NCBI GenBank assembly: GCA_964452565.1
Contig: CAYVLY010000001.1
Coordinates: forward strand, 451,053-515,052
Length of the DNA: 64,000 nt
Origin: an uncultured Gammaproteobacteria bacterium
Lineage (GTDB): Bacteria; Patescibacteriota; Patescibacteriia; UBA9934
Direction: 5' to 3'
A program made the translations under genes and the position numbers. Below the pieces are notes generated by a model, which did not search any database, was not told where the DNA came from, and saw nothing but the letters and a program-made list of their open reading frames with translations. Positions 1 through 64,000 of the stretch are shown here, piece by piece (position 1 is the first letter of the stretch; every line of letters begins with the position of its first letter).

Positions 1-1162
1 TGCCTGTGATTCCTTGTACTACTACTGGGAGGATGGCAATGATTGCTAGGAATGATGCTCCACCAAACAGAATTCGATTTCGTAGCCATCCCAGGTAATC
101 CTCTGTTGGTGCTCCTGGTCGAACTCCTGGAATGAATCCCCCCTGCTTCTGCAAGTTCTCTGCAACCTGATCTGGTCGGAATACTACTGTTGCATAGAAA
201 TATGTAAATCCAAACACCAGCAAGAAGTATACGACTCCATAGAACCAGCTATTTGCAAATGCTTCGATCACAAAGTTTGCAACAGTTTGTACCACTTCTG
301 TCTTTGCCTCAACAAAGAACTGAGCAATAAGCGCTGGGAATACAATGATTGATACTGCAAAGATGATCGGAATCATTCCTCCCAAGTTCACCCGCATTGG
401 CAAGTGAGACTGCACTTTTCGTGATGCTGTTCCTCGAACTCCACGAGCATACTGGATTGGGATATTTCGCTGTCCTTCATTCACTATCACAACTGCCAGG
501 ATTGTTACTACTGTAATAACTAGGAACAAGATAAGGTTAAACAGATCTGCTTGTGTATATGTTGCTGCAACTTGCTGCAAGAATCCAGGGAATCCAGCAA
601 CGATTCCAGCTAAAATCAAGATTGATATACCGTTTCCAACGTTTTTCTCTGTCATTAACTCTCCCAACCACATCAAGAAGATAGTTCCGGCTGTCATTGC
701 TACAAGAGCTGACACAAGTGCAAATCCCTCGATGGCAAATCCGGTTCCAAGTTGCCCACCTTGCTGTCCAATGAGCTGCATAAGAGCAAAACTTTGCACT
801 AGTGCTAATGGAGCTGTTGCCCAGCGTGTCCATCGATTAATCTTCTCTCTTCCCTGCTGGTCTTTCTGCATCTCTTCCATTTGCGGGAAAATCATTCCGA
901 GAAGCTGGAAGATAATTGATGATGTAATGTATGGAGCAATTCCAAGGGCAACGACCGAGAAGTTCTCAAGCGTTCCACCAGAGAACATATTCAAAAGCCC
1001 TAGGAACTGGTTGGAGTTGAGGAAGGCGTCTAGCCCTGCAGCATCAATTCCAGGAACGGTAATATGAGCAGCAACTCGGAAGATGCTAACACAGAGAACT
1101 AAAAACAGCAGGCTGTTACGAAGCTGTTTTATTTTCCAAATTCGACGAACGGTCTCCCACAT
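1..1162 (-). CDS. secY: preprotein translocase subunit SecY; partial, the gene's 3' end runs off the window start and the N-terminus starts at 1160-1162
   Basis: Reverse translation from the ATG at 1160-1162 reads MWETVRRIWKIKQLRNSLLFLVLCVSIFRVAAHITVPGIDAAGLDAFL...GIAPYITSSIIFQLLGMIFPQMEEM, a canonical SecY N-terminus. It sits where expected at the end of the spc operon after rplO. The ORF track misses it because there is no in-window stop codon. Confidence 0.9.
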   Translation of the reverse strand, partial: MWETVRRIWKIKQLRNSLLFLVLCVSIFRVAAHITVPGIDAAGLDAFLNSNQFLGLLNMFSGGTLENFSVVALGIAPYITSSIIFQLLGMIFPQMEEMQKDQQGREKINRWTRWATAPLALVQSFALMQLIGQQGGQLGTGFAIEGFALVSALVAMTAGTIFLMWLGELMTEKNVGNGISILILAGIVAGFPGFLQQVAATYTQADLFNLILFLVITVVTILAVVIVNEGQRNIPIQYARGVRGTASRKVQSHLPMRVNLGGMIPIIFAVSIIVFPALIAQFFVEAKTEVVQTVANFVIEAFANSWFYGVVYFLLVFGFTYFYATVVFRPDQVAENLQKQGGFIPGVRPGAPTEDYLGWLRNRILFGGASFLAIIAILPVVVQGITG

Positions 1163-1171
1163 AGAATATTG

Positions 1172-1615
1172 TTATGCCTCTATTTTACCACCAACTGCCA
1201 TTATTTTCTCTGCAGCAGTCTTTGAGACTGCACATTTCTTGATTGTGACAGCTTTTGTAATCTCACCGTTTGCAAGGATCTTTACGTCCTTTGTGGCACT
1301 TCTAATAAGTCCCTTGCTGTGTAATGTCTTTGGTGTTACTACTTCTTTTGCAATATACTTCGCCTCCAAATCGCTTAACCGAACAATCTGTGCATCAGGA
1401 TTTGGTGACTTAAAACCACGCAACTTTGGAGTTGATAGGATTAGTCGGCGCATTCCACGTCGTTTGTGTCCAGAACTTCCTGATCGAGACTTTTGTCCCT
1501 TCATTCCACGTCCAACAGTATGTCCACCTTTGGTAGATCCATATCCGCGACCAACGCGTCGTCTTGATTTTTGTGTACCCTTGTTTGCTTTAAGGGTGTG
1601 CATTGAAAGTGTCAT
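1172..1615 (-). CDS. rplO: 50S ribosomal protein L15
   Basis: 147 aa with a basic G/R-rich N-terminus (KGTQKSRRRVGRGYGSTKGGHTVGRGMKGQKSR) typical of L15, sitting between rpsE and secY. Confidence 0.9.
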   Translation of the reverse strand: MTLSMHTLKANKGTQKSRRRVGRGYGSTKGGHTVGRGMKGQKSRSGSSGHKRRGMRRLILSTPKLRGFKSPNPDAQIVRLSDLEAKYIAKEVVTPKTLHSKGLIRSATKDVKILANGEITKAVTIKKCAVSKTAAEKIMAVGGKIEA

Positions 1616-1620
1616 ACTAT

Positions 1621-2385
1621 TTATTTATCAGCCTTTTTGGGTCCCTCGGCTCCTCGCGCAAGCGCTCGGTCGCTCGGGATGACGGCTTCTGGAATACTAT
1701 TATCCGCAACCGTCACTTTCTTGGATACCTTCTTGGCTTCAGGCTTTTTCTTTGCAGGCCCCTTCACTTCAGGCTTCTGTGTCTTCTGATCTGTTTTCTG
1801 CTTTCTGCTTTCTGCCTTCTTCTGCTCCTTCTTCTCTTCTTCAACGGCCTTTAGCTGCCCAAGCGCAGCAAATGCTGCCTTGGCGTTATTGATTTTATTG
1901 TTTGTTCCAAGAATCTTTGAAACTGCGTTTGGAACTCCAGCCAAAGAAAGAACCATGCGAACAGCACCACCAGACTTAAGTCCAGTTCCCTTTGGAGCAG
2001 GCTTAATGATCACTTTTGCTGCACCAAATTTTGCTTTAACTTCGTATGGGATGGTCTCCTTTGACATTGGAACAGTAATGACGTTCTTCTTTGCCTGTCG
2101 ATATGCCTTTTCAATCGAAATCTGAACGTCAGCTCCCTTTGCAACTCCAACTCCTACGCGACCTTTTCGGTCACCAATTAGAAGACACGTTCGGAAACGC
2201 ATTCGCTTTCCACCCTTTGTCACACGTGTAACGCGTGAGAGCTCTAGAATCTTCTGCTCAAACTCACGTTGCTCACGCTTTTGAAAACGCTTACGACGTC
2301 GTGGCTTTCGAGCACCATGCTTTGCTCCTGGTTTCTTTGTATTCTGTTGATTCATCATAGGATTAGAATTCAAGTCCATTCTCAC
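1621..2385 (-). CDS. rpsE: 30S ribosomal protein S5 with a roughly 85-aa Lys/Glu-rich C-terminal extension; the start may be the internal Met near 2358
   Basis: The core TKGGKRMRFRTCLLIGDRKGRVGVGVAKGADVQISIEKA...GTGLKSGGAVRMVLSLAGVP matches the S5 dsRBD and S5 C-terminal domains. The tail AVEEEKKEQKKAESRKQKTDQKT... is low complexity. rplO follows directly with no rpmD between them. Confidence 0.9.
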   Translation of the reverse strand: MRMDLNSNPMMNQQNTKKPGAKHGARKPRRRKRFQKREQREFEQKILELSRVTRVTKGGKRMRFRTCLLIGDRKGRVGVGVAKGADVQISIEKAYRQAKKNVITVPMSKETIPYEVKAKFGAAKVIIKPAPKGTGLKSGGAVRMVLSLAGVPNAVSKILGTNNKINNAKAAFAALGQLKAVEEEKKEQKKAESRKQKTDQKTQKPEVKGPAKKKPEAKKVSKKVTVADNSIPEAVIPSDRALARGAEGPKKADK

Positions 2386-2722
2386 GTGCTGCGTCAGCCA
2401 ATGACTTTACGCGGCCGTGGTACAAATAAGAACCTCGGTCAAAAACAACCTTTGTTACTCCTGCAGCTGTTGCCTTCTTTGCAACTTCAGCTCCAACAAG
2501 TGCTGCAATCTCAACTGGCTTTTTACCTTTAGCGTCAACATGTGAATCAGCAACAACTGCCAAAACCTTCCCAGTTTCATCGTTAATCACCTGTGCTGAG
2601 ATGTGCTTAAGAGATCGGAACACTGTTAATCGTGGTCGTTCTTGAGTACCTCGAATACGACTACGAGTTCGGTGTGCTCGTCGCAATTTCTTTTCTTGCT
2701 TTTTCTTAATTGGATCCTTCAT
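2363..2722 (-). CDS. rplR: 50S ribosomal protein L18
   Basis: 119 aa: RRAHRTRSRIRGTQERPRLTVFRSLKHISAQVINDETGKVLA...GRVKSLADAARENGLEF, the L18 family pattern. Confidence 0.9.
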   Translation of the reverse strand: MKDPIKKKQEKKLRRAHRTRSRIRGTQERPRLTVFRSLKHISAQVINDETGKVLAVVADSHVDAKGKKPVEIAALVGAEVAKKATAAGVTKVVFDRGSYLYHGRVKSLADAARENGLEF

Positions 2723-2725
2723 ATG

Positions 2726-3277
2726 CTATTCAGTCTTAGCCGCCTTACCAGCCTTTCGTCGAACAACTTCATCAGTGTATCGAAATCCTTTGCCCTTGTA
2801 AGGCTCTGGCTTTTTAAATGCTCGAATCTCGGCAGTTACTTGACCAACAAGCTGCTTATCGATTCCTGAAATGGTCAAAAGATTTCCATCAATTGTGGCT
2901 TCAATTCCTTCTGGCAAATCATATTCAATCTGATGAGAGAATCCAAGTCGCATCACAAGCTTCTTCCCTTTAACATCCATTCTGAAACCAACTCCATGCA
3001 ATTCTAGAGCTCGAGTCCAGCCCTGTGAAACTCCAAGGATCATGTTTGCGATGTTTGCTCGTGTAGTTCCCCAGATCGCGCTGTCTTGCTCCTTGTCGAC
3101 TGGAGTTGATATCACCTGATTCTCTGCGACCTCGATCTTTACTCGATTCGAGATCTGAGTCTTGAGCTCACCCTTTGGACCTTTTGCAGTTACCTCAAGA
3201 CCCTTAACATCTAGAGTAACGCCATCTGGAAGCTCAATAACCTTTTTTCCGATTCGTGACATATTAGAAGATTTCAC
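2726..3277 (-). CDS. rplF: 50S ribosomal protein L6; an alternative start is MSRIGKK at about 3262
   Basis: MSRIGKKVIELPDGVTLDVKGLEVTAKGPKGEL... with two L6 alpha-beta domains and the expected spc operon position. Confidence 0.9.
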   Translation of the reverse strand: MKSSNMSRIGKKVIELPDGVTLDVKGLEVTAKGPKGELKTQISNRVKIEVAENQVISTPVDKEQDSAIWGTTRANIANMILGVSQGWTRALELHGVGFRMDVKGKKLVMRLGFSHQIEYDLPEGIEATIDGNLLTISGIDKQLVGQVTAEIRAFKKPEPYKGKGFRYTDEVVRRKAGKAAKTE

Positions 3278-3656
3278 AAATTACTTCTCCACCAAGACGT
3301 CGCTTTCGCGCCTCATTGTTTGTCATTAACCCATTTGGTGTTGAAATGATAGCAATACCATGACCTGAGCGTACATATGGTAGCTCTTCTGTCTTTACAT
3401 ACACGCGTCGTCCTGGCTTACTAATACGCTTGATAGACTCAATATTTGATACTCCATCGTCGTACTTTAACTTAAGACGCAACACGGGGTGTTTAAGACC
3501 GTCTGTTCTTTCAACTCCCACAAGGTATCCTGCATTTTCCAATACCTTTGCAAGAGCGAATTTTACTTTTGACATTGGGACATCAACCGTTTGCTTTCGA
3601 ACCATTGAAGCATTACGGATACGTGTCAACATGTCTGAGATTGGATCTGTCATCAT
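3264..3656 (-). CDS. rpsH: 30S ribosomal protein S8; start taken at the MMTDPISD Met, not the upstream ORF start at 3692
   Basis: MTDPISDMLTRIRNASMVRKQTVDVPMSKVKFALAKVLENAGYL... is the S8 signature. The chosen start avoids overlap with the S14 stop at 3658. Confidence 0.9.
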   Translation of the reverse strand: MMTDPISDMLTRIRNASMVRKQTVDVPMSKVKFALAKVLENAGYLVGVERTDGLKHPVLRLKLKYDDGVSNIESIKRISKPGRRVYVKTEELPYVRSGHGIAIISTPNGLMTNNEARKRRLGGEVICEIF

Positions 3657-3657
3657 A

Positions 3658-3843
3658 TTACCAACTTGCTTTCTTAATTCCGGGAATCTCACCCTTGTTT
3701 GCTAGCTCTCTAAAACAAATACGACATAGGCCAAATGCGCGCATATATGCTCGGTTACGTCCGCAGCGCCAACATCGGTTCACGTGTCGAGACATGAACT
3801 TAGGTCGTTTTTGTGACTTTACAATTTGATTTCTTGTAGCCAT
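3658..3843 (-). CDS. rpsZ: 30S ribosomal protein S14, type Z (zinc-binding, 61 aa)
   Basis: 61 aa carrying a CxxC...CxxC pattern ([26 protein letters not shown]), typical of the short Zn-ribbon form of S14. Confidence 0.9.
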
Positions 3844-3846
3844 AGA

Positions 3847-4392
3847 CTATTTCGTATTTGTCTTAAATGGGAATCCAAGAGCCTTGAATAGAGCCAATCC
3901 TTCTTCTTGGGTTTCTGCTGATGTGGTTATGTTCACCTGAAGCCCATGCAATTGATCAACCTCATTGGCATTAATCTCAGGAAATGCTGTGTGCTCTTTA
4001 AATCCGTAGTTGAAGTTTCCTGTTGCATCCACTGCTGATTCTGGAATCCCTCTGAAATCTCGGATTCGTGGGAACGTAACGTTAACAAGCTTCTCAACGA
4101 AATCCCACATCCGATTTCCACGCAATGTAACCATTGCTCCAATTGGCATTCCTTCACGGATCTTAAATCCAGCCTCTGACAAACGTGCTTTTGTTTGTAC
4201 AGGCTTTTGACCTGAGACTCGCTCAAGGGTCTCAAGTAACACTTCCATAAACTTTGAATCACGCTTAGTGCTAAGTCCAGTGTTCAATGTTACTTTTTTA
4301 ATCCGCGGTACCTGTAGCGCATGCTTACGCTCCAACTGCTCTTTTAGAGCTGGTACAACAGCTGTCTTGTATGTTTCTTTAAGGCTGCTCAT
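3847..4392 (-). CDS. rplE: 50S ribosomal protein L5
   Basis: 181 aa: LKETYKTAVVPALKEQLERKHALQVPRIKKVTLNTGL...FPEINANEVDQLHGLQVNITTSA, the L5 pattern. Confidence 0.92.
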   Translation of the reverse strand: MSSLKETYKTAVVPALKEQLERKHALQVPRIKKVTLNTGLSTKRDSKFMEVLLETLERVSGQKPVQTKARLSEAGFKIREGMPIGAMVTLRGNRMWDFVEKLVNVTFPRIRDFRGIPESAVDATGNFNYGFKEHTAFPEINANEVDQLHGLQVNITTSAETQEEGLALFKALGFPFKTNTK

Positions 4393-4393
4393 A

Positions 4394-4717
4394 TTAATCT
4401 AAATCTTGTGTTCCCTTCTTTGTCTTGAGAACTCGTACTTTAACCTTTTTTCCGTTCTTATCAATAAACTTATATCCAACACGTCCTTCTGCATCTTTTC
4501 CTTGAATCTTAACATTTGATGCATGAATAGGAGCTGTGTATTCAACACGCTGACCTGGGGTATTACCACGCTTCTTAAGATGCTTTACAGATTTGTTTAT
4601 TCCCTCAACAACAACCTTGTCGAGCTTAGGAAAAACCTGCAACACCTTTCCGGTCTTACCCTTATCTTTGCCTGCGGTTACCCGCACCATGTCTCCAGTC
4701 TTAATCTTCATAAGCAT
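4394..4717 (-). CDS. rplX: 50S ribosomal protein L24
   Basis: MKIKTGDMVRVTAGKDKGKTGKVLQVFPKLDKVVVEGIN, a KOW motif as in L24. Confidence 0.9.
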   Translation of the reverse strand: MLMKIKTGDMVRVTAGKDKGKTGKVLQVFPKLDKVVVEGINKSVKHLKKRGNTPGQRVEYTAPIHASNVKIQGKDAEGRVGYKFIDKNGKKVKVRVLKTKKGTQDLD

Positions 4718-5088
4718 TACAATACCTCAGGAGCTAGAGAGATAATCTTCGGATATCCAAGTCCTCGCAATTCGCGTGGAACTGGTCCAAAGATACGTGT
4801 TCCCTTTGGCTCTTTTGTTTCTTTGTCTATGATAACTCCAGCGTTTTCATCAAATCGCACATAAGATCCATCTGCTCGTCGCATTTCCTTCTTAGTTCTT
4901 ACAATTACAACATGTACAATGTCACTTTTCTTAACATTGCTATGTGGAACAGCTTCTTTGACTACTGCTGTAACTACGTCACCAATACGTGCGTATCGCT
5001 TTTTGTATCCCCCAAGCACACGAATCACCATAAGCTTTTTAGCTCCAGTGTTATCAGCTACGTTAAATTTTGATAAATGCTGCAACAT
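4717..5088 (-). CDS. rplN: 50S ribosomal protein L14
   Basis: [27 protein letters not shown]...[11 protein letters not shown] matches L14. Confidence 0.92.
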
Positions 5089-5090
5089 AT

Positions 5091-5339
5091 CTACTTAATA
5101 TCAATAATTCTCCATGACTTATCCTTTGAAAGCGGTCTACACTCTTCGATGACAACCCTATCTCCCACCTTTGCTTTATTTTCCTCATCATGTGCCTTGT
5201 ATCGCTTGCTCTTGGTAAATCGTTTTAGGTACTTTGAGTGTAAAACAGTTCGGTCAATCTCAACAACAGCTGTCTTTTCCATTTTATCTGAGACAACTAC
5301 ACCTATTAATCGACGACGTTTTGATTGTTCCTTTTTCAT
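5091..5339 (-). CDS. rpsQ: 30S ribosomal protein S17
   Basis: 82 aa: [44 protein letters not shown], an S17 OB fold. Confidence 0.9.
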
Positions 5340-5347
5340 AATGAGAT

Positions 5348-5536
5348 TTATTTAGTCACTTCTTGCAAGCGAGTTAGAATGCGTGCAATATTTGCTCGAA
5401 CTTCACGAACCTCGCGAACATCCTTGAGTTGGTTTACAGAAATCTTTGTTCGCAATTCATAAAGACTTGCACGCTCTTCTGCCAAAAGCTTTTGCAGTTC
5501 TTTTTCTGTCTTTTTTTCTAGATCCTTGAATTCCAT
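5348..5536 (-). CDS. rpmC: 50S ribosomal protein L29
   Basis: 62 aa helical protein (ELQKLLAEERASLYELRTKISVNQLKDVREVREVRANIARILT) between rplP and rpsQ. Confidence 0.85.
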   Translation of the reverse strand: MEFKDLEKKTEKELQKLLAEERASLYELRTKISVNQLKDVREVREVRANIARILTRLQEVTK

Positions 5537-5537
5537 A

Positions 5538-5951
5538 CTATTTTCGCGTTACAACTTTGGTTTTCATTGGAAGCTTGTGTGCTGCAAGACGCAATGCCTC
5601 ACGTGCAATATCTTCTTCAACACCATCCATTTCAAACATGACTGTTCCAGCTCGCACAGGTGTCATGTAGTAATCTACTCCCCCCTTTCCTTTTCCCATC
5701 GGAGCTTCAGATCCATGAGATGTTATTGGGTGGTCAGGAAAAATTCTAATCCAGATCTTACCACCACGTTTGACGTAACGAGTCATCGCACGACGCGCAG
5801 CCTCAATCTGACGAGATGTCACCCATGACTCTGTCATTGCCTTCAAGCCATACGCACCAAACGCAACATTAGTCTTTTGCGTTGCAACACGATCACCTTT
5901 TGTGCGTCGCTTGTGCCACTTTCGAAATTTCATCTTTTTTGGAACCAACAT
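5538..5951 (-). CDS. rplP: 50S ribosomal protein L16
   Basis: MLVPKKMKFRKWHKRRTKG...GAYGLKAM...RQIEAARRAMTRYVKRGGKIWIRIFPDHPIT matches L16. Confidence 0.92.
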   Translation of the reverse strand: MLVPKKMKFRKWHKRRTKGDRVATQKTNVAFGAYGLKAMTESWVTSRQIEAARRAMTRYVKRGGKIWIRIFPDHPITSHGSEAPMGKGKGGVDYYMTPVRAGTVMFEMDGVEEDIAREALRLAAHKLPMKTKVVTRK

Positions 5952-5963
5952 ATACTTCTATAA

Positions 5964-6653
5964 TTACGCCCGCTTGTTATAACGTGCTGGCCTTGGACCT
6001 TTATCTTCCTCACCCTCAAATACTTCTCCTTTATAAATCCAAACCTTTACACCAATAGCACCATAAATAGTATCTGCCTGAACATGAGAATAGCTAACAT
6101 CAGCACGCAGGTTATGTAGAGGAATACTTCCCTGATGAACTCGCTCCTTTCGGGCGATATCTGCACCATTAAGTCGTCCGCCAACCTGAATCTTCACTCC
6201 CTTTGCTCCTGCCTTCATAACACGCTCCATTGCCATCTTCATTGAACGACGGAACGGGAGGCGTTTTTCAATATCCTGAGCTACCTGTGTTGCTACAACG
6301 TTTGCTGAAAGCGATGGCTGAGAGATTTCTTGAACATTAATCACTAGGTTTACCTTTTTTCCTCGGTAAAACTTCTTCATCATCTTTGATCGTAGATCCT
6401 CAATCCCTGCACCTGAGCGTCCAATTACAACTCCAGGCTTTGCAGCATGTATAGTTGTAGTAATCTTGTTCGCATTGCGATCAATCTCCAGCAGGTCAAT
6501 GCCCGCGTCCTTAAGTTCCTTTCTTAGGAAATCACGAATACGCACATCGTCACTAAGTTGAGCGATGTAATTTTTCTTATTTCCAAACCACTTTGAATCC
6601 CATTTATAAATGGTTGAGAGGCGGAATACTTTTGGATGAATCTTTCGTCCCAT
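5964..6653 (-). CDS. rpsC: 30S ribosomal protein S3; start taken at MGRKIHPK
   Basis: MGRKIHPKVFRLSTIYKWDSKWF... carries a KH domain and an S3 C-terminal domain. The ORF's upstream extension would overlap rplV, so the internal Met is chosen. Confidence 0.92.
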   Translation of the reverse strand: MGRKIHPKVFRLSTIYKWDSKWFGNKKNYIAQLSDDVRIRDFLRKELKDAGIDLLEIDRNANKITTTIHAAKPGVVIGRSGAGIEDLRSKMMKKFYRGKKVNLVINVQEISQPSLSANVVATQVAQDIEKRLPFRRSMKMAMERVMKAGAKGVKIQVGGRLNGADIARKERVHQGSIPLHNLRADVSYSHVQADTIYGAIGVKVWIYKGEVFEGEEDKGPRPARYNKRA

Positions 6654-6657
6654 ATAT

Positions 6658-7020
6658 TTACTTGTCTTTTTTTGTAGCTTTTTGCTCCTTAGCTGGACCA
6701 ATCTTTACAGTTATATGCGATGTTCGCTTTCGAATCATAGCTGATCGTCCATGTGCACGAGGCCGGAATCGCTTAATTGTTGGTCCCTCGTCAACCTTAA
6801 TGCTTGCAACCTTATATCCACTAACATCAATAGAGCTGTTATTCTCTGCGTTTGCAATGGCTGAATTTAGGACCTTAAGCACTGGCTTTGCTGCCAACTT
6901 CGGACTAAACTGCAGCTGCTTTTGTGCTTCAACAATTCCAAGACCACGTACTAAATCTACAACGAGTCGTACCTTTCGTGGTGACATGTGAATATATTTT
7001 GCTGTTGCTTGAACTTGCAT
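6658..7020 (-). CDS. rplV: 50S ribosomal protein L22
   Basis: MQVQATAKYIHMSPRKVRLVVDLVRG...AQKQLQFSPKLAAKPVLKVLNSAIANAENN matches L22. Confidence 0.9.
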   Translation of the reverse strand: MQVQATAKYIHMSPRKVRLVVDLVRGLGIVEAQKQLQFSPKLAAKPVLKVLNSAIANAENNSSIDVSGYKVASIKVDEGPTIKRFRPRAHGRSAMIRKRTSHITVKIGPAKEQKATKKDK

Positions 7021-7029
7021 ATATTAAAC

Positions 7030-7305
7030 TTATTTCCTTGGAGCCTCAGCTGTCTTTCCACCATGACGGGTGAACTTTCGAGTTGGTGCAAACTCACCCA
7101 ACTTGTGTCCCACCATGTTTTCAACAATGCTTATCTCAATAAATCGCTTTCCATCATGGATCGCAATCACTAATCCAACCATTTCTGGTGTGATTGTTGA
7201 AGAACGCGACCAAGTCTTTATTGGCTTTTTACTTCCTTGACTTGTCTGAACCTTCTTCAATAGAGATGGGTCAACAAATGGACCTTTTTTTAGACTTCTT
7301 GCCAT
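7030..7305 (-). CDS. rpsS: 30S ribosomal protein S19
   Basis: [19 protein letters not shown]...[17 protein letters not shown] matches S19. Confidence 0.92.
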
Positions 7306-7308
7306 ATG

Positions 7309-8145
7309 CTACTTTTTCTTGCCCTTTCGTCGTGAAAGGATGAGTTTATCTGACGCCTTCTGTCGGCGAGTTTTAACACCAAGAGCATGCTTTCCAGTAG
7401 GTGTCTTTGGATGAGTCAAACCAATTGGAGAACGTCCCTCTCCACCACCATGAGGGTGATCGCACGGGTTCATAGCCTTACCACGAACAGTTGGTCGCAC
7501 GCTGCGGTGTCGTGTTCGTCCAGCCTTTCCCCATCGGATAAGACGCCAATCTGGGTTTGATACGCTTCCAATTGAACCCATACACTCCTTCAAAACCATT
7601 CGAACTTCTCCTGATGGCATTCGTAGTGTTGCATGCTTTCCTTCAACCGCCATAAGTGTTGCTCCTACTCCCGCCCCACGAACAATCTGTCCACCTTTTC
7701 CAGGCTGCAACTCAATATTGTAAATCTCCATTCCAAGTGGGATGTTCTCAAGAGTGAATCGATTTCCAACCTGTGGCTCACCCTTGTTCTTTGAAGTTAC
7801 GATCTCCATTCCTTTCTTCAGTCCCTTTGGAGCCAAAATGTAACGCTTCTCACCATCTGCATATGCAACAAGAGCGATACGAGCTCCACGGTTTGGATCA
7901 TACTCAATAGTTTGCACAACTGCTGGAACCTCAAACTTATCAAACTTCCAATCAATTACACGTGTGTGGCGCTTTGCACCACCTCCACGATGTCGCACAG
8001 TGATCTTTCCCTTTGTTCGACCAGCCATCTGCTTCTTACTCTTAAGTAGCTTCTTGTGTGGCTTCTTACTGGTGACATCATCAAAAGTCTGCACGCTTGA
8101 TTTGCGGCGTCCTGGAGTTGTTGGTTTGTGTACTCGAATTCCCAT
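7309..8145 (-). CDS. rplB: 50S ribosomal protein L2
   Basis: 278 aa with the GRNxxGxITxRHRGGGxKRxYR motif block and a C-terminal SIGxV...GxxRxKPxVRGxAMNPxDHPHGGGEG. Confidence 0.95.
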   Translation of the reverse strand: MGIRVHKPTTPGRRKSSVQTFDDVTSKKPHKKLLKSKKQMAGRTKGKITVRHRGGGAKRHTRVIDWKFDKFEVPAVVQTIEYDPNRGARIALVAYADGEKRYILAPKGLKKGMEIVTSKNKGEPQVGNRFTLENIPLGMEIYNIELQPGKGGQIVRGAGVGATLMAVEGKHATLRMPSGEVRMVLKECMGSIGSVSNPDWRLIRWGKAGRTRHRSVRPTVRGKAMNPCDHPHGGGEGRSPIGLTHPKTPTGKHALGVKTRRQKASDKLILSRRKGKKK

Positions 8146-8147
8146 AC

Positions 8148-8579
8148 TTAGATTCCTTCAAAAATATCAATCCTCTTACCCTCTGGAAGAGTAATGAATG
8201 CTTTCTTCCAATCCTTTCGCTTTCCTAACTTTCGACCAAACGCTACACGCTTTCCTCGCATGTTCATCACATTAACTCTAACCGGTACTACACCGTATAG
8301 TTCATTAAATGCATTCTTTATCTCTACTCGATTCGCGTCTCTAGAAACCTCAAATACCATTACATTATTTTCAGAAAGTTGTGCTGTCTTTTCAGTTACC
8401 AATGGGCGTACTAAAACAGTTAACGCCTTCTTTGAGATTCCGCGCTTTTCTTTCTTCGCTGGAGTCTTCTTTGCTGCAGCCGCTTTCTTTGGAGCTTTCT
8501 TCTGAGCTTTTGGTTTTTCCTGCTTTTTTTCTTCAGGCTTTACCTCTTGCTCTTTCTTTTTCTTCTTTAACAAAGCCAT
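8148..8579 (-). CDS. rplW: 50S ribosomal protein L23 with a Lys-rich N-terminal extension (roughly 45 aa)
   Basis: The C-terminal 95 aa (LVRPLVTEKTAQLSENNVMVFEVSRDANRVEIKNAFNELYGVVPVRVNVMNM) matches L23. The N-terminal KKKKKEQEVKPEEKKQEKPKAQKKAPKK... is low complexity. Confidence 0.85.
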   Translation of the reverse strand: MALLKKKKKEQEVKPEEKKQEKPKAQKKAPKKAAAAKKTPAKKEKRGISKKALTVLVRPLVTEKTAQLSENNVMVFEVSRDANRVEIKNAFNELYGVVPVRVNVMNMRGKRVAFGRKLGKRKDWKKAFITLPEGKRIDIFEGI

Positions 8580-8580
8580 A

Positions 8581-9207
8581 TTATGAATATACTTCAATCA
8601 TTTTCTCAACTGCGCCCTTTGATGCAATTACGTACTGATACTTGAGCAAGTCTCGCACATTTAAACTATGAGCTGCAAGTGAACCTGTTTTTGGCAGATT
8701 TCGCGCTGCTCGAACTACAGCTTTATCTTCACTTCCTGAAACAATAACAGCTGACTTGTCTGCGCCGGGCAATGCCTTTCGCATCTTAGCGACCTTACTT
8801 GTTGCTCCATCTGTATCAAACTGATCAACAACTATTAGTAGTCCGGATGCAACCTTGTCAGACAATACTGCAATCAAAGCTTTTCGCTTTACCTTTTTGT
8901 TTATCTTCATTCCAAAATTTCGCAACTTGGTTGGACCAAAGGTAATACCTCCACCAATCCAAATCGGTGATCGTCGGGATCCATGTCGAGCACGTCCAGT
9001 TCCTTTCTGCTTCCAAGGCTTTCGTCCACCTCCACGCACTTCACTTCGATCCTTTGTATTTGCGTATGTTTCTCGAGTGTTTGCTTCTTGAATACGCAAA
9101 GCCTCAGAAACAATATTTGAATCTACCTGCGCCGCAAATAAGTGGCCAGGCAACTCCATTGTTCCTGTCTTAGATCCATCGATCTTGTATATATCTACTT
9201 TTGCCAT
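8581..9207 (-). CDS. rplD: 50S ribosomal protein L4
   Basis: 208 aa with the basic loop ETYANTKDRSEVRGGGRKPWKQKGTGRARHGSRRSPIWIGGG typical of L4. Confidence 0.9.
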   Translation of the reverse strand: MAKVDIYKIDGSKTGTMELPGHLFAAQVDSNIVSEALRIQEANTRETYANTKDRSEVRGGGRKPWKQKGTGRARHGSRRSPIWIGGGITFGPTKLRNFGMKINKKVKRKALIAVLSDKVASGLLIVVDQFDTDGATSKVAKMRKALPGADKSAVIVSGSEDKAVVRAARNLPKTGSLAAHSLNVRDLLKYQYVIASKGAVEKMIEVYS

Positions 9208-9815
9208 ATATCTCCGTCAGTTCCAATTATTTGAATGATGCTTCCACGACTTCCAGGAATCGCACCCTTGATTGCAAGAGTTCCGTCTTTTTCGTTAACC
9301 TGTACAACTTCTAAATTCTTTACTGTTACTCGATCTCCACCCATGCGTCCTGCCATACGAACTCCCTTAAACACCTTTTGTGGTCCACCGGCTCCAATAG
9401 AACCGGGCATTCGCAACTGATCTTTATGTCCATGAGACGCTGGGCTTCCATGGAATCCGTGGCGTTTTACAACTCCTTGGAATCCTTTTCCTTTCGAAAC
9501 CCCTATCGCATCAACCATGTCTCCCTGCTCAAATACAGAAAGGTTGATTGTATCTCCTTTTTTAAATTCCTCCCCTTCCGGAAGCTTGATCTCACAAACA
9601 TGTGCAAAAGATCCTAGACCTTCCCATTGCTTCTGCTGTGGCTTTGCAAGATTCTTCTTATTTCCAAAACCAACTACAACCGCTTTTCTATCTTGATACT
9701 CGCGAACCTCAATAACTGTACAAGGTCCTGCTTGCACAAGAGTGACAGGTACGACTGTTCCATCGTCTTTAAACACCTGTGTCATCTCGATTTTTTTTCC
9801 GATGATGGCTTTCAT
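9195..9815 (-). CDS. rplC: 50S ribosomal protein L3
   Basis: MKAIIGKKIEMTQVFKDDGTVVPVTLVQAGPCTV...FKGVRMAGRMGGDRVT matches L3. Confidence 0.92.
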   Translation of the reverse strand: MKAIIGKKIEMTQVFKDDGTVVPVTLVQAGPCTVIEVREYQDRKAVVVGFGNKKNLAKPQQKQWEGLGSFAHVCEIKLPEGEEFKKGDTINLSVFEQGDMVDAIGVSKGKGFQGVVKRHGFHGSPASHGHKDQLRMPGSIGAGGPQKVFKGVRMAGRMGGDRVTVKNLEVVQVNEKDGTLAIKGAIPGSRGSIIQIIGTDGDIWQK

Positions 9816-10054
9816 ACATTTATCTTAGAATGATCTTTAGAGGTTTTCTCAGGTCAACACCTGAGTTACATAAAAACCAGAAGTCTTTAAATGTTACATT
9901 TCGCACATTTAAAGGCTTCTAGCCCTTAAGTATCGTTCAACTTTAGGGGATGTTGTGTTTTTACGAGGCAGGTTCCTTTCGCATTTTGTCCAAATCGTCA
10001 GGAAGGTTTTCGTTTAGATCTTTCTTCCTGGTTTAGATTCAAAATGATCGGATT

Positions 10055-10116
10055 GGCTTTCTGTGAGCCTGCAAAAACCTCGTTTGAAGATCTTTGCAGG
10101 CTCACAGAGCAAGCCT
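10055..10116 (-). promoter_or_regulatory. Long stem-loop between rpsJ and rplC: a perfect 15-bp stem CTGTGAGCCTGCAAA/TTTGCAGGCTCACAG that extends to about 21 bp with a bulge, and an 18-nt loop
   Basis: Read directly from the sequence. It starts 3 nt after the rpsJ stop and there is no T-tract after it. The rpsJ-rplC spacer is an unusual 303 nt. Confidence 0.5.
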
Positions 10117-10118
10117 TA

Positions 10119-10448
10119 TTACATTTTAATTTCGACATCCACTCCAGCTGGTAGGTTTAATGACATGAGGGAGTCGATAGTGGTCTCACCTGGATTAACA
10201 ATGTCAATGAGACGCTTGTGAATACGCATTTCGTACTGATCGCGTGACTTCTTGTGAACAAAGGTTGATCGGTTTACGGTGTAACGTCGTTTCTCTGTAG
10301 GCAACGGAACAGGCCCAATTGCATCAGCTCCACTTCGCTTTACTGTTTTTATAATTGTCTCTGCAGCCGTATCGATCAACTTGTGATCATAAGCGCGAAT
10401 CTTTATGCGGATTCGTGGCTTTTGCTCTTTTTTTTCTGTGTTTGCCAT
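10119..10448 (-). CDS. rpsJ: 30S ribosomal protein S10
   Basis: 109 aa: [71 protein letters not shown] matches S10. Confidence 0.92.
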
Positions 10449-10509
10449 AGAAGGTACATGTGTGATTAAGCCAAGCGAGGAAAGGCTTTAACCTTTCCCC
10501 GCATGCATA

Positions 10510-11688
10510 TTACTCAACAATTTTTGTTACTGTTCCTGCTCCAACTGTTCGTCCACCCTCTCGGATAGCGAAACGCATCTGATCTTCAATCGCAACAGCT
10601 TTTCCAAGCTCAACAGTAAGGTTCAATGTGTCGCCAGGCATAACCATCTCTGCTCCATCTCCTAGCTCGGTTACCTCACCTGTTACATCAGTTGTTCGAA
10701 TATAGAACTGTGGCTTGTAGCCCTTGAAAAATGGCTTATGTCGTCCACCCTCTTCCTTAGTCAAAGCATAAACCTTAGCTTCAAACTTTGTATGTGGCTT
10801 CACAGATCCAGGTGCAGCAAGAACCATTCCGCGCTCTACATCTTCCTTTTTAACTCCTCGCAAGAGAATTCCAGCGTTATCTCCAGCCATTCCCTTATCA
10901 AGTAGTTTGTTAAACATTTCAATTCCTGTAACAACAGTCTTTTGAGTATCACCCAATCCAACGATTTCAATTTCATCGTTTAGGTTCAAAGTTCCACGCT
11001 CAATTCGTCCTGTTACAACAGTTCCACGTCCCTCAATTGAGAAAACATCCTCGATAGGCATCAAGAAAGACTTGTCAGTTTCTCGAGTTGGTTCTGGGAT
11101 GTACTCATCAAGTGCCTTTACAAGCTCCTTGATTGAATTAACTGCTTCCTCATCTCCCTCAAGTGCCTTAAGAGCTGATCCGCGGATAATTGGAGTTTCA
11201 TCTCCAGGGAACTCATACTGCTTCAAAAGATCTCGAATCTCTTCCTCAACTAGGTCAACAAGCTCAGGGTCATCAACCATGTCAGTCTTGTTCATGTAAA
11301 CAACCATTGCAGGTACTCCAACCTGACGTGCTAGCAAAATATGCTCACGTGTCTGTGGCATTGGCCCATCAGCTGCTGATACAACCAAAATAGCACCATC
11401 CATCTGCGCTGCACCTGTAATCATGTTCTTTACGTAGTCAGCGTGTCCTGGACAGTCAACGTGAGCAAAGTGTCGAGCCTCAGACTCGTACTCAACGTGT
11501 GATGTTGAAATAGTAATTCCTCGCTCTCGCTCTTCTGGAGCCTTGTCAATCTGATCAAAAGCCTTCTTTTGATCTGATGGTGAGAAAAGGCTAGAAAGCG
11601 CAGCGGTAAGTGTTGTCTTACCATGGTCAACGTGTCCAATTGTTCCAACGTTGACGTTTGGTTTCGAACGGTCAAACTGTTCTGCCAT
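10510..11688 (-). CDS. tuf: elongation factor Tu
   Basis: 392 aa: [13 protein letters not shown]..., [12 protein letters not shown], and a C-terminal domain ending ...[15 protein letters not shown]. Confidence 0.97.
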
Positions 11689-11856
11689 ATTATTTAAACT
11701 AAGAGTAATATGTATTAAGATTTTGGCTTAATTTGTGGAAAATTTACACCTTCCACGAACGCCGAGATGATAACAAAGTTGGCGAAATTATGCAAGCCTT
11801 AAGCTGTGAATTCCTTGTGAATAGGTTTTTATGCTAATTCTTGGCGAATTTCAGCA

Positions 11857-12240
11857 CTATTCTACTGGTTCTAGATAAAACTGCTCTTCTGCTGATTCTG
11901 GGTCAATTTCAGGTCCTTTTTCAGCAGTCAAACCCTCATTTTCCTGCACAACTGACTCAAGCTCCTCTGGCAGCTCTTCGAGATCTATATCAGATGCCTC
12001 TATTGAGAACTCATCAAGTGACTCTTCAGATTCGATCTCTCCGTCAAAACCCTCAAATTCCTCATCCACGAAGAACTCTTCAGACAGCCCACACTCTTCA
12101 TCGGAATACTCATCAATAAGCGCCTCATAACTGGAAAGTGGCAGAATCACCATTTCTTCCTGATTCTCATCCAAAACCACTACTGGAGAATTAGTCTTAC
12201 GCGCAATGCGCATTAGTCTGTTGAGCTGATTATTGTCCAT
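11857..12240 (-). CDS. Hypothetical highly acidic protein. The N-terminal roughly 45 aa resemble a Phd/YefM-type fold and are followed by a roughly 85-aa Asp/Glu-rich tail. The start is taken at MDNNQLNRL.
   Basis: MDNNQLNRLMRIARKTNSPVVVLDENQEEMVILPLSSYEALIDEY, then DEECGLSEEFFVDEEFEGFDGEIESEESLDEF.... No toxin-like partner was seen. Function unknown. Confidence 0.5.
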   Translation of the reverse strand: MDNNQLNRLMRIARKTNSPVVVLDENQEEMVILPLSSYEALIDEYSDEECGLSEEFFVDEEFEGFDGEIESEESLDEFSIEASDIDLEELPEELESVVQENEGLTAEKGPEIDPESAEEQFYLEPVE

Positions 12241-12355
12241 ATGTGCCAATGTTATCTTACTGGGACAAAAAAGCAAGAGTTTATATCATCATAAAAATCA
12301 TCCAGAAAAATTGACGCCCCCCGTGGGAGTTCCCAGGGAGGGCGTACAAACCGGG

Positions 12356-12598
12356 TCAGGCGATCGGTGGAGGTGTTCCGCTAGCAAGCATGGCTGAGAG
12401 CTCTGCAAGAGCTACCATATCACACATGCCACGAGGCAACTCCCAGGCATTTGGCTTTTTCCGATTCCTGTATCTTTTCCTATACAGACCCGTGGGGAGG
12501 CCAGGACAGTAGACTGGGGGCGGAATCCGAACCCCAAGCGGTGCCAAGCCGCCGGCACCGAAACTCACTTCGCGTATACACTGAACATCTACTTGCAT
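12356..12598 (-). CDS. Small basic protein (80 aa), paralog A of a two-member family in this window; conserved motif FGAGGLAPLGVRIPPPVYCP
   Basis: An AGGAG Shine-Dalgarno motif sits 6 nt before the ATG. The region is GC-rich (about 60%). The gene shares a 15-codon block with 46759..46989 in which 9 of 10 differing codons are synonymous. A GC hairpin plus T-run follows the stop at about 12300-12340. Confidence 0.55.
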   Translation of the reverse strand: MQVDVQCIREVSFGAGGLAPLGVRIPPPVYCPGLPTGLYRKRYRNRKKPNAWELPRGMCDMVALAELSAMLASGTPPPIA

Positions 12599-12912
12599 GA
12601 CAATCTCCTGTTATAGTGATTGTCCGTAAAAGCCCAAAGCTACGCGGACGCACCTGTTGTGGAGACACTCGCGTGTCCCGCACCCCTTACTCAACGCACT
12701 TTGCTGGTTTTCCACGCCAGCACCGCCTTACCGCCCGTTCCACCAGTACAGCACGGCGGCTTAGTGCACCCACTTTTACCCGGCAACGATATTCATTCTA
12801 TAGGCTCGCGTGCAATTTAAAAAATACATGTGTGGAAAACTAATAAAAAGTAAAGCACTCCGCATACGAGCGGAGCGCCGAGAGACAAGTCAGAGGAATA
12901 GCTTATGACCTG

Positions 12913-13500
12913 TTACCTACCCTTCCGGGCTAGTACCGCAACCACAAGGTGGAAGAGTGCCAGGTAGGCAGGGTTGAAGATACTAACAAAGTCACCGTTG
13001 TACGACAGTGTGGCATTCAGAAGCGTCACCAGACATGCCACTGTCCAAACCCACCACGAAAGCGGCTCATCTTTAGTTGGATCCTTGTACACATCCTTGA
13101 GCGTGGGATGAAATGAGATCACAACCGTGAGCATCATGATGAGATTCGCGGTACTGGCATCCCTGTAGTACCAGTACACCACAAACGAAAGAACGCATAG
13201 AACGAGAACAAAGATCTCGACAGAGTCAGGCCACTTGAACTTCTTCCAGCGCAAGGCCAGGATGAATGTCACTGTTGCGGCAAAACTCCCTACGATGTAC
13301 TGAAGCGCCAGAGGAAAACTCGTCACTTCAGTGAAGGTCACGGCGTTAATCGTAGCCGCAATCATCCAAATGAACCACGTAACGAACTTGGGCTTGGAGC
13401 TTCCTCTCTTCGTCTGGATGTTATAGAGGACGTAGCCGGTGGCGTGGATCAACGCCGCAGGCACACCGAGAACCCATTCAAGAAGCTGATCTTCTTGCAT
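12913..13500 (-). CDS. Hypothetical integral membrane protein with about 6 transmembrane helices; start taken at MQEDQLLEW
   Basis: Hydrophobic helices (FIWMIAATINAVTF, LALQYIVGSFAATVTFILAL, IFVLVLCVLSFVVYWYY, LIMMLTVVISF, WWVWTVACLVTLL). It lies in the insert between fusA and tuf. Confidence 0.55.
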   Translation of the reverse strand: MQEDQLLEWVLGVPAALIHATGYVLYNIQTKRGSSKPKFVTWFIWMIAATINAVTFTEVTSFPLALQYIVGSFAATVTFILALRWKKFKWPDSVEIFVLVLCVLSFVVYWYYRDASTANLIMMLTVVISFHPTLKDVYKDPTKDEPLSWWVWTVACLVTLLNATLSYNGDFVSIFNPAYLALFHLVVAVLARKGR

Positions 13501-13586
13501 TGTAACTCCCCGTACCTGGAATATTAACTCGATCCGCACCATGCGAACTTGTTAAATAACTTAACAAACCCACAAATACAGGTCAA

Positions 13587-13612
13587 TTTTGTACGCAAAA
13601 AAACCTACCAAT
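13587..13612 (-). terminator. Intrinsic terminator after fusA: stem CTACC / GGTAG followed by a T7 run on the minus strand
   Basis: Plus-strand sequence aaaaaaacctaccaattgctcggtag; read on the minus strand this is a hairpin followed by TTTTTTT, about 55 nt after the fusA stop. Confidence 0.6.
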
Positions 13613-13665
13613 TGCTCGGTAGATTTTTAAAAATCTAAATTCTAAGTTCTGTTTTCTATGTTCTA

Positions 13666-15771
<2,106 letters not shown>

Positions 15772-15791
15772 AAAAAGTATTAATGAAAAGA

Positions 15792-16262
15792 TTAACGTCG
15801 CGCAAAGTGCGCAAATGCTTTGTTAGCCTCAGCCATTCGCTGAACATCAAGCTTCTTCTTCATTGCATCCCCTTCGCCCTCTGAAGCAGCAAGTAACTCG
15901 TTCGCGAGCTTTTGTGCCATTGGCTTTCCCTTTTTTGCTCGAGCAGCTTCAAGGATCCATCGGTATGCCAAAGCAACTCGTCGCTCAGCTCGCACAGGCA
16001 TTGGGATCTGATAGTTTGCTCCTCCAACACGACGTGATCGAACCTCAACAGAAGGCATTATGTTTTTCATTGCCTCGTCAAAAAGATCCATTGCATCCTT
16101 TTTCGACTTTTTTGCAGCAATCTCAAGTGCATCGTATACAACACGTTCTGCTGTGGTCTTCTTACCATCCAGCATCACATAGTTAATAAGTTTTGTAATT
16201 AAAACATTGCCGTACTTATGGTCCGGCAATAATATTCGCTTTGGGGCTTGTTTTCCACGCAT
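15792..16262 (-). CDS. rpsG: 30S ribosomal protein S7
   Basis: 156 aa: [32 protein letters not shown]...[27 protein letters not shown]. Confidence 0.95.
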
Positions 16263-16338
16263 AGTTTTAGTTAGTTGGCTCTGTCATTTCCTGCCGCGTA
16301 GTGGCAGTACTAGAGCTATGAATTATTTGATCGTTAAT

Positions 16339-16758
16339 TTATTTCTTCGGCTTCTTTGTTCCGTATCGCGAACGAGACTTAGTCCGTCCTTCTACTCCAG
16401 TTGTATCATATCGTCCACGAACAATTGTATATCGCACACCTGGGAGGTCCTTAATCTTTCCACCTCGAATCATTACAATAGAGTGCTCTTGTAGGTTGTG
16501 CCCTTCTCCTGGGATGTATGCAATAACTTCTTGTCCATTTGAAAGTCGAACACGCGCAACTTTACGCAACGCTGAGTTAGGCTTCTTTGGAGTTGTTGTA
16601 TACACACGGACACATACTCCACGCTTAAATGGAGCTCCACGACGCAACTGTGTGCGCTTTCGGTGAAGTGTATCTGTAGTGAACTGCATAGCAGGTGCTT
16701 TTGACTTTGTCTTTACCTGCTTTCGTCCCTTTCGAATCAATTGATTGATTGTTGGCAT
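16339..16758 (-). CDS. rpsL: 30S ribosomal protein S12
   Basis: [14 protein letters not shown]...[54 protein letters not shown]. Confidence 0.95.
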
Positions 16759-16856
16759 AATGCTCTAATCTTTGTCTAAAGTTGTAGAAAATACGGCGGT
16801 AGAGTACCACGAGCCTTAAAATAGGTCAATATGTTGATATGGGCGAAATATCAGTG

Positions 16857-16885
16857 TTGACTTTTACGCGAAACTGGGCTATATT
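16857..16885 (+). promoter_or_regulatory. sigma70-like promoter: TTGACT, 17-nt spacer, TATATT
   Basis: ttgact tttacgcgaaactgggc tatatt, about 50 nt upstream of the TTG start at 16939. That start is preceded by AAGGAG. Confidence 0.55.
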
Positions 16886-16938
16886 GCCAGACCTCTTCAC
16901 TGATCCGCAAGGATACAACCCCATACAAGGAGACTGCC

Positions 16939-17415
16939 TTGCTCGAAACCTGGAACCTCTTCCGTACCGCCTGGTTACTGTATACACAGAGACGAAAGCG
17001 GCAAAAGCTCATCAAGAAGGGCTACAGGATCCCTCCTGCTCTGGCTGCAACTGACCTGATGAATCTCATCCAGTCCCCCTACGTCAACAACGACGTCGTA
17101 GTATCTATGTGGGAGATCTTCCACGAGGTGTGGTGCTACGAAGATGACTTCTACGCTGCTCGCGAGAAGGTCGTAAATGCTATGCGTGAGCACCGCCCCG
17201 GGTTGTTCAGGGCCATCCGACAGCGTGACGAACAACGGATGATGGCTGAGATGCTCCAGGACTTCGCAATGTTCTTCACGGCCATGGGACTCATGCCACC
17301 CGTCGTCGAAACTCACATGTTCGAGGTTCGCATGATCGTGCCCTCTCCTAACTGCGACGAATGCGGAGATCGCCACTCCTGCGGCCTGCGCCCTCGTGGC
17401 TGCGGAGAGGAATAG
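16939..17415 (+). CDS. Hypothetical protein in a GC-rich cassette, 158 aa with a TTG start and a Cys-rich C-terminus (CDECGDRHSCGLRPRGCGEE)
   Basis: The ORF has its own promoter and Shine-Dalgarno motif. Its composition is clearly more GC-rich than the flanking rpsL and S2P genes. No family was recognised. Confidence 0.5.
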   Translation: MLETWNLFRTAWLLYTQRRKRQKLIKKGYRIPPALAATDLMNLIQSPYVNNDVVVSMWEIFHEVWCYEDDFYAAREKVVNAMREHRPGLFRAIRQRDEQRMMAEMLQDFAMFFTAMGLMPPVVETHMFEVRMIVPSPNCDECGDRHSCGLRPRGCGEE

Positions 17416-17436
17416 CCTCTCCTAGACCCCCTCGCG

Positions 17437-17468
17437 TCCCGCGCCCTCACCCGGTGCGGGCGTTTTGC
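17437..17468 (+). terminator. Intrinsic terminator: GC hairpin cgccctcacccggtgcgggcg followed by TTTTGCTTT
   Basis: Read directly after the stop of 16939..17415. Confidence 0.5.
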
Positions 17469-17469
17469 T

Positions 17470-18144
17470 TTAAAAAATCAAAGCCAGCAAGTACTGACAA
17501 TTCTCTCCAACCAATGCAGAGCAAACTGCATATGATGGAGCGCTTACAAAAAAGAAAATATTGAAAGATGTAAAAATCGACAGGATCACAAGTGCAAATA
17601 AAACGCGCGGGCCGTACATCATGATTTGCATCTTGATTTTCTGATGCTGCGGCTTGATAAGTATCGCATCCAAGATTTTCGATCCATCAAGCGGGTAAAT
17701 CGGAATCAAATTAAAGAACATTAGGAACAGATTGATGATGATCAGCAACAGCAAGAATGCAAAAAGCATATCTACTTCAGCGAAAACTCCAGCCACCAGC
17801 AAACCTCGAAGAACCGTAGCCGCCAAGGTCGCCATAAACAAATTTGAGATTGGTCCAGCAAGTGCAATCCATAAAGCATCCTTTCGAGGGTCTTTTAGAT
17901 TATACGGATTAAACGGCACTGGCTTTGCCCAGCCAAACCCAAGCGTCACCAACAACAGCATTCCCATCCAATCAATATGTGCCAAAGGATTTAAAGTTAA
18001 ACGCCCAGCCATCTCAGCAGTCTTGTCGCCTTTGATGTTTGCTACCCAGGCGTGCGCAAACTCATGAATGGTCAAAGAAACAAGAATAGCTGCCAGCCAA
18101 ACAACTAGCAGTATTGGTTGCTGTGCTATTAAAGATAAAATCAT
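17470..18144 (-). CDS. Site-2 protease family (M50) intramembrane zinc metalloprotease
   Basis: An HEFAHA (HExxH) motif lies inside transmembrane helix 1, and the NLIPIYPLDGSKIL motif is typical of S2P/SpoIVFB-type proteases. The protein is polytopic. Confidence 0.7.
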   Translation of the reverse strand: MILSLIAQQPILLVVWLAAILVSLTIHEFAHAWVANIKGDKTAEMAGRLTLNPLAHIDWMGMLLLVTLGFGWAKPVPFNPYNLKDPRKDALWIALAGPISNLFMATLAATVLRGLLVAGVFAEVDMLFAFLLLLIIINLFLMFFNLIPIYPLDGSKILDAILIKPQHQKIKMQIMMYGPRVLFALVILSIFTSFNIFFFVSAPSYAVCSALVGENCQYLLALIF

Positions 18145-18146
18145 AG

Positions 18147-19448
18147 TTATTCCTCCCGGACCTCAAGATCCGCTCCAATGGATTTTAGATTTCCGTACAA
18201 GTTCTCGTACCCACGCTCCAAATGCTCAACGCCGTCAATCTCTGAAGTACCCTCCGCGGCAAGTGCCGCTGCAACATATGCCAATCCCGCACGGATGTCA
18301 GGCACAGTCATCTGTGATGCCTTGAGTGGTGTGGGGCCCTTAATCACTGCAGAGTGCTTATAATTCTCCCCTGCAAATCGACACGGCATCTCACCCAAGC
18401 ACTTATCAGACAATGTAATATCTGCTCCCATTTCATTCAATATCTCTGTGTATCCAAATCGCTCCTGATACACAGTTTCATGAATAACCGATGTTCCTTC
18501 AGCCTGTGTCAACACGACCACAAATGGCTGCTGCCAATCAGTTGCAAACCCTGGATGTGTGTCGGTCTCAAGTTCAATACCTTTATACTTATCCGACCCT
18601 TTGAAGAGAACCCCGTCCTGATCAACAATATACTCTCCGCCAATCCTTCGAACAGCATTCAAGAAAGTAATCATACTTGAGTGACCTGCACCACGGCAGT
18701 AGATCTCTCCTCGGGTAGCAAGTGCAATGCACGCATATGACGCAGCCTCGAGTCTATCTGCCAATACGCGGTGCGTACATCCATGCAACTTCTCTACTCC
18801 AATTACTTCAATGTAACGACCAACTCCACGCTGGATAATCGCCCCCATCTTTTGAAGCATCATGATAAGCGAAATGATCTCAGGTTCAATCGCAGCATTC
18901 TTGATAACAGTCCGGCCTTCAGCCAAAACTGAAGCGAACAATATAGTCTCTGTTGCTCCAACTGAAGGATACGGTAACTCAATCTTTGCCCCCTTAAGTC
19001 CATTTGGCGCCTTCACTACATGTGCTTCTGGAGAGTCTTCAATCACAGCACCCATTTTCTCAAGAGCATCAAGATGGAAGTTAACAGGCCGAGGTCCAAT
19101 CTTATCTCCTTCTGGTTTTGGAACATAAGCTTCGCCTGCACGATGTAAGAGCGGCGCGACCGTAAGAATCGAGAGTCGATTACGCCGTGACATCTCAATT
19201 GCCGATGTCTGACTTATCTCTGGAACTTTTATCGAAAGTGAGTGGTCACTTACTGCACTCTCACCGCCAAATGTATGTACCAGCTCACGCGCAATATCAG
19301 TCTCTTGCTGAAGCGGCACGTTGTGCAAAATCACCTCCTCTTCAGTCAGTAATGAAGCGAGAATCATCTTTGAAGCGCCATTCTTAGCTCCTACGATTTG
19401 TACCTCTCCACTGAGCGGCTCACCACCTTTAATAAAGATTTTTTTCAT
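18147..19448 (-). CDS. murA: UDP-N-acetylglucosamine 1-carboxyvinyltransferase
   Basis: 433 aa: MKKIFIKGGEPLSGEVQIVGAKNGASKMILASLL... and the EPSP/MurA fold repeats. Confidence 0.93.
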   Translation of the reverse strand: MKKIFIKGGEPLSGEVQIVGAKNGASKMILASLLTEEEVILHNVPLQQETDIARELVHTFGGESAVSDHSLSIKVPEISQTSAIEMSRRNRLSILTVAPLLHRAGEAYVPKPEGDKIGPRPVNFHLDALEKMGAVIEDSPEAHVVKAPNGLKGAKIELPYPSVGATETILFASVLAEGRTVIKNAAIEPEIISLIMMLQKMGAIIQRGVGRYIEVIGVEKLHGCTHRVLADRLEAASYACIALATRGEIYCRGAGHSSMITFLNAVRRIGGEYIVDQDGVLFKGSDKYKGIELETDTHPGFATDWQQPFVVVLTQAEGTSVIHETVYQERFGYTEILNEMGADITLSDKCLGEMPCRFAGENYKHSAVIKGPTPLKASQMTVPDIRAGLAYVAAALAAEGTSEIDGVEHLERGYENLYGNLKSIGADLEVREE

Positions 19449-19518
19449 AGTTGAAGTTCGATATTTGATATGTATAGGGTGTCATATTTGAGCGGGAAAA
19501 TCAATGCTTGTGACACAA

Positions 19519-19790
19519 CAAAAAAACTTCCAAATTTGGAAGTGTTATTGCAGCTCCGGACGGTAGGACGAATTAGTCCTCTGCCACATGTGGGCTAAAC
19601 GATTTCAGGTGGCGCACAAGTGAGCCGGAGCCCAGTTGAACGGTCCCGAATCGCAGAGAACCGCTGGATCCCCGCATGCGCGCACTGCTTCATTGTGCGA
19701 ACAGCTAGACTGCGTAATCTCGCAGATGGTTCTTTCGAATCAGTGGATCCTTTCTTGTTGTAATTGGCTAATTACGTTCTACCGTCTTGA
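19519..19790 (-). ncRNA. Candidate roughly 270-nt non-coding transcript between ndk and murA, identity unknown
   Basis: On the minus strand a promoter reads TTGCAA (19823-19828), 18-nt spacer, TAATAT (19799-19804). An intrinsic terminator follows: the perfect palindrome cttccaaatttggaag (19527-19542) plus a T-run. The only ORF in between is a weak 32-aa one. Confidence 0.3.
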
Positions 19791-19883
19791 AGCTATTTAT
19801 ATTATCGCAAAGTTGGTGGTTTTTGCAAAGAAAAACAGGTGAATTCATCCACCCGTTATCCATAGTTTTTCCACATTTGTTAT

Positions 19884-20345
19884 CTATGCTCCAAAATGGT
19901 ACTGATCTGTAAGCTTTTTGTAGTCAAATACCTCATCCTTATCGAAGAATCGATCAATTTCTATTGCTGCATTTTCAACCGAATCTGAGGCATGGACGAC
20001 ATTTCCTGCAAGATCCATTGAAAGATCTGCTCTTATAGTTCCAGCATCAGCCTCTCGTGGATTTGTTGATCCAACAATCTTTCTAACCTCATTTATAACA
20101 TCAATACCCTCTAACACCATGCCTAATACAGGAGTCTGCATCATAAACTCTGAAAGACCTTTGTAAAAAGGCTTATCAACGTGGTGACTATAGTGATCTG
20201 CAAGAATAGTTTCATCAAGGTTAATCAACTTCATTCCTGCGATTTTCAAACCCTTTCTTTCAAATCGATGCACTATCTCCCCAACCAACTCTCGCTGAAA
20301 AGCATCTGGCTTGATCAGTACTAATGTTTTTTGTACGTCTGACAT
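19884..20345 (-). CDS. ndk: nucleoside diphosphate kinase
   Basis: 153 aa: TLVLIKPDAFQRELVGEIVHRFERKGLKIAGMKL, and NVVHASDS containing the active-site His. Confidence 0.93.
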   Translation of the reverse strand: MSDVQKTLVLIKPDAFQRELVGEIVHRFERKGLKIAGMKLINLDETILADHYSHHVDKPFYKGLSEFMMQTPVLGMVLEGIDVINEVRKIVGSTNPREADAGTIRADLSMDLAGNVVHASDSVENAAIEIDRFFDKDEVFDYKKLTDQYHFGA

Positions 20346-20405
20346 AAAATATGTTTAATTCGCAGGAAATATAGCAATAAACTACAAAAGAATCAAGCAC
20401 ATAGA

Positions 20406-20441
20406 GCTTCATGAATTGAACGATCGTTCAATTCATGAAGC
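20406..20441 (-). terminator. 36-bp perfect palindrome GCTTCATGAATTGAACGATCGTTCAATTCATGAAGC that abuts the stop codon of 20442..20984
   Basis: Each half is the exact reverse complement of the other, centred on GATC. A T-rich tract follows on the minus strand. Confidence 0.6.
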
Positions 20442-20984
20442 CTACAGTTCAGAAGCAAGAAAAACCCTGAACCAATTATCAGATTTGAATCTTGAAGAAA
20501 ACAACCTAGCCACATAGTCACTAATATTTTTCGAACAGCACCATACACTTCGATGCATCTGCTTAAAGCCTAATCGCTTCAATATGTGCCTAACCTGATT
20601 ACGTAGTCGTTTGTGATCCTCAGGTATATCAAATGAGATCAAACAAATCTGGCCACCTGGTAGATTATTTGCGTTCATTGAGAGCTGCGCCATATATTCC
20701 TCGAACCCTGCCTTAGAAAATGATGTTAAATACCCGTCAGCTATCTTTTTTCTATCGATTAATCTTCTTTTCTCTAACCTCCTAAATTCCTGTCTCCTTA
20801 GTTTAGCCTCTTTTCTGTCTAAGAACTCTCTTGCGCCCTCTATACCAAATCTAACCACCAACCCCGGCCTAGAAAGACCAAAGTGAACATCTTCAATAGC
20901 TTGCCCGATATCAACAAGTATTCTCGCTGTTCTAGAATGAGGTTGAAGAGGCCTTACAGCTTCATTAATTAAACGATCGTTCAT
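20442..20984 (-). CDS. Hypothetical protein whose C-terminal roughly 85 aa resemble the Cas2/VapD fold; the N-terminal roughly 95 aa are a basic helical extension (possibly a PaaX-like regulator family)
   Basis: The C-terminal half ICLISFDIPEDHKRLRNQVRHILKRLGFKQMHRSVWCC...DNWFRVFLASEL follows the Cas2 pattern (beta1-YD[IV], RRR-KV-K-L, G-R-Q-SV[FW]EC, R[IV][FY]-L). No cas1 gene or CRISPR array is in the window. Confidence 0.5.
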   Translation of the reverse strand: MNDRLINEAVRPLQPHSRTARILVDIGQAIEDVHFGLSRPGLVVRFGIEGAREFLDRKEAKLRRQEFRRLEKRRLIDRKKIADGYLTSFSKAGFEEYMAQLSMNANNLPGGQICLISFDIPEDHKRLRNQVRHILKRLGFKQMHRSVWCCSKNISDYVARLFSSRFKSDNWFRVFLASEL

Positions 20985-20999
20985 AAAGTGAAACTTTTA

Positions 21000-21845
21000 T
21001 TAATACAATTTAATTTCATATCCCTCCGATGAGCAAATGACTCTAATATCGCCATGAAGGTCTGTTCTATAGACTTGCACGTTCATCTGATCTAGACGAT
21101 TCAGAACCTCATCATGTGGATGGCCGTAGTCGTTCTCACCAACTGAGATTATCGCCACCTCTGGATCAACTGCTTTGAGAAAATCAACATGCGACGATGT
21201 GTAACTCCCCTGATGCGCAACCTTGAGAATATCTATATCTCCGACATATTCCATGATCGCCAGCTCCTGGTCAGCGCCAATATCACCGGTCAACAAAATT
21301 CGAGTTTCAAAGCATTCGACTAGCATGACGATCGATCCATCATTGGGATCGTCAAGTTGCACCCCTTCGAGGTTCGCGACAGGCCACACGACTTCAATCG
21401 AAACTTGCTCGTCGATCCACAACCTCTCGCCCGACAGCACAGTCGAATCCCTACCCTCGATCAGATCTTCAAACTCATTCGAAAAACTTGTGCCATATTC
21501 TTGCCCACTAACCCAAACACTACCGACCAAATATCTATCAAGTACATCAATCAAACCAGTAAGATGATCAGCATGCGGGTGTGTATTCACAATCAGGTCA
21601 ATCGACCTATCCCAAAACGGCATAACTATGGACAGCTTTTCAACAATCACATTTGATGGTCCGCCATCGATCAATACTTGCATATCGGAGTCGATAAAGA
21701 TTGCATCCCCCTGCCCCACATCAAACACCCACACAGAAACCTCATCACCCCAAGACTGAAATCGGAAAGACTGAATCAGTACTACTATAACCAACGTAAA
21801 AGTTAGGACTGCAATGCTAATGATACGTTTATTTTTGAACTCCAT
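21000..21845 (-). CDS. comEC: ComEC/Rec2 C-terminal metallo-beta-lactamase domain protein (a membrane anchor followed by an MBL fold)
   Basis: VWVFDVGQGDAIFI...IVNTHPHADHLTGL...LKVAHQGS...DYGHPHDEVL are MBL motifs. It overlaps the upstream ORF by 43 nt in a different frame. Confidence 0.75.
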   Translation of the reverse strand: MEFKNKRIISIAVLTFTLVIVVLIQSFRFQSWGDEVSVWVFDVGQGDAIFIDSDMQVLIDGGPSNVIVEKLSIVMPFWDRSIDLIVNTHPHADHLTGLIDVLDRYLVGSVWVSGQEYGTSFSNEFEDLIEGRDSTVLSGERLWIDEQVSIEVVWPVANLEGVQLDDPNDGSIVMLVECFETRILLTGDIGADQELAIMEYVGDIDILKVAHQGSYTSSHVDFLKAVDPEVAIISVGENDYGHPHDEVLNRLDQMNVQVYRTDLHGDIRVICSSEGYEIKLY

Positions 21846-23338
21846 ATTTTGATATTAAGGACCAGCCAACCAAGTAGTGTAATCATGATCACAATCCAAT
21901 GAATCGACTGCATAAACAGATCCAAGCCAGCAAAAGCTTCTACAGTCCAGAGCATCGCAGTGAGTGAAAGCCACGTAGGTGCACTTAGAATCGCAGCGAT
22001 CTTCACACTTATAAGACCCATGCATGTCGCAATAGCACCAGTAGCCATGGCAAGTGGAATCCATGGCAGAACAAACACATTTGCAAATAAACTCACAAGC
22101 GAAAACTCTCCGAATTGCAAAAGTATAACCGGCAAACTCATAAACGTTGCGGCCAAGGTTGCAATAACCGATTCCCTGATCACGAGCTGCTTTGGCAGCC
22201 ACTTCAATCGCTTTTCGATAATCGGAGACAAGTAAATCAGACCAATCGTTGACATCATTGAAAGCTGAAACCCAACATCATCTCGAAGCAACCTTGGATT
22301 GATCATCAACATTATGGAAGCGGTCAAAAGTAATACGTTGATCATGCTGGTACGTCGCCCTGTTTGATTGGCTGTAATCAAAACAATTCCCATTACCCCT
22401 GCTCTAAAAACAGCAGCATCTGCTCCTGCCAACATAATGTATCCAACAACTGCTGCTACTAAGAATGCAAAGGCACGCTGGCGCTTCACGCCAATGGATG
22501 CGAAGAACCCCATTGCAATCCAAAGCACAACTGAAATGTTATAACCTGAGGCCGCAACGATATGAGTAGTCCCTGTTTGTAAGAATCGTTCCTCCCATTC
22601 TTCGCTGAATCGCTGCTCGCCCAACAATAAGCCAACAAGCAAGGACCCATGCGGCTCTCCAAATACTTGATCCAACTTTTTGATAAATGCTGACCGTGCA
22701 TCAAGCAAAATAGACTTCCAGTTCCTATTCCCTTCCTCGATCAAGAAAACATTGTACGTAAAACACGTCGCGTAAATACTTTTCGAAGCTAAGTATCGAT
22801 CGTATGCAAAGTCCTCAATCATTCCAGGCGCCTCAAGCTCACATCGGGCCCTCAGCTGATCGCCATACTCGTACTTAGGATATGGCAAGGTGATGACCTG
22901 AACTCGATCTTCGATCGCAGCATCATTAACGATCAGATTCGACAAAACAATCCGCTGCCAACCATTACTCACTTCAACATCGGCAACAGCGCCATCGATA
23001 ATTAACTCTTGACCTGCATAATTTGCAATCGACTCACTTGAAGGAAAGCTGTGCATATATCGCCATGCACCAACTCCCGATACAAGCAGGCAGATCAAAA
23101 CCAACAGAAAACCAACTTGCCTTACTACTTTAGAAAGCACGATTCCGATCAATGCTATAAAACCTGCGACCCAGATCCACTGCACCTCACTGTTCAAATT
23201 CAAACACCACGACAAAACAGCGATTCCCGCAAGGAACCCGACACATATCGCACGCACTACATTTGATGGTGATACTTTCATAAGCAAAAACCCCCTCTCG
23301 GGGGCTTTTTCTGGCATTTGCATGACGACTTTTGTCAT
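21803..23338 (-). CDS. comEC: ComEC/Rec2 N-terminal part: a DUF4131-like region plus the polytopic competence membrane domain
   Basis: 511 aa with a multi-transmembrane competence-channel architecture. Together with 21000..21845 it equals a full-length ComEC of about 790 aa. It is either a natural split or a frameshift. Confidence 0.75.
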   Translation of the reverse strand: MTKVVMQMPEKAPERGFLLMKVSPSNVVRAICVGFLAGIAVLSWCLNLNSEVQWIWVAGFIALIGIVLSKVVRQVGFLLVLICLLVSGVGAWRYMHSFPSSESIANYAGQELIIDGAVADVEVSNGWQRIVLSNLIVNDAAIEDRVQVITLPYPKYEYGDQLRARCELEAPGMIEDFAYDRYLASKSIYATCFTYNVFLIEEGNRNWKSILLDARSAFIKKLDQVFGEPHGSLLVGLLLGEQRFSEEWEERFLQTGTTHIVAASGYNISVVLWIAMGFFASIGVKRQRAFAFLVAAVVGYIMLAGADAAVFRAGVMGIVLITANQTGRRTSMINVLLLTASIMLMINPRLLRDDVGFQLSMMSTIGLIYLSPIIEKRLKWLPKQLVIRESVIATLAATFMSLPVILLQFGEFSLVSLFANVFVLPWIPLAMATGAIATCMGLISVKIAAILSAPTWLSLTAMLWTVEAFAGLDLFMQSIHWIVIMITLLGWLVLNIKIWSSKINVSLALQS

Positions 23339-23384
23339 TTAAACCATAATAAATACCCCCCTGGGTGTCAATAGCTTAAACCTA

Positions 23385-23452
23385 TGGACCTGAAGGGATT
23401 CGAACCCTTTAGACAAAGTTGACAAAAATCGTCTCGCAAGCCTGCCAGGCCC
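23385..23452 (-). other. tRNA-like fragment with an intact acceptor stem and a canonical T-arm (AAGGG-TTCGAAT-CCCTT) but no foldable D-arm or anticodon arm
   Basis: The minus-strand sequence is gggcctggcaggcttgcgagacgatttttgtcaactttgtctaaagggttcgaatcccttcaggtcca. The acceptor pairs as GGGCCTG/CAGGTCC. Only 36 nt lie between position 8 and the T-arm, and no 5-bp anticodon stem exists. Confidence 0.4.
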
Positions 23453-23550
23453 ATAGATTAAAGCTATCGAACAAAAAACTCCCCAGTGATCGTTCTAGAA
23501 CAATCAATAGGGAGTTTCTTATTCTATTTCAGCATCCAAAAAGACTAGTG

Positions 23551-24783
23551 TCAATGCGACGTGTGGACTTCTGGCTCAAGTGTGAATTTTGTTAGGAATG
23601 TAATACCAAATGCTGCGACTGCTGCAGCAACAAAGGCAACAGATATAGACATATAAATTGTCAAAACTGCAAGCAAGGCTACGATAATAACACGTCCAAA
23701 GGTAAGCGCCATCTCGCGAATCACTGTGAACTCATCAATATAATGGCCTGAGTCAGCTGCCTTCTCGTAAATCATTACGTCTACTGGCGTACGCATAAGA
23801 ATTGATCCAAACGTATGGAAAGTTGAAACAGCAAACACACCAACAACAGAATCAACTAACGCCTTGAAGAACCACCCCAGAGCATACAAATCAACACCCA
23901 CCTTAATCATCTTTCGTTTATGATGATGGTCAATCTGCTTTCCGACTATTAACTGTAAAAGAATATTCACAACAACCAATAATGACGCAAAGATTCCAAT
24001 ATTTAAGTAAGCGCCATCAAACACGATGAACAAGAATATCGGCCAAGCTATATATCCTACAGCACTATCTGCTCCATAAGCCATCATTGAAAGAGTAAGA
24101 TATCTGTAACGCTTCTGAAACATCTTCTTAAACGTTTCGAGGAATCCATACTCATACTGCACATTTGTGCGTGGCAAGAACGACAATGGAATTAGTGATA
24201 GAAGTACAAGGCCAATGCCAACTGCAAATGCTGCCCCATACGAATATGTCGCGATCATGAATCCACCAGCGATCGGTGCTCCAACTCCCACCAACCTTTG
24301 CAAAGCATAGAATATACCAACTTGCTTTCCCCTGTGCTTTTTAGATGAAAACTTTGCAAAGTCAACGTGAAATGGCGCCCAATAAAACGCATTTGTAATT
24401 GCACTGAATGCAATTAGTAACCCTAAAAATGTCCAAGGGTGAAAATCAGGTGCAACATCAAGTAAATAAGCAGTTCCATAAATCGCGATCCAGGAGATCG
24501 TTCCAATAAACATGCTCGCCACTAAGCCTGTGCGTGAAAAAATCTTCGCACCCCAAATGAAAAACGGAATTCTAAATAGGTAATTTGCTGCAAACCACAA
24601 AAGTGTCCACTGCAGATCTAATCCAAAAAACTCGTACAAAAATACTGGGAAGAATATTCCAATAATCTGAGTTGCGCTAAATCCCAAAAGCCGACTTATC
24701 GCAAGCTGAGGTAATGCTCCCAGGTGTCTGACATCAAACTTGTGATGTGTAAGTGGGAATGATTGTTTATGCTGACTCTTCAT
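23551..24783 (-). CDS. MFS-type transporter (12 transmembrane helices)
   Basis: 410 aa, polytopic; the pattern G-x-x-x-D-R/K between transmembrane helices 2 and 3 (RTGLVASMFIG) fits an MFS transporter. Confidence 0.65.
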   Translation of the reverse strand: MKSQHKQSFPLTHHKFDVRHLGALPQLAISRLLGFSATQIIGIFFPVFLYEFFGLDLQWTLLWFAANYLFRIPFFIWGAKIFSRTGLVASMFIGTISWIAIYGTAYLLDVAPDFHPWTFLGLLIAFSAITNAFYWAPFHVDFAKFSSKKHRGKQVGIFYALQRLVGVGAPIAGGFMIATYSYGAAFAVGIGLVLLSLIPLSFLPRTNVQYEYGFLETFKKMFQKRYRYLTLSMMAYGADSAVGYIAWPIFLFIVFDGAYLNIGIFASLLVVVNILLQLIVGKQIDHHHKRKMIKVGVDLYALGWFFKALVDSVVGVFAVSTFHTFGSILMRTPVDVMIYEKAADSGHYIDEFTVIREMALTFGRVIIVALLAVLTIYMSISVAFVAAAVAAFGITFLTKFTLEPEVHTSH

Positions 24784-24865
24784 GCAAATACTATTATAAC
24801 AAAAAGAACCTCAATGGTCTGAGGCTCTCTTGATAATTATTCATCAAGCGTTTTCTGCTCAGTTG

Positions 24866-27800
24866 CTAAACAACGAAGTTGATTAGCCTACCTGGAACAT
24901 AAACTACTTTCTTTACATCGTCCTTGATGTGCTTTGTAACATTCTCATCAGCTTTTGCTAGGTCTTCGACTTCATCCTGAATTGCATCTGGCGCTGCCTG
25001 GACCTCACCACGAAGTTTGCCGTTTACTTGAACTGCAATATTTACAAGCTCATCGACCACAAGCTCCTGATCATACTCAGGCCACTCGCCTTCTTCGAGC
25101 ATCTTCTTTTCACCAAGCTGCTCAGCAAGTTCATTTGCAAGATGTGGCGCAAATGGGCACAAAATCTGTAAGAACCTCTGGAATGTATCTTTTGTAATCG
25201 TATCTGATGCTTGGCACTGATTAACAAATGTCATCATCTGCGCAACTGCAGTGTTGAACCTCATGGTTTCAATATCTTCTGTGACCTTTTTGATCGTCTT
25301 ATGAAGTGCACGTGTAACAAATTCTGGCTCCTTATCTCCAGTCAACTCAGCCAATCGAACTACCCTATCCAAGAATCGCCGAACTCCAACTGATCCATTT
25401 GTATTCCATGGCACAGGCTCTTCAAACGGCCCCATGAACATTTCATAAACACGAAGCGTATCAGCACCATACTTTTCTACAATCTCGTCCGGATTTATTA
25501 CATTGCCCTTGGACTTTGACATCTTGTGACCATCCTCAGCCAAGATCAAACCATGCGAAGTACGCTTTTCATATGGCTCGCTAGTTGGAGCTGCGTCAAT
25601 GTCAAACAAAAACTTATTCCAGAATCGTGAATATAAAAGATGTAGTGTTGTATGCTCCATTCCACCGTTATACCAAGTCACTGGTCCCCAATAATTTAAC
25701 GGGTGGCTCATGTAATCTTTCAGGAACTGAACTTTTTCGTCATCCTCCTTGCCTTCACGAGTCTCTGGGAATGTCTCATGCAAAAAATTATAGTGATGCA
25801 GCATGTACTTTGGAGATAGTGTTTGGAATGACTCACCCCAAAGGAACCCACGCTCAGATAACTCTAAATCTGGCTTATGTAAAATCTGTTGCCTAATCTC
25901 AGGTGGCAAACTCTTATCTCGCAGATGAGTGTAGATATCACCTCCAAGGTGATACGCAGGAACCAACTCAACCATCATTCCGTCCTTTTCAATCCTATTC
26001 CATCCTCGATCTTCTTCATGGACCACAAATCCATCACCACGCAGAATCTCAAGTGCCTTATCAAAGTTTTCTCCAAGAATAAAAAGATCAAGATCGTGCA
26101 TGTGACGCCACAACTCCTTATTAAGTCCATTAATCATTAGTGACCCTGACGCCCAGAGCATAATGTTGTGCTCTGCAAGCAGAGCCTTCATATGCTTGAA
26201 CAAATCAAATAGCTTATGATCTAATTCGTCGGGTTGGATTTCAGCTCGCTTCCATTTATTCACGCCAAACATCTCATTACTCTGCGGTGCAGCATAGCGC
26301 ATAAAGTACCAACTTGATCCTGCCCAGTTTGGCATCACATCAGTTTCACGCCGCGCCGGCTTTCCACACTCAGGACAATCAACACTTACCCAATCTTCTA
26401 TGTTCGAAAGTGGACTCTCGCCGGTATCAGTTGGTTCATACTTATCTACTTCAGGAAGTGTAAGCGGCAATTGCTCCTCGCTCATTGGGAACCATCCGTC
26501 ACCATATCGACTCTTACTCTTACAATGCTCACAATGAACCATTGGAATTGGCTCACCCCAATAACGCTGACGAGAAAAAACCCAGTCACGCAACTTGTAC
26601 TGAACCTTTGATGCCCCAATGCCATAATCCTCAAGCCAATCTGTGATCTTTTTCTTTGCGTCTGCTGTTGAGAGGCCATTCAAGAAATCTGAGTTAATCG
26701 CAGTCCCTTCTCCAGAAAAGCAACAATCAGTCTCTTGAGATCCTTCGACTCCCTCTGGTCGCTCAGGATGACGGATTGCGGTATCCGCGACCGTCACTTC
26801 CACGACTTTTAATCCAAACTTCTGAGCAAACTCGTAGTCACGCTCATCGTGTGCCGGAACTGCCATTATTGCTCCAGTTCCATAGCCTGTCATGACATAA
26901 TCTGCGACCCAGATTGGAATCCTTTCATCTGTGAGCGGATTTAGAGCTTGCAATCCCTTAAGCTCAACTCCTGTCTTTTCTTTTGAAGCATCGCCACGCT
27001 CGAAATCTGATTTTGATGATGCATCTTTGACATATTCTCGAACCTCTTTGATATTTTCAATCTTATCTGAGTGCCTCTCAATCATCCCATGCTCTGGAGC
27101 AATTACCATGTAGGTTGCTCCAAACACAGTATCGGGTCGTGTTGTGAAAACTTCCAAATGATTCTTAGCATGCTCTGGACCATACTCTTCCTCAACAATG
27201 TCAGGGAGTGGGAACTTGATCATTGCCCCCTCTGATCTGCCGATCCAGTTCTTTTGCTGCAGTTTGACTGGTTCGATATAATCCAAAAACTTTAAATCTT
27301 TAATCAACCGATCAGCATACTGAGTAATCCGCAACATCCACTGTTCCTTGCTTCGTTTCTCAACTTCCCCACTACAACGTTCACATGCGCCATTTACAAC
27401 CTCCTCATTTGCAAGTCCAATCTTGCAGTTCAAACACCAGTTGATTGCGACCTTATCTTTGTAAGCAAGTCCGTTTTTGAAAAGCTGCAAAAAGATCCAC
27501 TGCGTCCATTTGTAATACTCGGGATCTGTCGTATTGATCTCGCGCGACCAATCAAAACTAAAACCAAGTGACTGAAGTTGTCTTCGAAATGTATCAGTAT
27601 TTTCTTTTGTAACATCTTGCGGCTTACGACCAGTCTTAATGGCATAGTTCTCTGTTGGAAGACCAAACGCATCCCATCCAATCGGATATAAGACATTGCG
27701 ACCCTCCATGCGCTTTTTGCGCGCGATAATGTCTAGCGCTGTGTAGCTCCTGGGATGACCAATGTGCAGTCCGGCACCTGATGGATATGGAAACTCGATC

Positions 27801-27907
27801 AGAAGATAGTACTTCTCAAGAGTTGGATCATCTTTGGCCTCAAACACGCCGGAATCCATCCAGCGCTTTTGCCATTTCTTTTCAATATTGTTGTGATCGT
27901 AAGGCAT
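24866..27907 (-). CDS. leuS: leucyl-tRNA synthetase carrying a roughly 200-aa in-frame insertion of a LinA/ANT(2'')-like nucleotidyltransferase domain (aa 545-745)
   Basis: HIGH motif (PYPSGAGLHIGHPRSY), a CP1 editing domain, GGMEHTTLHLLYSRFW, and KMSKSKGN. The insertion lies between the Zn-knuckle region and GGMEH; see the findings. Confidence 0.95.
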   Translation of the reverse strand: MPYDHNNIEKKWQKRWMDSGVFEAKDDPTLEKYYLLIEFPYPSGAGLHIGHPRSYTALDIIARKKRMEGRNVLYPIGWDAFGLPTENYAIKTGRKPQDVTKENTDTFRRQLQSLGFSFDWSREINTTDPEYYKWTQWIFLQLFKNGLAYKDKVAINWCLNCKIGLANEEVVNGACERCSGEVEKRSKEQWMLRITQYADRLIKDLKFLDYIEPVKLQQKNWIGRSEGAMIKFPLPDIVEEEYGPEHAKNHLEVFTTRPDTVFGATYMVIAPEHGMIERHSDKIENIKEVREYVKDASSKSDFERGDASKEKTGVELKGLQALNPLTDERIPIWVADYVMTGYGTGAIMAVPAHDERDYEFAQKFGLKVVEVTVADTAIRHPERPEGVEGSQETDCCFSGEGTAINSDFLNGLSTADAKKKITDWLEDYGIGASKVQYKLRDWVFSRQRYWGEPIPMVHCEHCKSKSRYGDGWFPMSEEQLPLTLPEVDKYEPTDTGESPLSNIEDWVSVDCPECGKPARRETDVMPNWAGSSWYFMRYAAPQSNEMFGVNKWKRAEIQPDELDHKLFDLFKHMKALLAEHNIMLWASGSLMINGLNKELWRHMHDLDLFILGENFDKALEILRGDGFVVHEEDRGWNRIEKDGMMVELVPAYHLGGDIYTHLRDKSLPPEIRQQILHKPDLELSERGFLWGESFQTLSPKYMLHHYNFLHETFPETREGKEDDEKVQFLKDYMSHPLNYWGPVTWYNGGMEHTTLHLLYSRFWNKFLFDIDAAPTSEPYEKRTSHGLILAEDGHKMSKSKGNVINPDEIVEKYGADTLRVYEMFMGPFEEPVPWNTNGSVGVRRFLDRVVRLAELTGDKEPEFVTRALHKTIKKVTEDIETMRFNTAVAQMMTFVNQCQASDTITKDTFQRFLQILCPFAPHLANELAEQLGEKKMLEEGEWPEYDQELVVDELVNIAVQVNGKLRGEVQAAPDAIQDEVEDLAKADENVTKHIKDDVKKVVYVPGRLINFVV

Positions 27908-28064
27908 AGTGCATCTAGTTTATCGAAATCCGCTGAAAATGGGAAATACATATCAAGGTTAAGCCCCCGAGGTTCAACCTTGGATGCAAATCCTGCCAAA
28001 CAAAGGCTTTGACAAACCGACCTTAGTACGGCAATGTATAGCCATCCCTTTCAAACCCCTGCCC

Positions 28065-28580
28065 ATGGAGCAAAGCATGCAACATGCACAACGACCCAGT
28101 ATCTCAACCATGATCCTCGTGTCGCTCTTCGTGGTGAGCCTCGCAGTCCTTATGAGGCCCAACGACACCGAGGTAATCGAGAACGCTAGTGACGTGATGG
28201 TCGGGCCGACAGAAGAAGAACACGAGTTCGCCCACACGATCGTCGACAACAACTGCGACGGCCTCAACTGCTTCGCGTACATCGCCAGTCCGCAGGACAC
28301 GGACGATGAACTCTACGACGCAGGCTCTGATCGCGGCCGGTTCGTGCGCCTCATCACCCCACAGGGAGATGATCTCGCATTCGACATCCGCTACGGTGAC
28401 ATCTTCGTAGCGATCGACATCCTGCACTGCCGGGTCGACTCGAACTGCGGTGTGAGACCAATGCAATTCAATGAGGGGTTCGGTCTCATCTTCTACGACG
28501 CGCCCCGAGGAGATCACAAGCAGACCATGCACCCAAACGATCTGCGCTTCAGCCTAGCACCCAAAAAGGAGACGCCATGA
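28065..28580 (+). CDS. Hypothetical secreted or membrane-anchored protein in a GC-rich island; the start is uncertain (28065 or 28104) and the protein contains an HEFAH motif
   Basis: An N-terminal hydrophobic segment MILVSLFVVSLAVLM, 6 Cys, and about 60% GC. The track ORF begins at 27984. Confidence 0.45.
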   Translation: MEQSMQHAQRPSISTMILVSLFVVSLAVLMRPNDTEVIENASDVMVGPTEEEHEFAHTIVDNNCDGLNCFAYIASPQDTDDELYDAGSDRGRFVRLITPQGDDLAFDIRYGDIFVAIDILHCRVDSNCGVRPMQFNEGFGLIFYDAPRGDHKQTMHPNDLRFSLAPKKETP

Positions 28581-29002
28581 ACACTCGACACCTCATCCTC
28601 CTGATCATGACCATGCTCTCTGGCTGCTGGTGGGCTCCTTCGGCCCAAGAGGTCGAGCTGATCCGTGCGATCGACGCAGCCGGCTGCGGCTACAACCACA
28701 AGAGATGCAAGATCTACATAGATCGCCGAGAAGAGAGTGATCCTACTGTCCACCTGGAGTACTTCCGCATTGTGAGCGCGGGGTCACTACGGGCAGGAGA
28801 AGATGTCGACAAGACTTTTGAGATAGCAAAGGGCAGGATCTTTCGCGCTCTTGAAGAACTTGACTGCACGAAAGATGGCCACTGTGGGGTCCGGGTATAC
28901 GTCGTGTGCTCGAACATCGTCTACGCCAAGGTTGCTCACCCCAAGAAACAGCCCATCAACATCAACACCGGCATCGATGCTGACATGCTCAAGGAGGAAT
29001 GA
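28577..29002 (+). CDS. Hypothetical lipoprotein (lipobox LSGC) in the same GC-rich island
   Basis: MNTRHLILLIMTMLSGCWW... is a signal peptide ending in a lipobox cysteine. The protein is 141 aa and about 58% GC. Confidence 0.5.
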   Translation: MNTRHLILLIMTMLSGCWWAPSAQEVELIRAIDAAGCGYNHKRCKIYIDRREESDPTVHLEYFRIVSAGSLRAGEDVDKTFEIAKGRIFRALEELDCTKDGHCGVRVYVVCSNIVYAKVAHPKKQPININTGIDADMLKEE

Positions 29003-29004
29003 TC

Positions 29005-29118
29005 ATGCGGAGGATATGGTTCAAGTTCTGGTTCCAGGTCAACTCGAACATGCCATTGATGATCGTCATCGCACTGATCATCGCAGCTGCCTGGCTCCTG
29101 CCCTATGGCAGCCACTAG
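29005..29118 (+). CDS. Possible 37-aa single-transmembrane small protein, MRRIWFKFWFQVNSNMPLMIVIALIIAAAWLLPYGSH
   Basis: An AAGGAGG motif sits 7 nt upstream of the ATG, and the start overlaps the stop of the preceding gene. The ORF is too short for the ORF track. Confidence 0.3.
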   Translation: MRRIWFKFWFQVNSNMPLMIVIALIIAAAWLLPYGSH

Positions 29119-29291
29119 GCGTTCAATATGCCTGTCTCGCCCGCCCGCGTCCCCACCAGGACGCGGCTTCTGCTTTTCACAGAACCCAGACGCCAGACTT
29201 CAGAACCCAGAAAGGATCTTATCTGTGTTCTGTGTTCTGCCCAAGCACAAGACCCCGACGCGCGGGACGGGGTCGATAGACGGTTGAAACG

Positions 29292-31148
29292 TTACTGAAC
29301 ATTGACCCTGTGGGGTCGCGGTCCGGATCCAGAGGAGAACTTGGAGCCTCCTGGATCCTGCGGCGTTGCTGTGATTCGGTAGTCGATGCCGTTGGAGAAC
29401 GTATCATCCCACGATATCGTAGCCTGGTAGGCGCCACCACGCGTGGCAAGCGGTTTGGACTTGTATGCACCCGAGTTTGTCGGACGATAGTAGACCACCA
29501 CCTTGTAGCTGCCTTCTGGGTGCACGCGCGCCTTGACCATGAAATCCTGGCCGATAGTGAGCGAACTCACTGGCACGTGCTGGATCCCAGGCTCGATGGT
29601 TGGCTCAGGCTCAGGTGCGGCGACCATAGCCTCAGGTTCAGGTTCGACCGTCACCTCGGGCTCGATCAGCACTTCTGGCTCAGGGATCTCAATGACTGGC
29701 TCAGGCTCAGGGGCCTTGGCAACCGAATCAGGTTCGATCGGATCGGGCACCGGAACGACTTCAGGCTCAGGCTCGATCACCACTTCAGGTTCGATCTGTA
29801 CCAATGCTTCGAGCTCGACAACCTTGGCTGCCTCAGGGCTGGGACCATGGGTTTCGATCTGTACCTCAGGCTCGGGCTCGGGAACTACGATCGGTTCTGG
29901 GTCCGACATGCCGGCCAGTTCGACCACAGGCTCCGATGCAGTAGCCTCTGGCGTCGCATCACCATCACCGAAGAGGACCATCCCCGCAACACAGAGCAAG
30001 ACCACTAGCCCAATGATTGCCACTGGGATGGGCCACCTGCTCCTGCGAGGTGTCGGTACATCGTCAGACAGACTATCGCCGGGCAGAACCGTGTGACCAC
30101 CTGGATCAAACGTTGTGCCAGCACTTCGGAGACCATCCAGATCTTGATCACCACTGACTGCATGCCCGTAACGTTCCTCAGGAACTTCGAGCTCCTCAGG
30201 AACCATTGTGCCGCCAGGCGGGACGACGCTCTGTGGCTCAGCCTCTACGGCCTCAGGCACACTAGCAAGCGCTTCATCAGGCTCGGACTCTGGTTCGACC
30301 ACCACCTCAGGTTCGGGCGGATCGTCAGGAAGCTCGTCGTAGATCGCACGAAGCGCATCGATCATCTCTTGCGCGCTCTGAAAGCGATCTTTGCGATTGT
30401 ACTTCGTTGCTTGCTCGATAAGCCCACGGAACACCTCAGGCACACTATTGAGCATATCAAGATCAAGCTCGCACGATTGAAGGTCTGGAGGAACTTCTAC
30501 CCCAACCAGCATGCAGTACAGCGTTGCGCCAACAGCGAAGATGTCAGAACGCAGATCTACGGAAGATCCATCACTCTTCTGCTCTGGCGACATGAAGCCA
30601 AACGTTCCCATCGGGGTACCGATCTTGGTAAGGCCTGTATCTTCGAGCTCCATCTGAACGATGCCGAAGTCAGTGACCTTCACCGCACCATCCTCAGTGA
30701 AAAGGATGTTCGCGGGCTTAATGTCACGGTGTACCATACCACGACCATGTGCGAGAGACAGTGCTCTGAGAACTGCAATACACACGCTAGCAGACCACTT
30801 CTGGCCTAGCGAACCGCGTTGATGAATCCTGTTAAGCAACGAGCCACCGGTGATGAATTCCATAACAATGAACTGCTTATCGCCACCATCACCATTACCG
30901 AATACGTCGTAGACAGATACGATGTGGTGGTGCCTAAGCCTTGCCATCGCCTTAGCTTCACGTACAAATCGCTCGCGAATCATCGGCCTATGAGACAGAT
31001 TGGGCAGCAACATCTTGATAGCAACTTCTGCATCCAGAGCGGTATTAGTCGCCCTGTACACCACTGCCATACCCCCCTCACCAATGATGGAGCCCAACTC
31101 ATACTTACCATCCGCAAGGAAGCGGTCTGGCGTTTTTTTCGAAGTCAT
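29292..31148 (-). CDS. Hanks-type Ser/Thr protein kinase with one transmembrane helix, a Pro/Glu-rich (PEPE repeat) extracytoplasmic linker and a roughly 90-aa C-terminal domain
   Basis: Kinase subdomains are present: GEGGMAVVYRA, VAIK, HRDIKPANIL, DFG and SPEQ. The transmembrane helix is WPIPVAIIGLVVLLCVAGMVLFG. The gene is about 62% GC, and AAGGAG sits 6 nt before the ATG. Confidence 0.85.
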   Translation of the reverse strand: MTSKKTPDRFLADGKYELGSIIGEGGMAVVYRATNTALDAEVAIKMLLPNLSHRPMIRERFVREAKAMARLRHHHIVSVYDVFGNGDGGDKQFIVMEFITGGSLLNRIHQRGSLGQKWSASVCIAVLRALSLAHGRGMVHRDIKPANILFTEDGAVKVTDFGIVQMELEDTGLTKIGTPMGTFGFMSPEQKSDGSSVDLRSDIFAVGATLYCMLVGVEVPPDLQSCELDLDMLNSVPEVFRGLIEQATKYNRKDRFQSAQEMIDALRAIYDELPDDPPEPEVVVEPESEPDEALASVPEAVEAEPQSVVPPGGTMVPEELEVPEERYGHAVSGDQDLDGLRSAGTTFDPGGHTVLPGDSLSDDVPTPRRSRWPIPVAIIGLVVLLCVAGMVLFGDGDATPEATASEPVVELAGMSDPEPIVVPEPEPEVQIETHGPSPEAAKVVELEALVQIEPEVVIEPEPEVVPVPDPIEPDSVAKAPEPEPVIEIPEPEVLIEPEVTVEPEPEAMVAAPEPEPTIEPGIQHVPVSSLTIGQDFMVKARVHPEGSYKVVVYYRPTNSGAYKSKPLATRGGAYQATISWDDTFSNGIDYRITATPQDPGGSKFSSGSGPRPHRVNVQ

Positions 31149-31219
31149 GCACCTCTCCTTGTCGAATGTGCAAAAGAACGCTCCTCACCTGACCCTGTGT
31201 CAGATTTGGAGAAGATGGG

Positions 31220-31248
31220 ACTATACTTAAAATAGCAGAAATAATCAA
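31220..31248 (-). promoter_or_regulatory. sigma70-like promoter for the kinase gene: TTGATT, 17-nt spacer, TATAGT
   Basis: Read on the minus strand upstream of the strong Shine-Dalgarno motif (AAGGAG) and ATG at 31148. Confidence 0.45.
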
Positions 31249-31272
31249 GAATCGCACCCCTGGATGCGATTC
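31249..31272 (-). terminator. Intrinsic terminator after gdhA: stem GAATCGCA / TGCGATTC followed by a T-rich tract
   Basis: An 8-bp perfect stem with the loop cccctgga, then ttgattatttctgctatttt on the minus strand. Confidence 0.55.
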
Positions 31273-31290
31273 TCTGAATAATTATGTTAT

Positions 31291-32505
31291 TCACCAATTT
31301 TTAGGCGCTGCTTCCTGCAATCTTTCAAGAGCTAGGATGAATGCCCCACGCCGAAAGTCTGTTTTATACTTTTGCTTACGCTCCCATACCTCATTTGCTG
31401 CATCAGTCATCGCTTTCTTCAACTTATCGTCAACTTCTTCCTCAGTCCAAGTCTCCCCCTTCATATTCTGGTCCCACTCATAGTAACTGACTGTCACCCC
31501 ACCAGAGTTTGCAAGAATATCTGGAATAACCTCAACTCCACGTTCGTGCAAAATGTCATCTGCCTCAGGTGTTGTCGGCCCGTTAGCAAGTTCAAGAACC
31601 ACACGAGCTTTAATGCTCGCAGCGTTGTCCTTTGTGATTTGATTTTCAAGCGCCGCCGGAATCAACAAGCCACACTCAAGCTCAAGTAACTCCTCATTTG
31701 TAATATCCTCTGCGCTATCAAACCCCTGAACAGTGCGTGTTGCATCCTTATGACCTTCGAGCGCATCAACATCAAGCCCCAAAGGATTGTAAACACCACC
31801 ACGCGAGTCAGAAACAGCAACTACCTTCCACCCATGTCGATTTAACAGCGTTGCCATGATGCGTCCAGCATTTCCAAAGCCTTGAATAACAGCTGTGCGC
31901 ATCTCAGGCTCAAGGTGTAACTTATCAATCAAAGTATCAAGAACATAATATCCACCTGTCGCAGTTGCAGTTCCTCGGCCAGCACTCCCACCAGCTTCGA
32001 TAGGCTTTCCAGTCACAACCGCAGGGTGACCAAACTCATCTGCAATCCATGCCATCTCACGAGGAGAGGTGTTGACGTCCGGCGCTGGAACATCAACTTC
32101 CGGACCAATCACATCCTTCATTCCACGCGTCCACCCGCGAGTAAGCTTCTCTATTTCAGATTCTGATAATTCCTTTGGATTTACAACTACACCGCCTTTT
32201 CCTCCACCCATTGGAATACCAGCAACTGCACACTTGAATGTCATCCAAGTAGCAAGTGCTTTCACTTCTTGAAGATCAACCTGTTGATGATAACGAATCC
32301 CGCCCTTAAACGGTCCGCGCCAGTTATTGTGCTGAACGCGAAAACCCTCGAACACACGCTCTGAACCATCATCCATGGTTACAGGGATGTCGATCTTTAC
32401 TTCATTCATCGGCACGAAAAGCTTTGACAAAATCTGCTCGTCGATCTTAGCTAAATCTGCCGCTCTACGAATCTGATTAATTGCATTATCAAATACTGTA
32501 CTCAT
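31291..32505 (-). CDS. gdhA: NAD(P)-specific glutamate dehydrogenase
   Basis: 404 aa: FRVQHNNWRGPFKGGIRYH...GIPMGGGKGG... matches the Glu/Leu/Phe/Val dehydrogenase family. Confidence 0.9.
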   Translation of the reverse strand: MSTVFDNAINQIRRAADLAKIDEQILSKLFVPMNEVKIDIPVTMDDGSERVFEGFRVQHNNWRGPFKGGIRYHQQVDLQEVKALATWMTFKCAVAGIPMGGGKGGVVVNPKELSESEIEKLTRGWTRGMKDVIGPEVDVPAPDVNTSPREMAWIADEFGHPAVVTGKPIEAGGSAGRGTATATGGYYVLDTLIDKLHLEPEMRTAVIQGFGNAGRIMATLLNRHGWKVVAVSDSRGGVYNPLGLDVDALEGHKDATRTVQGFDSAEDITNEELLELECGLLIPAALENQITKDNAASIKARVVLELANGPTTPEADDILHERGVEVIPDILANSGGVTVSYYEWDQNMKGETWTEEEVDDKLKKAMTDAANEVWERKQKYKTDFRRGAFILALERLQEAAPKNW

Positions 32506-32509
32506 ATTG

Positions 32510-32620
32510 GAGGAGGGTGATAGAGGTTATTAAGGGTAATAAGAGGTGATAGAGGTTATTAAAGGTGATGAAAGACAATAATCACTTTTTATCACCTTTT
32601 CAACCTTTAATCACTTTTGT
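32510..32620. repeat. Cluster of GGTGAT and ATCAC(C) hexamers arranged as inverted arrays, including an 18-nt direct repeat ggtgatagaggttattaa present twice, lying upstream of gdhA
   Basis: GGTGAT occurs at 32516, 32545 and 32564. ATCAC occurs at 32581, 32591 and 32610. aaaggtgat and atcaccttt are reverse complements. Confidence 0.5.
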
Positions 32621-33530
32621 CAGCCAACCATCTCTCAGCATCAAGTGCTGCGATGCAACCAGTCCCAGCTGAGGTTATTGCCTGGCGATACCATGGATCA
32701 ATAACATCTCCACAAGCATAAACACCTTCAACGCTTGTTTTGGATGTCCCTGGTTGATTTTTGATATAACCCTTATCCAGTTCGATCTGTTCGTTCAAAA
32801 ATTCTGTGTTTGGCTTGTGCCCGATAGCCACGAAAAATCCGTCCGCAGGAATATCAGATTCTTCTTGAGTCTTATTATTAACAGCACGAACAGTCTCGAG
32901 CTTGTCAGTTCCAATCAACTCCCTGGTCTCTGTATTCCACATAAAGTTGATCTTTGGATTATCCATAGCACGCTTTTGCATGATCTTTGAAGCCCGCAGC
33001 TCATCGCGTCGAACCAATATAGTGACAGATTCTGCAAATCGAGTTAAGAACATGGCCTCCTCCATTGCCGAATCACCGCCGCCAACCATCACGATCTTTT
33101 TGTCGCGGAAAAAGAAACCATCACATGTCGCACATGCTGAAACTCCCTTGCCTTTGAGTTCATCCTCACCAGGAACTCCCAACCAGCGTGCTGAAGCGCC
33201 TGTTGCGATAATCACCGCATCGGCTTCATACTCACCCTGATCAGTCTTCATTTTGAATGGCCGCTCTGAAAAATTAATCTCAGTCACAGTTGAATCAACA
33301 ACCTCTGTTCCGAAACGCACAGCCTGAGCTTTAAGATTGTCCATGAGTTGTGTTCCCATAATCCCTTCAGGCTCTCCTGGCCAATTCTCAACCTCAGTTG
33401 TGGTTGTAAGCTGACCACCGGGCTGTTGTCCTGTAAATAAAAGAGGCTGCAAATCAGCCCGAGCAGCATAAATAGCCGCTGTGTATCCGGCAGGCCCGGA
33501 TCCAATAATAATCAATCGACGCTTTTCCAT
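32607..33530 (-). CDS. trxB: thioredoxin-disulfide reductase
   Basis: 307 aa: IIGSGPAGYTAAIYAARA, the redox centre CATCDGFF, and a GGGDSAMEEA NADPH-binding site. Confidence 0.92.
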   Translation of the reverse strand: MEKRRLIIIGSGPAGYTAAIYAARADLQPLLFTGQQPGGQLTTTTEVENWPGEPEGIMGTQLMDNLKAQAVRFGTEVVDSTVTEINFSERPFKMKTDQGEYEADAVIIATGASARWLGVPGEDELKGKGVSACATCDGFFFRDKKIVMVGGGDSAMEEAMFLTRFAESVTILVRRDELRASKIMQKRAMDNPKINFMWNTETRELIGTDKLETVRAVNNKTQEESDIPADGFFVAIGHKPNTEFLNEQIELDKGYIKNQPGTSKTSVEGVYACGDVIDPWYRQAITSAGTGCIAALDAERWLADKSD

Positions 33531-33590
33531 ACGAAAGCTATTTTAGCACATGCAATCCTGGCTCCGCCATGTTTATCCACCGATTTGATC

Positions 33591-33617
33591 AAAAAAACCG
33601 ACTTTCGTCGGTTTTGT
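33591..33617. terminator. Bidirectional intrinsic terminator between trxA and trxB: ACCGAC tttc GTCGGT with A and T runs on both sides
   Basis: aaaaaaaccgactttcgtcggttttgtc. Confidence 0.55.
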
Positions 33618-33650
33618 CTGTGTTCTAGGTTCTGGCGTCTGAGTTCTGCA

Positions 33651-33962
33651 TTATTCAACATGCTTCTCAATCCGCTCCTTCAACATCTCCTTATTCATTG
33701 ATCCAGAAAACTGCTCTACAACCTGTCCTGATTTGAAAACAATGAAAGTCGGAATTGATAGAATATTAAACTGACGTGCTAGGTCCGGATTATCATCAAC
33801 ATTTACCTTTCCTACCACCACCCCATCAAGCTCTTCGGCAAGCTCATCCACAATTGGACTCATCATTTTGCAAGGCCCGCACCACTCAGCCCAAAAATCA
33901 ACCAAAACAAGCCCATCGGCTTGAAGTACTTTCTCATCAAAAGTATCTGTTGTTAACTCCAT
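33651..33962 (-). CDS. trxA: thioredoxin
   Basis: 103 aa with the WCGPC active site. Confidence 0.92.
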   Translation of the reverse strand: MELTTDTFDEKVLQADGLVLVDFWAEWCGPCKMMSPIVDELAEELDGVVVGKVNVDDNPDLARQFNILSIPTFIVFKSGQVVEQFSGSMNKEMLKERIEKHVE

Positions 33963-34210
33963 AGTTTTATTTTATGAATCGGCAAAAAGTATTTTACCAT
34001 ATTCGAATTTTCTGACAATAAAAATGAAGACACCCGGCCGCGAGGGGTCGGGTGTCAACGGATGCGCCGAGCTCGGCGCAACATGTGGCAGTAGAGACTC
34101 ACAAGATCAGCCCTGCCAAGCTGACCAAGATGATCTGGCCCATCGGTGCCATCGAAGACGATCACTCGCCCTCAGCACTCGTGGACCAACTCGTCGGCGC
34201 CGTCGCAGGC

Positions 34211-34336
34211 TCAGGTCTGCATGTAGTGGCGCAGGCGGCGGTCGACGTCGGCCTCGATGTCCTTGGCAGCGAAGGATTCGGCATAGCAGCGCGATGACAG
34301 GCGGGCGAGGGCGAAGGTGCGCGGGGGATCGTTCAT
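34211..34336 (-). CDS. Possible 41-aa small ORF (MNDPPRTFALARLSSRCYAESFAAKDIEADVDRRLRHYMQT) inside a 66% GC island
   Basis: It is the only frame in 34000-34450 that reads like a protein. The overlapping longer ORFs on both strands are Arg/Gly-rich and are treated as GC artefacts. Confidence 0.2.
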   Translation of the reverse strand: MNDPPRTFALARLSSRCYAESFAAKDIEADVDRRLRHYMQT

Positions 34337-34504
34337 GGTTCGTTGGCTCCTGGATGAGTTTCACCGAAGCAGACTCTGACTATTCTGCTACCACGGTTTC
34401 GAAACGCTTGCGCGCTCCGCACAGGCTGCCCTAGGCAGGCTTCCTGTGGTCAGGAGCCAAAATGTAACAAAAACAACCAGGTCTGTCAACCCCTTTTGCA
34501 TAAA

Positions 34505-34533
34505 TTGACACATTGCTGATTATCCTTTAATTT
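34505..34533 (+). promoter_or_regulatory. sigma70-like promoter: TTGACA, 17-nt spacer, TAATTT
   Basis: ttgaca cattgctgattatcctt taattt, about 45 nt upstream of 34578. Confidence 0.5.
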
Positions 34534-34577
34534 AAATATATCCATCCTCTAAAACACTCAGACCAAAGGAACGCCCA

Positions 34578-35069
34578 ATGTCTGGCTACAATCCCCAAGA
34601 TACACTCGAAGGAATGCTGCTCGCACTTCTCCACACCATGAAAAAAAACGCAGACCACTTGGCTGCATCACACTCTAATAGGGCCCAAGAGGCCAGAACA
34701 GAAATGCTACGTGTTCACGAGCAAATGTCCGACAGGCTCACTGCCCTACCAGGCACTGGTGTCTGGATGGGAAGGGAACGAATTCGGCTGATAGAAACAC
34801 TTGTCAGCGCTGCTGACAAACTCCATCATGGAGCAACCCAGATACAGATCAGGGAACAGGTCCAGACATGCTTCAGCTTCTTTGATGCTATCTGCACCCA
34901 GATATCCGATAACGGTGTTCGAGCCAAGCAATTCTGCCGACAACCGCTGGGGCTCATCGCTGAGCTAGTGATGCGAATCGACAGTGGCGAACACCAAAAC
35001 AACGATCTTCACCGATGGCTTGACCAGGAGATCGCTAAATTGCGCCAGGCTGCACTACACAGTGAATAG
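34578..35069 (+). CDS. Hypothetical helical protein (163 aa)
   Basis: An ORF with a promoter, a Shine-Dalgarno motif (AAAGGA) and a downstream bidirectional terminator. No family was recognised. Confidence 0.5.
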   Translation: MSGYNPQDTLEGMLLALLHTMKKNADHLAASHSNRAQEARTEMLRVHEQMSDRLTALPGTGVWMGRERIRLIETLVSAADKLHHGATQIQIREQVQTCFSFFDAICTQISDNGVRAKQFCRQPLGLIAELVMRIDSGEHQNNDLHRWLDQEIAKLRQAALHSE

Positions 35070-35160
35070 CCTTGGTGCTTTCGCCTGACACCTCTTTCCC
35101 CGCCTCCAAACGGAAGTGGGGAATCTTGCTTTATGAACCCAAGGTTGAACCTTAAAGCCA

Positions 35161-35187
35161 AAAACCAGCTATGAGCTGGTTTTTAGT
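35161..35187. terminator. Bidirectional terminator between the convergent 34578..35069 and infB genes: aaaaaCCAGCTatgAGCTGGttttt
   Basis: A perfect 6-bp stem flanked by A5 and T5 runs. Confidence 0.6.
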
Positions 35188-35230
35188 AATGAGCCCCTAA
35201 TCTAAGTCAGGGATGATAAATTCTAATATT

Positions 35231-37258
35231 TCACTTGGCTCCTTCAATATCGAGCGTTCGAGCCTTTTCTTCCTCACGATAAATCTCTAGGATATCTCCC
35301 TCTTCAATCTTTGCCTTTCCAGCAAACTCAATTCCACACTCATTACCTCGCTCAACTTCCTTCACATCCATCTTACCCATCTGTAACCCCTTAATCTTCC
35401 CCTCAGCAATCACTTCCTCATCTCGTACAACACGAGCGGTTGCACCAACTTCTACAACACCCTTTTTGACATGCCCTCCAACAATCATTCCCTTTTGCAG
35501 TTTCTGGAATGTTGCGCGAATGTCCACTGCTCCAAGCTCAGTATAAACCTGCTCTGCAGGAATAAGAATCCGAAGCTTCTCAACCAAATCTTCAAACAAC
35601 TTATAGATCACAGTGTACTGGCTCAACTTTACCCTCTTATCACGCGCCAGCGTCTCAACTGCAGTAGGTGGCTTTACATTAAAAGCGAACACCCATGCCT
35701 TTGTTGCCTCAGCGTTCAAGATATCTGCGTCAGTCACATTCCCAAGCCCCTTAGATATGACCTTTACTCCCACATGTGGGTTGTCGATCTTCTCAATCAT
35801 TCCAAGTACGGCCTCAAGTGAACCAAGGACATCTGCTCGTATAACAATATTTAGCATCACCTTCTTATCTCCATCACTCTCGTCGTCTGAATCTACTTCA
35901 GCCTGTGAGGTATGTACCTTCATCTCATCAGCCCCAGCCTTTCGTGTTGGTTGTGCCTTAAGTTTTTGAAGTGACTTTGGATCCTCTGGGACCTCCATTA
36001 CATCTCCGATTGACGGTGCTGCCTTAAACCCGAGAATTCGCACAGGAGTAGACGGCTTTGCCTCCTTGATACTGTGGCCGTCCCATGTTTGCATGGCACG
36101 CACCTTTCCGTAACCAGTACCACGTACGCCAAGTGAATCTCCCAAATTCAATGTTCCAGACTGAACAAGAACTGTGGCCACTGGCCCACGTGTCTTATCA
36201 ACTTTTGATTCAATAATTGTTCCAATGGCACTTCTATCAGCATCGGCTACAATCTTTTCCTTATGCATGTCAGCCACAAGAATCAGCATGTCCAAAATCT
36301 GATCAATATTTTTTCCTTGCTTTGCAGAGATTGGAACCATGACTGTATCTCCGCCATAATCTTCAGGAATCAATCCAAACTCTGAAAGTTGACTCTTCAC
36401 CATGTCGATATTTGCATTCTCTTTATCAATCTTGTTGATTGCTACAATAAATGGCATCTTTGATGCTTTGACAATATCAATTACTTCACGAGTCTGGGGT
36501 TGCACTCCATCATCTGCTGCCACAACAATAATCGCGATGTCAGCAACCTTTGCTCCACGCGATCGCATCACTGTAAAAGCTTCGTGTCCCGGAGTGTCAA
36601 TAAATGTGAGTTCACGATCCTGTCGAGTGACCTGGTAAGCACCAATGTGCTGTGTGATTCCTCCGTGTTCAGTGTCAATAACGTTTGTATCTCGAATCGC
36701 ATCAAGCAACTTTGTTTTACCATGATCAACATGGCCCATCACGACAATAACTGGTGGTCGCTCCTCTGCACCATCTTGATCCGCAAGTACTCCCTCAAGC
36801 TTCTCTAGGCCCTCCTCATCTGCCGCCTTTGCCTCAGTATCCTCTGGCTCTGCAATAAATCCAAGATCAGCTGCAATGATTGCAGCGCTGTCAAAATCAA
36901 TTCGTTCGTTTAGTGATGCCAAGATTCCAGCGCGCATCAACTCTTGCATAACCTTTGCAATCGGCATCTCAAGCTTGTCTGCAAAATCACGTACAGTTAT
37001 TGCACTTGGCAGATAGATCTTCTGAGCTGTCCCCTCTACCACTTTTTGCTTGCGCTCTGCACGTGCTCGCTGCTCATCACGCTTTTTTGCCAAAAACTGA
37101 CGCTTTCTATACTGACGCCATGCATATTGGATTCGTCCAGCCTCGCGGTCTGGTATCTTGATCGCCTTTGCTCCAATATCAAAACCGAGCTCGGGTAATT
37201 TGTCTCTAAGCTCGTCAGTCGAAACACGCAATCTTCGGGCTAATTCTGAAATATTCAT
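35231..37258 (-). CDS. infB: translation initiation factor IF-2 (short form)
   Basis: 675 aa: [33 protein letters not shown], and the beta-barrel domains. Confidence 0.95.
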
Positions 37259-37440
37259 GGCGCAAGAATACGAAAATTAGGGAAAAATGTCAATCGACGG
37301 TCGCAATTGGTGTTGTTCCAGAGACCGTCGTCCTGAGCGACCGAGCGTTTACGCGAGGAGTGAAGGATCTCCAAAAACAAAGAACCCCCACTGCCGCAAG
37401 GACCGAGGGGGTCCAATGCGGGCGGGGGTGAGGTGGGTAG

Positions 37441-37941
37441 CTAGTCCCAGGCGGGATCGGGCTGGCCATCCGGGACGGTGAGGGTCATGCAGGCGGCCTC
37501 GAACGAACCCTCGGGGTACACAGGCTTGCTTGAGGGTTCGAGCTGGTCCTCGTGCTCACCATCGAGCCAGGCGTTCACGTCCGCATCCGAGTCCTCAAGG
37601 TCGGGGGTGAAGTCGGCCAGATTGTGCTCGAACTGCTCCGCGAAGCTTTCCACCTGGTAGAGGATGCCGAGCATATCCATCTCGACCTCAGCCACAGGCG
37701 TGCACAGAACGCAGAGGTGGATGTCACCATCCTCCCTGAAGCGGCGGAAGACCTTGTAGGCCGGGCCGATCGAGACACTCGGGTTCTGCACGTACTGGCC
37801 CACCTGGATCTGGCCGAGCGTATCCACGGTAACACCATCGTACACATCCCGTCCGAAGCGCCAGGCGTGCACGACCTCCGCATCAGACTCCTCGCTCGCA
37901 CGCAGCTCCACGATCACATTCTCGAACTTACGGATAGCCAT
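37441..37941 (-). CDS. Hypothetical acidic protein in a GC-rich cassette (166 aa)
   Basis: About 60% GC. It is driven by the conserved promoter-leader module at 38035-38103 shared with 60653..60982. Confidence 0.5.
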   Translation of the reverse strand: MAIRKFENVIVELRASEESDAEVVHAWRFGRDVYDGVTVDTLGQIQVGQYVQNPSVSIGPAYKVFRRFREDGDIHLCVLCTPVAEVEMDMLGILYQVESFAEQFEHNLADFTPDLEDSDADVNAWLDGEHEDQLEPSSKPVYPEGSFEAACMTLTVPDGQPDPAWD

Positions 37942-38034
37942 GGTAGGCTCCTCTTAGCTAGGGTGGAAGTATTGGGAAAGGGGGATCTGATAACGATGTT
38001 CGCTATTCAAACCTCCTTTTCCCAAACATACCTA

Positions 38035-38103
38035 TTTCAAATGAACGGCTAAGAATAGCACAAAAAAGGCCTTTTGTCAAGCCTTTTTGCTAATTTTAGC
38101 CTT
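38035..38103 (-). repeat. Copy A of a roughly 68-nt conserved promoter-leader module: on the minus strand TTGACA, 17-nt spacer, TATTCT, followed by a conserved +1 region GTTCATTTGAAATAGGTATGTT
   Basis: About 85% identical to 61085-61152. The -35 is at 38075-38080 and the -10 at 38052-38057 (minus strand). Confidence 0.6.
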
Positions 38104-38115
38104 GTTTTGTAGGAA

Positions 38116-38607
38116 TTACTGAATCAAACTCATTAACCGCACGTGTTCTGCTCCAGACGGATCACAAGCACCAATTTCAAGAACCTCATCCTCAAATAGC
38201 ATGTAATACCCAGTACGAACTCGTGAAAAAGTCTCATCTGATGTATCAAATGGTAGCTCCTCCAAATAGCTCTCAGGTAGATATTCCTGAACATTGAGAC
38301 ATGCATCGGCCAACTCTACATCCTCACATTGATCACCAAATGATCCATCGCACCCCTCTCCTATTCCAATCATGACTTTCTGATACTGCGCCTGGAGAGC
38401 AACCTCGTAAAAAAGATCAACATCTGATGCTTGAAGCTCAAGCATCACTTCCATATAATCACGCACCCCATCAAGTTGCTGCTCCCGATACGCGTCTTCA
38501 AGTGAATCCTTTGGATTAGCAATCACAATTCCGATTAACAAAATCAAAGCCACAACTAGAACCGCTGTGATGACCTCTATGATTGTGTACCCACGTGGCT
38601 TATTCAT
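38116..38607 (-). CDS. Type IV pilin / pseudopilin-like protein with a prepilin N-terminal cleavage-methylation motif
   Basis: MNKPRG|YTIIEVITAVLVVALILLIGIVIA is a class III signal peptide with Glu at +5. Four Cys lie in the C-terminal domain. Confidence 0.65.
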   Translation of the reverse strand: MNKPRGYTIIEVITAVLVVALILLIGIVIANPKDSLEDAYREQQLDGVRDYMEVMLELQASDVDLFYEVALQAQYQKVMIGIGEGCDGSFGDQCEDVELADACLNVQEYLPESYLEELPFDTSDETFSRVRTGYYMLFEDEVLEIGACDPSGAEHVRLMSLIQ

Positions 38608-38613
38608 AAAATC

Positions 38614-39372
38614 ATGTTACGATTTCATTATATGCCGAAATCAGGATTTCTTCTAATCAATAAACCACAAGGCTGGACAAGCTTTGATGTTGTTGCAAAA
38701 CTGCGCACGATCACGAACATAAAAAAGATTGGTCATGCTGGAACACTTGATCCGTTTGCGACTGGGCTTTTGATAATAGCAATAGGCCGTGAAGCAACAC
38801 GAGAAATAGACAAACTCATGGGATTGGATAAAGAATACCTCGCAGAGTTTGTTCTTGGTGCCACAACTGAGAGTCTTGATACTGAGACTGAGGTAAAGAT
38901 CGATGATGACATGCCAGAACTTTCACAAGACCAGATCCTGGCCACCATGCAAGAACTGACCGGCGAAATCGATCAGATTCCGCCAATGCACTCAGCAATC
39001 AAAGTTGGCGGGAAACGACTCTATAAAATAGCACGCAAAGGTGAGGAGGTTGAGCGCAAGCCTCGTAAGGTTAGGATCGAACACTTCGAACTTACCTCCC
39101 CTCCTTACGAAGGAGGGGCAGGGGGAGGTCGCACACCGCTAATCCTCGAGGTTCGCATTAAGTGTTCAAGCGGCACGTACATTCGAGCCCTGGCCCGCGA
39201 CCTTGCTGAAAAACTAGGAACTACTGGATACACGCGCGCTCTTTGTCGTACAAAGATCGGAAACTTCAACGTATCTGACGCAATTGAAATCGATCAGATC
39301 GATGACCAAACTTGGCAAAACTTCGTAAAAAACCTTGAAATCGATGCAATTGACGAAAGTGCCCGATCGTGA
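38614..39372 (+). CDS. truB: tRNA pseudouridine(55) synthase TruB carrying a 12-aa in-frame insertion (SPPYEGGAGGGR) encoded by a hairpin repeat
   Basis: GHAGTLDPFATGLL is the catalytic Asp motif, together with MHSAIKVGGKRLYK and CSSGTYIRALARDL. Confidence 0.9.
   Translation: MLRFHYMPKSGFLLINKPQGWTSFDVVAKLRTITNIKKIGHAGTLDPFATGLLIIAIGREATREIDKLMGLDKEYLAEFVLGATTESLDTETEVKIDDDMPELSQDQILATMQELTGEIDQIPPMHSAIKVGGKRLYKIARKGEEVERKPRKVRIEHFELTSPPYEGGAGGGRTPLILEVRIKCSSGTYIRALARDLAEKLGTTGYTRALCRTKIGNFNVSDAIEIDQIDDQTWQNFVKNLEIDAIDESARS
39095..39130 (+). repeat. C-rich/G-rich hairpin repeat cctcccctccttacgaaggaggggcagggggaggtc inserted in-frame inside truB
   Basis: The palindrome CCCCTCCTT-acgaa-GGAGGGG is followed by GGGGAGGTC. 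Related copies lie at 41107-41141 and 41169-41204. Confidence 0.65.
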
Positions 39373-39563
39373 TAGTCTGAGTCTGTAAAAATTAACTGAG
39401 TTTGGAAGAATTTCAGGCATACCGGCAGTATCTATGACTTCATTTTGTACATCTAGCACAAAAATCTTTAATAAAGATTTTGAGCTAACCATCGTGAACA
39501 ATCGAAGAATAGAATCACAGGAATAATTCCTGCCTGTTTTCGTTTCCAACTCCTAAACACTCT

Positions 39564-41099
39564 ATGCTAACACAAGAAGTTGTGATTGCTGCAGGGTTGG
39601 GAGTCTTTTTACTTGGAATTTTGATCGGTTACTTCCTTCGAAAAACCATAATGAAAGGCAAGGCGAAGTCTGTAGAGGCTCGCGCTGAAAAAATCCTACA
39701 CAAAGCAAAGTCACAAGAAAAAGAAATTCTTCTTCAAGCAAAGGAAAAGGCTATCAAGGCTCTTGAGGAAGGTAAGAAAGAAGCTGAGGCACGAAGACGC
39801 GAACTTCAATCTCAGCAATCACGTCTAGAAAATCGCGAAAACAAATTTGACCAACAGCTACTTGCACTTGAGGATCGAAAATCCAAGCTTGATGCTCAAC
39901 GCAAAGAAGTGGACCAAGTAAAAGCAAAGATTGATGAGATCAAGCATGAGCAGCTTGATAAACTTCAGAAGATTGCCGGTCTTACTCACGAGCAAGCTCG
40001 TGAAGAACTTTTGAATGCTATTGAGCAGGCAGAAAAAGAGACCCTACTCAATCGAATGCACAAGCTTGAGCAGGTTAGTGAAGAAGAAGTTGAGAAACGC
40101 GCAAAGTCAATTATCTCTTTGGCGGTGCAACGCTTTGCTGCAAGTCATGTTTCTGATGCAACAACAACAATGGTTGAACTTCCATCAGATGAAATGAAAG
40201 GACGCATCATTGGTAAGGAAGGTCGAAACATTAAAACTTTGGAGCGACTTACAGGTTGCGAGTTGATCATCGACGATACACCGGAGATGATTATGATTAG
40301 TGGATTCTCCCCTGTCCGACGTCAGGTTGCGAACCGTGCTCTTAAAGCACTTATTAAAGATGGTCGCATTCAACCAGCACGCATTGAAGACGCAGTGACT
40401 GAGGCCAAGAAGGGTCTTGCCAAGGAGATGAAAAAGGCTGGAGAAGATGCACTATACGAACTTGGGATCCCAGTTTCATCTATTGATCCAAAGTTGATTT
40501 CAATCTTGGGTCGACTCAGGTTCAGAACAAGTTATGGTCAGAATGTACTGCAGCACTCAATTGAGGTTGCCCGCATCTCTGGAATGCTTGCTGAAGAGCT
40601 TGGTGCAAATGTATTTGACTGTAAGAAGGGTGGTCTGTTCCATGACATTGGAAAGGCAGTTGATCACGACATGCAAGGTGCACACCCAGAGATCGGATAC
40701 AACATCATGAAAAAGTTTGGATTCCCTGAGGAGCTTTGTTACCAGTCAATCGCCCATCATGAGGACAAACCAAAAACTATCGAAGGTGTAATCGTCAAAG
40801 CAGCTGATGCTATTAGCGGAGCACGTCCTGGTGCACGTCGCAACACGCTCGAAGAGTACATTCAGCGACTCCAGAATCTTGAACAAACTGCTAGTGAATT
40901 TGAAGGAGTTGAAAAGGCTTATGCGATCCAAGCTGGACGAGAGGTTCGTGTATTTGTACAGCCTAATGAGGTTGATGAATACACTTCTGAGAACCTTGCT
41001 CGTGAGATTGCAAAGAAGATTGAATCAGAACTCACGTATCCTGGAGAAGTGCGCGTGACCGTGATTAGAGAGACGCGTGCAACCGAGTACGCTCGATAA
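39564..41099 (+). CDS. rny: ribonuclease Y
   Basis: 511 aa with an N-terminal transmembrane helix, a coiled coil, a KH domain (GKEGRNIKTLERLTG) and an HD domain (LFHDIGKAVDH...HHED). Confidence 0.9.
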   Translation: MLTQEVVIAAGLGVFLLGILIGYFLRKTIMKGKAKSVEARAEKILHKAKSQEKEILLQAKEKAIKALEEGKKEAEARRRELQSQQSRLENRENKFDQQLLALEDRKSKLDAQRKEVDQVKAKIDEIKHEQLDKLQKIAGLTHEQAREELLNAIEQAEKETLLNRMHKLEQVSEEEVEKRAKSIISLAVQRFAASHVSDATTTMVELPSDEMKGRIIGKEGRNIKTLERLTGCELIIDDTPEMIMISGFSPVRRQVANRALKALIKDGRIQPARIEDAVTEAKKGLAKEMKKAGEDALYELGIPVSSIDPKLISILGRLRFRTSYGQNVLQHSIEVARISGMLAEELGANVFDCKKGGLFHDIGKAVDHDMQGAHPEIGYNIMKKFGFPEELCYQSIAHHEDKPKTIEGVIVKAADAISGARPGARRNTLEEYIQRLQNLEQTASEFEGVEKAYAIQAGREVRVFVQPNEVDEYTSENLAREIAKKIESELTYPGEVRVTVIRETRATEYAR

Positions 41100-41106
41100 A
41101 CTAGAT

Positions 41107-41141
41107 TCCCCCTCCTTCGAAAGGAGGGGTTAGGGGAGGTC
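41107..41141. repeat. Hairpin repeat copy ccccctccttcgaaaggaggggttaggggaggtc
   Basis: CCCCTCCTT-cgaaa-GGAGGGG, then GGGGAGGTC; intergenic between rny and hup. Confidence 0.6.
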
Positions 41142-41168
41142 CATTAGCTCTAATTAATTCGATCAAAA

Positions 41169-41204
41169 CCCCCTCCATCTCCCCCTTCGAAAGGGGGAGG
41201 GGCA
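41169..41204. repeat. Hairpin repeat variant ccccctccatctcccccttcgaaagggggaggggc
   Basis: CCCCCTTCGAAAGGGGG is a palindrome, with flanking CCCTCC and GGAGGGG. Confidence 0.55.
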
Positions 41205-41273
41205 AAACGGGCCTTGAACAAAATCGCCAATCTTGGTATTATATCTATTGAAAACTAGTAATAAAGATCATTT

Positions 41274-41672
41274 ATGAATAAAGCTACACTTGCTCTCAAG
41301 ATTTCAGAACGATTGAATATTCCAAAAAAGGATGCAGAAGACTTCATTGCGATGTTTCAAGAAGTTGTAATTGATGCTCTAAGGCGTGACGAGGAAGTAA
41401 CAATCGCAGGTTTTGGAACATTCTCATCTCGTGTTCGACATGCTCGCAAAGGCGTGAACCCACGAAAGCCAAATGAAATGATTGATGTACCTGCAGTAAA
41501 AGTTCCAAAGTTCAAAGCTGGAAAGCGACTCAAGGATGATTTGAAGGCAAGTATGGCAAGTTCAGCTCCTTCGGAAGAGCCAGAGCCAAAGCCAGAACCA
41601 GCTGCACCTGCACCAGAAACACCAGCTGAAGAGACTCCGGCACCAACGCCAGAAACACCAGCGGCTGAGTAA
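41274..41672 (+). CDS. hup: DNA-binding protein HU/IHF family with a Pro/Ala/Glu-rich C-terminal tail
   Basis: TIAGFGTFSSRVRHARKGVNPRKP..VPAVKVPKFKAGKRLKD is the HU beta-arm. The tail is EPEPKPEPAAPAPETPAEETPAPTPETPAAE. Confidence 0.85.
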   Translation: MNKATLALKISERLNIPKKDAEDFIAMFQEVVIDALRRDEEVTIAGFGTFSSRVRHARKGVNPRKPNEMIDVPAVKVPKFKAGKRLKDDLKASMASSAPSEEPEPKPEPAAPAPETPAEETPAPTPETPAAE

Positions 41673-41687
41673 TGTCAAAATAAAAAA

Positions 41688-41720
41688 GAACTGATCCTCG
41701 CGATCGGTTCTTTTGTTTCT
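41688..41720 (+). terminator. Intrinsic terminator after hup: GAACTGATC ctcgc GATCGGTTC followed by TTTTGTTTCT
   Basis: A 9-bp stem with one mismatch, then a T-run. Confidence 0.6.
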
Positions 41721-41777
41721 AGAAACACGAATCCGCGCTGCATCGCAGCGCGGGAGAAAAGATCTGGTGCCGCCAAA

Positions 41778-42233
41778 CTATGGCTCCAGATGCGTGGTGG
41801 TGTCTCGAAACTCTGCCCTACAACTTCTCTTGGCCCTCCTGTTTGCCCGTCTGATCTGGTGCAGCGGCCAATCCGGGTCCTCCAACCTTACGTAGGTGTA
41901 ATTCACCTCTGGCAGCCCTGGCCACAGATTGCACCACTCCAACCACCCAGCCAGATGGAGGTCTTGTCTTTCAATATAGAAATCTACTCGATTCCTTCCA
42001 GAATCCGGAGTGTCGTCAAGTCGGATGGTATAGCCCTCATATATGAACACTACCGTATCCTTTCTTTCAGACGTACCGTGCCACCTGTAGTCAACGTGTT
42101 CCACGTAGCTCGAGCCAGGCACTGAGAAATGTATGCTCATTGGCATGACCGTGTTGTCACCCTCAGCAGAGACGGTCGGGGAAAGCAGAAGGATGTAACA
42201 GGAAATGAAGAGGGAGAGGAGACGACGAGGCAT
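41778..42233 (-). CDS. Hypothetical secreted protein (signal peptide MPRRLLSLFISCYILLLSPTVSA) in a moderately GC-rich cassette
   Basis: AAAGGGG lies 7 nt before the ATG at 42233. The gene is about 55% GC. The track ORF begins further upstream at 42284. Confidence 0.45.
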   Translation of the reverse strand: MPRRLLSLFISCYILLLSPTVSAEGDNTVMPMSIHFSVPGSSYVEHVDYRWHGTSERKDTVVFIYEGYTIRLDDTPDSGRNRVDFYIERQDLHLAGWLEWCNLWPGLPEVNYTYVRLEDPDWPLHQIRRANRRAKRSCRAEFRDTTTHLEP

Positions 42234-42374
42234 GGTAACGCCCCTTTCATGTTCGAACACATCACAAGTGAGGCTGATCCTCATTCGCGACTAAATAAAG
42301 GTAACAGGAAAATCGGCTTATGTAAATCGTTACAGCACAAACTCCGCCGCGTTCTCGGAACGGGCGGAGTTAGG

Positions 42375-43547
42375 CTACACCTTTGGTCTAAATCTGTATA
42401 GCACAGCGCATGCGCTCAAGATTGCCACACTGGTACCAAGCCAGAGCCAAGGGATTACGGATATATCAGATCCAAGTACCTTGAATACTCCGGTTAGCGT
42501 CAACTGCACCGCAACAAGTCCAAAGAGTCCAAGAAAGGATTGCAACGATCCGTAAGTCGCACGATATGCAGAGTCGACTCGCTGCTGCACGTAGGTCTCA
42601 AGATATGGCGTCACCATACCGCGACCGAATTCGTGCACAGCAATCAAGATAACCCATATTACACCACTGCCTGTGGTCCAAACAAATGCCATTGCAACTG
42701 CGACTAGTACAAGCGCCTTGATGGTTCGAATTGCAAGGTGGTTGCGAGCAGACTCTTCATCATTGCCCTGCTTGCGAACAATGAGCCCTGCAATCACGCA
42801 GCAAACGTACATAATGATCCAAATCCATCCAAGTTCAATCTGAGAGAACTGCGTGATCATTAGTGGTGCCCAAAACAAGTTATAAGCACCAAAGAACCCA
42901 GTAGCCAAGTTCACGCCAAGTGCCCAGCGCATGGATCGTGATCCACGCAAGTGCGCAGTAGCATGCTTGAGGGCCTCAAACTCACTCATAGTATGTTCAG
43001 GCTCGCGCCCGCGCATGAAGATCCAGGCGAACACCATAGCAACAATGTACCAAACAGCGCACAAAAGGAACACAAGGCTACGATCAGACCAAGTTACGAG
43101 GTATACACCACAAAGGGTACCTATTGCCGTTGCCACTCCATCCATGATAGTCCTGTTTGCATAAACTTTTTGCAAAGGAATATCACGATCTGGTGCGTCA
43201 GCAATCCAGGCCGTCAAGGCTCCAGTAAAGAATGCTGAGCCTACGGCCCAAAGAGCTTCGGCTAGTAGCGCCGTCCAAAATCCTTGAGCTAGCCATAACG
43301 CAACACCCGCAAGGGCCGTAAAGAGCGCTCCTCCCATTACGGAATACCCTCTGCCGCGTCCATCGGCAAGCATGCCGGTTGGAAGCTCAAAAAAGATCAG
43401 GAAGACAAAGAACAGTGCATTGATCAGAGTTACCTGACTGTAGCTCAAACCAATATCCAAAAGATAGAGCACATAGATCGAACTAATCGATCCCATACCC
43501 AGTCTCGTGAGGAAAGTGAAGATGTAGAACGCTTTTGTTGAGCGCAT
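42375..43547 (-). CDS. MFS-type transporter
   Basis: 390 aa, 12 transmembrane helices, and an MGGALFTALAGVAL-type MFS signature region. Confidence 0.65.
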   Translation of the reverse strand: MRSTKAFYIFTFLTRLGMGSISSIYVLYLLDIGLSYSQVTLINALFFVFLIFFELPTGMLADGRGRGYSVMGGALFTALAGVALWLAQGFWTALLAEALWAVGSAFFTGALTAWIADAPDRDIPLQKVYANRTIMDGVATAIGTLCGVYLVTWSDRSLVFLLCAVWYIVAMVFAWIFMRGREPEHTMSEFEALKHATAHLRGSRSMRWALGVNLATGFFGAYNLFWAPLMITQFSQIELGWIWIIMYVCCVIAGLIVRKQGNDEESARNHLAIRTIKALVLVAVAMAFVWTTGSGVIWVILIAVHEFGRGMVTPYLETYVQQRVDSAYRATYGSLQSFLGLFGLVAVQLTLTGVFKVLGSDISVIPWLWLGTSVAILSACAVLYRFRPKV

Positions 43548-43705
43548 AGAAGCCTCCTTCGCTTAAAGCGATGGATTGCTTTTGTAGTTGGATGCAGTAC
43601 TAGGAGAAATCGAGCAATTTGCGAGACGTACTAGAGCGTACGACGAGCAAAGAGCGGAGATTTCGACAACGTAATGCGCCAGCTACAGAAGCAAGATGAA
43701 TTAGA

Positions 43706-43732
43706 ATAACCCGGGTTTACCGGGTTATTCCT
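43706..43732. repeat. 27-bp perfect palindrome GAATAACCCGG gttta CCGGGTTATTC in the divergent promoter region between the 42375..43547 transporter gene and 43943..44944
   Basis: An 11-bp perfect inverted repeat around a 5-nt centre, with no T-run on either side. Confidence 0.5.
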
Positions 43733-43942
43733 ACGCTCAAAATGTAAAAATCAATATATTAATTCATTAAACGCATATTAAACCCGGCAAACAAAAGTCC
43801 TGCCCCAACAGAGATACCTGTAGGTAGCGCGAACTTCATGTGATTTCGGGTTAGATATTCCATAACTGTATAAATTTACCGGGATTTAAGAACCATGTCA
43901 AGTGCCGATCTTATAACAAGAGATATGTTAAAATAGACAAAT

Positions 43943-44944
43943 ATGAAACTAGGAATGAAGATAATCTGTTTTCTCACACTGCTAGCAGCTCTGACATTAG
44001 TCCTTATGGTTATTTGGCTAACCACTCAAAATGATACAACGTGGCAGGAATTGACATACGAGGAATACCAGGAAGAGGATAAAGAAGAAGCATGGAGCCT
44101 TGTGAATAATGTACTTGAGATAAGCAATAATGAGGGTAGTATCTTAATGGCCGACGTGATACTTCTGGATGATGGGTCTTACCGGATGTACTACGCAATT
44201 CGTTCGCAGGATGAATCAAGTATACGATTTGCTAATTCCGAAGATGGTATCAATTGGGAAGATGGTGAGGTGATTATACAAGGGAGCGCTGACGCTACTG
44301 CGCAGGATTTCACTCTTGGCGGCCCGAGTGTCATAAAGCTTAACGATGGACGCTATAGGATGTACTACAGCGCAACACCTAAGCAAGAGGATGATCACGA
44401 GCACCCAAACTCGGTTATATTAAGTGCAGTATCTGAAGATGGCATTCATTTTGATGTTGAAGACGGCATTCGAATGGATACTAATAAAAATGACAGTGAT
44501 GCAGAAATACAATTTGCAGGGCATGGTCAATTTTTCATAAATAACGACGATCTATTTGTTGCCGTGATATCTGCAAATAAACTTGATGATGACGGGCCTA
44601 GCGACCTTATGTTATTCATATCTGAAGATGGACTTGATTGGGAGTATGAAAAAACGCTTTTTGCAGATTGGCACGATCCAGTTATTGTTTACCACAATGG
44701 CGTGTACAAAATGTATGCGACTTATTTGAAAGAATGGCAAGGAATAGCAATGTCTACGGACGGTCTATCTTGGTCAATAGAGATGAGTTCAGTGAAAATA
44801 CAAAATCAAGAAGGTATAACTCTAATAGATAATGAACTAGGCGGCGGTGACATAGGCGCAGTAGTTACAAAAGAAGATGACATTCTGTTATATACCAACT
44901 TTGGAAAACCATCATCAAGTATTGCAGTATTTCAAAAAGACTAG
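43943..44944 (+). CDS. Membrane-anchored BNR/Asp-box repeat beta-propeller protein (sialidase or glycoside-hydrolase-like)
   Basis: An N-terminal transmembrane helix is followed by repeated S-x-D-G-x-x-W Asp-boxes (SEDGINWEDG, SEDGLDWEYE, STDGLSWSIE) and DG-YRMYY blades. Confidence 0.55.
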   Translation: MKLGMKIICFLTLLAALTLVLMVIWLTTQNDTTWQELTYEEYQEEDKEEAWSLVNNVLEISNNEGSILMADVILLDDGSYRMYYAIRSQDESSIRFANSEDGINWEDGEVIIQGSADATAQDFTLGGPSVIKLNDGRYRMYYSATPKQEDDHEHPNSVILSAVSEDGIHFDVEDGIRMDTNKNDSDAEIQFAGHGQFFINNDDLFVAVISANKLDDDGPSDLMLFISEDGLDWEYEKTLFADWHDPVIVYHNGVYKMYATYLKEWQGIAMSTDGLSWSIEMSSVKIQNQEGITLIDNELGGGDIGAVVTKEDDILLYTNFGKPSSSIAVFQKD

Positions 44945-44958
44945 ACCATAATTAAAAA

Positions 44959-45051
44959 ACCAGCCCCACCCCATCACCATCCCGAACGAAGTGAGGGATC
45001 TTCTTGAGAAGACCTCTCGCTATGCTCGAGGTGGTGTGAGGGAGGCTGGTT
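44959..45051. terminator. Long imperfect hairpin (AACCAGCC...GGCTGGTT) between the convergent 43943..44944 and proS genes; probable bidirectional terminator
   Basis: A-run before the stem and T-rich tract after it on both strands. Confidence 0.45.
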
Positions 45052-45077
45052 CTTTAATATATGTTTTGAATTCTGTA

Positions 45078-46349
45078 TTACTCCTTGACCCAACCTGCGA
45101 CCTCTTTGACAGCACCCTCGATTTTCACGAATCGCATGTCATCAGACGCACGTTCCTTCCACTCAACCGAATCGTCTGCAAGGGTTTTTTCTGATACAAC
45201 CAATCGGATCGGGAGACCGATTAGATCAGCATCGGCAAACTTTTCACCAAAAGACTGATCGATCCGATCGTTCCAAAGAACTTCGACTCCTGCCTTTTGA
45301 AGGTCGCCATAGAGAGATTCAGATACTGAATCGATTCGACCCTGAACAGTTTCATCTTTCGAAGCTAACGACACGATATGGACAGTAAATGGCGCAACGC
45401 TCTTTGGCCAGATTATTCCCTTGTCGTCATGACTTGCCTCAACGATAGCTCCCATTGTTCTTGATGGCCCAATACCATAACATCCCATCATCACCGGCTT
45501 CTCTTCCCCATCCTCATCTGTATATGTGTAGTCAAATGCTTCCGAGTACTTAGTTTTGAGTGGAAAAATATTACCAACTTCGATTGCTTTAACTTCTTTA
45601 ACCTTTCCAGATCCTTTGGGAGCATCATCTCCATCTTTCATGTCTGGGAACAACTCATCATTCCAAGCATAGTCTCCTGCTTCATTCACATAGATTGTAT
45701 CCTCACCGCTCTCTGTGGGCATTTGGAATTCATGACTCCACTTTGAGAAAGATCCACCTGAAGCTTCTGTGACGATTGCATTAATTCCACATCTTTCGAA
45801 AACATTCTTATATGCCTCAAGTGCCTTTTGATAATACGCTTCCATATCCTCTTCTGATGTGTGGAAACTATAGAGATCCTTCATGTTGAACTCGCGACCA
45901 CGAAGGATTCCTGCCTTACACCGAAGCTCGTTCCTAAACTTATCCTGAATCTGATAAACAGCAAATGGAAAATCTTTGTATGAGCGTGCGAACTTCTTAG
46001 CTAGCGGTGTCACGATCTCTTCGTGTGTTGCACCAAGTGCATATTCTTTGTCCCCAGCTCCATCAAGCTTAAACAAAACATCAAGCCCATCCCAGCGTCC
46101 TGTTGCCTGCCAATTCTCTTTTGGAGCAAGCGCAGGCATAAGAATCTCCTGTCCACCAATTGCGTTCATCTCCTCGCGAACAATGTTTTGAATCTTACCC
46201 AACACACGGAGACCAAGTGGCAAGTAAGTGTAGACACCTGACATGACTTGATCAACAAAACCAGCCTGCACTAGAAAGCGTGCATTTGCGCTGTCGGCAT
46301 CTGCTGGAACCTGCTTAGAGGTTTTTGTAAATAACTGAGACTGCTTCAT
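45078..46349 (-). CDS. proS: prolyl-tRNA synthetase (short form without the editing insertion)
   Basis: 423 aa with class II motifs (FRNELRCKAGILRGREF, GCYGIG) and an anticodon-binding C-terminus. Confidence 0.9.
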   Translation of the reverse strand: MKQSQLFTKTSKQVPADADSANARFLVQAGFVDQVMSGVYTYLPLGLRVLGKIQNIVREEMNAIGGQEILMPALAPKENWQATGRWDGLDVLFKLDGAGDKEYALGATHEEIVTPLAKKFARSYKDFPFAVYQIQDKFRNELRCKAGILRGREFNMKDLYSFHTSEEDMEAYYQKALEAYKNVFERCGINAIVTEASGGSFSKWSHEFQMPTESGEDTIYVNEAGDYAWNDELFPDMKDGDDAPKGSGKVKEVKAIEVGNIFPLKTKYSEAFDYTYTDEDGEEKPVMMGCYGIGPSRTMGAIVEASHDDKGIIWPKSVAPFTVHIVSLASKDETVQGRIDSVSESLYGDLQKAGVEVLWNDRIDQSFGEKFADADLIGLPIRLVVSEKTLADDSVEWKERASDDMRFVKIEGAVKEVAGWVKE

Positions 46350-46450
46350 ACAAAATCGAATTAATTCTTATACAGACTACCGTTTTTGAACCAAAACCGC
46401 AAACAGCAAACAAAAAAGCACATGTAATCCATGCGCCTTTTTCTCATTAT

Positions 46451-46654
46451 TTAACCAATATACTCTCCCACGAAATGTCCGGCAATTAATAATACTCCGA
46501 TAAAGAAAATTGTGAGTACTACATTCACTGCAGCCTGAGCGATCTTATCGTCGCGTGCGAAAGAAAAGAAAATCACTAAGGCAAAACCAAGAATAAGCGC
46601 CGCTGGCACAACAGTGAGGACAATTCCTACAAATAAAATCATTGACATATTCAT
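46451..46654 (-). CDS. Hypothetical small membrane protein (67 aa, 2 transmembrane helices)
   Basis: MNMSMILFVGIVLTVVPAALILGFALVIFFSF...VVLTIFFIGVLLIAGHF. Confidence 0.4.
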   Translation of the reverse strand: MNMSMILFVGIVLTVVPAALILGFALVIFFSFARDDKIAQAAVNVVLTIFFIGVLLIAGHFVGEYIG

Positions 46655-46758
46655 AACTTGAGTATAACAGACTAGCCTGAATTGGGTGAGATGTCAAGAA
46701 ATGCAAACCGCCTCCCATGAGGAGCATCCTCATTGGAAGGCGTGCAAGAAAGGCCGGG

Positions 46759-46989
46759 TCAGGCCACAGATATTACCCCAGATGGGACAACAACGAACAC
46801 GGTGCCAAGTCGCAAGATCCTGACTTTGCGTCGTCGCTTATAGCCCCTCCTGGGCTGTGGTCTTCTGTCACTGTAAGAGTCCCAGGCCGTGTGGCCATAA
46901 GTGGGACAGCTCATTGGTGGTGGGATTTGCACCCCAAGTGGTGCCAGACCTCCGGCGCCACAGTACTTCAGTGTTGCGAGTTGCGGCAT
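46759..46989 (-). CDS. Small basic protein (76 aa), paralog B of the GAGGLAPLGV-motif family
   Basis: GGAG sits 6 nt before the ATG and the gene is GC-rich. The protein MPQLATLKYCGAGGLAPLGVQIPPPMSCP... shares its core with 12356..12598 through synonymous changes. The conserved 3' end ctgacccgg includes the stop codon. Confidence 0.55.
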   Translation of the reverse strand: MPQLATLKYCGAGGLAPLGVQIPPPMSCPTYGHTAWDSYSDRRPQPRRGYKRRRKVRILRLGTVFVVVPSGVISVA

Positions 46990-47185
46990 TTTAGACTCCT
47001 TTGGGTTAGAAGTCCGAAATCGCTGACTCGGCGTTTTACCCCTTGTGTTTTAATTCCAGCATCTCTGCTAGAATCTGACCCGGTAACACTATCCATTATA
47101 TCGATGTATCTTGAACTCATAAAATAGATGTGTGGGTAGAAAAATGAAAAACAAAAAAACCTTAGGCAAAAACCTAGGGCTTTTT

Positions 47186-47203
47186 TGGTACACCGGGTGG
47201 GAC
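47186..47203 (-). repeat. 18-nt exact duplicate of the tRNA-Lys 3' end (tggtacaccgggtgggac), 147 nt downstream of the intact tRNA; looks like an att-site scar
   Basis: Identical to 47351-47368, with the same T-run flank. The intervening 147 nt are GC-rich. Confidence 0.7.
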
Positions 47204-47350
47204 GTCGGCCTTCGGCCTCCCAGCCTGCGTCGCTCGGAAATGCCCGAGCTCAGCTCGGTCACTTCTCTCGCTATCCTTAGCTGAACGAACCTGTACTGTG
47301 GGTTCTCGTCCTCCGCATCAAAAGAACCGCAGACGAATCTACGGTTCTTT

Positions 47351-47427
47351 TGGTACACCGGGTGGGACTCGAACCCACGACCCACTGATTAAGAGTCAGT
47401 TGCTCTAACCAACTGAGCTACCGGTGC
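47351..47427 (-). tRNA. tRNA-Lys (anticodon CTT)
   Basis: Manual fold: acceptor GCACCGG/CCGGTGT, D-stem GCTC/GAGC, anticodon stem ACTGA/TCAGT with loop CTCTTAA, T-arm GTGGG-TTCGAGT-CCCAC, discriminator A, and an encoded CCA. Confidence 0.85.
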
Positions 47428-47428
47428 C

Positions 47429-47505
47429 TGGCGCGGCGTGAGGGATTCGAACCCCCGACCTACTGGTCCGAAGCCAGTCGCTCTATCCAGCTGAGCTAAC
47501 GCCGC
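47429..47505 (-). tRNA. tRNA-Arg (anticodon TCG)
   Basis: Manual fold: acceptor GCGGCGT/ACGCCGC, D-stem GCTC/GAGC, anticodon stem ACTGG/CCAGT with loop CTTCGGA, T-arm GGGGG-TTCGAAT-CCCTC, and an encoded CCA. It is separated from tRNA-Lys by 1 nt. Confidence 0.85.
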
Positions 47506-47598
47506 ATTGCAGCGAAATAATACGCCAATTTTCATAATAAGTCAAGACAAAACCCCTGAGTTTATCAGGGGTTTATTGATCTTATTATCGGCCGGTTG

Positions 47599-48294
47599 CT
47601 ACCAGCCCTTTGCCTCTAATGCCTTTGCCGCTGAATCAATCTGCGCCTCTTGTTTTGATGTTCCCTCTCCTTCCGCCACTAACTCTTTGCCTAAATATGC
47701 ACCGATTCGGAATAGCTTTTTATGATCTGGTCCAGATTCCTCAAGTACTCTGTAACTTGGCGTAATCGACATACGCGCCTGTGACTCTTCTTGAAACAAG
47801 CTCTTCGGATCAATGTAGAGCTTCTTCTCCAAAATCTCTGGCAATGTTGCGATAATAAACTTTGTTACAAACTTCTTTGCCTCATCCCATCCAAAATCTA
47901 GATAGACAGATCCAATTATTGATTCCATTGAGTTTGCCAAAATGTAATTGCGTGACTTCTCATTCTTATCCTGAGACTCTCCTTTGGATAGATATAACTG
48001 CTCTTCAACATCAAGTGTGCGTGCGACCTTTGCGAGATTCTGACCGTTAACCAAAGCTGCCCGATAGTTTGTAAGCTCGCCTTCAGGGTTATCAAAGGTC
48101 TCAAACAAATACTCAGTCACCACAAGTTCAAGCACTGCATCTCCCAAAAACTCAAGCCGTTCATTGTGGCCCAATGGAAAATCTGCGTGCTCGTTCAAAT
48201 ATGATCGGTGAACAAGTGCCTGCTTAAGATGTCCTTCTTCTAAATACTTAATGCCAAGCGTTTTGGCAAAAGCTTCTAGTTTTTTATCACTCAT
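47599..48294 (-). CDS. rnc: ribonuclease III
   Basis: HNERLEFLGDAVLELVVTEYLF is the RNase III signature, with a C-terminal dsRBD. Confidence 0.9.
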   Translation of the reverse strand: MSDKKLEAFAKTLGIKYLEEGHLKQALVHRSYLNEHADFPLGHNERLEFLGDAVLELVVTEYLFETFDNPEGELTNYRAALVNGQNLAKVARTLDVEEQLYLSKGESQDKNEKSRNYILANSMESIIGSVYLDFGWDEAKKFVTKFIIATLPEILEKKLYIDPKSLFQEESQARMSITPSYRVLEESGPDHKKLFRIGAYLGKELVAEGEGTSKQEAQIDSAAKALEAKGW

Positions 48295-48296
48295 AA

Positions 48297-48818
48297 TTAT
48301 TCTTTACTGGGTTCTGTAGTCTGTGTTCTGGATTCTGTTTTTGGCTTTGATCCTGACTCTGGCTCGTGAGATGTTTCTTTATCAACATCTTTAGTCTCAC
48401 CTTTTGCAACCATGTCGCGGAACATTGCCCCTAAAACACCGTTTACAAACTTACCTGATGCATCTCCTCCAAATGCTTTTCCAAGTTCGATTGCCTCATT
48501 AATCGCAACCTTGGCTGGGATCTTCTGATCAAACCTTAACTCATAAACCCCAAGGCGCAAAATGTTACGATCCGTGTTGGTCATCTCAGAAACCGGCCAC
48601 TCTGGAGCAAACTCAGTTAGTAGAGCATCAATGTCCTCAACATGATCGACAACATTACGGACTTGATTGCCAATATAACCCTCGTCATCAAAATCTGGGG
48701 CAAACTCTGTCTTTACATGATCGATAACATCATCAAGACGTTTTGAATCCTGTCCCTGAAAATCCCATTCAAACAAACACTGCATCACAGTTGTACGTGC
48801 TAGGTGTCGATTAGACAT
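48297..48818 (-). CDS. nusB: transcription antitermination factor NusB with a low-complexity Ser/Thr/Glu/Lys-rich C-terminal tail
   Basis: ARTTVMQCLFEWDF...RNILRLGVYEL...AINEAIELGKAFGGD matches NusB. Confidence 0.8.
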   Translation of the reverse strand: MSNRHLARTTVMQCLFEWDFQGQDSKRLDDVIDHVKTEFAPDFDDEGYIGNQVRNVVDHVEDIDALLTEFAPEWPVSEMTNTDRNILRLGVYELRFDQKIPAKVAINEAIELGKAFGGDASGKFVNGVLGAMFRDMVAKGETKDVDKETSHEPESGSKPKTESRTQTTEPSKE

Positions 48819-48920
48819 AAAAGTACTTCAAATGATTAACGCTACTAGTATAACCGATCGAGGGGTCTATAGCCACCACAATACACTCAGGTGAATCGAA
48901 AAGACAGGACTCTTACCTGT

Positions 48921-49184
48921 CTATTTCTTTTCCTTTGTTGTCTCTTCACCTTTCTCCGACTTTGCAGCCTTCTTTGCTGTTTTCTTTTCCAAAGTCTTTT
49001 CCACGGCTTCCATTCCACCAGTTACCTGCCGTCCTTTGTACTGCCCACACTCCTTACATGCAGTATGAGGAAGTCTGTTTGCCTTACAATTTGAACAAGT
49101 TGAGGTATCGGTTGCGTTAAGCGCGTGATGCGAACGTCGTCGACGTACTCGTGAGCGAGATTGTCTTGTTTTTGGTACTGACAT
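48921..49184 (-). CDS. rpmF: 50S ribosomal protein L32 with a Lys-rich C-terminal extension; start taken at MSVPKTRQS
   Basis: MSVPKTRQSRSRVRRRRSHHALNA...CSNCKANRLPHTACKECGQYKGRQV is the L32 zinc ribbon. Confidence 0.85.
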   Translation of the reverse strand: MSVPKTRQSRSRVRRRRSHHALNATDTSTCSNCKANRLPHTACKECGQYKGRQVTGGMEAVEKTLEKKTAKKAAKSEKGEETTKEKK

Positions 49185-49305
49185 AGTTTCTATGATTAAC
49201 GCGAGCAGTGTAGCTGAGATTGACAAAAAGGTCAACAAATACATCTAAAGATGCACGAAACCGGCCCCAGCGGGACCGGTTGACGTCAGTCGTTGCTACC
49301 CCAGC

Positions 49306-49761
49306 CTACGCCGAAGCACACATAGCGGAACGACGCGGACGGCTCGGGAGGCGCGGATGCATACCACGGCGGGCACCAACCGACTCATTGACCTCAGGCT
49401 CATCACCATTGCGACCGAAGCGAACCTTCAGATGCAAACGCAGACTCCTTGCTTGCCTGGGCAGCAAATCACGTACGGCCAAACGAATCTCTTCTTCGAG
49501 CTCCTCGCTGCCACCCCCTCCCTTGCCGCACCCGACGACCCAGTGGCCATGATTCTGGTGCAGAACAATGACTGGATCTTGATCCCTGCTGGTTTGAGGT
49601 TCAACCCTGATCTCGAAGTTGTCCTCGAACTCGGTGATCCCATCGAACAGGTCGATATGCCTTTTCAGGACACCGGCGACTGTACCCAGAACAGCGCATA
49701 CGTGTTTGGGCTTGGTACTGCCGTACTGTCTGAAGGTGAGTGTGAAAAGCTTTGTAGTCAA
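49306..49761 (-). CDS. Hypothetical protein in a GC-rich cassette (151 aa) with a TTG start preceded by AAGGAG
   Basis: A candidate promoter TTGACC, 17-nt spacer, TATTCT lies upstream at about 49850-49880 (minus strand). The gene is about 58% GC. The overlapping plus-strand ORF 49357..49839 is judged antisense. Confidence 0.45.
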   Translation of the reverse strand: MTTKLFTLTFRQYGSTKPKHVCAVLGTVAGVLKRHIDLFDGITEFEDNFEIRVEPQTSRDQDPVIVLHQNHGHWVVGCGKGGGGSEELEEEIRLAVRDLLPRQARSLRLHLKVRFGRNGDEPEVNESVGARRGMHPRLPSRPRRSAMCASA

Positions 49762-49890
49762 AGTGACTGTCTCCTTCTGCTCTCATCTGCTTGGTTTTTG
49801 TCACACACGCGTTCCGAACCGTTCAATACGCGCCTGTGAGAATAACCAAAAACCCTAAATAGGTCAAGTAGGGCTTATTGGGCTCATCAC

Positions 49891-49921
49891 AAAAGACCGA
49901 GCTCTATGGACTCGGTCTTTT
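49891..49921 (-). terminator. Intrinsic terminator after gyrA: GACCGAG ctctatgga CTCGGTC flanked by A4 and T4 runs
   Basis: aaaagaccgagctctatggactcggtctttt. Confidence 0.6.
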
Positions 49922-49932
49922 AATTCTCCAAA

Positions 49933-52620
49933 TTACTTTTTCCTGGCTGGCTTCTTAGCCTTCTTCTTCACAGGTGTTTTCTTGGCAGAAGATTTTTTAT
50001 TCACAGTCTTCTTTTTTCTCTCTTTTACTTCAGGCTCCTTCTTTTCTTCTTTCTCAACCTTCTCAACAACTTCTTCTACCTCTTCCATAGCCTCATCAAC
50101 ATCAATCAAGGCAACGCTTGAAACTCGATCTCCTTCCTTTTTGAATCGCATTATCCGAACACCTTGGGTTGCTCGACTTAATGACGAAATCGAATTAACT
50201 GACATCCTGATAACCTGACCACCTTCTGAAATTGCCAACAGATCACGTCCATCTTTCTTTCGGACAATACGGGCTGATACAAGTTTTCCGGTCTTACTTG
50301 TTATCTTTGCGGTACGTATTCCCATTCCTCCGCGACCTTGGCGCTTGTACTCACGCACCGCGGTTCTCTTTCCATAACCGTTTTCCATGACAACCATAAG
50401 TTGCAGCTCCTTGTCATCGCCCTTTTCAACCGTTCCCATGCCAACAACCTTGTCATCACCCTTTAATCTTAGACCTCGAACACCTGAAGCAACACGTCCC
50501 ATAGATCGAACGTCTTGTTCACTAAATCTAATTGCCATTCCATTTGCTGTAGCTAGCACAACGTCATCTTTTCCTGATGAAATCCTTACCCACTCAAGCG
50601 CATCTCCATTCTTGAGCTTAATCGCAATCAAGCCTGATCGCCTTACGTTCTCAAAATCCTTCAAATCAGTCTTTTTGATAGTTCCCTTGTTTGTAACCAT
50701 GATGATAAACTTTGCGTCTTCAAGGTCTGACGGTGTCATTGTAGCTGTTACTGACTCACCTGGAGCCAACTGCAAGAAGTTTACAATAGCCTGACCCTTT
50801 GCTGTCCGCGATGCTTCAGGAATCTCATGAACCTTCAATTTGAATACCCGCCCGCTTGATGTGAAGAACATCACCTCTTTATGGGTTGTTGTAGTAAAAA
50901 TACTTTCTACCATGTCCTCTTCTTTTGTAGTAAGCCCTACAACGCCTTTTCCACCACGAGTTTGTTGCTTAAAGGTATCTGGTGAAATTCGTTTGATATA
51001 CCCATCCTTAGTCATCATCACGATTGTTTGGTCATCTGGGATAACATCTTCAATTGAAAACTCTTTTATTCCAGTCTTAACAATCTTAGTACGTCGATCT
51101 TCACCATGCTTTTCCATGACCTCAAGAGTTTCCTTTCGAATAACTGCCATTATCTTCTTCTTTGACTTTAGAATAGACTCAAGAGCCTTGATGATTGCCA
51201 TCTTTTCTTTATATTCCTGCTCAATCCTCATTTGCTCAAGATTTGCAAGACTTTGTAGTCGCATCTCAAGAATCGCCACAGCCTGACGCTCACTCATCTT
51301 AAATGACTTCATAAGATTAGCGCGCGCAACATCTTTATCCTTTGACTTCTTGATAGTCGCTATTACTTTGTCGATCTTGGCGAGTGCGATCCGCAACCCT
51401 TCCAAAATATGTGCACGTTCCTTAGCTCTGGCTAGATCGTATTCAGTACGACGTCGCACAACCTCCAGACGGTGGGCTAAAAACTCTTCAAGCATTATCT
51501 TCAATCCCAGCGTCCTAGGTTGCATTCCATTTTCAACAAGTGCAACAACATTGAAGTGGAATGTTGTTTGAAGCGGAGTCATTTGATACAAGCGGTTCAA
51601 AACCTTGCGTGGATATGAGTCCCTCTTAAGTTCGATAACTACACGGACCCCATCCTTGTTTGACTCATCTCGCAAATCCTTGATCCCATCGATTTTCTTC
51701 TCACGAACTAAGTTCGCAATCTTTTCCAAAAGCGATGCCTTGTTTACCATGTACGGCACCTCGGTAATCACAATATCGTGGGCACCCTTTCTAGCTTCAA
51801 TCACCTCAGCATTAGCTCGCACAACTACTCCACCCTTTCCAGTAGCATAAGCGGCTTTGATATCTCTGGAGCTATACGCGATTGCTCCTGTTGGAAAATC
51901 TGGTCCCTTAACATGCTTCAAGAGATCATCAAGCGTTGCCTTAGGGTTGTCGATCATTTCAATAACTGCGTTTCCAATCTCACGAAGGTTATGTGGTGGG
52001 ATATTTGTAGCCATTCCAACAGCGATTCCAAGCGTTCCATTTATCAAAAGATTTGGCATCTTCGCAGGCAATACACTTGGCTCCTTATTAGAGCCATCGT
52101 AGTTTGGTCGAAAATCAACAGTGTCCTTTTCAATATCTAAAAGCATTTCTTCTGCCACAGTTTCTAGCTTTGCCTCGGTATAACGCATGGCAGCAGCTGA
52201 GTCACCGTCCATTGATCCAAAGTTTCCCTGACCACGAACAAGTGTGTGACGGAAAGAAAAATCCTGGGCCATTCGCACCATGGTTTCGTAAATAGATGAG
52301 TCGCCGTGCGGATGGTACTTGGCCATCACCTCTCCAACTACATTTGCAGACTTACGAAACTTTGCATTTGCTCTCAGTCCAATAGTCCACATCGCATAGA
52401 GAATTCGACGCTGTACTGGCTTCAGTCCATCGCGAACATCAGGCAAAGCGCGTGAGACAATTACAGACATGGCATAATCCAAATAACAACGCTTCATCTC
52501 ATCTGTAATCCCCTGGGGGATAAGCTTTGTCTCCGAACTGGGTTCTGTGCTCCCTTCGACTCGCTTCACTCGCTCAGGGCCTTTGGCTGTCCTCTTCTTT
52601 GTTGTTTTCTTCTTTGGCAT
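49933..52620 (-). CDS. gyrA: DNA gyrase subunit A with Lys-rich N- and C-terminal tails
   Basis: 895 aa: [29 protein letters not shown] containing the active-site Tyr region, and GyrA-box beta-pinwheel repeats. Confidence 0.97.
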
Positions 52621-52622
52621 AT

Positions 52623-53036
52623 TTATTCACTTGTTTGTTCATCTAACTCCTCTTGAGCTTGCTGCTCAGCTTCAAGCTGCTCTTGCAGTCTTGCAGCCGC
52701 CTCTTGTGCAACTGATTCAATGGCTTGACTCTCCTGATCCTCTTGCATAGCCCGCTCAGCTGCGTTTTGCGCATCAATCATCTCAACAATATTTTCAAAA
52801 TTATCAGCTACCCGTGGGAACTCCTGTTCCACCTCGCGCTGGAATGACTCTAGATCTTCTATTGTTTGAACATACTCATCTGAAAGCTCGTCACCTTCTT
52901 GAGCCATGGTGTCAGTGAATAAAGTACGCAACTGAAAGCCCCACACAATCAGCACGATCACCATCCCAACAATTACTGAAAAAATTATGAGGCGTTCTTT
53001 CTTCTTATCTTTTGTATGCATTTTCATATTACGCAC
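52623..53036 (-). CDS. Hypothetical membrane-anchored acidic coiled-coil protein
   Basis: A transmembrane helix [18 protein letters not shown] followed by a Glu/Gln-rich helical region. Confidence 0.45.
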
Positions 53037-53676
53037 GAGATAAAATCATCATACGCATATCCTCCTGCGGAAGACTGCTTTTAGTTATCTTGGCCTTATT
53101 TACCTCTTCTGTTGTACATCCAATCTCTTTGCAGAAATCTTTTACATCTGCAAACTTTTCCTTTACACCTTTTGCATGAGCATATGATGGGATGATCAAT
53201 CGCGGCTCAACTTGACCCACAACTTCAGCTGCTATCTTTGCACCCATAACGCTTTCTCCCCCAACAGGCACGATCAATACATCAATCTCTCCCAACGCCT
53301 CGACCTCATCATCTTCCAACTTTCGATCAAGCGCACCTAAAAATCCAATACGCACATCCTCAAGTGTCATTTTGTAAATTGTGTGAACTGAGTCATCCTT
53401 TTTTGGAGCCCTGATTCCCTGAACAAAAATGCCACGCACCTCATATTCTCCTGCATGCGTGATCTTGAATATATTTCTCTCTTCCTCTGGATTCACAGCA
53501 ACTAGGTTATTGGCATAATCTCCATCATGAGATTGAACCAAAATGGACGCTTTGAGCGTACGTGGAAAACGTAACCCCAAAGTGCCTTGATACGGATCTG
53601 TAACCAATATTGCCTCCCCATCAAGTGGCTTCCCCTTCATGGTGAAGCTCCCAAAACCATTCCAGCTTATGTTCAT
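53029..53676 (-). CDS. MBL-fold metal-dependent hydrolase; start taken at MNISWNGF
   Basis: WNGFGSFTMKGKPLDGEAILVTDPY...SHDGDYANNL... matches a UlaG/YtkL-like MBL fold. Confidence 0.6.
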   Translation of the reverse strand: MNISWNGFGSFTMKGKPLDGEAILVTDPYQGTLGLRFPRTLKASILVQSHDGDYANNLVAVNPEEERNIFKITHAGEYEVRGIFVQGIRAPKKDDSVHTIYKMTLEDVRIGFLGALDRKLEDDEVEALGEIDVLIVPVGGESVMGAKIAAEVVGQVEPRLIIPSYAHAKGVKEKFADVKDFCKEIGCTTEEVNKAKITKSSLPQEDMRMMILSRA

Positions 53677-53727
53677 AAAAACGTCAAAAAACCAATATTT
53701 AGCGTGTCTATTGTAGCACGGATACGC

Positions 53728-54069
53728 ATGAGAGTACAGTATCAACAAGCCTTGTTGACCATGAAGATTTTGAGGAATACTCTGCATGCAGAACTCACAT
53801 CCTTGGAGGGATTGATGGGCCAGAATATCGAGATTCGAATCGGGGCAATAGATGGTGCCGCAGCAGCTGTGATGATGGCTGAGATGTGCACAAAAGGATC
53901 AATTCGAGCGATCGACGAAGGCCAACAACGTATTCCATTCAATGGAAGTAGGCTCGAAATCAATGTTGTCAGGTTTGTACTTGCGCCCGACAGCAGCGCT
54001 GCCTTGCTCGTACAAATCTTGCACCAAATCAGAAAACCTGGATTCCTCGTGCTGACAGACACGTCCTAA
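53728..54069 (+). CDS. Hypothetical protein (113 aa) followed by a strong intrinsic terminator
   Basis: An ATG at 53728. The terminator CCCCACGC cctcgc GCGTGGGG plus a T-run lies at 54070-54104. Confidence 0.4.
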   Translation: MRVQYQQALLTMKILRNTLHAELTSLEGLMGQNIEIRIGAIDGAAAAVMMAEMCTKGSIRAIDEGQQRIPFNGSRLEINVVRFVLAPDSSAALLVQILHQIRKPGFLVLTDTS

Positions 54070-54150
54070 CCCCACGCCCTCGCGCGTGGGGCTCGTGCTT
54101 TTGTAAATAAAAACCCATAAGTCTTATAGGACCTATGGGTCTTATTATCT

Positions 54151-54828
54151 TTAATCCTCGGTCTCGTGCAAAACCGTATTCCAGTACTCAAGCTCTTTTT
54201 TAACTTCTTCTTCAGACGGATCACGCTCTACGATCGACCACCCCTCTTCAAGCCGATCACACACACTGTCAATCTCCCCTTTCCATTTATCATCTTCATC
54301 TCCCATCGCACGCAGATTATCGATCAGTCCTTGCAAACGCGCTGACTCCTTTTGCCAATCCTCAACCAAAGTCTCATACTGCTGCTGTTTCTTTTGCGCA
54401 CGCTCGTCGCATTGATGATCCAATGTATCCTCAGCCAACAAGATTGCCTGCTCGATCTGTAAACGCTCCTCAGGCTCAAGCTGCTCAAACATATCACTTG
54501 ATATGTAGTCATCAAGCATCACGCCGTGCTGTACAACCGCATGGACTTTCTTTTTCACCTCCTCATCAATCCGATCAAATACAAGCTTCTGCAAACGCTG
54601 CTCCTCATCTCCGGCGCACAGCTCATTGTAAGCCTTTCGATATGGAAATTCTTTCCGACCGATCAAGCTAAGAGCTTGATGGATCTGCTTGGTGGTTGCG
54701 TCCATGTTTTCCGAAAGTTCCTTATGAAGCGCAAGCGCCTGTTCCTTCACCTCAGCTGGCGTAAGCGGCACAAGCTTATCGATCGAAATCTTAAATTCAT
54801 CTAAATAAGATTGATGTGGATGTTTCAT
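54151..54828 (-). CDS. Hypothetical acidic helical protein (225 aa)
   Basis: An ORF with TATAAT 8 nt upstream of the ATG. No family was recognised. Confidence 0.5.
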   Translation of the reverse strand: MKHPHQSYLDEFKISIDKLVPLTPAEVKEQALALHKELSENMDATTKQIHQALSLIGRKEFPYRKAYNELCAGDEEQRLQKLVFDRIDEEVKKKVHAVVQHGVMLDDYISSDMFEQLEPEERLQIEQAILLAEDTLDHQCDERAQKKQQQYETLVEDWQKESARLQGLIDNLRAMGDEDDKWKGEIDSVCDRLEEGWSIVERDPSEEEVKKELEYWNTVLHETED

Positions 54829-54842
54829 ATGGACTTATTATA

Positions 54843-54884
54843 ACGCAGAAAGCAGAACGCAGAAAGCAGAACGCAGAAAAACTA
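54843..54884. repeat. Tandem repeat of the 14-mer cgcagaaagcagaa (about 2.7 copies) with a partially complementary right arm at 54890-54915
   Basis: cgcagaaagcagaa cgcagaaagcagaa cgcagaaaaac ... tgttccgagttctgttttctgtattctg. Confidence 0.55.
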
Positions 54885-55010
54885 AACTGTGTTCCGAGTT
54901 CTGTTTTCTGTATTCTGTAAATAAAGCACAATTCCCCGCGCCAGCCAGAGTGGCCGGGGCGGGGTTGAAGTGAGTTGTATCGCTGTTGATGTCTACAGCG
55001 ACTCGGCGTG

Positions 55011-55970
55011 CTATGCGGTCAGCCGACCTGAGCGGATGAGGTGTAGGAGCTGAAACCCTCGCTCACCAAGCAAGACGCCGCTGAGGTGCGGTAGTGCCCG
55101 TTCCAGATCTGATCCCTGCCGGCTGGCGTCATGCAGCCTAGCTTCGAGACGATCGCGACCATCTCCGAGCCTAGCAAGCGTCTTGGCTACATTGGGCACC
55201 AGCAGGAAGCTCGTACCAGCTGCCCGGAAAAGTCCCAGGTCAGTCTTGGGCGAATCACCAACACTAAGTACGCGCGGCAAAGGAATCTGCTGCTTTTGCG
55301 CCCAAAAAGCGAGCACATCCCCCTTGTTGAAGTCATGGACAACCGTTCTTGGCCAATAGCCAGAAATTTCATCGAGCCCATTCCAACTCAAGGACAACGC
55401 TCGTATGCTAAGCCGCCGATAATCTTCTGGCGTGAAAAAATGCCATGCCCACATTTCTATCGCATCCAAAAGCCCGTAGGAGGCAAACATGACCGGTTCT
55501 TCTGATGCATCCTGAGTAAGGAACGTCCTGAGGAATGTCTCAAGACCCAGACGGGGTGTGAAATCTTTGACAAGTTGCTGGAAGCTGATCTTGTCTACCT
55601 TGGCTGCAGCCAGACGGTCGACCGTGCGGAAGATCCAGTCCTCGAGCGCCTCCGGGCTATCGAACTCGCCGGCCAGATACTGACGCAGTTCGGCCAGATC
55701 AGCGTCCATGTCGACCTTGCTCATCAAGGCGCGAGTAGCGCCGAACGTCTGACCAGCATGAACCGTGCCGTCGAAGTCCAAGGCAGCGCCCTCGGCCTGC
55801 CTGACTCGCTCAAGCACCTGCTCAACCTCGGATCTCTCGAGATTCACAGCCAGAATATCTTCTTCCGGCCCAGCCCGCCCCATGAGATGGCGCAGCTCAT
55901 TGATACCTCTGAAACCAACAACCCGGAACGTATGACCATCATCCGTTTGAAAGGACATCCTGACCTCCAT
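55011..55970 (-). CDS. HAD-superfamily hydrolase-like protein in a GC-rich cassette
   Basis: ALDFDGTVH matches HAD motif I (DxDGT) and LSVGDSPKTDLG resembles motif IV. The gene is about 62% GC. Confidence 0.55.
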   Translation of the reverse strand: MEVRMSFQTDDGHTFRVVGFRGINELRHLMGRAGPEEDILAVNLERSEVEQVLERVRQAEGAALDFDGTVHAGQTFGATRALMSKVDMDADLAELRQYLAGEFDSPEALEDWIFRTVDRLAAAKVDKISFQQLVKDFTPRLGLETFLRTFLTQDASEEPVMFASYGLLDAIEMWAWHFFTPEDYRRLSIRALSLSWNGLDEISGYWPRTVVHDFNKGDVLAFWAQKQQIPLPRVLSVGDSPKTDLGLFRAAGTSFLLVPNVAKTLARLGDGRDRLEARLHDASRQGSDLERALPHLSGVLLGERGFQLLHLIRSGRLTA

Positions 55971-56052
55971 TGAAATACTGCGCCTGATTGCGCCTCAGGA
56001 TTGTTGAAACGTTAGCAAAAAAGAACCAATGGGTCAAAAAACAAATTTGTCA

Positions 56053-56124
56053 CCCCTGCGTAGGCAGGGGTCCATCGTTATATCTAGTTCAATAGTCGAT
56101 GGATCCCGGCTCTACGGCCGGGAT
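56053..56124. repeat. Two GC-rich perfect hairpins (CCCCTGC gtag GCAGGGG at 56053-56070; ATCCCGGC tctacg GCCGGGAT at 56103-56124) between the divergent HAD and rpsA promoters
   Basis: Read directly; they lie upstream of the rpsA promoter. Confidence 0.5.
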
Positions 56125-56136
56125 GACAAGTCAGTA

Positions 56137-56165
56137 TTGACCTTTTCACCAACATCAGCTACACT
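56137..56165 (+). promoter_or_regulatory. sigma70-like promoter for rpsA: TTGACC, 17-nt spacer, TACACT
   Basis: ttgacc ttttcaccaacatcagc tacact, about 80 nt before the ATG at 56245. Confidence 0.45.
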
Positions 56166-56244
56166 TCCCGCGTTCGATAACAAACTAATTATTAGCACCT
56201 GAAGCCCATGATCCACTAAGGATTATCGGAATCAGGCACAACAT

Positions 56245-57468
56245 ATGACAGATACACAGAATTCTCAGCTTTCTAGCTTGCTGGAGAGCGACCAGTATCT
56301 CAACATCCCTGAACTCGGTGCGCTTATTACTGCCACCGTTCTTTCTATTAAGGGGCGAGAGGTGCGATTGGATATTAATGGACTCACCACTGGTGTTGTT
56401 CGTGGACGTGAGCTTTTCACAGAAGGTGGGGCTTACAGCAACATTAAACGAGGAGATAAAGTAGAGGCAACAGTTGTTGACCTTGAAAACGAAAACGGTG
56501 AAATGGAACTTTCATTCCGATTCGCTGGAAACAAAAAAGCATGGGAGGACATGCAGGAACAGTTCCAACAGAATGACCCGGTTGAGGTCAAGGTTTTGGA
56601 TGCTAACAAGGGTGGGCTTATTGTTAAACTCAATCACATCACTGGATTTTTGCCAGTTTCTCAACTTGCTCCTGAAAACTACCCACGCGTAAGTGGTGGT
56701 GACAAAGGAAAGATTCTTGAAAAGCTTAAGAGCTTTGTTGGAAAGAAGATGCGTGTGCAGATTCTTGATATGAATGCTGATGATGAGAAGCTTATTGTTT
56801 CTGAAAAAACAATTTGGGAGTCAGAGCAAAAGAATGTTATCTCAAAGATCAATGTTGGAGACATGATTGAAGGTGAAATTACAGCACTTGCTGACTTTGG
56901 AGCATTTGTGAAGTTTATCCCTGAAGGATCAGATGCAAGTGGCGCTCTTGAAGGATTGGTTCACATCTCTGAAATCGCTTGGCAAAGAATTGATCATCCG
57001 CGAGACCTTTTGAAGGCTGGTGAAACCGTTAAGGCAGAAATCATTGGAATCGATGGAAGCAAAATCTTCCTTTCAATGAAAAAACTTAAGGAAGATCCAT
57101 GGGCTGATGTTGAAGAAAAGTATAAGATCGGTGACACAGTAGAGGGAACGGTTCTTAAGAGTAATCCATTTGGACTTTTTGTAGAGCTTGATAAGGACAT
57201 TCACGGACTGGCTCACATTTCAGAGCTTTCAGAAAAGCCAGTTGATCATCCGTCTAAGGTTGCAAAGGCCGGTGATTTGATGAAATTCAAGATTGTATCA
57301 ATCGAGCCAAAGGAACATCGTCTAGGACTTTCACTCCGAGCGCTCGAGGCTAAGCCAAAGGCTGAGAAGACAGACAAAGCACAGGGTGAAGAAAAGCCAG
57401 CTGAAAATCCTGAGCCTGTCGAGGCGCCTGAGGCTGAAGAGAAGTCTACAGAGGAAGCGCCTGTTTAA
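56245..57468 (+). CDS. rpsA: 30S ribosomal protein S1 (four S1 domains)
   Basis: 407 aa with repeated S1 OB-fold domains (GEITALADFGAFVKF..., GTVLKSNPFGLFVEL...) and an acidic C-terminal tail. Confidence 0.85.
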   Translation: MTDTQNSQLSSLLESDQYLNIPELGALITATVLSIKGREVRLDINGLTTGVVRGRELFTEGGAYSNIKRGDKVEATVVDLENENGEMELSFRFAGNKKAWEDMQEQFQQNDPVEVKVLDANKGGLIVKLNHITGFLPVSQLAPENYPRVSGGDKGKILEKLKSFVGKKMRVQILDMNADDEKLIVSEKTIWESEQKNVISKINVGDMIEGEITALADFGAFVKFIPEGSDASGALEGLVHISEIAWQRIDHPRDLLKAGETVKAEIIGIDGSKIFLSMKKLKEDPWADVEEKYKIGDTVEGTVLKSNPFGLFVELDKDIHGLAHISELSEKPVDHPSKVAKAGDLMKFKIVSIEPKEHRLGLSLRALEAKPKAEKTDKAQGEEKPAENPEPVEAPEAEEKSTEEAPV

Positions 57469-57649
57469 GTTACTGAAGAAGAGACAAAGACAGAAAAGGC
57501 AGCTGAGTAAAATCAACAGCAACAAAACCTCGTTATCTACTTACCATCTCGAGGAGCGTAGCGACGAGAGATCTTCTCAAGAAGTTTTCTCCCTACAGTC
57601 GAAATGGTGAAAGGGCGGGGTTTTGTGATTGAAAAGCCCCCACCCATGC

Positions 57650-57678
57650 TTGACAGGGAGTTGTTTTTCTGCTATCTT
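57650..57678 (+). promoter_or_regulatory. sigma70-like promoter: TTGACA, 17-nt spacer, TATCTT
   Basis: Upstream of 57717; AAAGGGA lies 7 nt before the ATG. Confidence 0.5.
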
Positions 57679-57716
57679 GCGACCTTGCCATCACTCCAAC
57701 ATGAAAGGGAACCGTC

Positions 57717-58001
57717 ATGGCAATGACCCGAAGCCCCATAGTCTTTCACTTGACCGTGCGGGTTACAGCAAGGCAACAGCAAGCAATCCGTACCGGACCT
57801 CCCCTCTGCGTCTCCCTGAAGAAGATCGTTCGTGTCGAGCGCATCAGGCACATCGACTACGAATTCGAGATCGAGCTCAGGTTCGAATTCGATGAACGCC
57901 TCGACGACGCACCCATGGTCTTCTTCACCCTCATGTCTATCCTCAGCACGGATGGCATGCCGTTTGAAGTCATCCGTATCACTGACGGAACCTCGGGCTG
58001 A
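57717..58001 (+). CDS. Hypothetical small protein (94 aa) in a GC-rich cassette
   Basis: It has its own promoter and Shine-Dalgarno motif. The overlapping antisense ORF 57672..58082 is judged spurious. Confidence 0.35.
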   Translation: MAMTRSPIVFHLTVRVTARQQQAIRTGPPLCVSLKKIVRVERIRHIDYEFEIELRFEFDERLDDAPMVFFTLMSILSTDGMPFEVIRITDGTSG

Positions 58002-58178
58002 GACGACAATCAGTCCCCTTTGGCCGTATCTGGCCTGTTCGACACCCACGACTGGGGTGTCGATTTCTTTTACTATTGACATGGTGCCTATTCCCTGCTA
58101 AGTTCCATGGCTTTCAAAGATGCGGTATGATTTGAACAAAGGTTCAATTCAGACCCCACCTTTCGAAAGGAGTGTCCC

Positions 58179-58469
58179 TTGAAGCTTGCAACCTTGACCA
58201 TCGGAGCCGCCTACTACATCCTTGGAGCAGTGTTCATCCTGCTGAGCCTCCTGCCCATGGGCGCCACGATCCTCTTCGTGGTATCTATTGTGAGACTCAC
58301 GATGAACCAAGCAATCAATGCTGATCTGATCACGACCATAGCCATCGCCTGCTCTGAGATCGGCATCATGACCATCGCCACTATAATCCTGGTCAAGTGG
58401 GCCATCGGTGTATTCAAGTGCACCAAGACACACACAGCCTGGATGCGCCACCGCCTGCAAGCACTCTAG
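58179..58469 (+). CDS. Hypothetical small membrane protein (96 aa, 3 transmembrane helices) with a TTG start
   Basis: AAAGGAG lies 6 nt before the TTG. That Shine-Dalgarno motif is embedded in a degenerate copy of the CCCC..TTCGAAAGG..GG hairpin motif. Confidence 0.4.
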   Translation: MKLATLTIGAAYYILGAVFILLSLLPMGATILFVVSIVRLTMNQAINADLITTIAIACSEIGIMTIATIILVKWAIGVFKCTKTHTAWMRHRLQAL

Positions 58470-58681
58470 TCGAAAATCGACTCTCGACACTCCCCTCTCG
58501 ACACCCTCTGGGGTGTCTTCTGCTTTGGGTTGCCAAAAGCCGCATTTTTTGGCATGATGCACGCGCTAAAAGGGTTGAAATGTTTAACCGCTCGGCCTCC
58601 CGCCTCGCTTGTTGAATATGTTGACGATTGTAATTTCCGACATAAACAATTTCAACACCTTTAACATATTAAACATCCACT

Positions 58682-60511
58682 ATGAAACCACTATCAAAAA
58701 ATCTAATTATCTTCTTTCTTGTTGTATTGGCGCTGGGAGTCATCTTTTCTTCATATAACCTCAAAGGTGATGAACCTGAGGTTATTGGTACTTCAGATCT
58801 AGTTGAAAAAATCACCAATAACGAAATCGACCGAATCGAAGTTGAGGAAGACACACTTTCAATCTTTGCACTTGATGAGACTGAGTATGAGGTGAAGAAG
58901 GAGTCAGGTGAATCACTTTCTGACCTTCTTACAAACTACGGAATTACGAGCGAGCAACTTGCAGCAGTAAATATCCAAGTTGTTGAACCAAGCATGTGGA
59001 TCTCACTTCTTCGAACAATCCTTCCGACTCTTATCTTCTTGATTGGATTCCTAGTCATCTTCTGGTTTTTGATAAATCAGATGCAGGGGGCAAATAATCG
59101 AGCAATGAGCTTTGGGCAATCAAAAGCAAAAGAAGTAACCAGTAAAAAAGATCGGGTATCATTTAAAGACGTTGCAGGTGAAGCAGAATCAAAAGAAGAA
59201 CTAACTGAAGTTGTTGATTTTCTAAAATCTCCAAAAAAGTACACGGAGGTAGGAGCAAAAATTCCTAAGGGAGTGCTTCTAATGGGTCCCCCAGGAACTG
59301 GTAAGACCTTACTTGCCCGGGCAGTAGCAGGAGAGGCCAATGTTCCATTCTTCCATATCTCAGGTTCTGAGTTTGTGGAGATGTTCGTAGGAGTTGGAGC
59401 TTCTCGTGTGCGTGACTTGTTTGCAAAAGCAAAGAAGGCGGCGCCATGTATTATATTTATTGATGAGATCGATGCTGTTGGACGCCAACGCGGAGCTGGA
59501 CTTGGAGGTGGGCATGATGAACGAGAGCAGACACTAAACCAAATCTTGGTTGAGATGGACGGGTTTGCACCAAACAATGGAGTCATTCTAATTGCTGCCA
59601 CTAACCGACCAGATGTTCTTGACCCTGCGCTATTACGACCCGGACGATTTGATCGACGTATTACCCTTGATCTTCCACCACTTAAAGATCGAAAGGCAAT
59701 TCTAGACATCCACGCCAAAGGCAAGCCACTTGAGGACAATGTTGATGTTGAACGCATTGCACAAAGAACTGTGGGATTCTCAGGAGCAGACCTAATGAAT
59801 ATCATGAACGAAGGTGCGATCTTAGCTGCTCGAAATAACAACAAAACTATCTCACAGAAGAATCTACTTGATGCGATTGAGAAGGTAATGCTCGGACCTG
59901 AACGCAAGAGCAGCATCTTGTCTGATAAAGAACGCAAAGTCACTGCATATCACGAAGCAGGTCATGCCATTGTTGGACACATGCTTCCAAACTGCGATGA
60001 TGTTCATAAAATCTCAATAATCTCACGAGGACGCGCTGCAGGATACACCATGAGTCTTCCAAGTGAGGACAAGAAGATGCACTTCCGTGCGGAGTTCATT
60101 GATGATCTTGCAATGATGCTTGCTGGGTACGCTATTGAGAAGCAAACCTTCGGGGATATCACAACAGGAGCATCAAATGACCTGCAACGGGCCACGAAAC
60201 TTGCAAAAAACCTAATCACTCAATATGGAATGAGTGACAAGATGGGACCGAGAACATATGGAGAGCGCGAAGATCTGGTATTCCTTGGAAAAGAGATAAA
60301 AGATCGACGCAACTACTCTGAACAAACTGCACAAGAGATTGATGAAGAAATTCTACGACTTGTTAACGACGCGCTCGAAACCGCCAACAAGGTTGTAAAA
60401 GAAAACAACGAAAAGGTTGAAAAAATAGTTGAAGTTCTTCTTGAGAAAGAAACAATTGAGAAAGAGCAGTTTGAAGAACTCATGGGACCAAAGGTTGAAG
60501 AAAAAGAATAG
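58682..60511 (+). CDS. ftsH: ATP-dependent zinc metalloprotease FtsH
   Basis: 609 aa with a transmembrane region, a Walker A motif [18 protein letters not shown], the SRH and the [10 protein letters not shown] zinc site. Confidence 0.95.
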
Positions 60512-60513
60512 TC

Positions 60514-60548
60514 AAAAAAACCGCCAAGCTCAACTTGGTGGTTTTTTA
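60514..60548 (+). terminator. Intrinsic terminator after ftsH: CCGCCAAG ctca CTTGGTGG followed by a T6 run
   Basis: aaaaaaaccgccaagctcaacttggtggtttttt. Confidence 0.65.
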
Positions 60549-60652
60549 TTATACATAAAGAACCCCCACGCGAACGCAGGGGTTCGAGGGGGCAACCGCA
60601 TTTTATAAAAAAGACCACCCTGCAAAGAGGGGCGGCCTCTTGAGGGTGGGTA

Positions 60653-60982
60653 TCAGTCGATGTTGGCGATGGGGCAAAGCACCACCGTGCCATCGATTGC
60701 CACAGCCCAACCTTCCCAGACTGTAGCGCTTTCAGTATCGCGCCAGTCGTCGAGGGGAAGGTTGGGAAGCTGATGCTCCAGCTCCACCCTCAGCTCGTCG
60801 TTCTTGCCGATTTCGTATATCTCTTCAGGGGTCAGTTCCCTGCCCCAGAGATATTCGATCATCGGAACGACGCTTTCAGATCCCTCCACATAGCAGCCAA
60901 ACACTCTAGCGATCGTCATGGGGTCAAACCCCTGGTGCGAGGCGAGAATAGCAGTAGTGGGGGTGGGGGTCGAAGCAGACAT
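60653..60982 (-). CDS. Hypothetical protein (109 aa) in a GC-rich cassette
   Basis: It is driven by copy B of the conserved promoter-leader module. The gene is about 60% GC. Confidence 0.45.
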   Translation of the reverse strand: MSASTPTPTTAILASHQGFDPMTIARVFGCYVEGSESVVPMIEYLWGRELTPEEIYEIGKNDELRVELEHQLPNLPLDDWRDTESATVWEGWAVAIDGTVVLCPIANID

Positions 60983-61084
60983 GAGGTCTCCCTTGCGGGT
61001 TCGTCAGACGAGATTGTCTAACGGTGGCCGACCTCAGTCGGACACTAAGTCGTGTGGATGCCAACCCATGCGACCATGAACATA

Positions 61085-61152
61085 CTCTTTCAATGAACAA
61101 CAGAATAATAGCACAAAAAAGCACTTTTGTCAAGAGTTTTGCTTGATTTTTG
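61085..61152 (-). repeat. Copy B of the conserved promoter-leader module (minus strand: TTGACA, 17-nt spacer, TATTAT, then GTTCATTGAAAGAGTATGTT)
   Basis: About 85% identical to 38035-38103. The -35 is at 61128-61133 and the -10 at 61105-61110. Confidence 0.6.
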
Positions 61153-61258
61153 GGCTAATTTAAAACAAAAAACTCAACCACCTATTCCTTTTATAGCGAT
61201 CTCACTATTAACTTGGATTCATGTTCCAATCTCTGACTTCTGCTATAATAAAATCACT

Positions 61259-62185
61259 ATGAAACATGAAAAAACAATAGAAAAGATTGCGCTAGTATGT
61301 TCGGTGATTCTGCTGGCAGTCTTCCTCTTCAAAGATGCTCATTGGTTCTGGGTTGACGCCTCGTTCCTATTGACTATCTTCATCCTTACAAGTCTGACAA
61401 GGACTCTAAAATGGTCCTGGGGGTTGATGACATTCTTGCAGGGTATGTTTATAAGCTTTGGTCTTACCTTTCTGTTTGGTGCTTTGATCACAGCGTTAGG
61501 TGCTGAGCCACATACTATTATTCGATCAATACTTGTTGGGCCAGCTGAAGAACTTTTCAAGCTTGTACCTGTATTAATAGCAATAGTGATATTCAAACAA
61601 TTCAGAAAACGTCCATTCAATCTTTCAGACTTTGCATTCCTTGGAGCTATGGCTGGCGGAGGCTTTAGCATGGTGGAAAAGTTCTTCTGGGAAGGAATAC
61701 ACTTCCCATTCACCTATGGACCTCACCTCGGAGATTGGTACTTGTTTGGTGACGCTCTTGGAGTCTATGCTGGCGGAGGTCAATTCGGATATATAGGCCA
61801 CGCAGCAGCAACAATGCTAATAGCAATTGGTATTGGATTTGCATGGCGACTTGCAAAGCAATACCCCGGCAAACCATGGCAGCTTATTCCGATTATTGTA
61901 TTCGCATGGGTAGCAATTGAGCACATCATTTTAAACAGCTACTATGCTGGAGCAGATGCAATTATGATTCTTGGCGGTGGAATGATAACTCCATGGATTG
62001 GACTTCTAATGTTGATCGGTGTACTGGCCTGGGACTTCTTGGATCAAAGACAACTCCTACAAGACAAGCGCTGGAAAAAGATATGGAAAAAAGCTTGGTC
62101 AATCAAATCAGTAAAGGATGTCGTGCAACTGTTTAGATTCTTACGCGTTCTCAATCTTGAAAGTTTAGACAAAGCTTACAAATAG
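61259..62185 (+). CDS. Polytopic membrane protein, possibly a PrsW-like or CPBP-like intramembrane protease; start taken at MKHEK because the upstream part of the track ORF overlaps promoter module B
   Basis: An EELFK (EExxK) motif in a transmembrane helix and downstream conserved His residues. This is pattern recognition only. Confidence 0.4.
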   Translation: MKHEKTIEKIALVCSVILLAVFLFKDAHWFWVDASFLLTIFILTSLTRTLKWSWGLMTFLQGMFISFGLTFLFGALITALGAEPHTIIRSILVGPAEELFKLVPVLIAIVIFKQFRKRPFNLSDFAFLGAMAGGGFSMVEKFFWEGIHFPFTYGPHLGDWYLFGDALGVYAGGGQFGYIGHAAATMLIAIGIGFAWRLAKQYPGKPWQLIPIIVFAWVAIEHIILNSYYAGADAIMILGGGMITPWIGLLMLIGVLAWDFLDQRQLLQDKRWKKIWKKAWSIKSVKDVVQLFRFLRVLNLESLDKAYK

Positions 62186-62189
62186 TCAT

Positions 62190-62501
62190 ATGGAAATATT
62201 AGAACTAATCGATTTAGTCGGTGCATTCCTCGACGGACACGCTGCATCACAAGGTAGTGGCGGAACATTGGCAGGAATCCTTGGAATATCACTTGGTGGC
62301 GCTGGTGGTTTCAGCTTTCACAGAGCAGCAGCCACCTATGTCGATCCAGATCATCCGCTGGCATATGGCAAGTCCACACCCGCCGAACCAATACCAAAAT
62401 CACACCACGACCCACGCATTGATGCACTTTGGCGCGGAGAGCAACCAACTACTCTCGCTGATATAGCTGAAGCGGCTCGAGAAAGCGGGGCAATAAAATA
62501 A
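62190..62501 (+). CDS. Hypothetical Gly-rich protein (103 aa)
   Basis: An ORF followed by the terminator AGAAGCGC aaac GCGCTTCT plus a T-run at 62510-62540. Confidence 0.4.
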   Translation: MEILELIDLVGAFLDGHAASQGSGGTLAGILGISLGGAGGFSFHRAAATYVDPDHPLAYGKSTPAEPIPKSHHDPRIDALWRGEQPTTLADIAEAARESGAIK

Positions 62502-62703
62502 TGGACATAAAAAAGAAGCGCAAACGCGCTTCTTTTCTCATCTTAGCCACACTGCGAGCACGTTCATGCTTATCCCCGGGCAGGAGAACGGAATAGCATT
62601 TTGCGTGACATTTATCCATATAAACAAATGGAGCTCAAAATGCCCGTTTGTATGTCAGGGGTAATGCATGGACAGCGCAGCACTGTGGCTAGCAGTTTCT
62701 TTT

Positions 62704-62788
62704 CCCCATTTCTTTGCTGCTTCAAAGAAATGGGGCCCTGGGCCTGCCTGCCGGCAGGCAGGGGTTTGGGGGACGGAGTCGCCCCCAA
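62704..62788. repeat. Three consecutive GC-rich hairpins: a 13-bp perfect stem CCCCATTTCTTTG/CAAAGAAATGGGG, a 20-bp perfect palindrome CCTGCCTGCCGGCAGGCAGG, and TTGGGGGAC ggag TCGCCCCCAA
   Basis: Read directly. The cluster is intergenic and lies upstream of the -10 box (TATAAT at 62848-62853) of the next gene. Confidence 0.55.
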
Positions 62789-62882
62789 GGAGTTATCGAG
62801 ATTCAAAAGATCCCTCGACTTTGCTCGGGATGGGTTAGTGCTACATTTTTTGCTATAATAACAACGATATTAACAAGGAGGT

Positions 62883-63872
62883 ATGTCACTTTCGAAGTCA
62901 ATGGATACTTACACAAAAATCATCAAGAAAGCTTGCGAAATTACGCTTGCGCAAAAAGAATGGTGGGCGCTGGCTGCGCTTGCTGGACTCGTGCACACAG
63001 GAGCGATTTTCAACATGCTCATTCGATCTTTCTTGCACTTACAACCCGCAACAGAACTAGATGTATCGGCGCTACAGCAGATCAGCCCATTCTTTGCATG
63101 GGTGCTAAGCTATGCGCGTAATCTAACACTTCTCGAAACCCCACATCTTTTGGGTTACCTCTTAGTATCGGTCGTGGTATTCGTAATCATTGCGCTCTTA
63201 GCGCTTACAGCTCAGTACATTCTCCTATTTATCGTATCAAAAGGAAAAAAGAACATAAGTTGGAGGATGATCCGAAGAAAACTTCACCATATCCATATCT
63301 TGCGACTCTTTAGCGTGAACGCTGTGATGAGAATTCTATTTACAATAATTATTGGACTTACAACCTTGGCACTTGCGTTTGCAGTAACTGAATCACTTTT
63401 TGTAGATGCACTTTGGAGCGTTGGAATCTATGCAGTAGCACTTCCACTTGCTTTCATAACCCAAATCTTTGGAATGCTGTGCTTGATTCAACTTGTAAAA
63501 AAAGATATCAGTCTAGGAAAGGTGATTCACAAAGTAACAAACCTGCTACACAAGCACTGGCTAACTGCTTTTGAACTTGCGCTGATACTATTTGTGATCA
63601 ACTTCCTAACTTCAGGCGTGCTCTTTGTTGTCTTGATCTGCTTTGCGATCTTAGCAGGTATCGCATTTGAAATGGCGCTTGCAGTTGGTTCATACATCCT
63701 AATGTCAGTCGTGACATTCCTCTCACTGCTAATCTCAGCTGCGATCCTTCTTATCTATGCTGGAGGAATCACAACATTTAACTACAGTGCGTGGACAAAG
63801 CTGTCTGACCACCTAAATAGGTATCCACACTTCCCTGCAATTGAACACGCAATAAAAAAGTTTATTAAATAG
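62883..63872 (+). CDS. Hypothetical polytopic membrane protein (329 aa)
   Basis: AAGGAGG lies 7 nt before the ATG, TATAAT sits about 35 nt upstream, and the protein has about 8 transmembrane helices. Confidence 0.55.
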   Translation: MSLSKSMDTYTKIIKKACEITLAQKEWWALAALAGLVHTGAIFNMLIRSFLHLQPATELDVSALQQISPFFAWVLSYARNLTLLETPHLLGYLLVSVVVFVIIALLALTAQYILLFIVSKGKKNISWRMIRRKLHHIHILRLFSVNAVMRILFTIIIGLTTLALAFAVTESLFVDALWSVGIYAVALPLAFITQIFGMLCLIQLVKKDISLGKVIHKVTNLLHKHWLTAFELALILFVINFLTSGVLFVVLICFAILAGIAFEMALAVGSYILMSVVTFLSLLISAAILLIYAGGITTFNYSAWTKLSDHLNRYPHFPAIEHAIKKFIK

Positions 63873-63875
63873 TTA

Positions 63876-64000
63876 TGGCTGATGGATTGCCATCAATTGA
63901 AGATCTTCTGAAAAAATCTGCGCCAGCACCGCAGCCTATTTCTGATGCAAAAGAAGAAGAGGTAAAGGGGGCAGAAGTGGTAAAAGAGGCAGAGGAGCCA
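63876..64000 (+). CDS. 5' end of an unknown gene (MADGLPSIEDLLKKSAPAPQP...), which runs off the window
   Basis: The ATG at 63876 and an open reading frame that continues to the window end. Confidence 0.3.

Follow-up and report, generated by a model that had tools for sequence, protein, structure and literature searches.

A receptor-type Ser/Thr kinase and paralogous four-cysteine proteins encoded between leuS and gdhA in a Patescibacteria-like bacterium

Gene content and composition of the leuS–gdhA interval

The window (the whole 64-kb stretch of DNA analysed here, part of a contig of ~709 kb) carries a GC-rich block of four genes between leuS and gdhA (Table 1). Three small plus-strand genes, named here ORF1, ORF2 and ORF3, converge on a minus-strand gene for a Hanks-type Ser/Thr kinase, as the first-pass annotation of this DNA had described. 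The host has the features of a CPR bacterium with a small genome, also as initially proposed: the gene for S5 directly adjoins that for L15, without an L30 gene, the closest LeuS matches include Patescibacteria MAGs, and the contig is of corresponding size.

Table 1. Features of the leuS–gdhA interval, in window coordinates
Feature	Position	Strand	Details
Divergent intergenic region, leuS start to ORF1 start	27908..28076	.	46% GC
ORF1, 167 aa	28077..28580	+	GGAG Shine-Dalgarno; independent gene calling also 167 aa
ORF2, 141 aa	28577..29002	+	AAGGAG Shine-Dalgarno; ATGA overlap with ORF1 stop
ORF3, 37 aa	29005..29118	+	AGGAGG 7 nt upstream; one hydrophobic helix, putative membrane peptide
Terminator-like hairpin 3' of ORF3	29145..29166	+	8-bp stem, 7 GC pairs, then T-rich tail
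Heptamer repeats CAGAACC (4.7 copies) and TCTGTGT (2.6 copies)	29180..29239	.	imperfect inverted repeat
Terminator-like hairpin 3' of kinase stop codon	29252..29268	-	
Hanks-type Ser/Thr kinase, 618 aa	29,292-31,148	-	Pfam Pkinase PF00069, E 1.2e-42
Ig-like beta-sandwich ectodomain, kinase aa 521-618 (~98 aa)	29295..29588	-	AF2 pLDDT 90.3, 8 strands
Glu/Pro/Val-rich stalk, predicted extracytoplasmic, kinase aa 396-520	29589..29963	-	125 aa: 24% E, 22% P, 15% V
Single predicted TM helix, kinase aa 373-395	29964..30032	-	sequence and hydrophobicity scan; RRSRW precedes, cytoplasmic side
Acidic, Pro-rich juxtamembrane linker, predicted cytoplasmic, kinase aa 271-372	30033..30338	-	composition, alignment
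Catalytic domain, kinase aa 1-270	30339..31148	-	PF00069
Shine-Dalgarno AAGGAG	31155..31160	-	6 nt before kinase ATG
Sigma-70-like promoter match TTGATT-17-TATAGT	31220..31248	-	consensus match only
gdhA terminator hairpin	31247..31274	-	12-bp stem and T tail; right-hand edge, host-like sequence

The block from 27,984 to 31,148 has a GC content of 55.8%, against 45.2% for the remaining window. Along the sequence, the GC fraction rises from 0.43-0.46 to 0.58-0.60 over 28,050-30,450, and then stays at 0.50-0.53 until ~31,200. In tetranucleotide space, the 3.2-kb segment 28,001-31,200 is the most deviant of the 153 compared, with a distance of 0.034 versus a median of 0.015 (sd 0.0033; 5.8 SD). 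GC3 reaches 0.73 in ORF1, 0.68 in ORF2, 0.84 in ORF3 and 0.57 in the kinase gene, versus 0.40-0.42 in leuS, gdhA and trxB. The atypical composition reported at first is borne out; the figure of roughly 40% GC then given for the flanking genes was too low, as leuS has 44% and gdhA 47%. The intergenic sequence at 31,149-31,290 has 42% GC.

The promoter of the ORF1-ORF2-ORF3 operon should lie in the divergent region upstream of ORF1, where positions 28,006-28,053 show a weak resemblance (73% over 49 nt, E 0.075) to sequence 5' of a four-cysteine gene in the related genome L099, described below. Folding of the convergent intergenic region (29,119-29,291) gave z values of -4.3 on the plus and -3.6 on the minus strand. 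Neither plasmid nor viral relatives were found.

Both borders of the block were looked for in independent assemblies. The junction between gdhA and the kinase gene was found in two independent Logan assemblies, and a contig with the leuS-ORF1-ORF2 junction was seen in two samples. All three Logan contigs end within the heptamer repeat region, at 29,181-29,209, and two of them overlap by ~29 nt inside the heptamers and inverted repeat.

The four-cysteine proteins and the kinase

The predicted product of ORF1 starts with a signal-anchor helix, beyond which lies an extracytoplasmic domain in which four cysteines are conserved; an alternative start at 27,984 (198 aa) was judged less likely. The core is modelled by AF2 with a pLDDT >90, and has no fold match in the PDB or among viral folds, nor did ORF1 match any Pfam, NCBIfam or PADLOC model. 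ORF1 does have the HEFAH motif singled out by the first-pass annotation, but the motif is not kept across the four-cysteine family. ORF2 encodes a predicted lipoprotein whose lipobox (L-S-G-C, with Cys17) was correctly recognized at the outset. The two proteins are paralogous (31% identity over 94 aa), and the four cysteines of ORF2 align with those of ORF1 and are invariant. ORF3 shows a coding-like periodicity (GC1/GC2/GC3 of 0.39/0.37/0.84), and the single hydrophobic helix of its product agrees with the transmembrane peptide first described. Each stop codon in ORF1-ORF2-ORF3 overlaps or abuts the next start, and ORF3 is predicted to be translationally coupled to ORF2. All three small proteins would be tethered to the membrane, by the signal anchor, the lipobox and the hydrophobic helix, respectively.

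In the kinase, all catalytic motifs are present (GEGGMA, K45 in VAIK, E64, HRDIKPAN, DFG, SPE, D202 and R255), and the closest solved structures to the kinase domain are those of StkP and PknB (E ~1e-42). The 618-aa bitopic architecture with full motifs and one transmembrane helix stands as originally described. So does the Glu/Pro/Val-rich stalk, although its underlying repeats are degenerate low-complexity direct repeats of 27-48 nt and do not form a clean tandem array. Comparable PE-rich stalks occur in two members of the same kinase clade (P0012 and P0017). The C-terminal region, initially called sensor-like, models as a beta sandwich; it has no Pfam match, and its best match in the PDB is the Ig-like domain of the Porphyromonas gingivalis peptidylarginine deiminase PPAD (TM 0.79-0.80, E 6e-6). 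Homologous ectodomains were found only in three kinases from high-GC MAGs (P0002, P0006 and P0008), in three fragments and in the L099 kinase.

The strong Shine-Dalgarno motif upstream of the kinase gene was confirmed. Of the sigma70-type promoter proposed there, one consensus match remains (31,248-31,220), which carries no statistical weight because shuffled sequences contain a mean of 2.3. Among the scanned proteins of the window (64 kb of ~709 kb), neither a PP2C phosphatase nor an FHA protein was detected.

The interval in related genomes and the history of the kinase

ORF1 is, as far as sequence searches indicate, the founding member of a novel four-cysteine family specific to a CPR clade and found only there. 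A word-indexed search of 5.8 billion proteins returned no member of the family, and HMMER, run exhaustively against 1.84 billion representatives, recovered only six relatives. Wherever their context could be read (L088-91 and L102; L092-95; L096; L099; L100, L101 and L103), they lie between leuS and gdhA. The slot thus holds four-cysteine genes in five other relatives. In four of these five the interval is free of a kinase gene; relatives were read around the locus alone, and absence here means absence from the interval. ORF3 was seen in the window genome only, without a counterpart in the relatives; in L092 merely ~133 bp separate the last four-cysteine gene from gdhA. In a more distant syntenic relative, L008, gdhA directly abuts leuS. 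The proposal that the four genes form one acquired module does not agree with this distribution, in which ORF1 and ORF2 belong to a family confined to the CPR clade and the kinase mostly does not accompany it.

The slot genes of the relatives are also GC-rich at third positions (GC3 of 0.56-0.79, versus 0.28-0.54 in neighbouring genes). When the window is compared with these genomes, four-fold sites at identical residues of gdhA, IF2 and trxB agree in only 33-41% of cases. As such sites are saturated, the GC excess must have been maintained and is no leftover of a recent transfer. In these genomes, a whole class of lineage-specific genes that evolve fast has maintained a high GC content, above all at third positions.

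The closest relative of the kinase that we found lies in L099 (Logan SRR13131472), whose gdhA is 86% identical to that of the window and where leuS is followed by a 575-aa kinase gene, one four-cysteine gene and gdhA, in that order. Collinear from end to end, the two kinases share 41% identity (E 1e-115), the same domain order and the same Ig-like C-terminus ending in VxVQ. The L099 gene likewise adjoins a four-cysteine gene in the leuS-gdhA interval and has a GC3 of 0.77, whereas its product has a less Glu-rich stalk and ORF3 is missing. The presence of the kinase in the same slot of a related CPR genome implies that it is older than the split of these lineages. However, the L099 kinase gene is located between leuS and the four-cysteine gene, head to head with the latter, while that of the window is located between the four-cysteine genes and gdhA, tail to tail. 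Common descent therefore requires a rearrangement; alternatively, each kinase arrived in the slot on its own, e.g. by transfer from one CPR bacterium to another.

Outside the CPR clade, the uncharacterised receptor kinases P0002 (MDP2305496.1), P0008 (MDP2315343.1) and P0006 have the full architecture of the window kinase (34-36% identity over the full length, 45-47% in the kinase domain). They come from MAGs of 70-73% GC labelled Pseudomonadota, a taxonomy based on their NCBI labels and on the porin gene nearby. Their Ig-like domain is homologous, with the H, G, YY(R/K), K, G-x-Y, D, G-x-x-Y-x-I-x-A and GS positions kept, but the stalk is Pro/Ala/Val-rich instead of Glu/Pro-rich. Their gene neighbourhood, which bears no relation to that of the window, is conserved (Alg14, Alg13, kinase, a 108-aa gene, Porin_O_P); the convergent 108-aa gene is not homologous to ORF1 or ORF2. 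In a neighbour-joining tree, the kinase domains of the window and L099 are sisters (80% bootstrap) inside a 12-member clade (72%), in which the four non-CPR loci read have 69-73% GC and a porin gene lies one gene away in three of them. On the kinase domain alone, a group of the CPR and the Ig-bearing high-GC kinases has a bootstrap of 0%, and the shared ectodomain is the only evidence that ties them specifically to each other. These deeper relatives, being high-GC and having the same ectodomain and porins nearby, suggest an ancient transfer rather than a recent actinobacterial one. That an older transfer between phyla brought the kinase into the CPR clade is plausible, though unproven.

We thus consider that the block is probably a genuine, correctly assembled accessory locus of two layers, in a conserved but variable leuS-gdhA slot of a small-genome, Patescibacteria-like CPR bacterium. 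The first layer would be the operon of two paralogous, membrane-tethered extracytoplasmic four-cysteine proteins, one held by a signal anchor and the other a lipoprotein, with the small membrane peptide. The second would be the receptor-type kinase, its catalytic domain in the cytoplasm and its Ig-like domain at the tip of an acidic stalk that may be long enough to cross the cell envelope. The kinase and the four-cysteine proteins may be functionally linked.

An unlikely alternative is that the kinase family with the Ig ectodomain is ancestral to, or was born in, CPR bacteria and moved from them to high-GC bacteria, or that the ectodomain alone was shared by domain shuffling. The kinase-domain tree indeed gives no direction, the CPR pair not being nested in the Ig-bearing high-GC trio, and a GC-rich composition is native to, and maintained in, many ORFans of the CPR clade. 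However, apart from the CPR pair the members of the 12-member clade are non-CPR (each of the four loci read is high-GC), and the clade has a variety of ectodomains, with PEGA-like ones in P0012 and P0017 and other kinds in P0027 and P0043. Moreover, the kinase neighbourhood is conserved in the high-GC genomes, while in the CPR clade the gene is patchy and occupies two different positions.

It is rather improbable, in our opinion, that the protein is an anti-phage defence kinase (PD-T4-6-like or Stk2-like) in a small defence hot spot. PADLOC models of PD-T4-6 do match, up to E 5e-77 and in one case over aa 9-489, the slot is variable with a patchy kinase presence among close relatives, and evolution is fast (41% identity for the kinase, compared with 86% for gdhA in L099). 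Yet these models are effectively generic detectors of Hanks kinases: they flag the PASTA kinase of every S. thermophilus genome, for which the phage phenotype is only very mild (PMC11514479). The PknB/StkP model gives the kinase domain an equally good score, no PADLOC model matches the adjacent genes, and the predicted receptor topology with an extracytoplasmic Ig-like domain also argues against a defence role.

The first-pass annotation saw here a single surface-signalling module recently transferred from a high-GC Gram-positive (actinobacterial) donor, a view that we now regard as very doubtful. The strongly atypical composition is in its favour, as are some actinobacterial kinase-domain matches at 40% identity (e.g. 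Solirubrobacterales P0004), the only plasmid DNA matches, which are 78-nt stretches from Streptomyces kinase genes, and the empty interval of L008. However, best hits within one Patescibacteria lineage of similar GC content had been named in advance as contrary evidence, and such hits were obtained for ORF1, ORF2 and the kinase, which contradicts an actinobacterial import. The same genes at the same spot in related CPR genomes point to an old feature of the lineage, and recent acquisition is further at odds with the saturated core sites and the GC3 excess in every lineage. The closest non-CPR kinases with this ectodomain come from the Pseudomonadota-labelled MAGs, near Porin_O_P, and neither Pfam nor NCBIfam revealed a PASTA domain or another actinobacterial hallmark.

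Finally, the chance that a GC-rich fragment of another organism was joined into the CPR contig by misassembly is negligible: GC does change sharply at both borders and the Logan contigs break inside the island, but both borders recur in independent assemblies from two runs, the short overlap within the repeats resembles a break in the k-mer graph more than a junction with foreign DNA, and related genomes have homologous GC-rich genes at the same site.

Comparison with known systems

The locus shares with classical genomic islands of horizontal origin its atypical base composition and codon usage and, like them, is missing from a more distant syntenic relative. Unlike them, it has no integrase, transposase, tRNA target or flanking direct repeats that we could find, and its content is kept at one site across species whose synonymous sites are saturated. 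Acquired genes are usually biased towards AT; the locus is GC-richer than its host, which is the opposite direction.

The Ig-like domains of the P. gingivalis peptidylarginine deiminase (5ak7, 4ytb and 6i0x) superimpose on the kinase ectodomain with a TM of 0.77-0.80 and an rmsd of 2.4 A at 22-24% identity. In that secreted enzyme, which carries a T9SS sorting domain, the Ig-like domain sits in an unrelated protein context, and the match defines a fold class, not a ligand.

The closest known counterparts are PknB of Mycobacterium tuberculosis and StkP of Streptococcus pneumoniae, with which the window kinase shares the N-terminal cytoplasmic Hanks domain with all catalytic motifs, followed in the same order by a juxtamembrane linker, a single transmembrane helix and a C-terminal extracytoplasmic sensor. 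In contrast to these kinases, it has no PASTA repeats: the NCBIfam model PknB_PASTA_kin scores 255 bits (cut-off 450), and the match is confined to aa 12-325, that is, the kinase domain and part of the linker. Its sensor is instead a single Ig-like domain on the 125-aa Glu/Pro-rich stalk, and no PP2C phosphatase or cell-division genes are adjacent. Dimerization and activation through the activation loop are presumably common to all of them. By analogy with PknB/StkP-type kinases, a ligand or surface contact at the ectodomain could lead to dimerization, then to autophosphorylation of activation-loop Thr residues, and finally to phosphorylation of cytoplasmic targets.

Composition and gene content of the leuS-gdhA island

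The compositional island noted by the first-pass annotation between leuS and gdhA is real. In 300-nt windows, the GC content rises from 0.43-0.46 to 0.58-0.60 at about 28,050-30,450 and then stays at 0.50-0.53 until about 31,200; the block as a whole (27,984-31,148) has 55.8% GC versus 45.2% for the remaining window. The flanking genes are somewhat richer in GC than the 'roughly 40%' first ascribed to them (leuS 44%, gdhA 47%). Among 153 sliding windows of 3.2 kb, 28,001-31,200 is the top tetranucleotide outlier (0.034 versus a median of 0.015, sd 0.0033). Third codon positions carry most of this contrast, with a GC3 of 0.73 in ORF1, 0.68 in ORF2, 0.84 in ORF3 and 0.57 in the kinase gene versus 0.40-0.42 in leuS, gdhA and trxB.

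The island contains three translationally coupled genes on the plus strand and a convergent gene for a receptor-like kinase (see the table). The AAGGAG Shine-Dalgarno motif described for the kinase gene was recovered, but the sigma70-type promoter could not be upheld, as the sole promoter-like match is statistically weightless (mean of 2.3 such sites in shuffled sequences). No integrase or transposase was found among the ORFs of the window, the nearest tRNAs are located at 47.3 kb, and the search for flanking direct repeats or a target-site duplication at the island borders gave only a 13-nt match of 85% identity. Transport by a phage or a plasmid can be dismissed, since the viral contigs searched yielded no relatives and the plasmid search gave only 78-nt matches to kinase motifs.

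The island is not a chimera, as both of its junctions recur across sequencing runs or samples. The exact kinase protein adjoins gdhA on contigs of two runs in Logan, a collection of independent assemblies (SRR8146440 and SRR8146441), and leuS-ORF1-ORF2 lie on a third Logan contig seen in two samples. The kinase protein is also encoded on the NCBI contig of 709,517 bp. All three Logan contigs end within the heptamer/inverted repeat at 29,180-29,239, with an overlap of about 29 nt, which looks like a break in the k-mer graph rather than a foreign junction.

The assignment of the host to a CPR-like lineage (Patescibacteria), already proposed from the sequence, is supported by several observations. 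The genome is small (contig of 709,517 bp), and housekeeping genes line the window; among them, the genes for S5 and L15 are immediate neighbours without an intervening L30 gene (1172-2385), an absence known from CPR bacteria. Among species-representative genomes, the four loci with the closest LeuS include Magasanikiibacteriota and 'Patescibacteria group' MAGs, together with a MAG of 36% GC that shares the gene order and is labelled Gammaproteobacteria, a label that we read as erroneous. Gene order is shared with the Magasanikiibacteriota MAG and with L008, a more distant syntenic relative. LeuS itself (1013 aa) carries an insert of about 215 aa (aa ~545-760; 25628-26275) weakly resembling the uncharacterized nucleotidyltransferase family NTP_transf_5 (E 7e-6, under the cut-off). 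In the relative L092, LeuS (5699-9013) has 1104 aa with NUDIX and Ser_hydrolase matches, and the LeuS of the Magasanikiibacteriota locus L009 has no insert; in this clade, LeuS appears to take up inserted domains of varying kind. A 180-aa PaaX_M/Cas2-like protein (20442-20984; E 1.9e-10 and 1.3e-5) is conserved beside ndk in the clade; the window shows neither a CRISPR array nor any further cas genes.

Features of the island, domains of the kinase, GC3-rich ORFan stretches of the window and four-Cys genes in related genomes
Feature or locus	Position	Strand	Description
ORF1	28,077-28,580	+	167 aa; GGAG Shine-Dalgarno; same start in independent gene call
ORF2	28,577-29,002	+	141 aa; AAGGAG Shine-Dalgarno; lipobox LSGC; ATGA start overlap with ORF1 stop
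ORF3	29,005-29,118	+	37 aa; single hydrophobic helix
Terminator-like hairpin	29,145-29,166		3' of ORF3
Heptamer repeats	29,180-29,239		CAGAACC (4.7 copies) and TCTGTGT (2.6 copies); imperfect inverted repeat flanked by the convergent terminators
Terminator-like hairpin of kinase gene	29,268-29,252	-	
Kinase gene	29,292-31,148	-	618 aa; convergent with the ORF1-ORF3 operon
AAGGAG	6 nt upstream of kinase ATG		
Promoter-like match	31,248-31,220	-	sole match; directly after the gdhA terminator (31,274-31,247)
Kinase juxtamembrane linker	aa 271-372		acidic, Pro-rich
Kinase transmembrane segment	aa 373-395		one helix, preceded by RRSRW
Kinase stalk			125 aa; 24% Glu, 22% Pro, 15% Val
Kinase C-terminal domain			about 98 aa
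GC3-rich ORFan genes or stretches	12913-13542, 16939-17415, 34024-35069, 37287-38052, 41778-42284, 49357-49839, 55011-55970, 57672-58562, 60653-60982		scattered between AT-richer housekeeping genes
L088-91, L102			Rifle groundwater; two four-Cys paralogues
L092-95			GCA_022012805.1, GCA_018895575.1, GCA_018896835.1; two four-Cys paralogues
L096			one four-Cys gene
L100, L101, L103			two four-Cys paralogues
L099			one four-Cys gene

A resident four-cysteine family and a maintained GC excess

ORF1 and ORF2, with 31% identity over 94 aa and four cysteines in alignment, form a pair of paralogues. Among 5.8 billion proteins, a word-indexed search recovered only the queries themselves, whereas exhaustive searching of 1.84 billion representatives with HMMER revealed six further members of this four-cysteine (four-Cys) family (E 3e-21 to 1e-11), and a profile built from five closer sequences was used for a further scan of metagenomes. 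All members with a readable context are located between a divergent leuS and gdhA, in the same gene order as in the window, and the core proteins of the genomes that bear them are roughly 60-86% identical to those of the window. Besides the window, this slot is occupied by four-Cys genes in five relatives and by the kinase in one, and it is empty in L008, where gdhA directly abuts leuS. The ORF1/ORF2 family is therefore an old resident of the leuS-gdhA slot.

Family members begin with an anchor or a lipobox. In the signal peptide of ORF2, MNTRHLILLIMTMLSGC, L-S-G-C at aa 14-17 fits the pattern [LVI][ASTVI][GAS]C, by which ORF2 is a predicted bacterial lipoprotein. An AlphaFold2 model of the family has an alpha/beta core (pLDDT above 90) for which Foldseek searches of the PDB and BFVD gave no significant match; these proteins define a small new family with a predicted fold without counterpart in the PDB. 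The HEFAH motif of ORF1 does not indicate a zincin (HExxH) metalloprotease, as neither Pfam nor NCBIfam gave a peptidase match and the motif is unconserved (IEFAY, VEFVR, SVFAQ, IELAS, EEFAQ, VDFAH and VELAH in homologues; VELIR in ORF2).

The occupied slot in relatives contradicts a recent acquisition of the island, and so does the divergence of synonymous sites. At four-fold sites of identical residues in gdhA, IF2 and trxB, the window is only 33-41% identical to L092 or to the related CPR genome L099, which essentially corresponds to saturation. A foreign composition would have decayed over such a distance, and yet the GC3 offset is present in every lineage: at least six related genomes keep it at orthologous positions, and four-Cys genes have a GC3 of 0.56-0.79 versus 0.28-0.54 for their neighbours in all the genomes that carry them. 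The GC excess of the island is thus maintained and is not the residue of a recent transfer.

Nor is it peculiar to this locus. About a dozen other ORFans of the window have a GC3 of 0.5-0.7 and fit housekeeping codon usage equally poorly, without any match in Pfam or NCBIfam; the translations of some stretches, for example 34024-34434 and 37287-37481, are Arg-rich and of low complexity, and these stretches may be non-coding. At least the trx-IF2 islet position holds a GC3-rich ORFan in L092 as well. Between trxB and trx, L092 additionally encodes a thioredoxin and a CsoR-like repressor (Trns_repr_metal), both at 13018-13586 and missing from the window, and L008 has no trxB; trxB-trx is another small variable slot in this otherwise syntenic region. 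Several GC-rich, apparently non-coding stretches have low folding z-scores (-6.6 for 46655-47150 on the minus strand; -5.0 and -4.2 for 19449-19883; -3.5 for 12290-12900). They matched no Rfam family, even at permissive thresholds, and the one at 19.4-19.9 kb is conserved to some degree in L092; these stretches may correspond to unannotated structured RNAs.

Biased gene conversion, codon-usage selection and continual exchange within the clade are all candidate causes of the GC3 offset. It is conceivable, although we would not count on it, that the kinase and the four-Cys family belong to a maintained, fast-evolving and lineage-specific GC3-rich class of genes, about 0.2-0.35 above the core genome in GC3, housed in positionally conserved hot spots between housekeeping genes, with the leuS-gdhA slot as a contact-sensing cassette of an episymbiont. 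The persistence of the offset despite saturation would then point to a force specific to this gene class, be it GC-biased gene conversion at recombination hot spots, selection for rare codons or exchange across the clade, and the four-Cys proteins could present ligands to the Ig-like ectodomain of the kinase or serve as its co-receptors. The locus clearly breaks the rule by which an atypical GC content betrays recent horizontal transfer, and composition-based island callers would misread the whole GC3-rich class. Should the same pattern emerge across the whole genome, population data would allow a direct test of what makes GC content vary within the genomes of CPR bacteria.

Architecture and relatives of the kinase

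By domain and motifs, the 618-aa protein is a predicted Hanks-type (eukaryotic-like) Ser/Thr protein kinase. The Pfam Pkinase domain (PF00069) covers aa 16-260 with 146.6 bits (cut-off 31.7, E 1.2e-42), and the closest solved structures are those of StkP and PknB (about 1e-42). All catalytic motifs are present: GEGGMA (aa 23-28), K45 in VAIK, E64, HRDIKPAN (aa 140-147), DFG (160-162), SPE (187-189), D202 of subdomain IX and R255 of subdomain XI. In an alignment with the homologues P0002 (MDP2305496.1), P0006 and P0008 (MDP2315343.1), these residues are invariant, except that the DFG Asp is replaced by Tyr in P0006. Assignment to the PASTA kinases (PknB/StkP/PrkC, NCBIfam NF033483) was rejected, as the score of 255.5 bits falls short of the cut-off (450) and the match is limited to aa 12-325; the Pfam scan found no PASTA repeats (PF03793) in the protein. 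Directly downstream of leuS, L009 (~12,480-13,400) encodes a soluble kinase-like protein, a 299-aa open frame that has no transmembrane helix and shares 27% identity with the kinase domain of the window, indicating that Ser/Thr kinases are not confined to the CPR lineage of the window.

Beyond the membrane, the Glu/Pro/Val-rich stalk corresponds to the initial description, but its coding DNA consists of degenerate repeats and not of a clean tandem array. The C-terminal domain was modelled by AlphaFold2 from a seven-sequence alignment as an eight-stranded beta sandwich (pLDDT 90.3). In the PDB, this model best matches the Ig-like domain of the peptidylarginine deiminase from Porphyromonas gingivalis (TM 0.79-0.80, E 6e-6), with immunoglobulin V domains ranking next, and the ectodomain is thus predicted to be a single Ig-like sandwich. 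No Pfam family covers it, with only sub-threshold hints of Big_3_5 and PKD, and our searches found it in only about eight proteins.

One of these belongs to L099, the nearest relative by gdhA (86% identity), in which leuS is followed by a 575-aa kinase, one four-Cys gene and gdhA. The two kinases are collinear over their full length (41% identity, E 1e-115), with the same domain order and Ig-like C-terminus, and their kinase domains (55% identity) are sisters in a neighbour-joining tree (80% bootstrap). The kinase lies on opposite sides of the four-Cys gene in L099 and in the window, and the intergenic regions of L099 contain no kinase or ORF remnants marking a move; two scenarios would account for this, a rearrangement of the slot or two separate entries of the kinase from inside the clade. 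In four relatives the kinase is absent from the leuS-gdhA interval, the region read in these genomes, and four-Cys genes persist there without it, which does not fit the view of the island as a single four-gene module.

The pair of CPR kinases falls within a 12-member clade (72% bootstrap, neighbour-joining), the other members of which, where checked, come from genomes of 69-73% GC. P0002, P0006 and P0008 share the Ig-like ectodomain, and further members combine PE-rich stalks with other small beta domains; a specific tie of the CPR kinases to this trio is suggested by the shared ectodomain alone. The trio is encoded in MAGs labelled Pseudomonadota, in conserved loci comprising Alg14, Alg13, the kinase, a 108-aa gene and Porin_O_P. 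The loci L004, L006 and L007 (kinase from 10,001) read Polysacc_synt, Alg14-like, Alg13-like (Glyco_tran_28_C), kinase, a convergent 108-aa ORFan and Porin_O_P, an arrangement suggestive of a connection with the synthesis of envelope polysaccharides in these high-GC MAGs. No homology was detected between ORF1/ORF2 and the convergent 108-aa neighbour. These labels and the porin-bearing neighbourhood disfavour the actinobacterial source that had been suggested. An ancient transfer of the kinase into the CPR clade is plausible, in a direction that the tree does not settle.

A candidate surface receptor and its known counterparts

The surface-signalling kinase first proposed stands as a prediction from the Pkinase domain, its motifs, the transmembrane helix and the Ig-like ectodomain. 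Its main functional rival is an anti-phage defence kinase similar to PD-T4-6. The PADLOC profile HMMs of this system match the kinase (best E 5e-77), and a patchy distribution among relatives, fast evolution and a variable slot would all suit a defence gene. However, these models are unspecific and also flag housekeeping PASTA kinases (PMC11514479), and the receptor topology suits a defence role less well. A PADLOC scan of the neighbouring genes gave no match.

The best-supported reading, by analogy, is that of a PknB/StkP-type surface receptor kinase. The Ig-like domain would be held outside the envelope by the long acidic Pro/Glu stalk; at full extension, with about 0.3 nm for each residue, this stalk might span tens of nanometres. 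Engagement of the ectodomain would lead to dimerization, autophosphorylation of the activation loop and phosphorylation of cytoplasmic targets. No PP2C phosphatase or FHA partner was found among the window proteins scanned. A functional link with the four-Cys proteins is possible, as they are adjacent to the kinase in both genomes bearing it; it is not required, since four-Cys genes persist in intervals without the kinase.

CPR bacteria are thought to have very little signalling machinery, and our literature search on their Ser/Thr kinases retrieved nothing. The kinase is thus a candidate for how a CPR cell with a genome of about 0.7 Mb senses its surroundings or a host surface. Receptor-type Ser/Thr kinases are well known; here the ectodomain is one without a Pfam match. 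The protein of the window resembles PknB/StkP-type receptors in its kinase domain, but their PASTA repeats are replaced by a predicted Ig-like domain.

Follow-up and report, generated by a model that had tools for sequence, protein, structure and literature searches.

Two unrelated GC-rich genes with a common promoter-leader block and common terminator ends in an Uhrbacteria-like genome

Two single-gene transcription units, designated A and B, are present in a 64,000-nucleotide stretch of chromosome (the whole stretch of DNA analyzed, referred to here as the window) and appear to be built on the same expression frame. Each is a full one-gene unit composed of a predicted promoter, a 5' UTR, a Shine-Dalgarno sequence, a GC3-rich orphan ORF, and one or more intrinsic terminators. 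The promoter and the start of the predicted transcript are common to both units, as are short sequences at the terminator ends. The ORFs enclosed between these ends share no similarity at the DNA level, and their products are unrelated (BLASTP E = 0.44). The origin favored here, with modest confidence, is that A and B derive from duplication of a native expression frame, comprising the promoter-leader and the terminator, whose cargo has been replaced or has diverged.

Structure of units A and B

Both units are on the minus strand. Local alignment of the two copies and nhmmer place the promoter-leader block at 38025-38097 in unit A (copy A, about −57 to +22) and at 61079-61150 in unit B (copy B). 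In the best local alignment, 60 of 75 columns are identical (80%) and five are gap columns. The local score is 30, compared with 9.0 ± 1.2 (maximum 15) in 300 shuffles. The initial annotation of this DNA had given an identity of about 85%, which is right in kind and slightly generous; over the coordinates used there, 53 of 74 gapped columns (72%) are identical. The block begins just 5' of a perfect TTGACA −35, continues through the spacer and a TGn extended −10, and ends at approximately +22 of the predicted transcript. Both copies read CTTGACAAAAG(GC/TG)CTTTTTTGTGCTATT and then GTTCATT(T)GAAA.AG(G)TATGTT, and the minus-strand sequences quoted in the initial annotation are indeed present at both regions.

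Conservation is unevenly distributed along the block. The cores are identical at 26 of 28 positions and the spacers at 15 of 17. The core pattern TTGACAAAAGNNCTTTTTTGTGCTATT matches the window solely at 38054-38080 and 61107-61133, with no match in 100 dinucleotide-preserving shuffles. The segment 3' of the −10, which had been singled out earlier as a conserved transcript start, is significant by itself (p ~2e-4). The 25 nucleotides 5' of the −35 do not show significant similarity between A and B (p = 0.25). The distal leaders, which make up the remaining 83-96 nucleotides before each start codon, show no conservation between the two units, as the initial annotation had also stated.

When nine cassette-like regions were compared all-against-all, A and B were the sole pair with significant similarity. 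An nhmmer model that includes both copies returns copy A with E = 2.9e-15 and copy B with E = 2.7e-16. A profile of five copies searched against 1.6 Mb of loci recovered no additional significant copies. Two independent Logan assemblies (SRR8146440 and SRR8146441) contain the cassette A region with identical sequence, so that it is not an assembly chimera.

The core promoter of copy A (38052-38080) has a −35 of TTGACA (38075-38080) and a −10 of TATTCT (38052-38057). It matches the consensus at 10 of 12 positions plus TG and is among the top-scoring promoter matches of the window. Its 17-nucleotide spacer is AAAGGCCTTTTTTGTGC, the 3' end of which is the TGn extended −10 motif. The conserved transcript start GTTCATTTGAAATAGGTATGTT, delimited by similarity to copy B, occupies 38025-38046, and the position of the −10 predicts a TSS at approximately 38046. 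The rest of the 5' UTR (37942-38024) is non-conserved and structured, with a Shine-Dalgarno sequence of GAGGAG 7 nucleotides before the ATG. The 108 nucleotides between the predicted TSS and the ATG, both included, have a folding energy of −33.2 kcal/mol (z = −3.5).

The cassette A ORF (37441-37941), correctly located by the initial annotation together with that of cassette B, encodes 166 amino acids. It is a strict orphan with GC1, GC2, and GC3 values of 0.68, 0.37, and 0.81 and an overall GC content of 62%. Protein A found only itself among 5.8 billion clusters and in a phmmer search against 1.84 billion representatives; these two exhaustive protein searches returned no homologue among approximately 15 billion proteins. 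It has no Pfam, PHROG, NCBIfam, PADLOC, or PDB match, and an AlphaFold2 model made without an alignment is uninformative (pLDDT 36.7). The predicted intrinsic terminator (37373-37429, terminator scan, −32.2 kcal/mol) is a long GC hairpin followed by TTCTTTGTTTTT and includes the 13-mer GTGGGGGTTCTTT at 37379-37391.

The core promoter of copy B (61105-61133) has a −35 of TTGACA (61128-61133) and a −10 of TATTAT (61105-61110), separated by the 17-nucleotide spacer AAAGTGCTTTTTTGTGC. With 11 of 12 consensus positions plus TG, it is the top consensus match in the window. The conserved transcript start GTTCATTGAAAGAGTATGTT, defined by similarity to copy A, occupies 61079-61098, and the TSS is predicted at approximately 61098. 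The ORF (60653-60982) encodes 109 amino acids and is preceded by a Shine-Dalgarno sequence of GGGAG 7 nucleotides before the start codon. Its GC1, GC2, and GC3 are 0.59, 0.45, and 0.66, with an overall GC content of 57%. Protein B is a singleton cluster at 90% identity; it has no Pfam, PHROG, NCBIfam, PADLOC, or PDB match and no relative in IMG/VR. The terminator scan predicts tandem terminators at 60554-60651 (−20.0 and −18.8 kcal/mol). T1 (60605-60651) begins with ACCCACCCTCA, which is common to A and B, and T2 (60554-60585) has the 13-mer GTGGGGGTTCTTT at its 3' end (60557-60569).

The 3' ends of the two units are therefore alike in two places, a likeness overlooked in the initial annotation. 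ACCCACC(C)TCA lies 3' of both stop codons. The 13-mer is found at both terminators and nowhere else in the window, even with up to two mismatches allowed. The number of terminators differs, with one GC hairpin and T run in A and two in B. The A-B similarity at this end is short (13 and 11 nucleotides) and lies within terminator-type sequence.

Both copies have the elements of a sigma-70 extended −10 promoter (TTGACA, a spacer of 16-18 nucleotides, TGn, and TAnnnT), the spacer being 17 nucleotides in each. Both spacers end in TGTGC, which gives the extended −10, and a G approximately 6-7 nucleotides 3' of the −10 opens the conserved GTTCATT. Extended −10 promoters of the Gram-positive type bear a −16 TRTG motif; TTGACA, a 17-nucleotide spacer, and TGTGnTAnnnT are likewise present in A and B. 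Such promoters form a promoter class and not a homologous family, and membership of the class leaves the transcript start and the terminator common to A and B unexplained. In its layout, the block corresponds to a strong sigma-70-type promoter joined to a transcript start, and its activity is predicted from the consensus. As a class, promoter-like matches are scarcely commoner than in shuffles across the scanned regions.

Related loci and similar promoters

Eight relatives were compared, four per locus, in which IF-2 is 79-90% identical and FtsH 84-90% identical to the window. These were taken from the protein database; a scan of GTDB representatives with an IF-2 pattern gave only 37-47% identity. 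The cassette, promoter, and terminator are missing from the same intergenic sites in all eight, and none of them has the block. At locus A, relative L086 (IF-2 90% identical) has 74 nucleotides between the pilin-like gene and IF-2, consisting of a terminator and the conserved IF-2 promoter, and L089 has 122 nucleotides. L087 contains a different 434-nucleotide insert at exactly the cassette A site, with inverted repeats on both sides, and L094 contains an unrelated gene of normal GC content. At locus B, downstream of FtsH, the next core gene follows after 142 nucleotides in L093 and 72 nucleotides in L096, and other content is found in L091 and L092. Because the sites of the eight relatives lack the whole unit, the promoter is part of what was inserted and is not a feature of the locus itself. 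A and B are accordingly strain-specific insertions at variable intergenic spots.

The intergenic DNA of this group has other features. IF-2 is apparently leaderless, with its ATG 6 nucleotides after a −10 of TATTCT (window 37259-37293; L086 5796-5830). The IF-2 promoter, including the spacer, is almost invariant in four relatives, the equivalents in L087 and L089 among them. A palindrome, CTCCCCCTT-N3-AAGGGGGAG, is present once in the window (41178-41200) and is repeated in the relatives' intergenic DNA, with copies in L087 (8817-8837 and 17186-17206), L091 (17434-17454), L092 (9876-9896, 12029-12049, and 18326-18346), and L095 (7807-7827). It seems to behave like a REP-type repeat.

Cassettes C, D, and E of the window have a different 3' end. 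Cassette C (34029-34489, minus strand) has a promoter at 34461-34489 and a GC-rich body in which the only ORF is C3-rich, 41 amino acids long, and possibly decayed. It ends in a GACACCC..GGGTGTC terminator (34029-34056). Cassette D (57650-58075, plus strand) has its own extended −10 promoter, a 94-amino-acid GC3-rich ORF (57717-58001), and the terminator GACACCC..GGGGTGTC (58041-58061). Cassette E (58076-58530, plus strand) has the promoter TTGACATGGTGCCTATTCCCTGCTAAGTT, a hairpin leader, a 96-amino-acid membrane ORF, and a GACACCC..GGGTGTC terminator (58500-58517). Its leader contains CGGTATG, which resembles AGGTATG, 18 nucleotides from the −10, the same distance as in copy A. The GACACCC..GGGTGTC sequences constitute a second terminator family, with 3 matches against 0.01 expected, and are the counterpart in C, D, and E of the GTGGGGGTTCTTT tail in A and B.

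Locus E, upstream of FtsH, is occupied by orthologous units in the window (58076-58530, plus strand), L091 (9482-9935), and L092 (9261-9700). The three sequences are approximately 75-85% identical from the −35 through the 110-nucleotide leader to the TTG start codon, and the leaders have the same hairpin fold (z −3.2 to −4.8). Directly past the start codon the similarity breaks down, and it is regained at the GACACCC..GGGTGTC terminator. The products, membrane proteins of approximately 95 amino acids, are unalignable (BLASTP E = 38). Three further GC-rich genes in synteny, F, H1, and J, show 24-50% identity, compared with 80-90% for their neighbors.

By analogy, locus E may be a precedent within the lineage for a frame that is kept and a cargo that is lost. 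Since it keeps its signals around an unalignable ORF, unrelated proteins are not proof of a promoter moving alone. The initial annotation had reasoned from the unrelated proteins of A and B that the promoter moved independently of its cargo. This step is not safe, as the terminator ends are common too. A/B and locus E are not strictly parallel, because the A-B homology ends at approximately +22 and locus E keeps the whole 5' UTR.

The exact 27-mer core was found on three JGI metagenome contigs (L083, L084, and L085; 46-47% GC) in a search that required identity within the core. L083 has a third, unrelated GC-rich ORF after the core, and part of the leader and transcript start is also in common. 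In L084 and L085, similarity is confined to −35 to −10, and the downstream genes are of normal GC content. For one protein of L085, the cluster carries the name Candidatus Magasanikbacteria, and the L083 proteins are from another organism. These contigs suggest that the 27-mer core is present in at least one other CPR lineage. No match to the 27-mer was found in GTDB representatives. In four relatives, the promoter that follows pilB can be aligned with the block, a TTAGCnGTyC start included. The strict pattern TTGAC[AC]-N14-TGnTAnnnT was also sought in 194 kb of related loci, where GC-rich DNA follows 13 of 17 matches, compared with a 10% background (P = 2e-10, with orthologous sites that are not independent). 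The promoter type appears to be native and widespread.

A similar sequence, AAAAGGGCTTGACAAAAGCCCTTTTTTGTGTTATACT, is located in an intergenic region of Enterococcus phage EF-P10 (Saphexavirus, KY472224.1, 601-638). It is identical to the copy A core at 34 of 38 positions and forms a hairpin whose loop contains the −35, as in copy A. The resemblance is probably a convergent promoter design. Given this degree of identity in a phage promoter, part of the A-B core identity may be due to functional constraint and not to descent. The copy A hairpin (−15.3 kcal/mol, z = −3.8) was considered as a terminator of the upstream pilin-like gene and rejected, as only copy A and the phage example fold. The hairpin is absent in copy B, L083, L084, and L085 and is therefore not a general property of the block.

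Possible origins of the common ends

In the origin favored here, the 5' end of the frame would be the near-consensus sigma-70-type promoter with the first 22 or so nucleotides of the transcript, and the 3' end would be the tail of the intrinsic terminator. Each frame, enclosing a different small GC3-rich orphan gene, would be an autonomous one-gene transcription unit, with its promoter firing from approximately 38046 in A and 61098 in B. The whole unit would have been duplicated first. The interior, meaning the distal 5' UTR and the ORF, would later have been replaced or have diverged past recognition, and the expression signals, being under selection, would have been retained during this cargo turnover. 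Such frames would spread through ordinary recombination and not through a dedicated site-specific system; uptake of DNA may come first, as the window encodes a ComEC homologue. Their function would be strong and self-contained transcription and termination of fast-turnover accessory genes, leaving the flanking core genes undisturbed. Whole-unit duplication with cargo turnover would explain the data at least as well as a promoter moving alone. The A/B pair also falls under the published operational definition of putative mobile promoters, detailed below.

Units of comparable build are known from phages. A phage moron (Hendrix) is an autonomous unit of odd composition with its own promoter and terminator, located between genes that are adjacent in related genomes. 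A and B also have their own predicted promoter and terminator, are atypical in composition, and are inserted between genes that are adjacent in relatives. They differ in that they are not in a phage or prophage and are flanked by core genes, and no cassette protein has a PHROG match.

Reuse of the promoter alone is a somewhat unlikely alternative, in which a block of approximately 75 nucleotides was copied or captured without cargo and set before two separately acquired genes. Putative mobile promoters (Matus-Garcia, Nijveen & van Passel 2012, as summarized in PMC3575422) are described by an identity of at least 80% over at least 50 nucleotides before non-homologous genes of one genome, within an upstream region of about −150 to −50 from the start codon. 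By these published criteria, the A/B pair falls within the operational definition, with its 80% identity, gaps included, at the lower edge. The block lies −84 to −156 from the ATG in copy A and −97 to −168 in copy B. The coding sequences are not paralogous, the block corresponds to no IS, tRNA, or known riboswitch, and the core is found in other taxa too. Movement of the promoter alone also agrees with the end of A-B similarity at approximately +22, 83-96 nucleotides before the start codons, and with the core and partial leader before a third unrelated GC-rich ORF in L083. A/B depart from the described cases in their CPR host, their GC3-rich orphan cargo, and their common terminator ends. The unique motifs at those ends are left unexplained by a promoter moving alone, and because they are common to A and B, what was reused looks like an entire expression frame. 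There is also no evident mechanism for moving 75 nucleotides alone. Inspection of the sequence revealed no terminal inverted repeats bounding the block, and a target-site duplication is missing when the empty site of L086 is compared. Promoter-bearing MITEs (Correia, ERIC, and REPIN) are likewise short repeated intergenic sequences able to supply a promoter, but the block has only two copies in 64 kb.

The similarity could instead reflect function and not descent, with the block as an optimal promoter or as the operator of a common regulator, so that A and B would belong to a regulon and their likeness would be convergent or selectively frozen. This is considered unlikely. Candidate operator features do exist, namely the imperfect palindrome ACAAAAGGCCTTTTTTGT in the spacer and TTCA-N-TGAA at +2 to +11. 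The same 27-mer precedes unrelated genes on three metagenome contigs, reaching at least one other CPR lineage, though the search itself imposed identity within the core. Restriction of the similarity to −35 to −10 in L084 and L085, the phage promoter identical at 34 of 38 positions, and the T-rich spacers followed by TGn that recur in other cassette promoters all agree with constraint on this segment. Against this, the A-B similarity extends 22 nucleotides into the transcript, with indels, and reappears at the 3' end. No regulator was identified, and the center of the palindrome varies (GGCC, GTGC, and GCCC). A cis-regulatory RNA as the conserved entity (an attenuator, a leader peptide, or a protein-binding 5' element), to which the promoter would be incidental, is very unlikely. 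In the segment from +1 to +22, AGGTATG lies 18 nucleotides from the −10, as in the locus E leaders with their conserved hairpins, and the conserved ATG opens a short uORF in each unit (MFGKRRFE* for A, MFMVAWVGIHTT* for B). The Shine-Dalgarno-like bases are, however, merely 1-2 nucleotides from the uORF ATG, the rest of the A and B leaders is unrelated, and the strongest conservation is in the −35, spacer, and −10, which are not transcribed. No Rfam family matches, even at E <= 1; two tRNAs alone reach the gathering score in the window, and nothing credible at E <= 1 is found in either cassette.

The initial annotation had proposed a portable expression module or an attC/attI-like junction of a cassette system. 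The first part agrees with the promoter anatomy, the two non-homologous orphan genes, and the absence of the units in relatives. The second part, an integron-like site-specific system with the block as an attI/attC-type junction, is largely refuted, as it fails all three defining tests that were run, and is given almost no weight. A and B do resemble integron gene cassettes in their small size, orphan cargo, odd composition, and conserved ends. They lack IntI, attC, and an array behind a common Pc promoter; every cassette has its own promoter, and the cassettes occur one at a time at dispersed places among core genes. The main ORFs of the 64-kb window include no integrase, recombinase, or transposase. 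No imperfect palindrome of the attC type with R'/R'' cores was found, and the cassette ends contain no GTTRRRY/RYYYAAC-type attC site, GTTCTTT and GTTCATT both being misfits to GTTRRRY. At their 3' ends, the cassettes have ordinary GC hairpins with T runs after them, and there is no Rfam or other match. Inspection of the flanks of both copies for recombination-site features, as had been proposed, gave no attC-like site and no terminal inverted repeats.

Genomic setting and biological meaning

The window is chromosomal and contains genes for r-proteins, EF-Tu, EF-G, IF-2, TruB, RNase Y, HU, GyrA, S1, FtsH, LeuRS, and ComEC, as well as pilin-like genes. The IF-2 and FtsH homologues carry the names Candidatus Uhrbacteria or Patescibacteria, by which the host is assigned as an Uhrbacteria-like Patescibacterium (CPR). 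A and B are solitary, each between core genes, with IF-2, TruB, RNase Y, FtsH, S1, and GyrA in their flanks.

The composition of both ORFs sets them apart from the housekeeping genes, which have a GC3 of 0.34-0.42. Approximately a dozen small ORFs of the window have a GC3 of 0.55-0.81 and no Pfam, PHROGs, NCBIfam, or PADLOC family match. C-ending codons dominate the codon usage of this GC3-rich class (C3 of 0.41 vs. 0.15 in core genes). High expression is an unlikely cause, because the GC3 of EF-Tu is only 0.34. The GC-rich composition suggests foreign cargo, but several facts oppose this simple reading. The GC2 of the GC-rich genes is core-like, and the non-coding parts of the units are GC-rich too. 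The small membrane proteins after pilB are GC3-rich (0.66-0.72) and are conserved syntenic orthologues with 39% identity across relatives. Recent transfer from a GC-rich donor is weakened as an explanation by the lack of homologues of protein A, the core-like GC2, and the existence of GC3-rich syntenic orthologues. Structured RNA genes were rejected as a source of the GC-rich islands, since Rfam finds the two tRNAs alone and the ORFs show a strong GC3 > GC1 > GC2 periodicity. A phage or plasmid origin was also rejected, with no megablast match for 36-40 kb in phages or plasmids. A phage signal is likewise missing, with no PHROG match, no IMG/VR relatives of B or F, and no occurrence of the core in IMG/VR.

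Two codon-usage regimes coexist in this one CPR genome of approximately 0.7 Mb and in relatives L089, L091, L092, L093, and L096. The GC3-rich regime consists of small orphan or membrane-protein genes with a GC3 of 0.55-0.9. Examples in the window are 16939-17415, 27984-31148, 34029-34489, 41778-42284, 49357-49839, 55011-55970, and 57650-58530. Most of these genes are each served by a separate near-consensus extended −10 promoter, and the class includes some conserved syntenic orthologues.

The largest GC-rich island (27984-31148) contains a 618-amino-acid PknB-like Ser/Thr kinase with a repetitive Pro/Glu/Val-rich C-terminal half. Among PADLOC defense-system models, the kinase has a generic PD-T4-6 match alone. 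The island also contains two small secreted-looking ORFs on the opposite strand, one of which is 50% identical to a syntenic gene of L089. Elsewhere in the window, 20442-20984 encodes a 180-amino-acid protein with a Cas2-like/PaaX_M domain, with no CRISPR array noticed nearby, and 11857-12276 encodes a 139-amino-acid acidic protein with a weak Phd/YefM antitoxin match. The last 18 nucleotides of tRNA-Lys, GTCCCACCCGGTGTACCA (47186-47203), are repeated 165 nucleotides downstream (47351-47368) and flank a short GC-rich segment. This repeat looks like an att-type duplication that integration at the tRNA may have left.

A broader reading, speculative and improbable on present evidence, is integrase-free cassette exchange in Uhrbacteria-like CPR. 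Conserved frames would act as homology anchors, and cargo would be swapped via natural transformation and homologous recombination. Under this reading, there may be a distinct class of fast-turnover, C3-rich accessory genes held in promoter-leader/terminator frames between core genes. Because codon usage is unlike that of the core even in conserved syntenic orthologues, a persistent force would be acting on the C3-rich class. This would point to biased gene conversion at recombination hot spots or to selection on mRNA, and not to leftover foreign composition.

Almost no prior knowledge exists on promoters, leaders, and gene turnover in Patescibacteria (CPR), and a literature search found nothing on these subjects or on GC-rich gene classes in CPR. 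A and B give a concrete predicted promoter and transcript start, which could be useful for genetic tools in Patescibacteria. They also suggest that strain-specific orphan genes in a genome of this size are acquired or maintained as self-contained units in which expression signals are reused. What may be new is the genome architecture around them, with its two regimes. The two codon regimes, together with the concentration of near-consensus promoters on the GC3-rich class, would bear on how epibionts with reduced genomes, bacteria living attached to host cells, diversify their accessory proteins.

Follow-up and report, generated by a model that had tools for sequence, protein, structure and literature searches.

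A repeat likely to be a potential intrastrand triplex element occupies truB and the rny-hup spacer of an Uhrbacteria-like Patescibacteria genome

Three copies of a 33-nt repeat occur in the window, by which we mean the whole 64-kb stretch of DNA analysed here, one copy lying in frame within truB and the other two forming an inverted pair between rny and hup; the host genome is an Uhrbacteria-like member of the Patescibacteria. We consider it likely that the repeat is a class II purine-motif ‘potential intrastrand triplex’ element that behaves as a small selfish, mobile or unstable repeat; more tentatively, its motifs would correspond to the termini of DUF559 elements. No function, origin or route of dispersal has been assigned to the known elements of this kind, BoxC and PIT, which form triplexes in vitro. 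What appears to be new here is that an element of the BoxC/PIT kind has been active in a minimal Patescibacteria genome, that it can be written into the gene of an essential tRNA-modification enzyme, truB, without breaking it, and that a candidate mobilising enzyme, DUF559 (YcjD in E. coli K-12), can be named. The reading of the motifs as element termini, if true, would account for both the nature and the spread of BoxC elements.

A triplex-motif scan that required at least 8 base triads and allowed a single mismatch and loops of 1-6 nt returned exactly three motifs in the 64 kb, where 30 shuffles gave 0.03 on average, and no fourth copy appeared in the window even when two mismatches were allowed. 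In each copy a C-rich arm (Y) is followed by a loop, a G-rich arm (R), a 3-nt loop and the mirror of the G-rich arm (RH, for reverse-Hoogsteen), so that the repeat unit measures 33 nt (9+3+9+3+9). Copy 1 (39098..39130, + strand) is composed of Y CCCCTCCTT at 39098-39106, ACG, R AAGGAGGGG at 39110-39118, CAG, and RH GGGGAGGTC at 39122-39130. Copy 2 (41109..41141, + strand), which the rny stop codon precedes by 10 nt, reads CCCCTCCTT-CGA-AAGGAGGGG-TTA-GGGGAGGTC, and copy 3 (41167..41199, - strand), with a second stem type, reads CTCCCCCTT-TCG-AAGGGGGAG-ATG-GAGGGGGTT, its Y, R and RH arms being the reverse complements of 41191-41199, 41179-41187 and 41167-41175, respectively. Copy 1 has eight perfect triads and one terminal mismatch, copy 2 eight and one mismatch, and copy 3 all nine (9/9), and copies 2 and 3 face each other with their RH arms pointing inward. 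A 9-bp hairpin of -9 to -11 kcal/mol is predicted in every copy by ViennaRNA, which models the hairpin part alone. The sequence-only reading of this DNA had placed three strong copies at the right sites; its 36-nt unit has to be shortened to 33 nt, and what it took for a variant at 41169-41204 is an element of identical architecture on the minus strand. It had also described a hairpin repeat: the palindromic, dispersed character stands, and the trailing GGGGAGGTC, not recognised there as such, is a third, mirror-symmetric arm. We considered this third arm as a Watson-Crick partner in an alternative hairpin as well, but copy 2 offers no partner and the one in copy 1 is in an overlapping register, and the idea was dropped in favour of the mirror/triplex rule. 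A search against Rfam at the gathering threshold, covering the window and 10 motif-rich loci, matched no family for the motif, the hits being limited to tRNAs and one group II intron, and a literature search using the motif sequence strings returned nothing relevant.

BoxC elements have been known since the 1990s, and the class II purine-motif intrastrand triplex motifs, called BoxC, PIT or TMECO in E. coli, have been described as a kind since 2000 (Hoyne 2000; Hoyne & Maher 2002; Holder 2015, PMC4666352). The ITxF criteria for such motifs set the stem length at 6-15 nt, with chance exceeded from 8 nt upward, allow no more than one mismatched triad and loops of 1-6 nt, and require a G/C content above 50%; all three window copies, with both loops 3 nt long throughout, lie within these bounds. 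In TMECO itself a 9-nt C stem is followed by a loop of 3-6 nt, a 9-nt G stem, another loop of 3 nt and a second 9-nt G stem, and TMECO forms a stable triplex in vitro as judged by CD and NMR, although no triplex was detected by DMS footprinting in E. coli in vivo (Holder 2015, PMC4666352). Purine-motif triplexes are also reported not to form in RNA, which, like the in vivo result, counts against the triplex reading. Further class II properties of the window copies are the arm order, the antiparallel third arm with G·G:C and A/T·A:T triads, and the over-representation. Their architecture and dimensions are identical to those of BoxC/PIT/TMECO, and they are likewise dispersed and multicopy, arranged in inverted pairs of two sequence types with RH inward, and variably present among close relatives. 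Unlike TMECO, however, they have CCCCTCCTT or CTCCCCCTT as stems in place of CCCTCNCCC, and they deviate from the consensus CCCTCNCCC-N3-6-GGGNGAGGG-N3-GGGNGAGGG; compared at this level, the window motif appears to be of the same kind as TMECO and of a different sequence family. Moreover, whereas TMECO is reported to be ‘always intergenic’ and to have no mobility genes nearby (Holder 2015, PMC4666352), copy 1 lies within the truB coding sequence and motifs of this kind occur on either side of DUF559 genes, and the host is a Patescibacteria rather than E. coli, with a stem family that extends over more than 20 phyla and viral contigs.

In hundreds of copies from more than 20 phyla the third arm follows reverse-Hoogsteen rules. 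Among 152 hairpins from more than 20 phyla that were picked by their Y and R arms alone, 119 carry GGGGnGGnn within 24 nt, compared with a control of ~1% per side, and in these 119 the three A's face a T or an A in 117, 117 and 103 cases, respectively. Where the stem is different the third arm co-varies as its mirror image, as in AAGGGGAG with GTGGGGT, GGAGAGGG with GGGTGAGG and AAAGGGGG with GGGGGATT. The second loop is either ~3 nt or a GC hairpin of 12-22 nt, so that with either kind R and RH stay side by side. Motif pairs occur in both relative orientations. The family is pan-bacterial and not a local one. In-frame copies were found inside at least 10 other genes (10/10 verified by Pfam), including those for RarA, Lgt, a beta-CASP RNase, TsaE, CysS, PanE and an MmeI-type enzyme, and these intragenic copies vary in frame and orientation, giving unrelated peptides.

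We propose the following scenario for the window copies. In single strands, which would arise during replication, transcription or repair, the Y and R arms would pair into a 9-bp hairpin, and the RH arm, a mirror of R in which A is replaced by A or T, would then fold antiparallel into the major groove of this hairpin, giving the G·G:C, A·A:T and T·A:T triads predicted for the window sequences. One 33-nt copy has replaced ~21 nt at the tip of a beta-hairpin encoded by truB, and an inverted pair devoid of an ORF has inserted between rny and hup. The motifs would act as terminal inverted repeats of an element of ~0.45-0.5 kb encoding a Vsr-like DUF559 PD-(D/E)XK nuclease, with solo copies and empty pairs as its non-autonomous derivatives, perhaps in the way that REP/REPIN sequences relate to RAYT transposases.

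The link to DUF559 (PF04480) comes from eight motif-selected loci, in which a DUF559 ORF lies between motifs, and from loci chosen the other way round. Of 80 loci picked by DUF559 similarity alone, which are those closest to the motif-associated queries so that the association may concern one subfamily, a motif lies within 200 nt upstream of the gene in 59/79, downstream in 57/79 and on both sides in 46 (~73% per side), against a background motif density of 0.095 per kb. Upstream motifs are mostly oriented + (48/59) and downstream motifs mostly - (47/57), the ORF is intact in 39/40, and the stem type is identical at the two ends of an element; co-variation of nuclease and stem is weak, DUF559 identity being 57% within a stem type and 52% otherwise. 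In E. coli a TMECO lies 170 nt from ycjD, and the same motif/DUF559 arrangement recurs on a Patescibacteria contig (L073) and on a viral contig (L216). When six-frame translations of the window and of every Patescibacteria locus were searched with the DUF559 profile, there was no match in the window or in the near-relative loci, the only Patescibacteria match being a C-terminal fragment that adjoins a motif at the start of L073; our search of the DUF559, ycjD and boxC literature found nothing linking the nuclease to the repeats. On these arrangements we tentatively suggest, at somewhat short of even chances, that BoxC/PIT motifs are the termini of pan-bacterial, partly phage-borne selfish elements of ~0.5 kb encoding DUF559 (YcjD), that these termini would fold into triple helices, and that solo ends or empty pairs can land in frame in essential genes such as truB. 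Counting against the preferred account are the absence of a DUF559 gene from the window and the near-relative loci, the lack of target-site duplications and defined ends, the two relative orientations of motif pairs and the weak co-variation of nuclease and stem.

The direction of this relationship might be reversed. DUF559 genes might be homing-type nuclease genes that entered pre-existing motif pairs, the motifs being their targets and spreading by slippage, gene conversion or another enzyme. A group I intron homing endonuclease belongs to the Vsr/DUF559 clade, both the window and E. coli have empty inverted pairs facing inward in the same way, no DUF559 gene lies in the window, and insertion sequences are known to target REP sequences. 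Nevertheless, we regard this as rather unlikely, considering that motif and ORF are tightly spaced (median distances of ~47 nt on the upstream and ~18 nt on the downstream side), that the stem type matches at both element ends, and that complete motif-DUF559-motif units sit in frame within restriction-modification genes, which fits one unit moving together. The preferred reading, in which the motifs are element termini, also has a parallel in the REP/REPIN-RAYT systems, where short palindromes likewise occur as singlets and inverted doublets, many non-coding copies per genome accompany one or few nuclease genes, and the nuclease gene is flanked by inverted repeats (Nunvar 2010; Bertels & Rainey 2011, PMC3116915). 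Unlike those systems, the window copies have no GTAG or CGTC tag and possess a mirror arm as their third, the protein linked to such motifs is a Vsr-like DUF559 of the PD-(D/E)XK type rather than an HUH Y1 transposase, and mobilisation is putative.

An insertion of ~110 nt (41100..41212) that carries the paired copies, located downstream of the rny stop codon and ahead of the hup promoter, has no counterpart in any of six related loci aligned with MAFFT, those of the three closest genomes (L127, L128 and L129) included; a promoter-like site of hup (41214..41242, + strand; TTGAAC, 17 nt, TATTAT) directly 3′ of it is kept in the relatives. Of the features that define a MITE (terminal inverted repeats and a target-site duplication in a non-autonomous element with an autonomous relative), 41100-41212 shows motif ends in inverted orientation and has counterparts elsewhere that carry an ORF, and a target-site duplication was not seen: none was clear at the window insertion and none consistent across 32 DUF559 elements, the search yielding just a 2-4 nt inverted-repeat extension (ACT...AGT, or AGCT) and no defined element ends. 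The reverse case also exists, as motifs that flank gdh in L129 are absent from the window.

The position of copy 2, sense-strand and immediately past the rny stop codon, together with the stable hairpin of all copies, might instead suggest RNA-level elements with a local role, such as a 3′ stabiliser or terminator for rny or a translational pause in truB, the third arm being incidental. This seems improbable to us. No intrinsic terminator was called on the + strand at copy 2, whose hairpin is not followed by a T-tract (the U-tract of a terminator), and PIT elements showed neither promoter nor terminator activity in E. coli. Copies are found in either orientation and, within ORFs, in more than one frame, the nearest relatives manage without the element, and the rule of third-arm conservation would be meaningless for an RNA hairpin. 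Still less probable is that GGAGGGG-N3-GGGGAGG, the G-rich half, folds as a G-quadruplex instead of contributing to a triplex: it does contain four G-runs, and a quadruplex has been raised as a competing fold for TMECO, but the 18 imino signals in the NMR of the latter fit a triplex and not a quadruplex (Holder 2015, PMC4666352), and a quadruplex would leave both the complementarity of the C arm and the T/A rule opposite the A's unexplained.

The truB gene (tRNA pseudouridine-55 synthase; 38614..39372, + strand) matches Pfam TruB_N with E = 1e-48, 160 residues of the window protein aligning with the 149-position profile, and the ATG at 38632 is probably its true start. Copy 1 encodes PPYEGGAGGG(R), and the host loop comprises TruB residues 161-175 (SPPYEGGAGGGRTPL), flanked by strands 151-160 and 176-184; in an AlphaFold2 model (mean pLDDT 87.9, ~82-85 in the loop blocks) the segment that carries the copy maps to a beta-hairpin loop. 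In alignments with TruB proteins from the PDB and from relatives, the window loop is longer by 8 residues than that of E. coli, by 7 than that of M. tuberculosis and by 5 than those of the nearest relatives. The three closest genomes, whose IF2 and RNase Y are 89-91% identical, have the ancestral loop INDIRKKDGQ and lack the copy. Judged from the codon alignment, the event is a replacement in which about 21 nt were exchanged for about 36 nt, the protein gaining 5 residues on balance over the nearest relatives. The sequence-only reading had claimed that a dispersed palindromic element sits inside truB without breaking the frame, which the codon alignment bears out. It had further described a clean 12-residue insertion between strands contiguous in E. 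coli; the segment is indeed lineage-specific, but E. coli TruB already has a loop, FIRHEGNE, at that position. The copy could be tolerated since the 33-nt unit equals 11 codons, since its arms are free of stop codons in all frames and since the loop sits at the hairpin tip.

That the Gly-rich loop is an adaptive protein feature, its DNA likeness to intergenic copies being secondary, is most improbable, for although the segment is in frame and a similar one occupies the same place in two other genomes (L001 and L003), its DNA equals intergenic copy 2 at all 17 triad-forming stem positions as well as in the three-arm layout, motifs in other genes lie in other frames and orientations and encode unrelated peptides, and the closest relatives lack it. 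The truB copies of the window and L001 are at the identical codon and of equal length, yet the genomes belong to different clades, which is hard to explain by independent insertion. Other Patescibacteria carry motifs in TruB at the same loop (P0006 and P0009) or at a different loop (P0069 and P0012), and the copy-3 stem type also occurs upstream of truB in L003 and, in decayed form, within truB of L005.

Intragenic repeats have precedents in other bacteria. The Rickettsia palindromic elements (RPE-1 to RPE-8), attributed to Ogata et al. in 2000, are said to be 100-150 bp long and restricted to Rickettsia. Like them, the window element would be selfish palindromic DNA in frame within protein genes, adding tolerated surface peptide segments; unlike them, it has a unit of 33 nt, an unrelated sequence and the triplex layout, which RPE lack. 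The small dispersed repeats (SDR) of the Nostocaceae, reportedly the subject of Elhai et al. in 2008, are said to be 21-27 nt long, apparently mobile and found also within genes, where they replace sequence. As far as descriptions can be compared, the window element resembles them in being very small, apparently mobile and intragenic and in replacing sequence rather than simply inserting, whereas SDR have been reported in Nostocaceae only, and we know of no triplex layout or nuclease association for them. For annotation, short Pro/Gly-rich or ‘PLLxKEGxGEV’-type inserts in metagenome proteins may likewise be repeat DNA and not protein features.

Lastly, we turn to weaker sites in the window that had been put forward as members of the family. 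The supposed degenerate copy at 58153..58178 (+ strand), which was thought to supply a Shine-Dalgarno motif, lacks the third arm, is 4 edits away from the 21-nt hairpin core and folds no better than shuffles (z = 0.08), and neither claim is supported. Of the looser relatives proposed at 35095-35120, 56053-56070 and 62764-62788, none is upheld as a copy, the first two being ordinary hairpins. At 62741..62777 (+ strand), a palindrome, CCTGCCTGCC/GGCAGGCAGG, adjoins a perfect 9-nt mirror repeat, AGGCAGGGG-TTTG-GGGGACGGA; with 3 triad mismatches, a level expected by chance (0.45 per shuffle), it is possibly a diverged relative of the motif.

The sequences that the sequence-only reading had assigned to a C-rich/G-rich hairpin family at 39095-39130, 41107-41141 and 41169-41204 are present as it gave them. 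Only the first two sites match the 21-nt core CCCCTCCTTCGAAAGGAGGGG (chance expectation 0), GGAGGGGNNNGGGGAGGTC has two exact matches in the window, and a scan of the 64 kb for hairpins with an all-pyrimidine and an all-purine arm returned these three places only. Each copy has three arms, however, not two. Copy 2 (41109-41141, plus strand) reads CCCCTCCTT-CGA-AAGGAGGGG-TTA-GGGGAGGTC and copy 3 (41167-41199), on the minus strand, CTCCCCCTT-TCG-AAGGGGGAG-ATG-GAGGGGGTT; the last arm mirrors the middle arm rather than complementing it, a relation kept in copy 3 with a stem different from that of copy 2. Judged by sequence, this layout is that of a class II purine-motif intrastrand triplex motif. 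A triplex finder following the published ITxF rules (at least 8 triads, at most one mismatch, loops of 1-6 nt, accepting G*G:C and A/T*A:T triads) recovered exactly three elements in the window, compared to 0.03 in shuffles, and 0 further elements there when loosened to two mismatches.

Such elements were first recorded as BoxC in E. coli, found again by Hoyne, Maher and colleagues under the label 'potential intrastrand triplex' (PIT), and surveyed under the names TM and TMECO (Holder et al. 2015). TMECO runs from a 9-nt C stem through a 3-6 nt loop to a 9-nt G stem, and on through a 3-nt loop to another 9-nt G stem; the window elements share its architecture and dimensions but differ in the sequence of the stem. 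The 23 copies of E. coli K-12 are all intergenic, and each of the five inverted pairs combines two sequence types. The E. coli elements form a stable triplex in vitro, with none detected in vivo by DMS; they lack promoter or terminator activity and have been linked with local genomic instability.

To assess the third arm, one genome per species was scanned by the pyrimidine and purine arms only, giving at least 120 stretches. The matches listed came from more than 20 phyla, among them Bacteroidota, Nitrospirota, Acidobacteriota, Cyanobacteria, Chlamydiota, Pseudomonadota (including Thiomargarita) and many Patescibacteria. Among these, GGGGnGGnn lay within 24 nt to one side of 119 of the 152 hairpins (control, ~1% per side), and the bases facing the purine arm's three A's were T or A in 117, 117 and 103 of the 119. 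Where the stem is another, the third arm changes with it and stays a mirror image; the two purine arms are joined by ~3 nt or by a 12-22 nt GC hairpin, and either linker holds them adjacent. Since a mirror repeat would be meaningless to a duplex-binding protein dimer or an RNA hairpin, a folded DNA structure would be the economical reading of the mirror arm. A Thiomargarita contig (L112, 7128-7292) carries 41-nt triplex-motif units in a head-to-tail array.

The weaker sites named earlier fared less well. The supposed degenerate copy at 58153-58178 needs four edits and has no third arm, and its fold is no better than that of shuffled sequence; the looser relatives at 35095 and 56053 are ordinary hairpins. 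At 62741-62777 a perfect 9-nt mirror repeat (AGGCAGGGG-TTTG-GGGGACGGA) adjoins a palindrome and fails the triad rule; the site is possibly a diverged element of the triplex type. It lies in an intergenic cluster of GC-rich hairpins (62703-62790) that includes a 13-bp hairpin and a perfect 20-nt palindrome.

Copy 1 (39098-39130, plus strand) lies inside truB (38614-39372, plus strand), where FEL-TSPPYEGGAGGGRTP-LILEV replaces the FEL-INDIRKKDGQ-LIIEV of the closest relatives; in DNA, ~36 nt including the 33-nt motif stand in place of ~21 nt, adding 15 nt on balance. The loop is 8 residues longer than in E. coli TruB (1K8W) and 7 longer than in M. tuberculosis TruB (1SGV), and an AlphaFold2 model (mean pLDDT 87.9) predicts it at residues 161-175, flanked by strands 151-160 and 176-184. 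With 3-nt loops, a unit measures 33 nt, or 11 codons, and its arms (C/T only, A/G only, and G/A/T free of stop triplets) leave all six frames open, so that in-frame survivors are easily obtained. The segment is from a Candidatus Uhrbacteria-like member of Patescibacteria; the best named relatives of its TruB are from Uhrbacteria and Patescibacteria MAGs. By IF2 (infB, 35231-37258, minus strand), RNase Y and one neighbouring protein it clusters with loci L127, L128 and L129 (89-91% identity), none of which has the truB motif. The motif is found in a second clade: L001 has one copy, decayed, at the same codon position, and L003 an inverted pair beside the ancestral loop, which is kept. Recombination, site preference and selection are possible causes of the truB copy being identical in position and length in two clades. 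Two further TruB proteins, P0069 and P0012, have motif-derived peptides in another loop.

The fetched loci hold 195 motif hits, 30 of them well within long open frames, and all 10 such frames checked by Pfam are real genes (RarA/MgsA, Lgt, a beta-CASP RNase, TsaE, CysS, PanE, an MmeI-type enzyme, a type ISP enzyme, a hybrid two-component sensor and a T9SS protein). Neither frame nor orientation is fixed in them: the motifs use several frames and run both ways, giving peptides such as PPxxGGxGGG, PLLxKEGxGEV or TSPxPSLxRRG. The truB copy is thus one case of a general behaviour, intragenic insertion, unreported in the E. coli literature.

In six of six related loci the rny stop codon leads nearly straight to the conserved hup promoter region. 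Between rny (39564-41099) and hup (41274-41672), both on the plus strand, the window is longer by ~110 nt (41100-41212), which hold copies 2 and 3, inverted, and are followed by a promoter-like TTGAAC-17-TATTAT (41214-41242); no T-tract terminator follows copy 2. Conversely, two motifs lie around gdh in L129 and are absent from the window. Gain or loss in both directions argues that the elements turn over between genomes ~90% identical in conserved proteins. Neither the rny-hup insertion nor 32 of the DUF559 elements described below showed a target-site duplication. At 5405-5600 of L129, a motif with its first loop expanded by a ~45-nt hairpin adjoins a second motif; the window has neither of them in its orthologous gdh-trxB spacer, which holds degenerate GGTGATAGAGGTTATTAA-like direct repeats (32516-32574; TRF period 10, 6 copies).

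What might mobilise the motifs is suggested by their neighbours. A DUF559 (Vsr-like nuclease) ORF lies between motifs in 8 motif-selected loci, and in two restriction-modification genes the inserted piece is an entire DUF559 domain with a motif on either side. In the reverse test, on 80 metagenome loci chosen by DUF559 protein similarity alone and skewed to one subfamily, a motif lay within 200 nt upstream of DUF559 in 59 of 79, within 200 nt downstream in 57 of 79, and on both sides in 46, against a background of 0.095 motifs per kb. The upstream motif was sense in 48 of 59 and the downstream motif antisense in 47 of 57, so that the third arms point towards DUF559; the gap had a median of ~47 nt upstream and ~18 nt downstream. 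DUF559 ORFs were intact in 39 of 40. The elements span 420-540 bp, with one of 663 bp; examples bracketed by inverted motifs, as compact units of about 0.45-0.5 kb, are L142 1891-2406 and L182 1925-2408 (from L131-L210), L015 4666-5179, L114 1780-2307 and L130 11207-11761. From these counts we infer that DUF559 is a candidate mobilising gene of the motifs. Like the pairs of E. coli, the window pair is oriented inward and has no ORF, and the 64-kb window contains no DUF559 gene. A BoxC/TMECO lies 170 nt from the 3' end of the E. coli DUF559 gene ycjD, and the Patescibacteria contig L073 opens with the C-terminus of a DUF559, after which comes a motif. The PD-(D/E)XK superfamily groups DUF559 with Vsr and a homing endonuclease; Holder et al. 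report never having found mobility functions near TMECO, and we found no paper that connects these repeats with DUF559 or ycjD. In viral contigs (IMG/VR, L211-L290) the motif is common, at up to 6 copies per stretch, with the third arm in 93 of 107 hairpins, and in L216 (1141-1791) a DUF559 gene has a motif on each side, an arrangement that suggests a vehicle for cross-lineage spread.

A few minor observations remain. A duplicated piece of the 3' end of ycjD lies beside the gene. A cyanobacterial MmeI-type restriction-modification gene (L114 281-3724, minus strand) holds at least five in-frame triplex motifs and, in frame within its methyltransferase domain, a complete motif-DUF559-motif unit; a Bacteroidota type ISP gene (L088 979-2130, minus strand) has a similar insertion. 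Two tRNA genes stand side by side at 47354-47505 of the window (minus strand). Between leuS and gdh, the stretch 27984-31148 has a GC content of 0.51-0.57 against ~0.45 and contains a Ser/Thr protein kinase gene (29292-31148, minus strand) and two orphan ORFs; L129 has just two small ORFs at this position, and the stretch may be an acquired segment.
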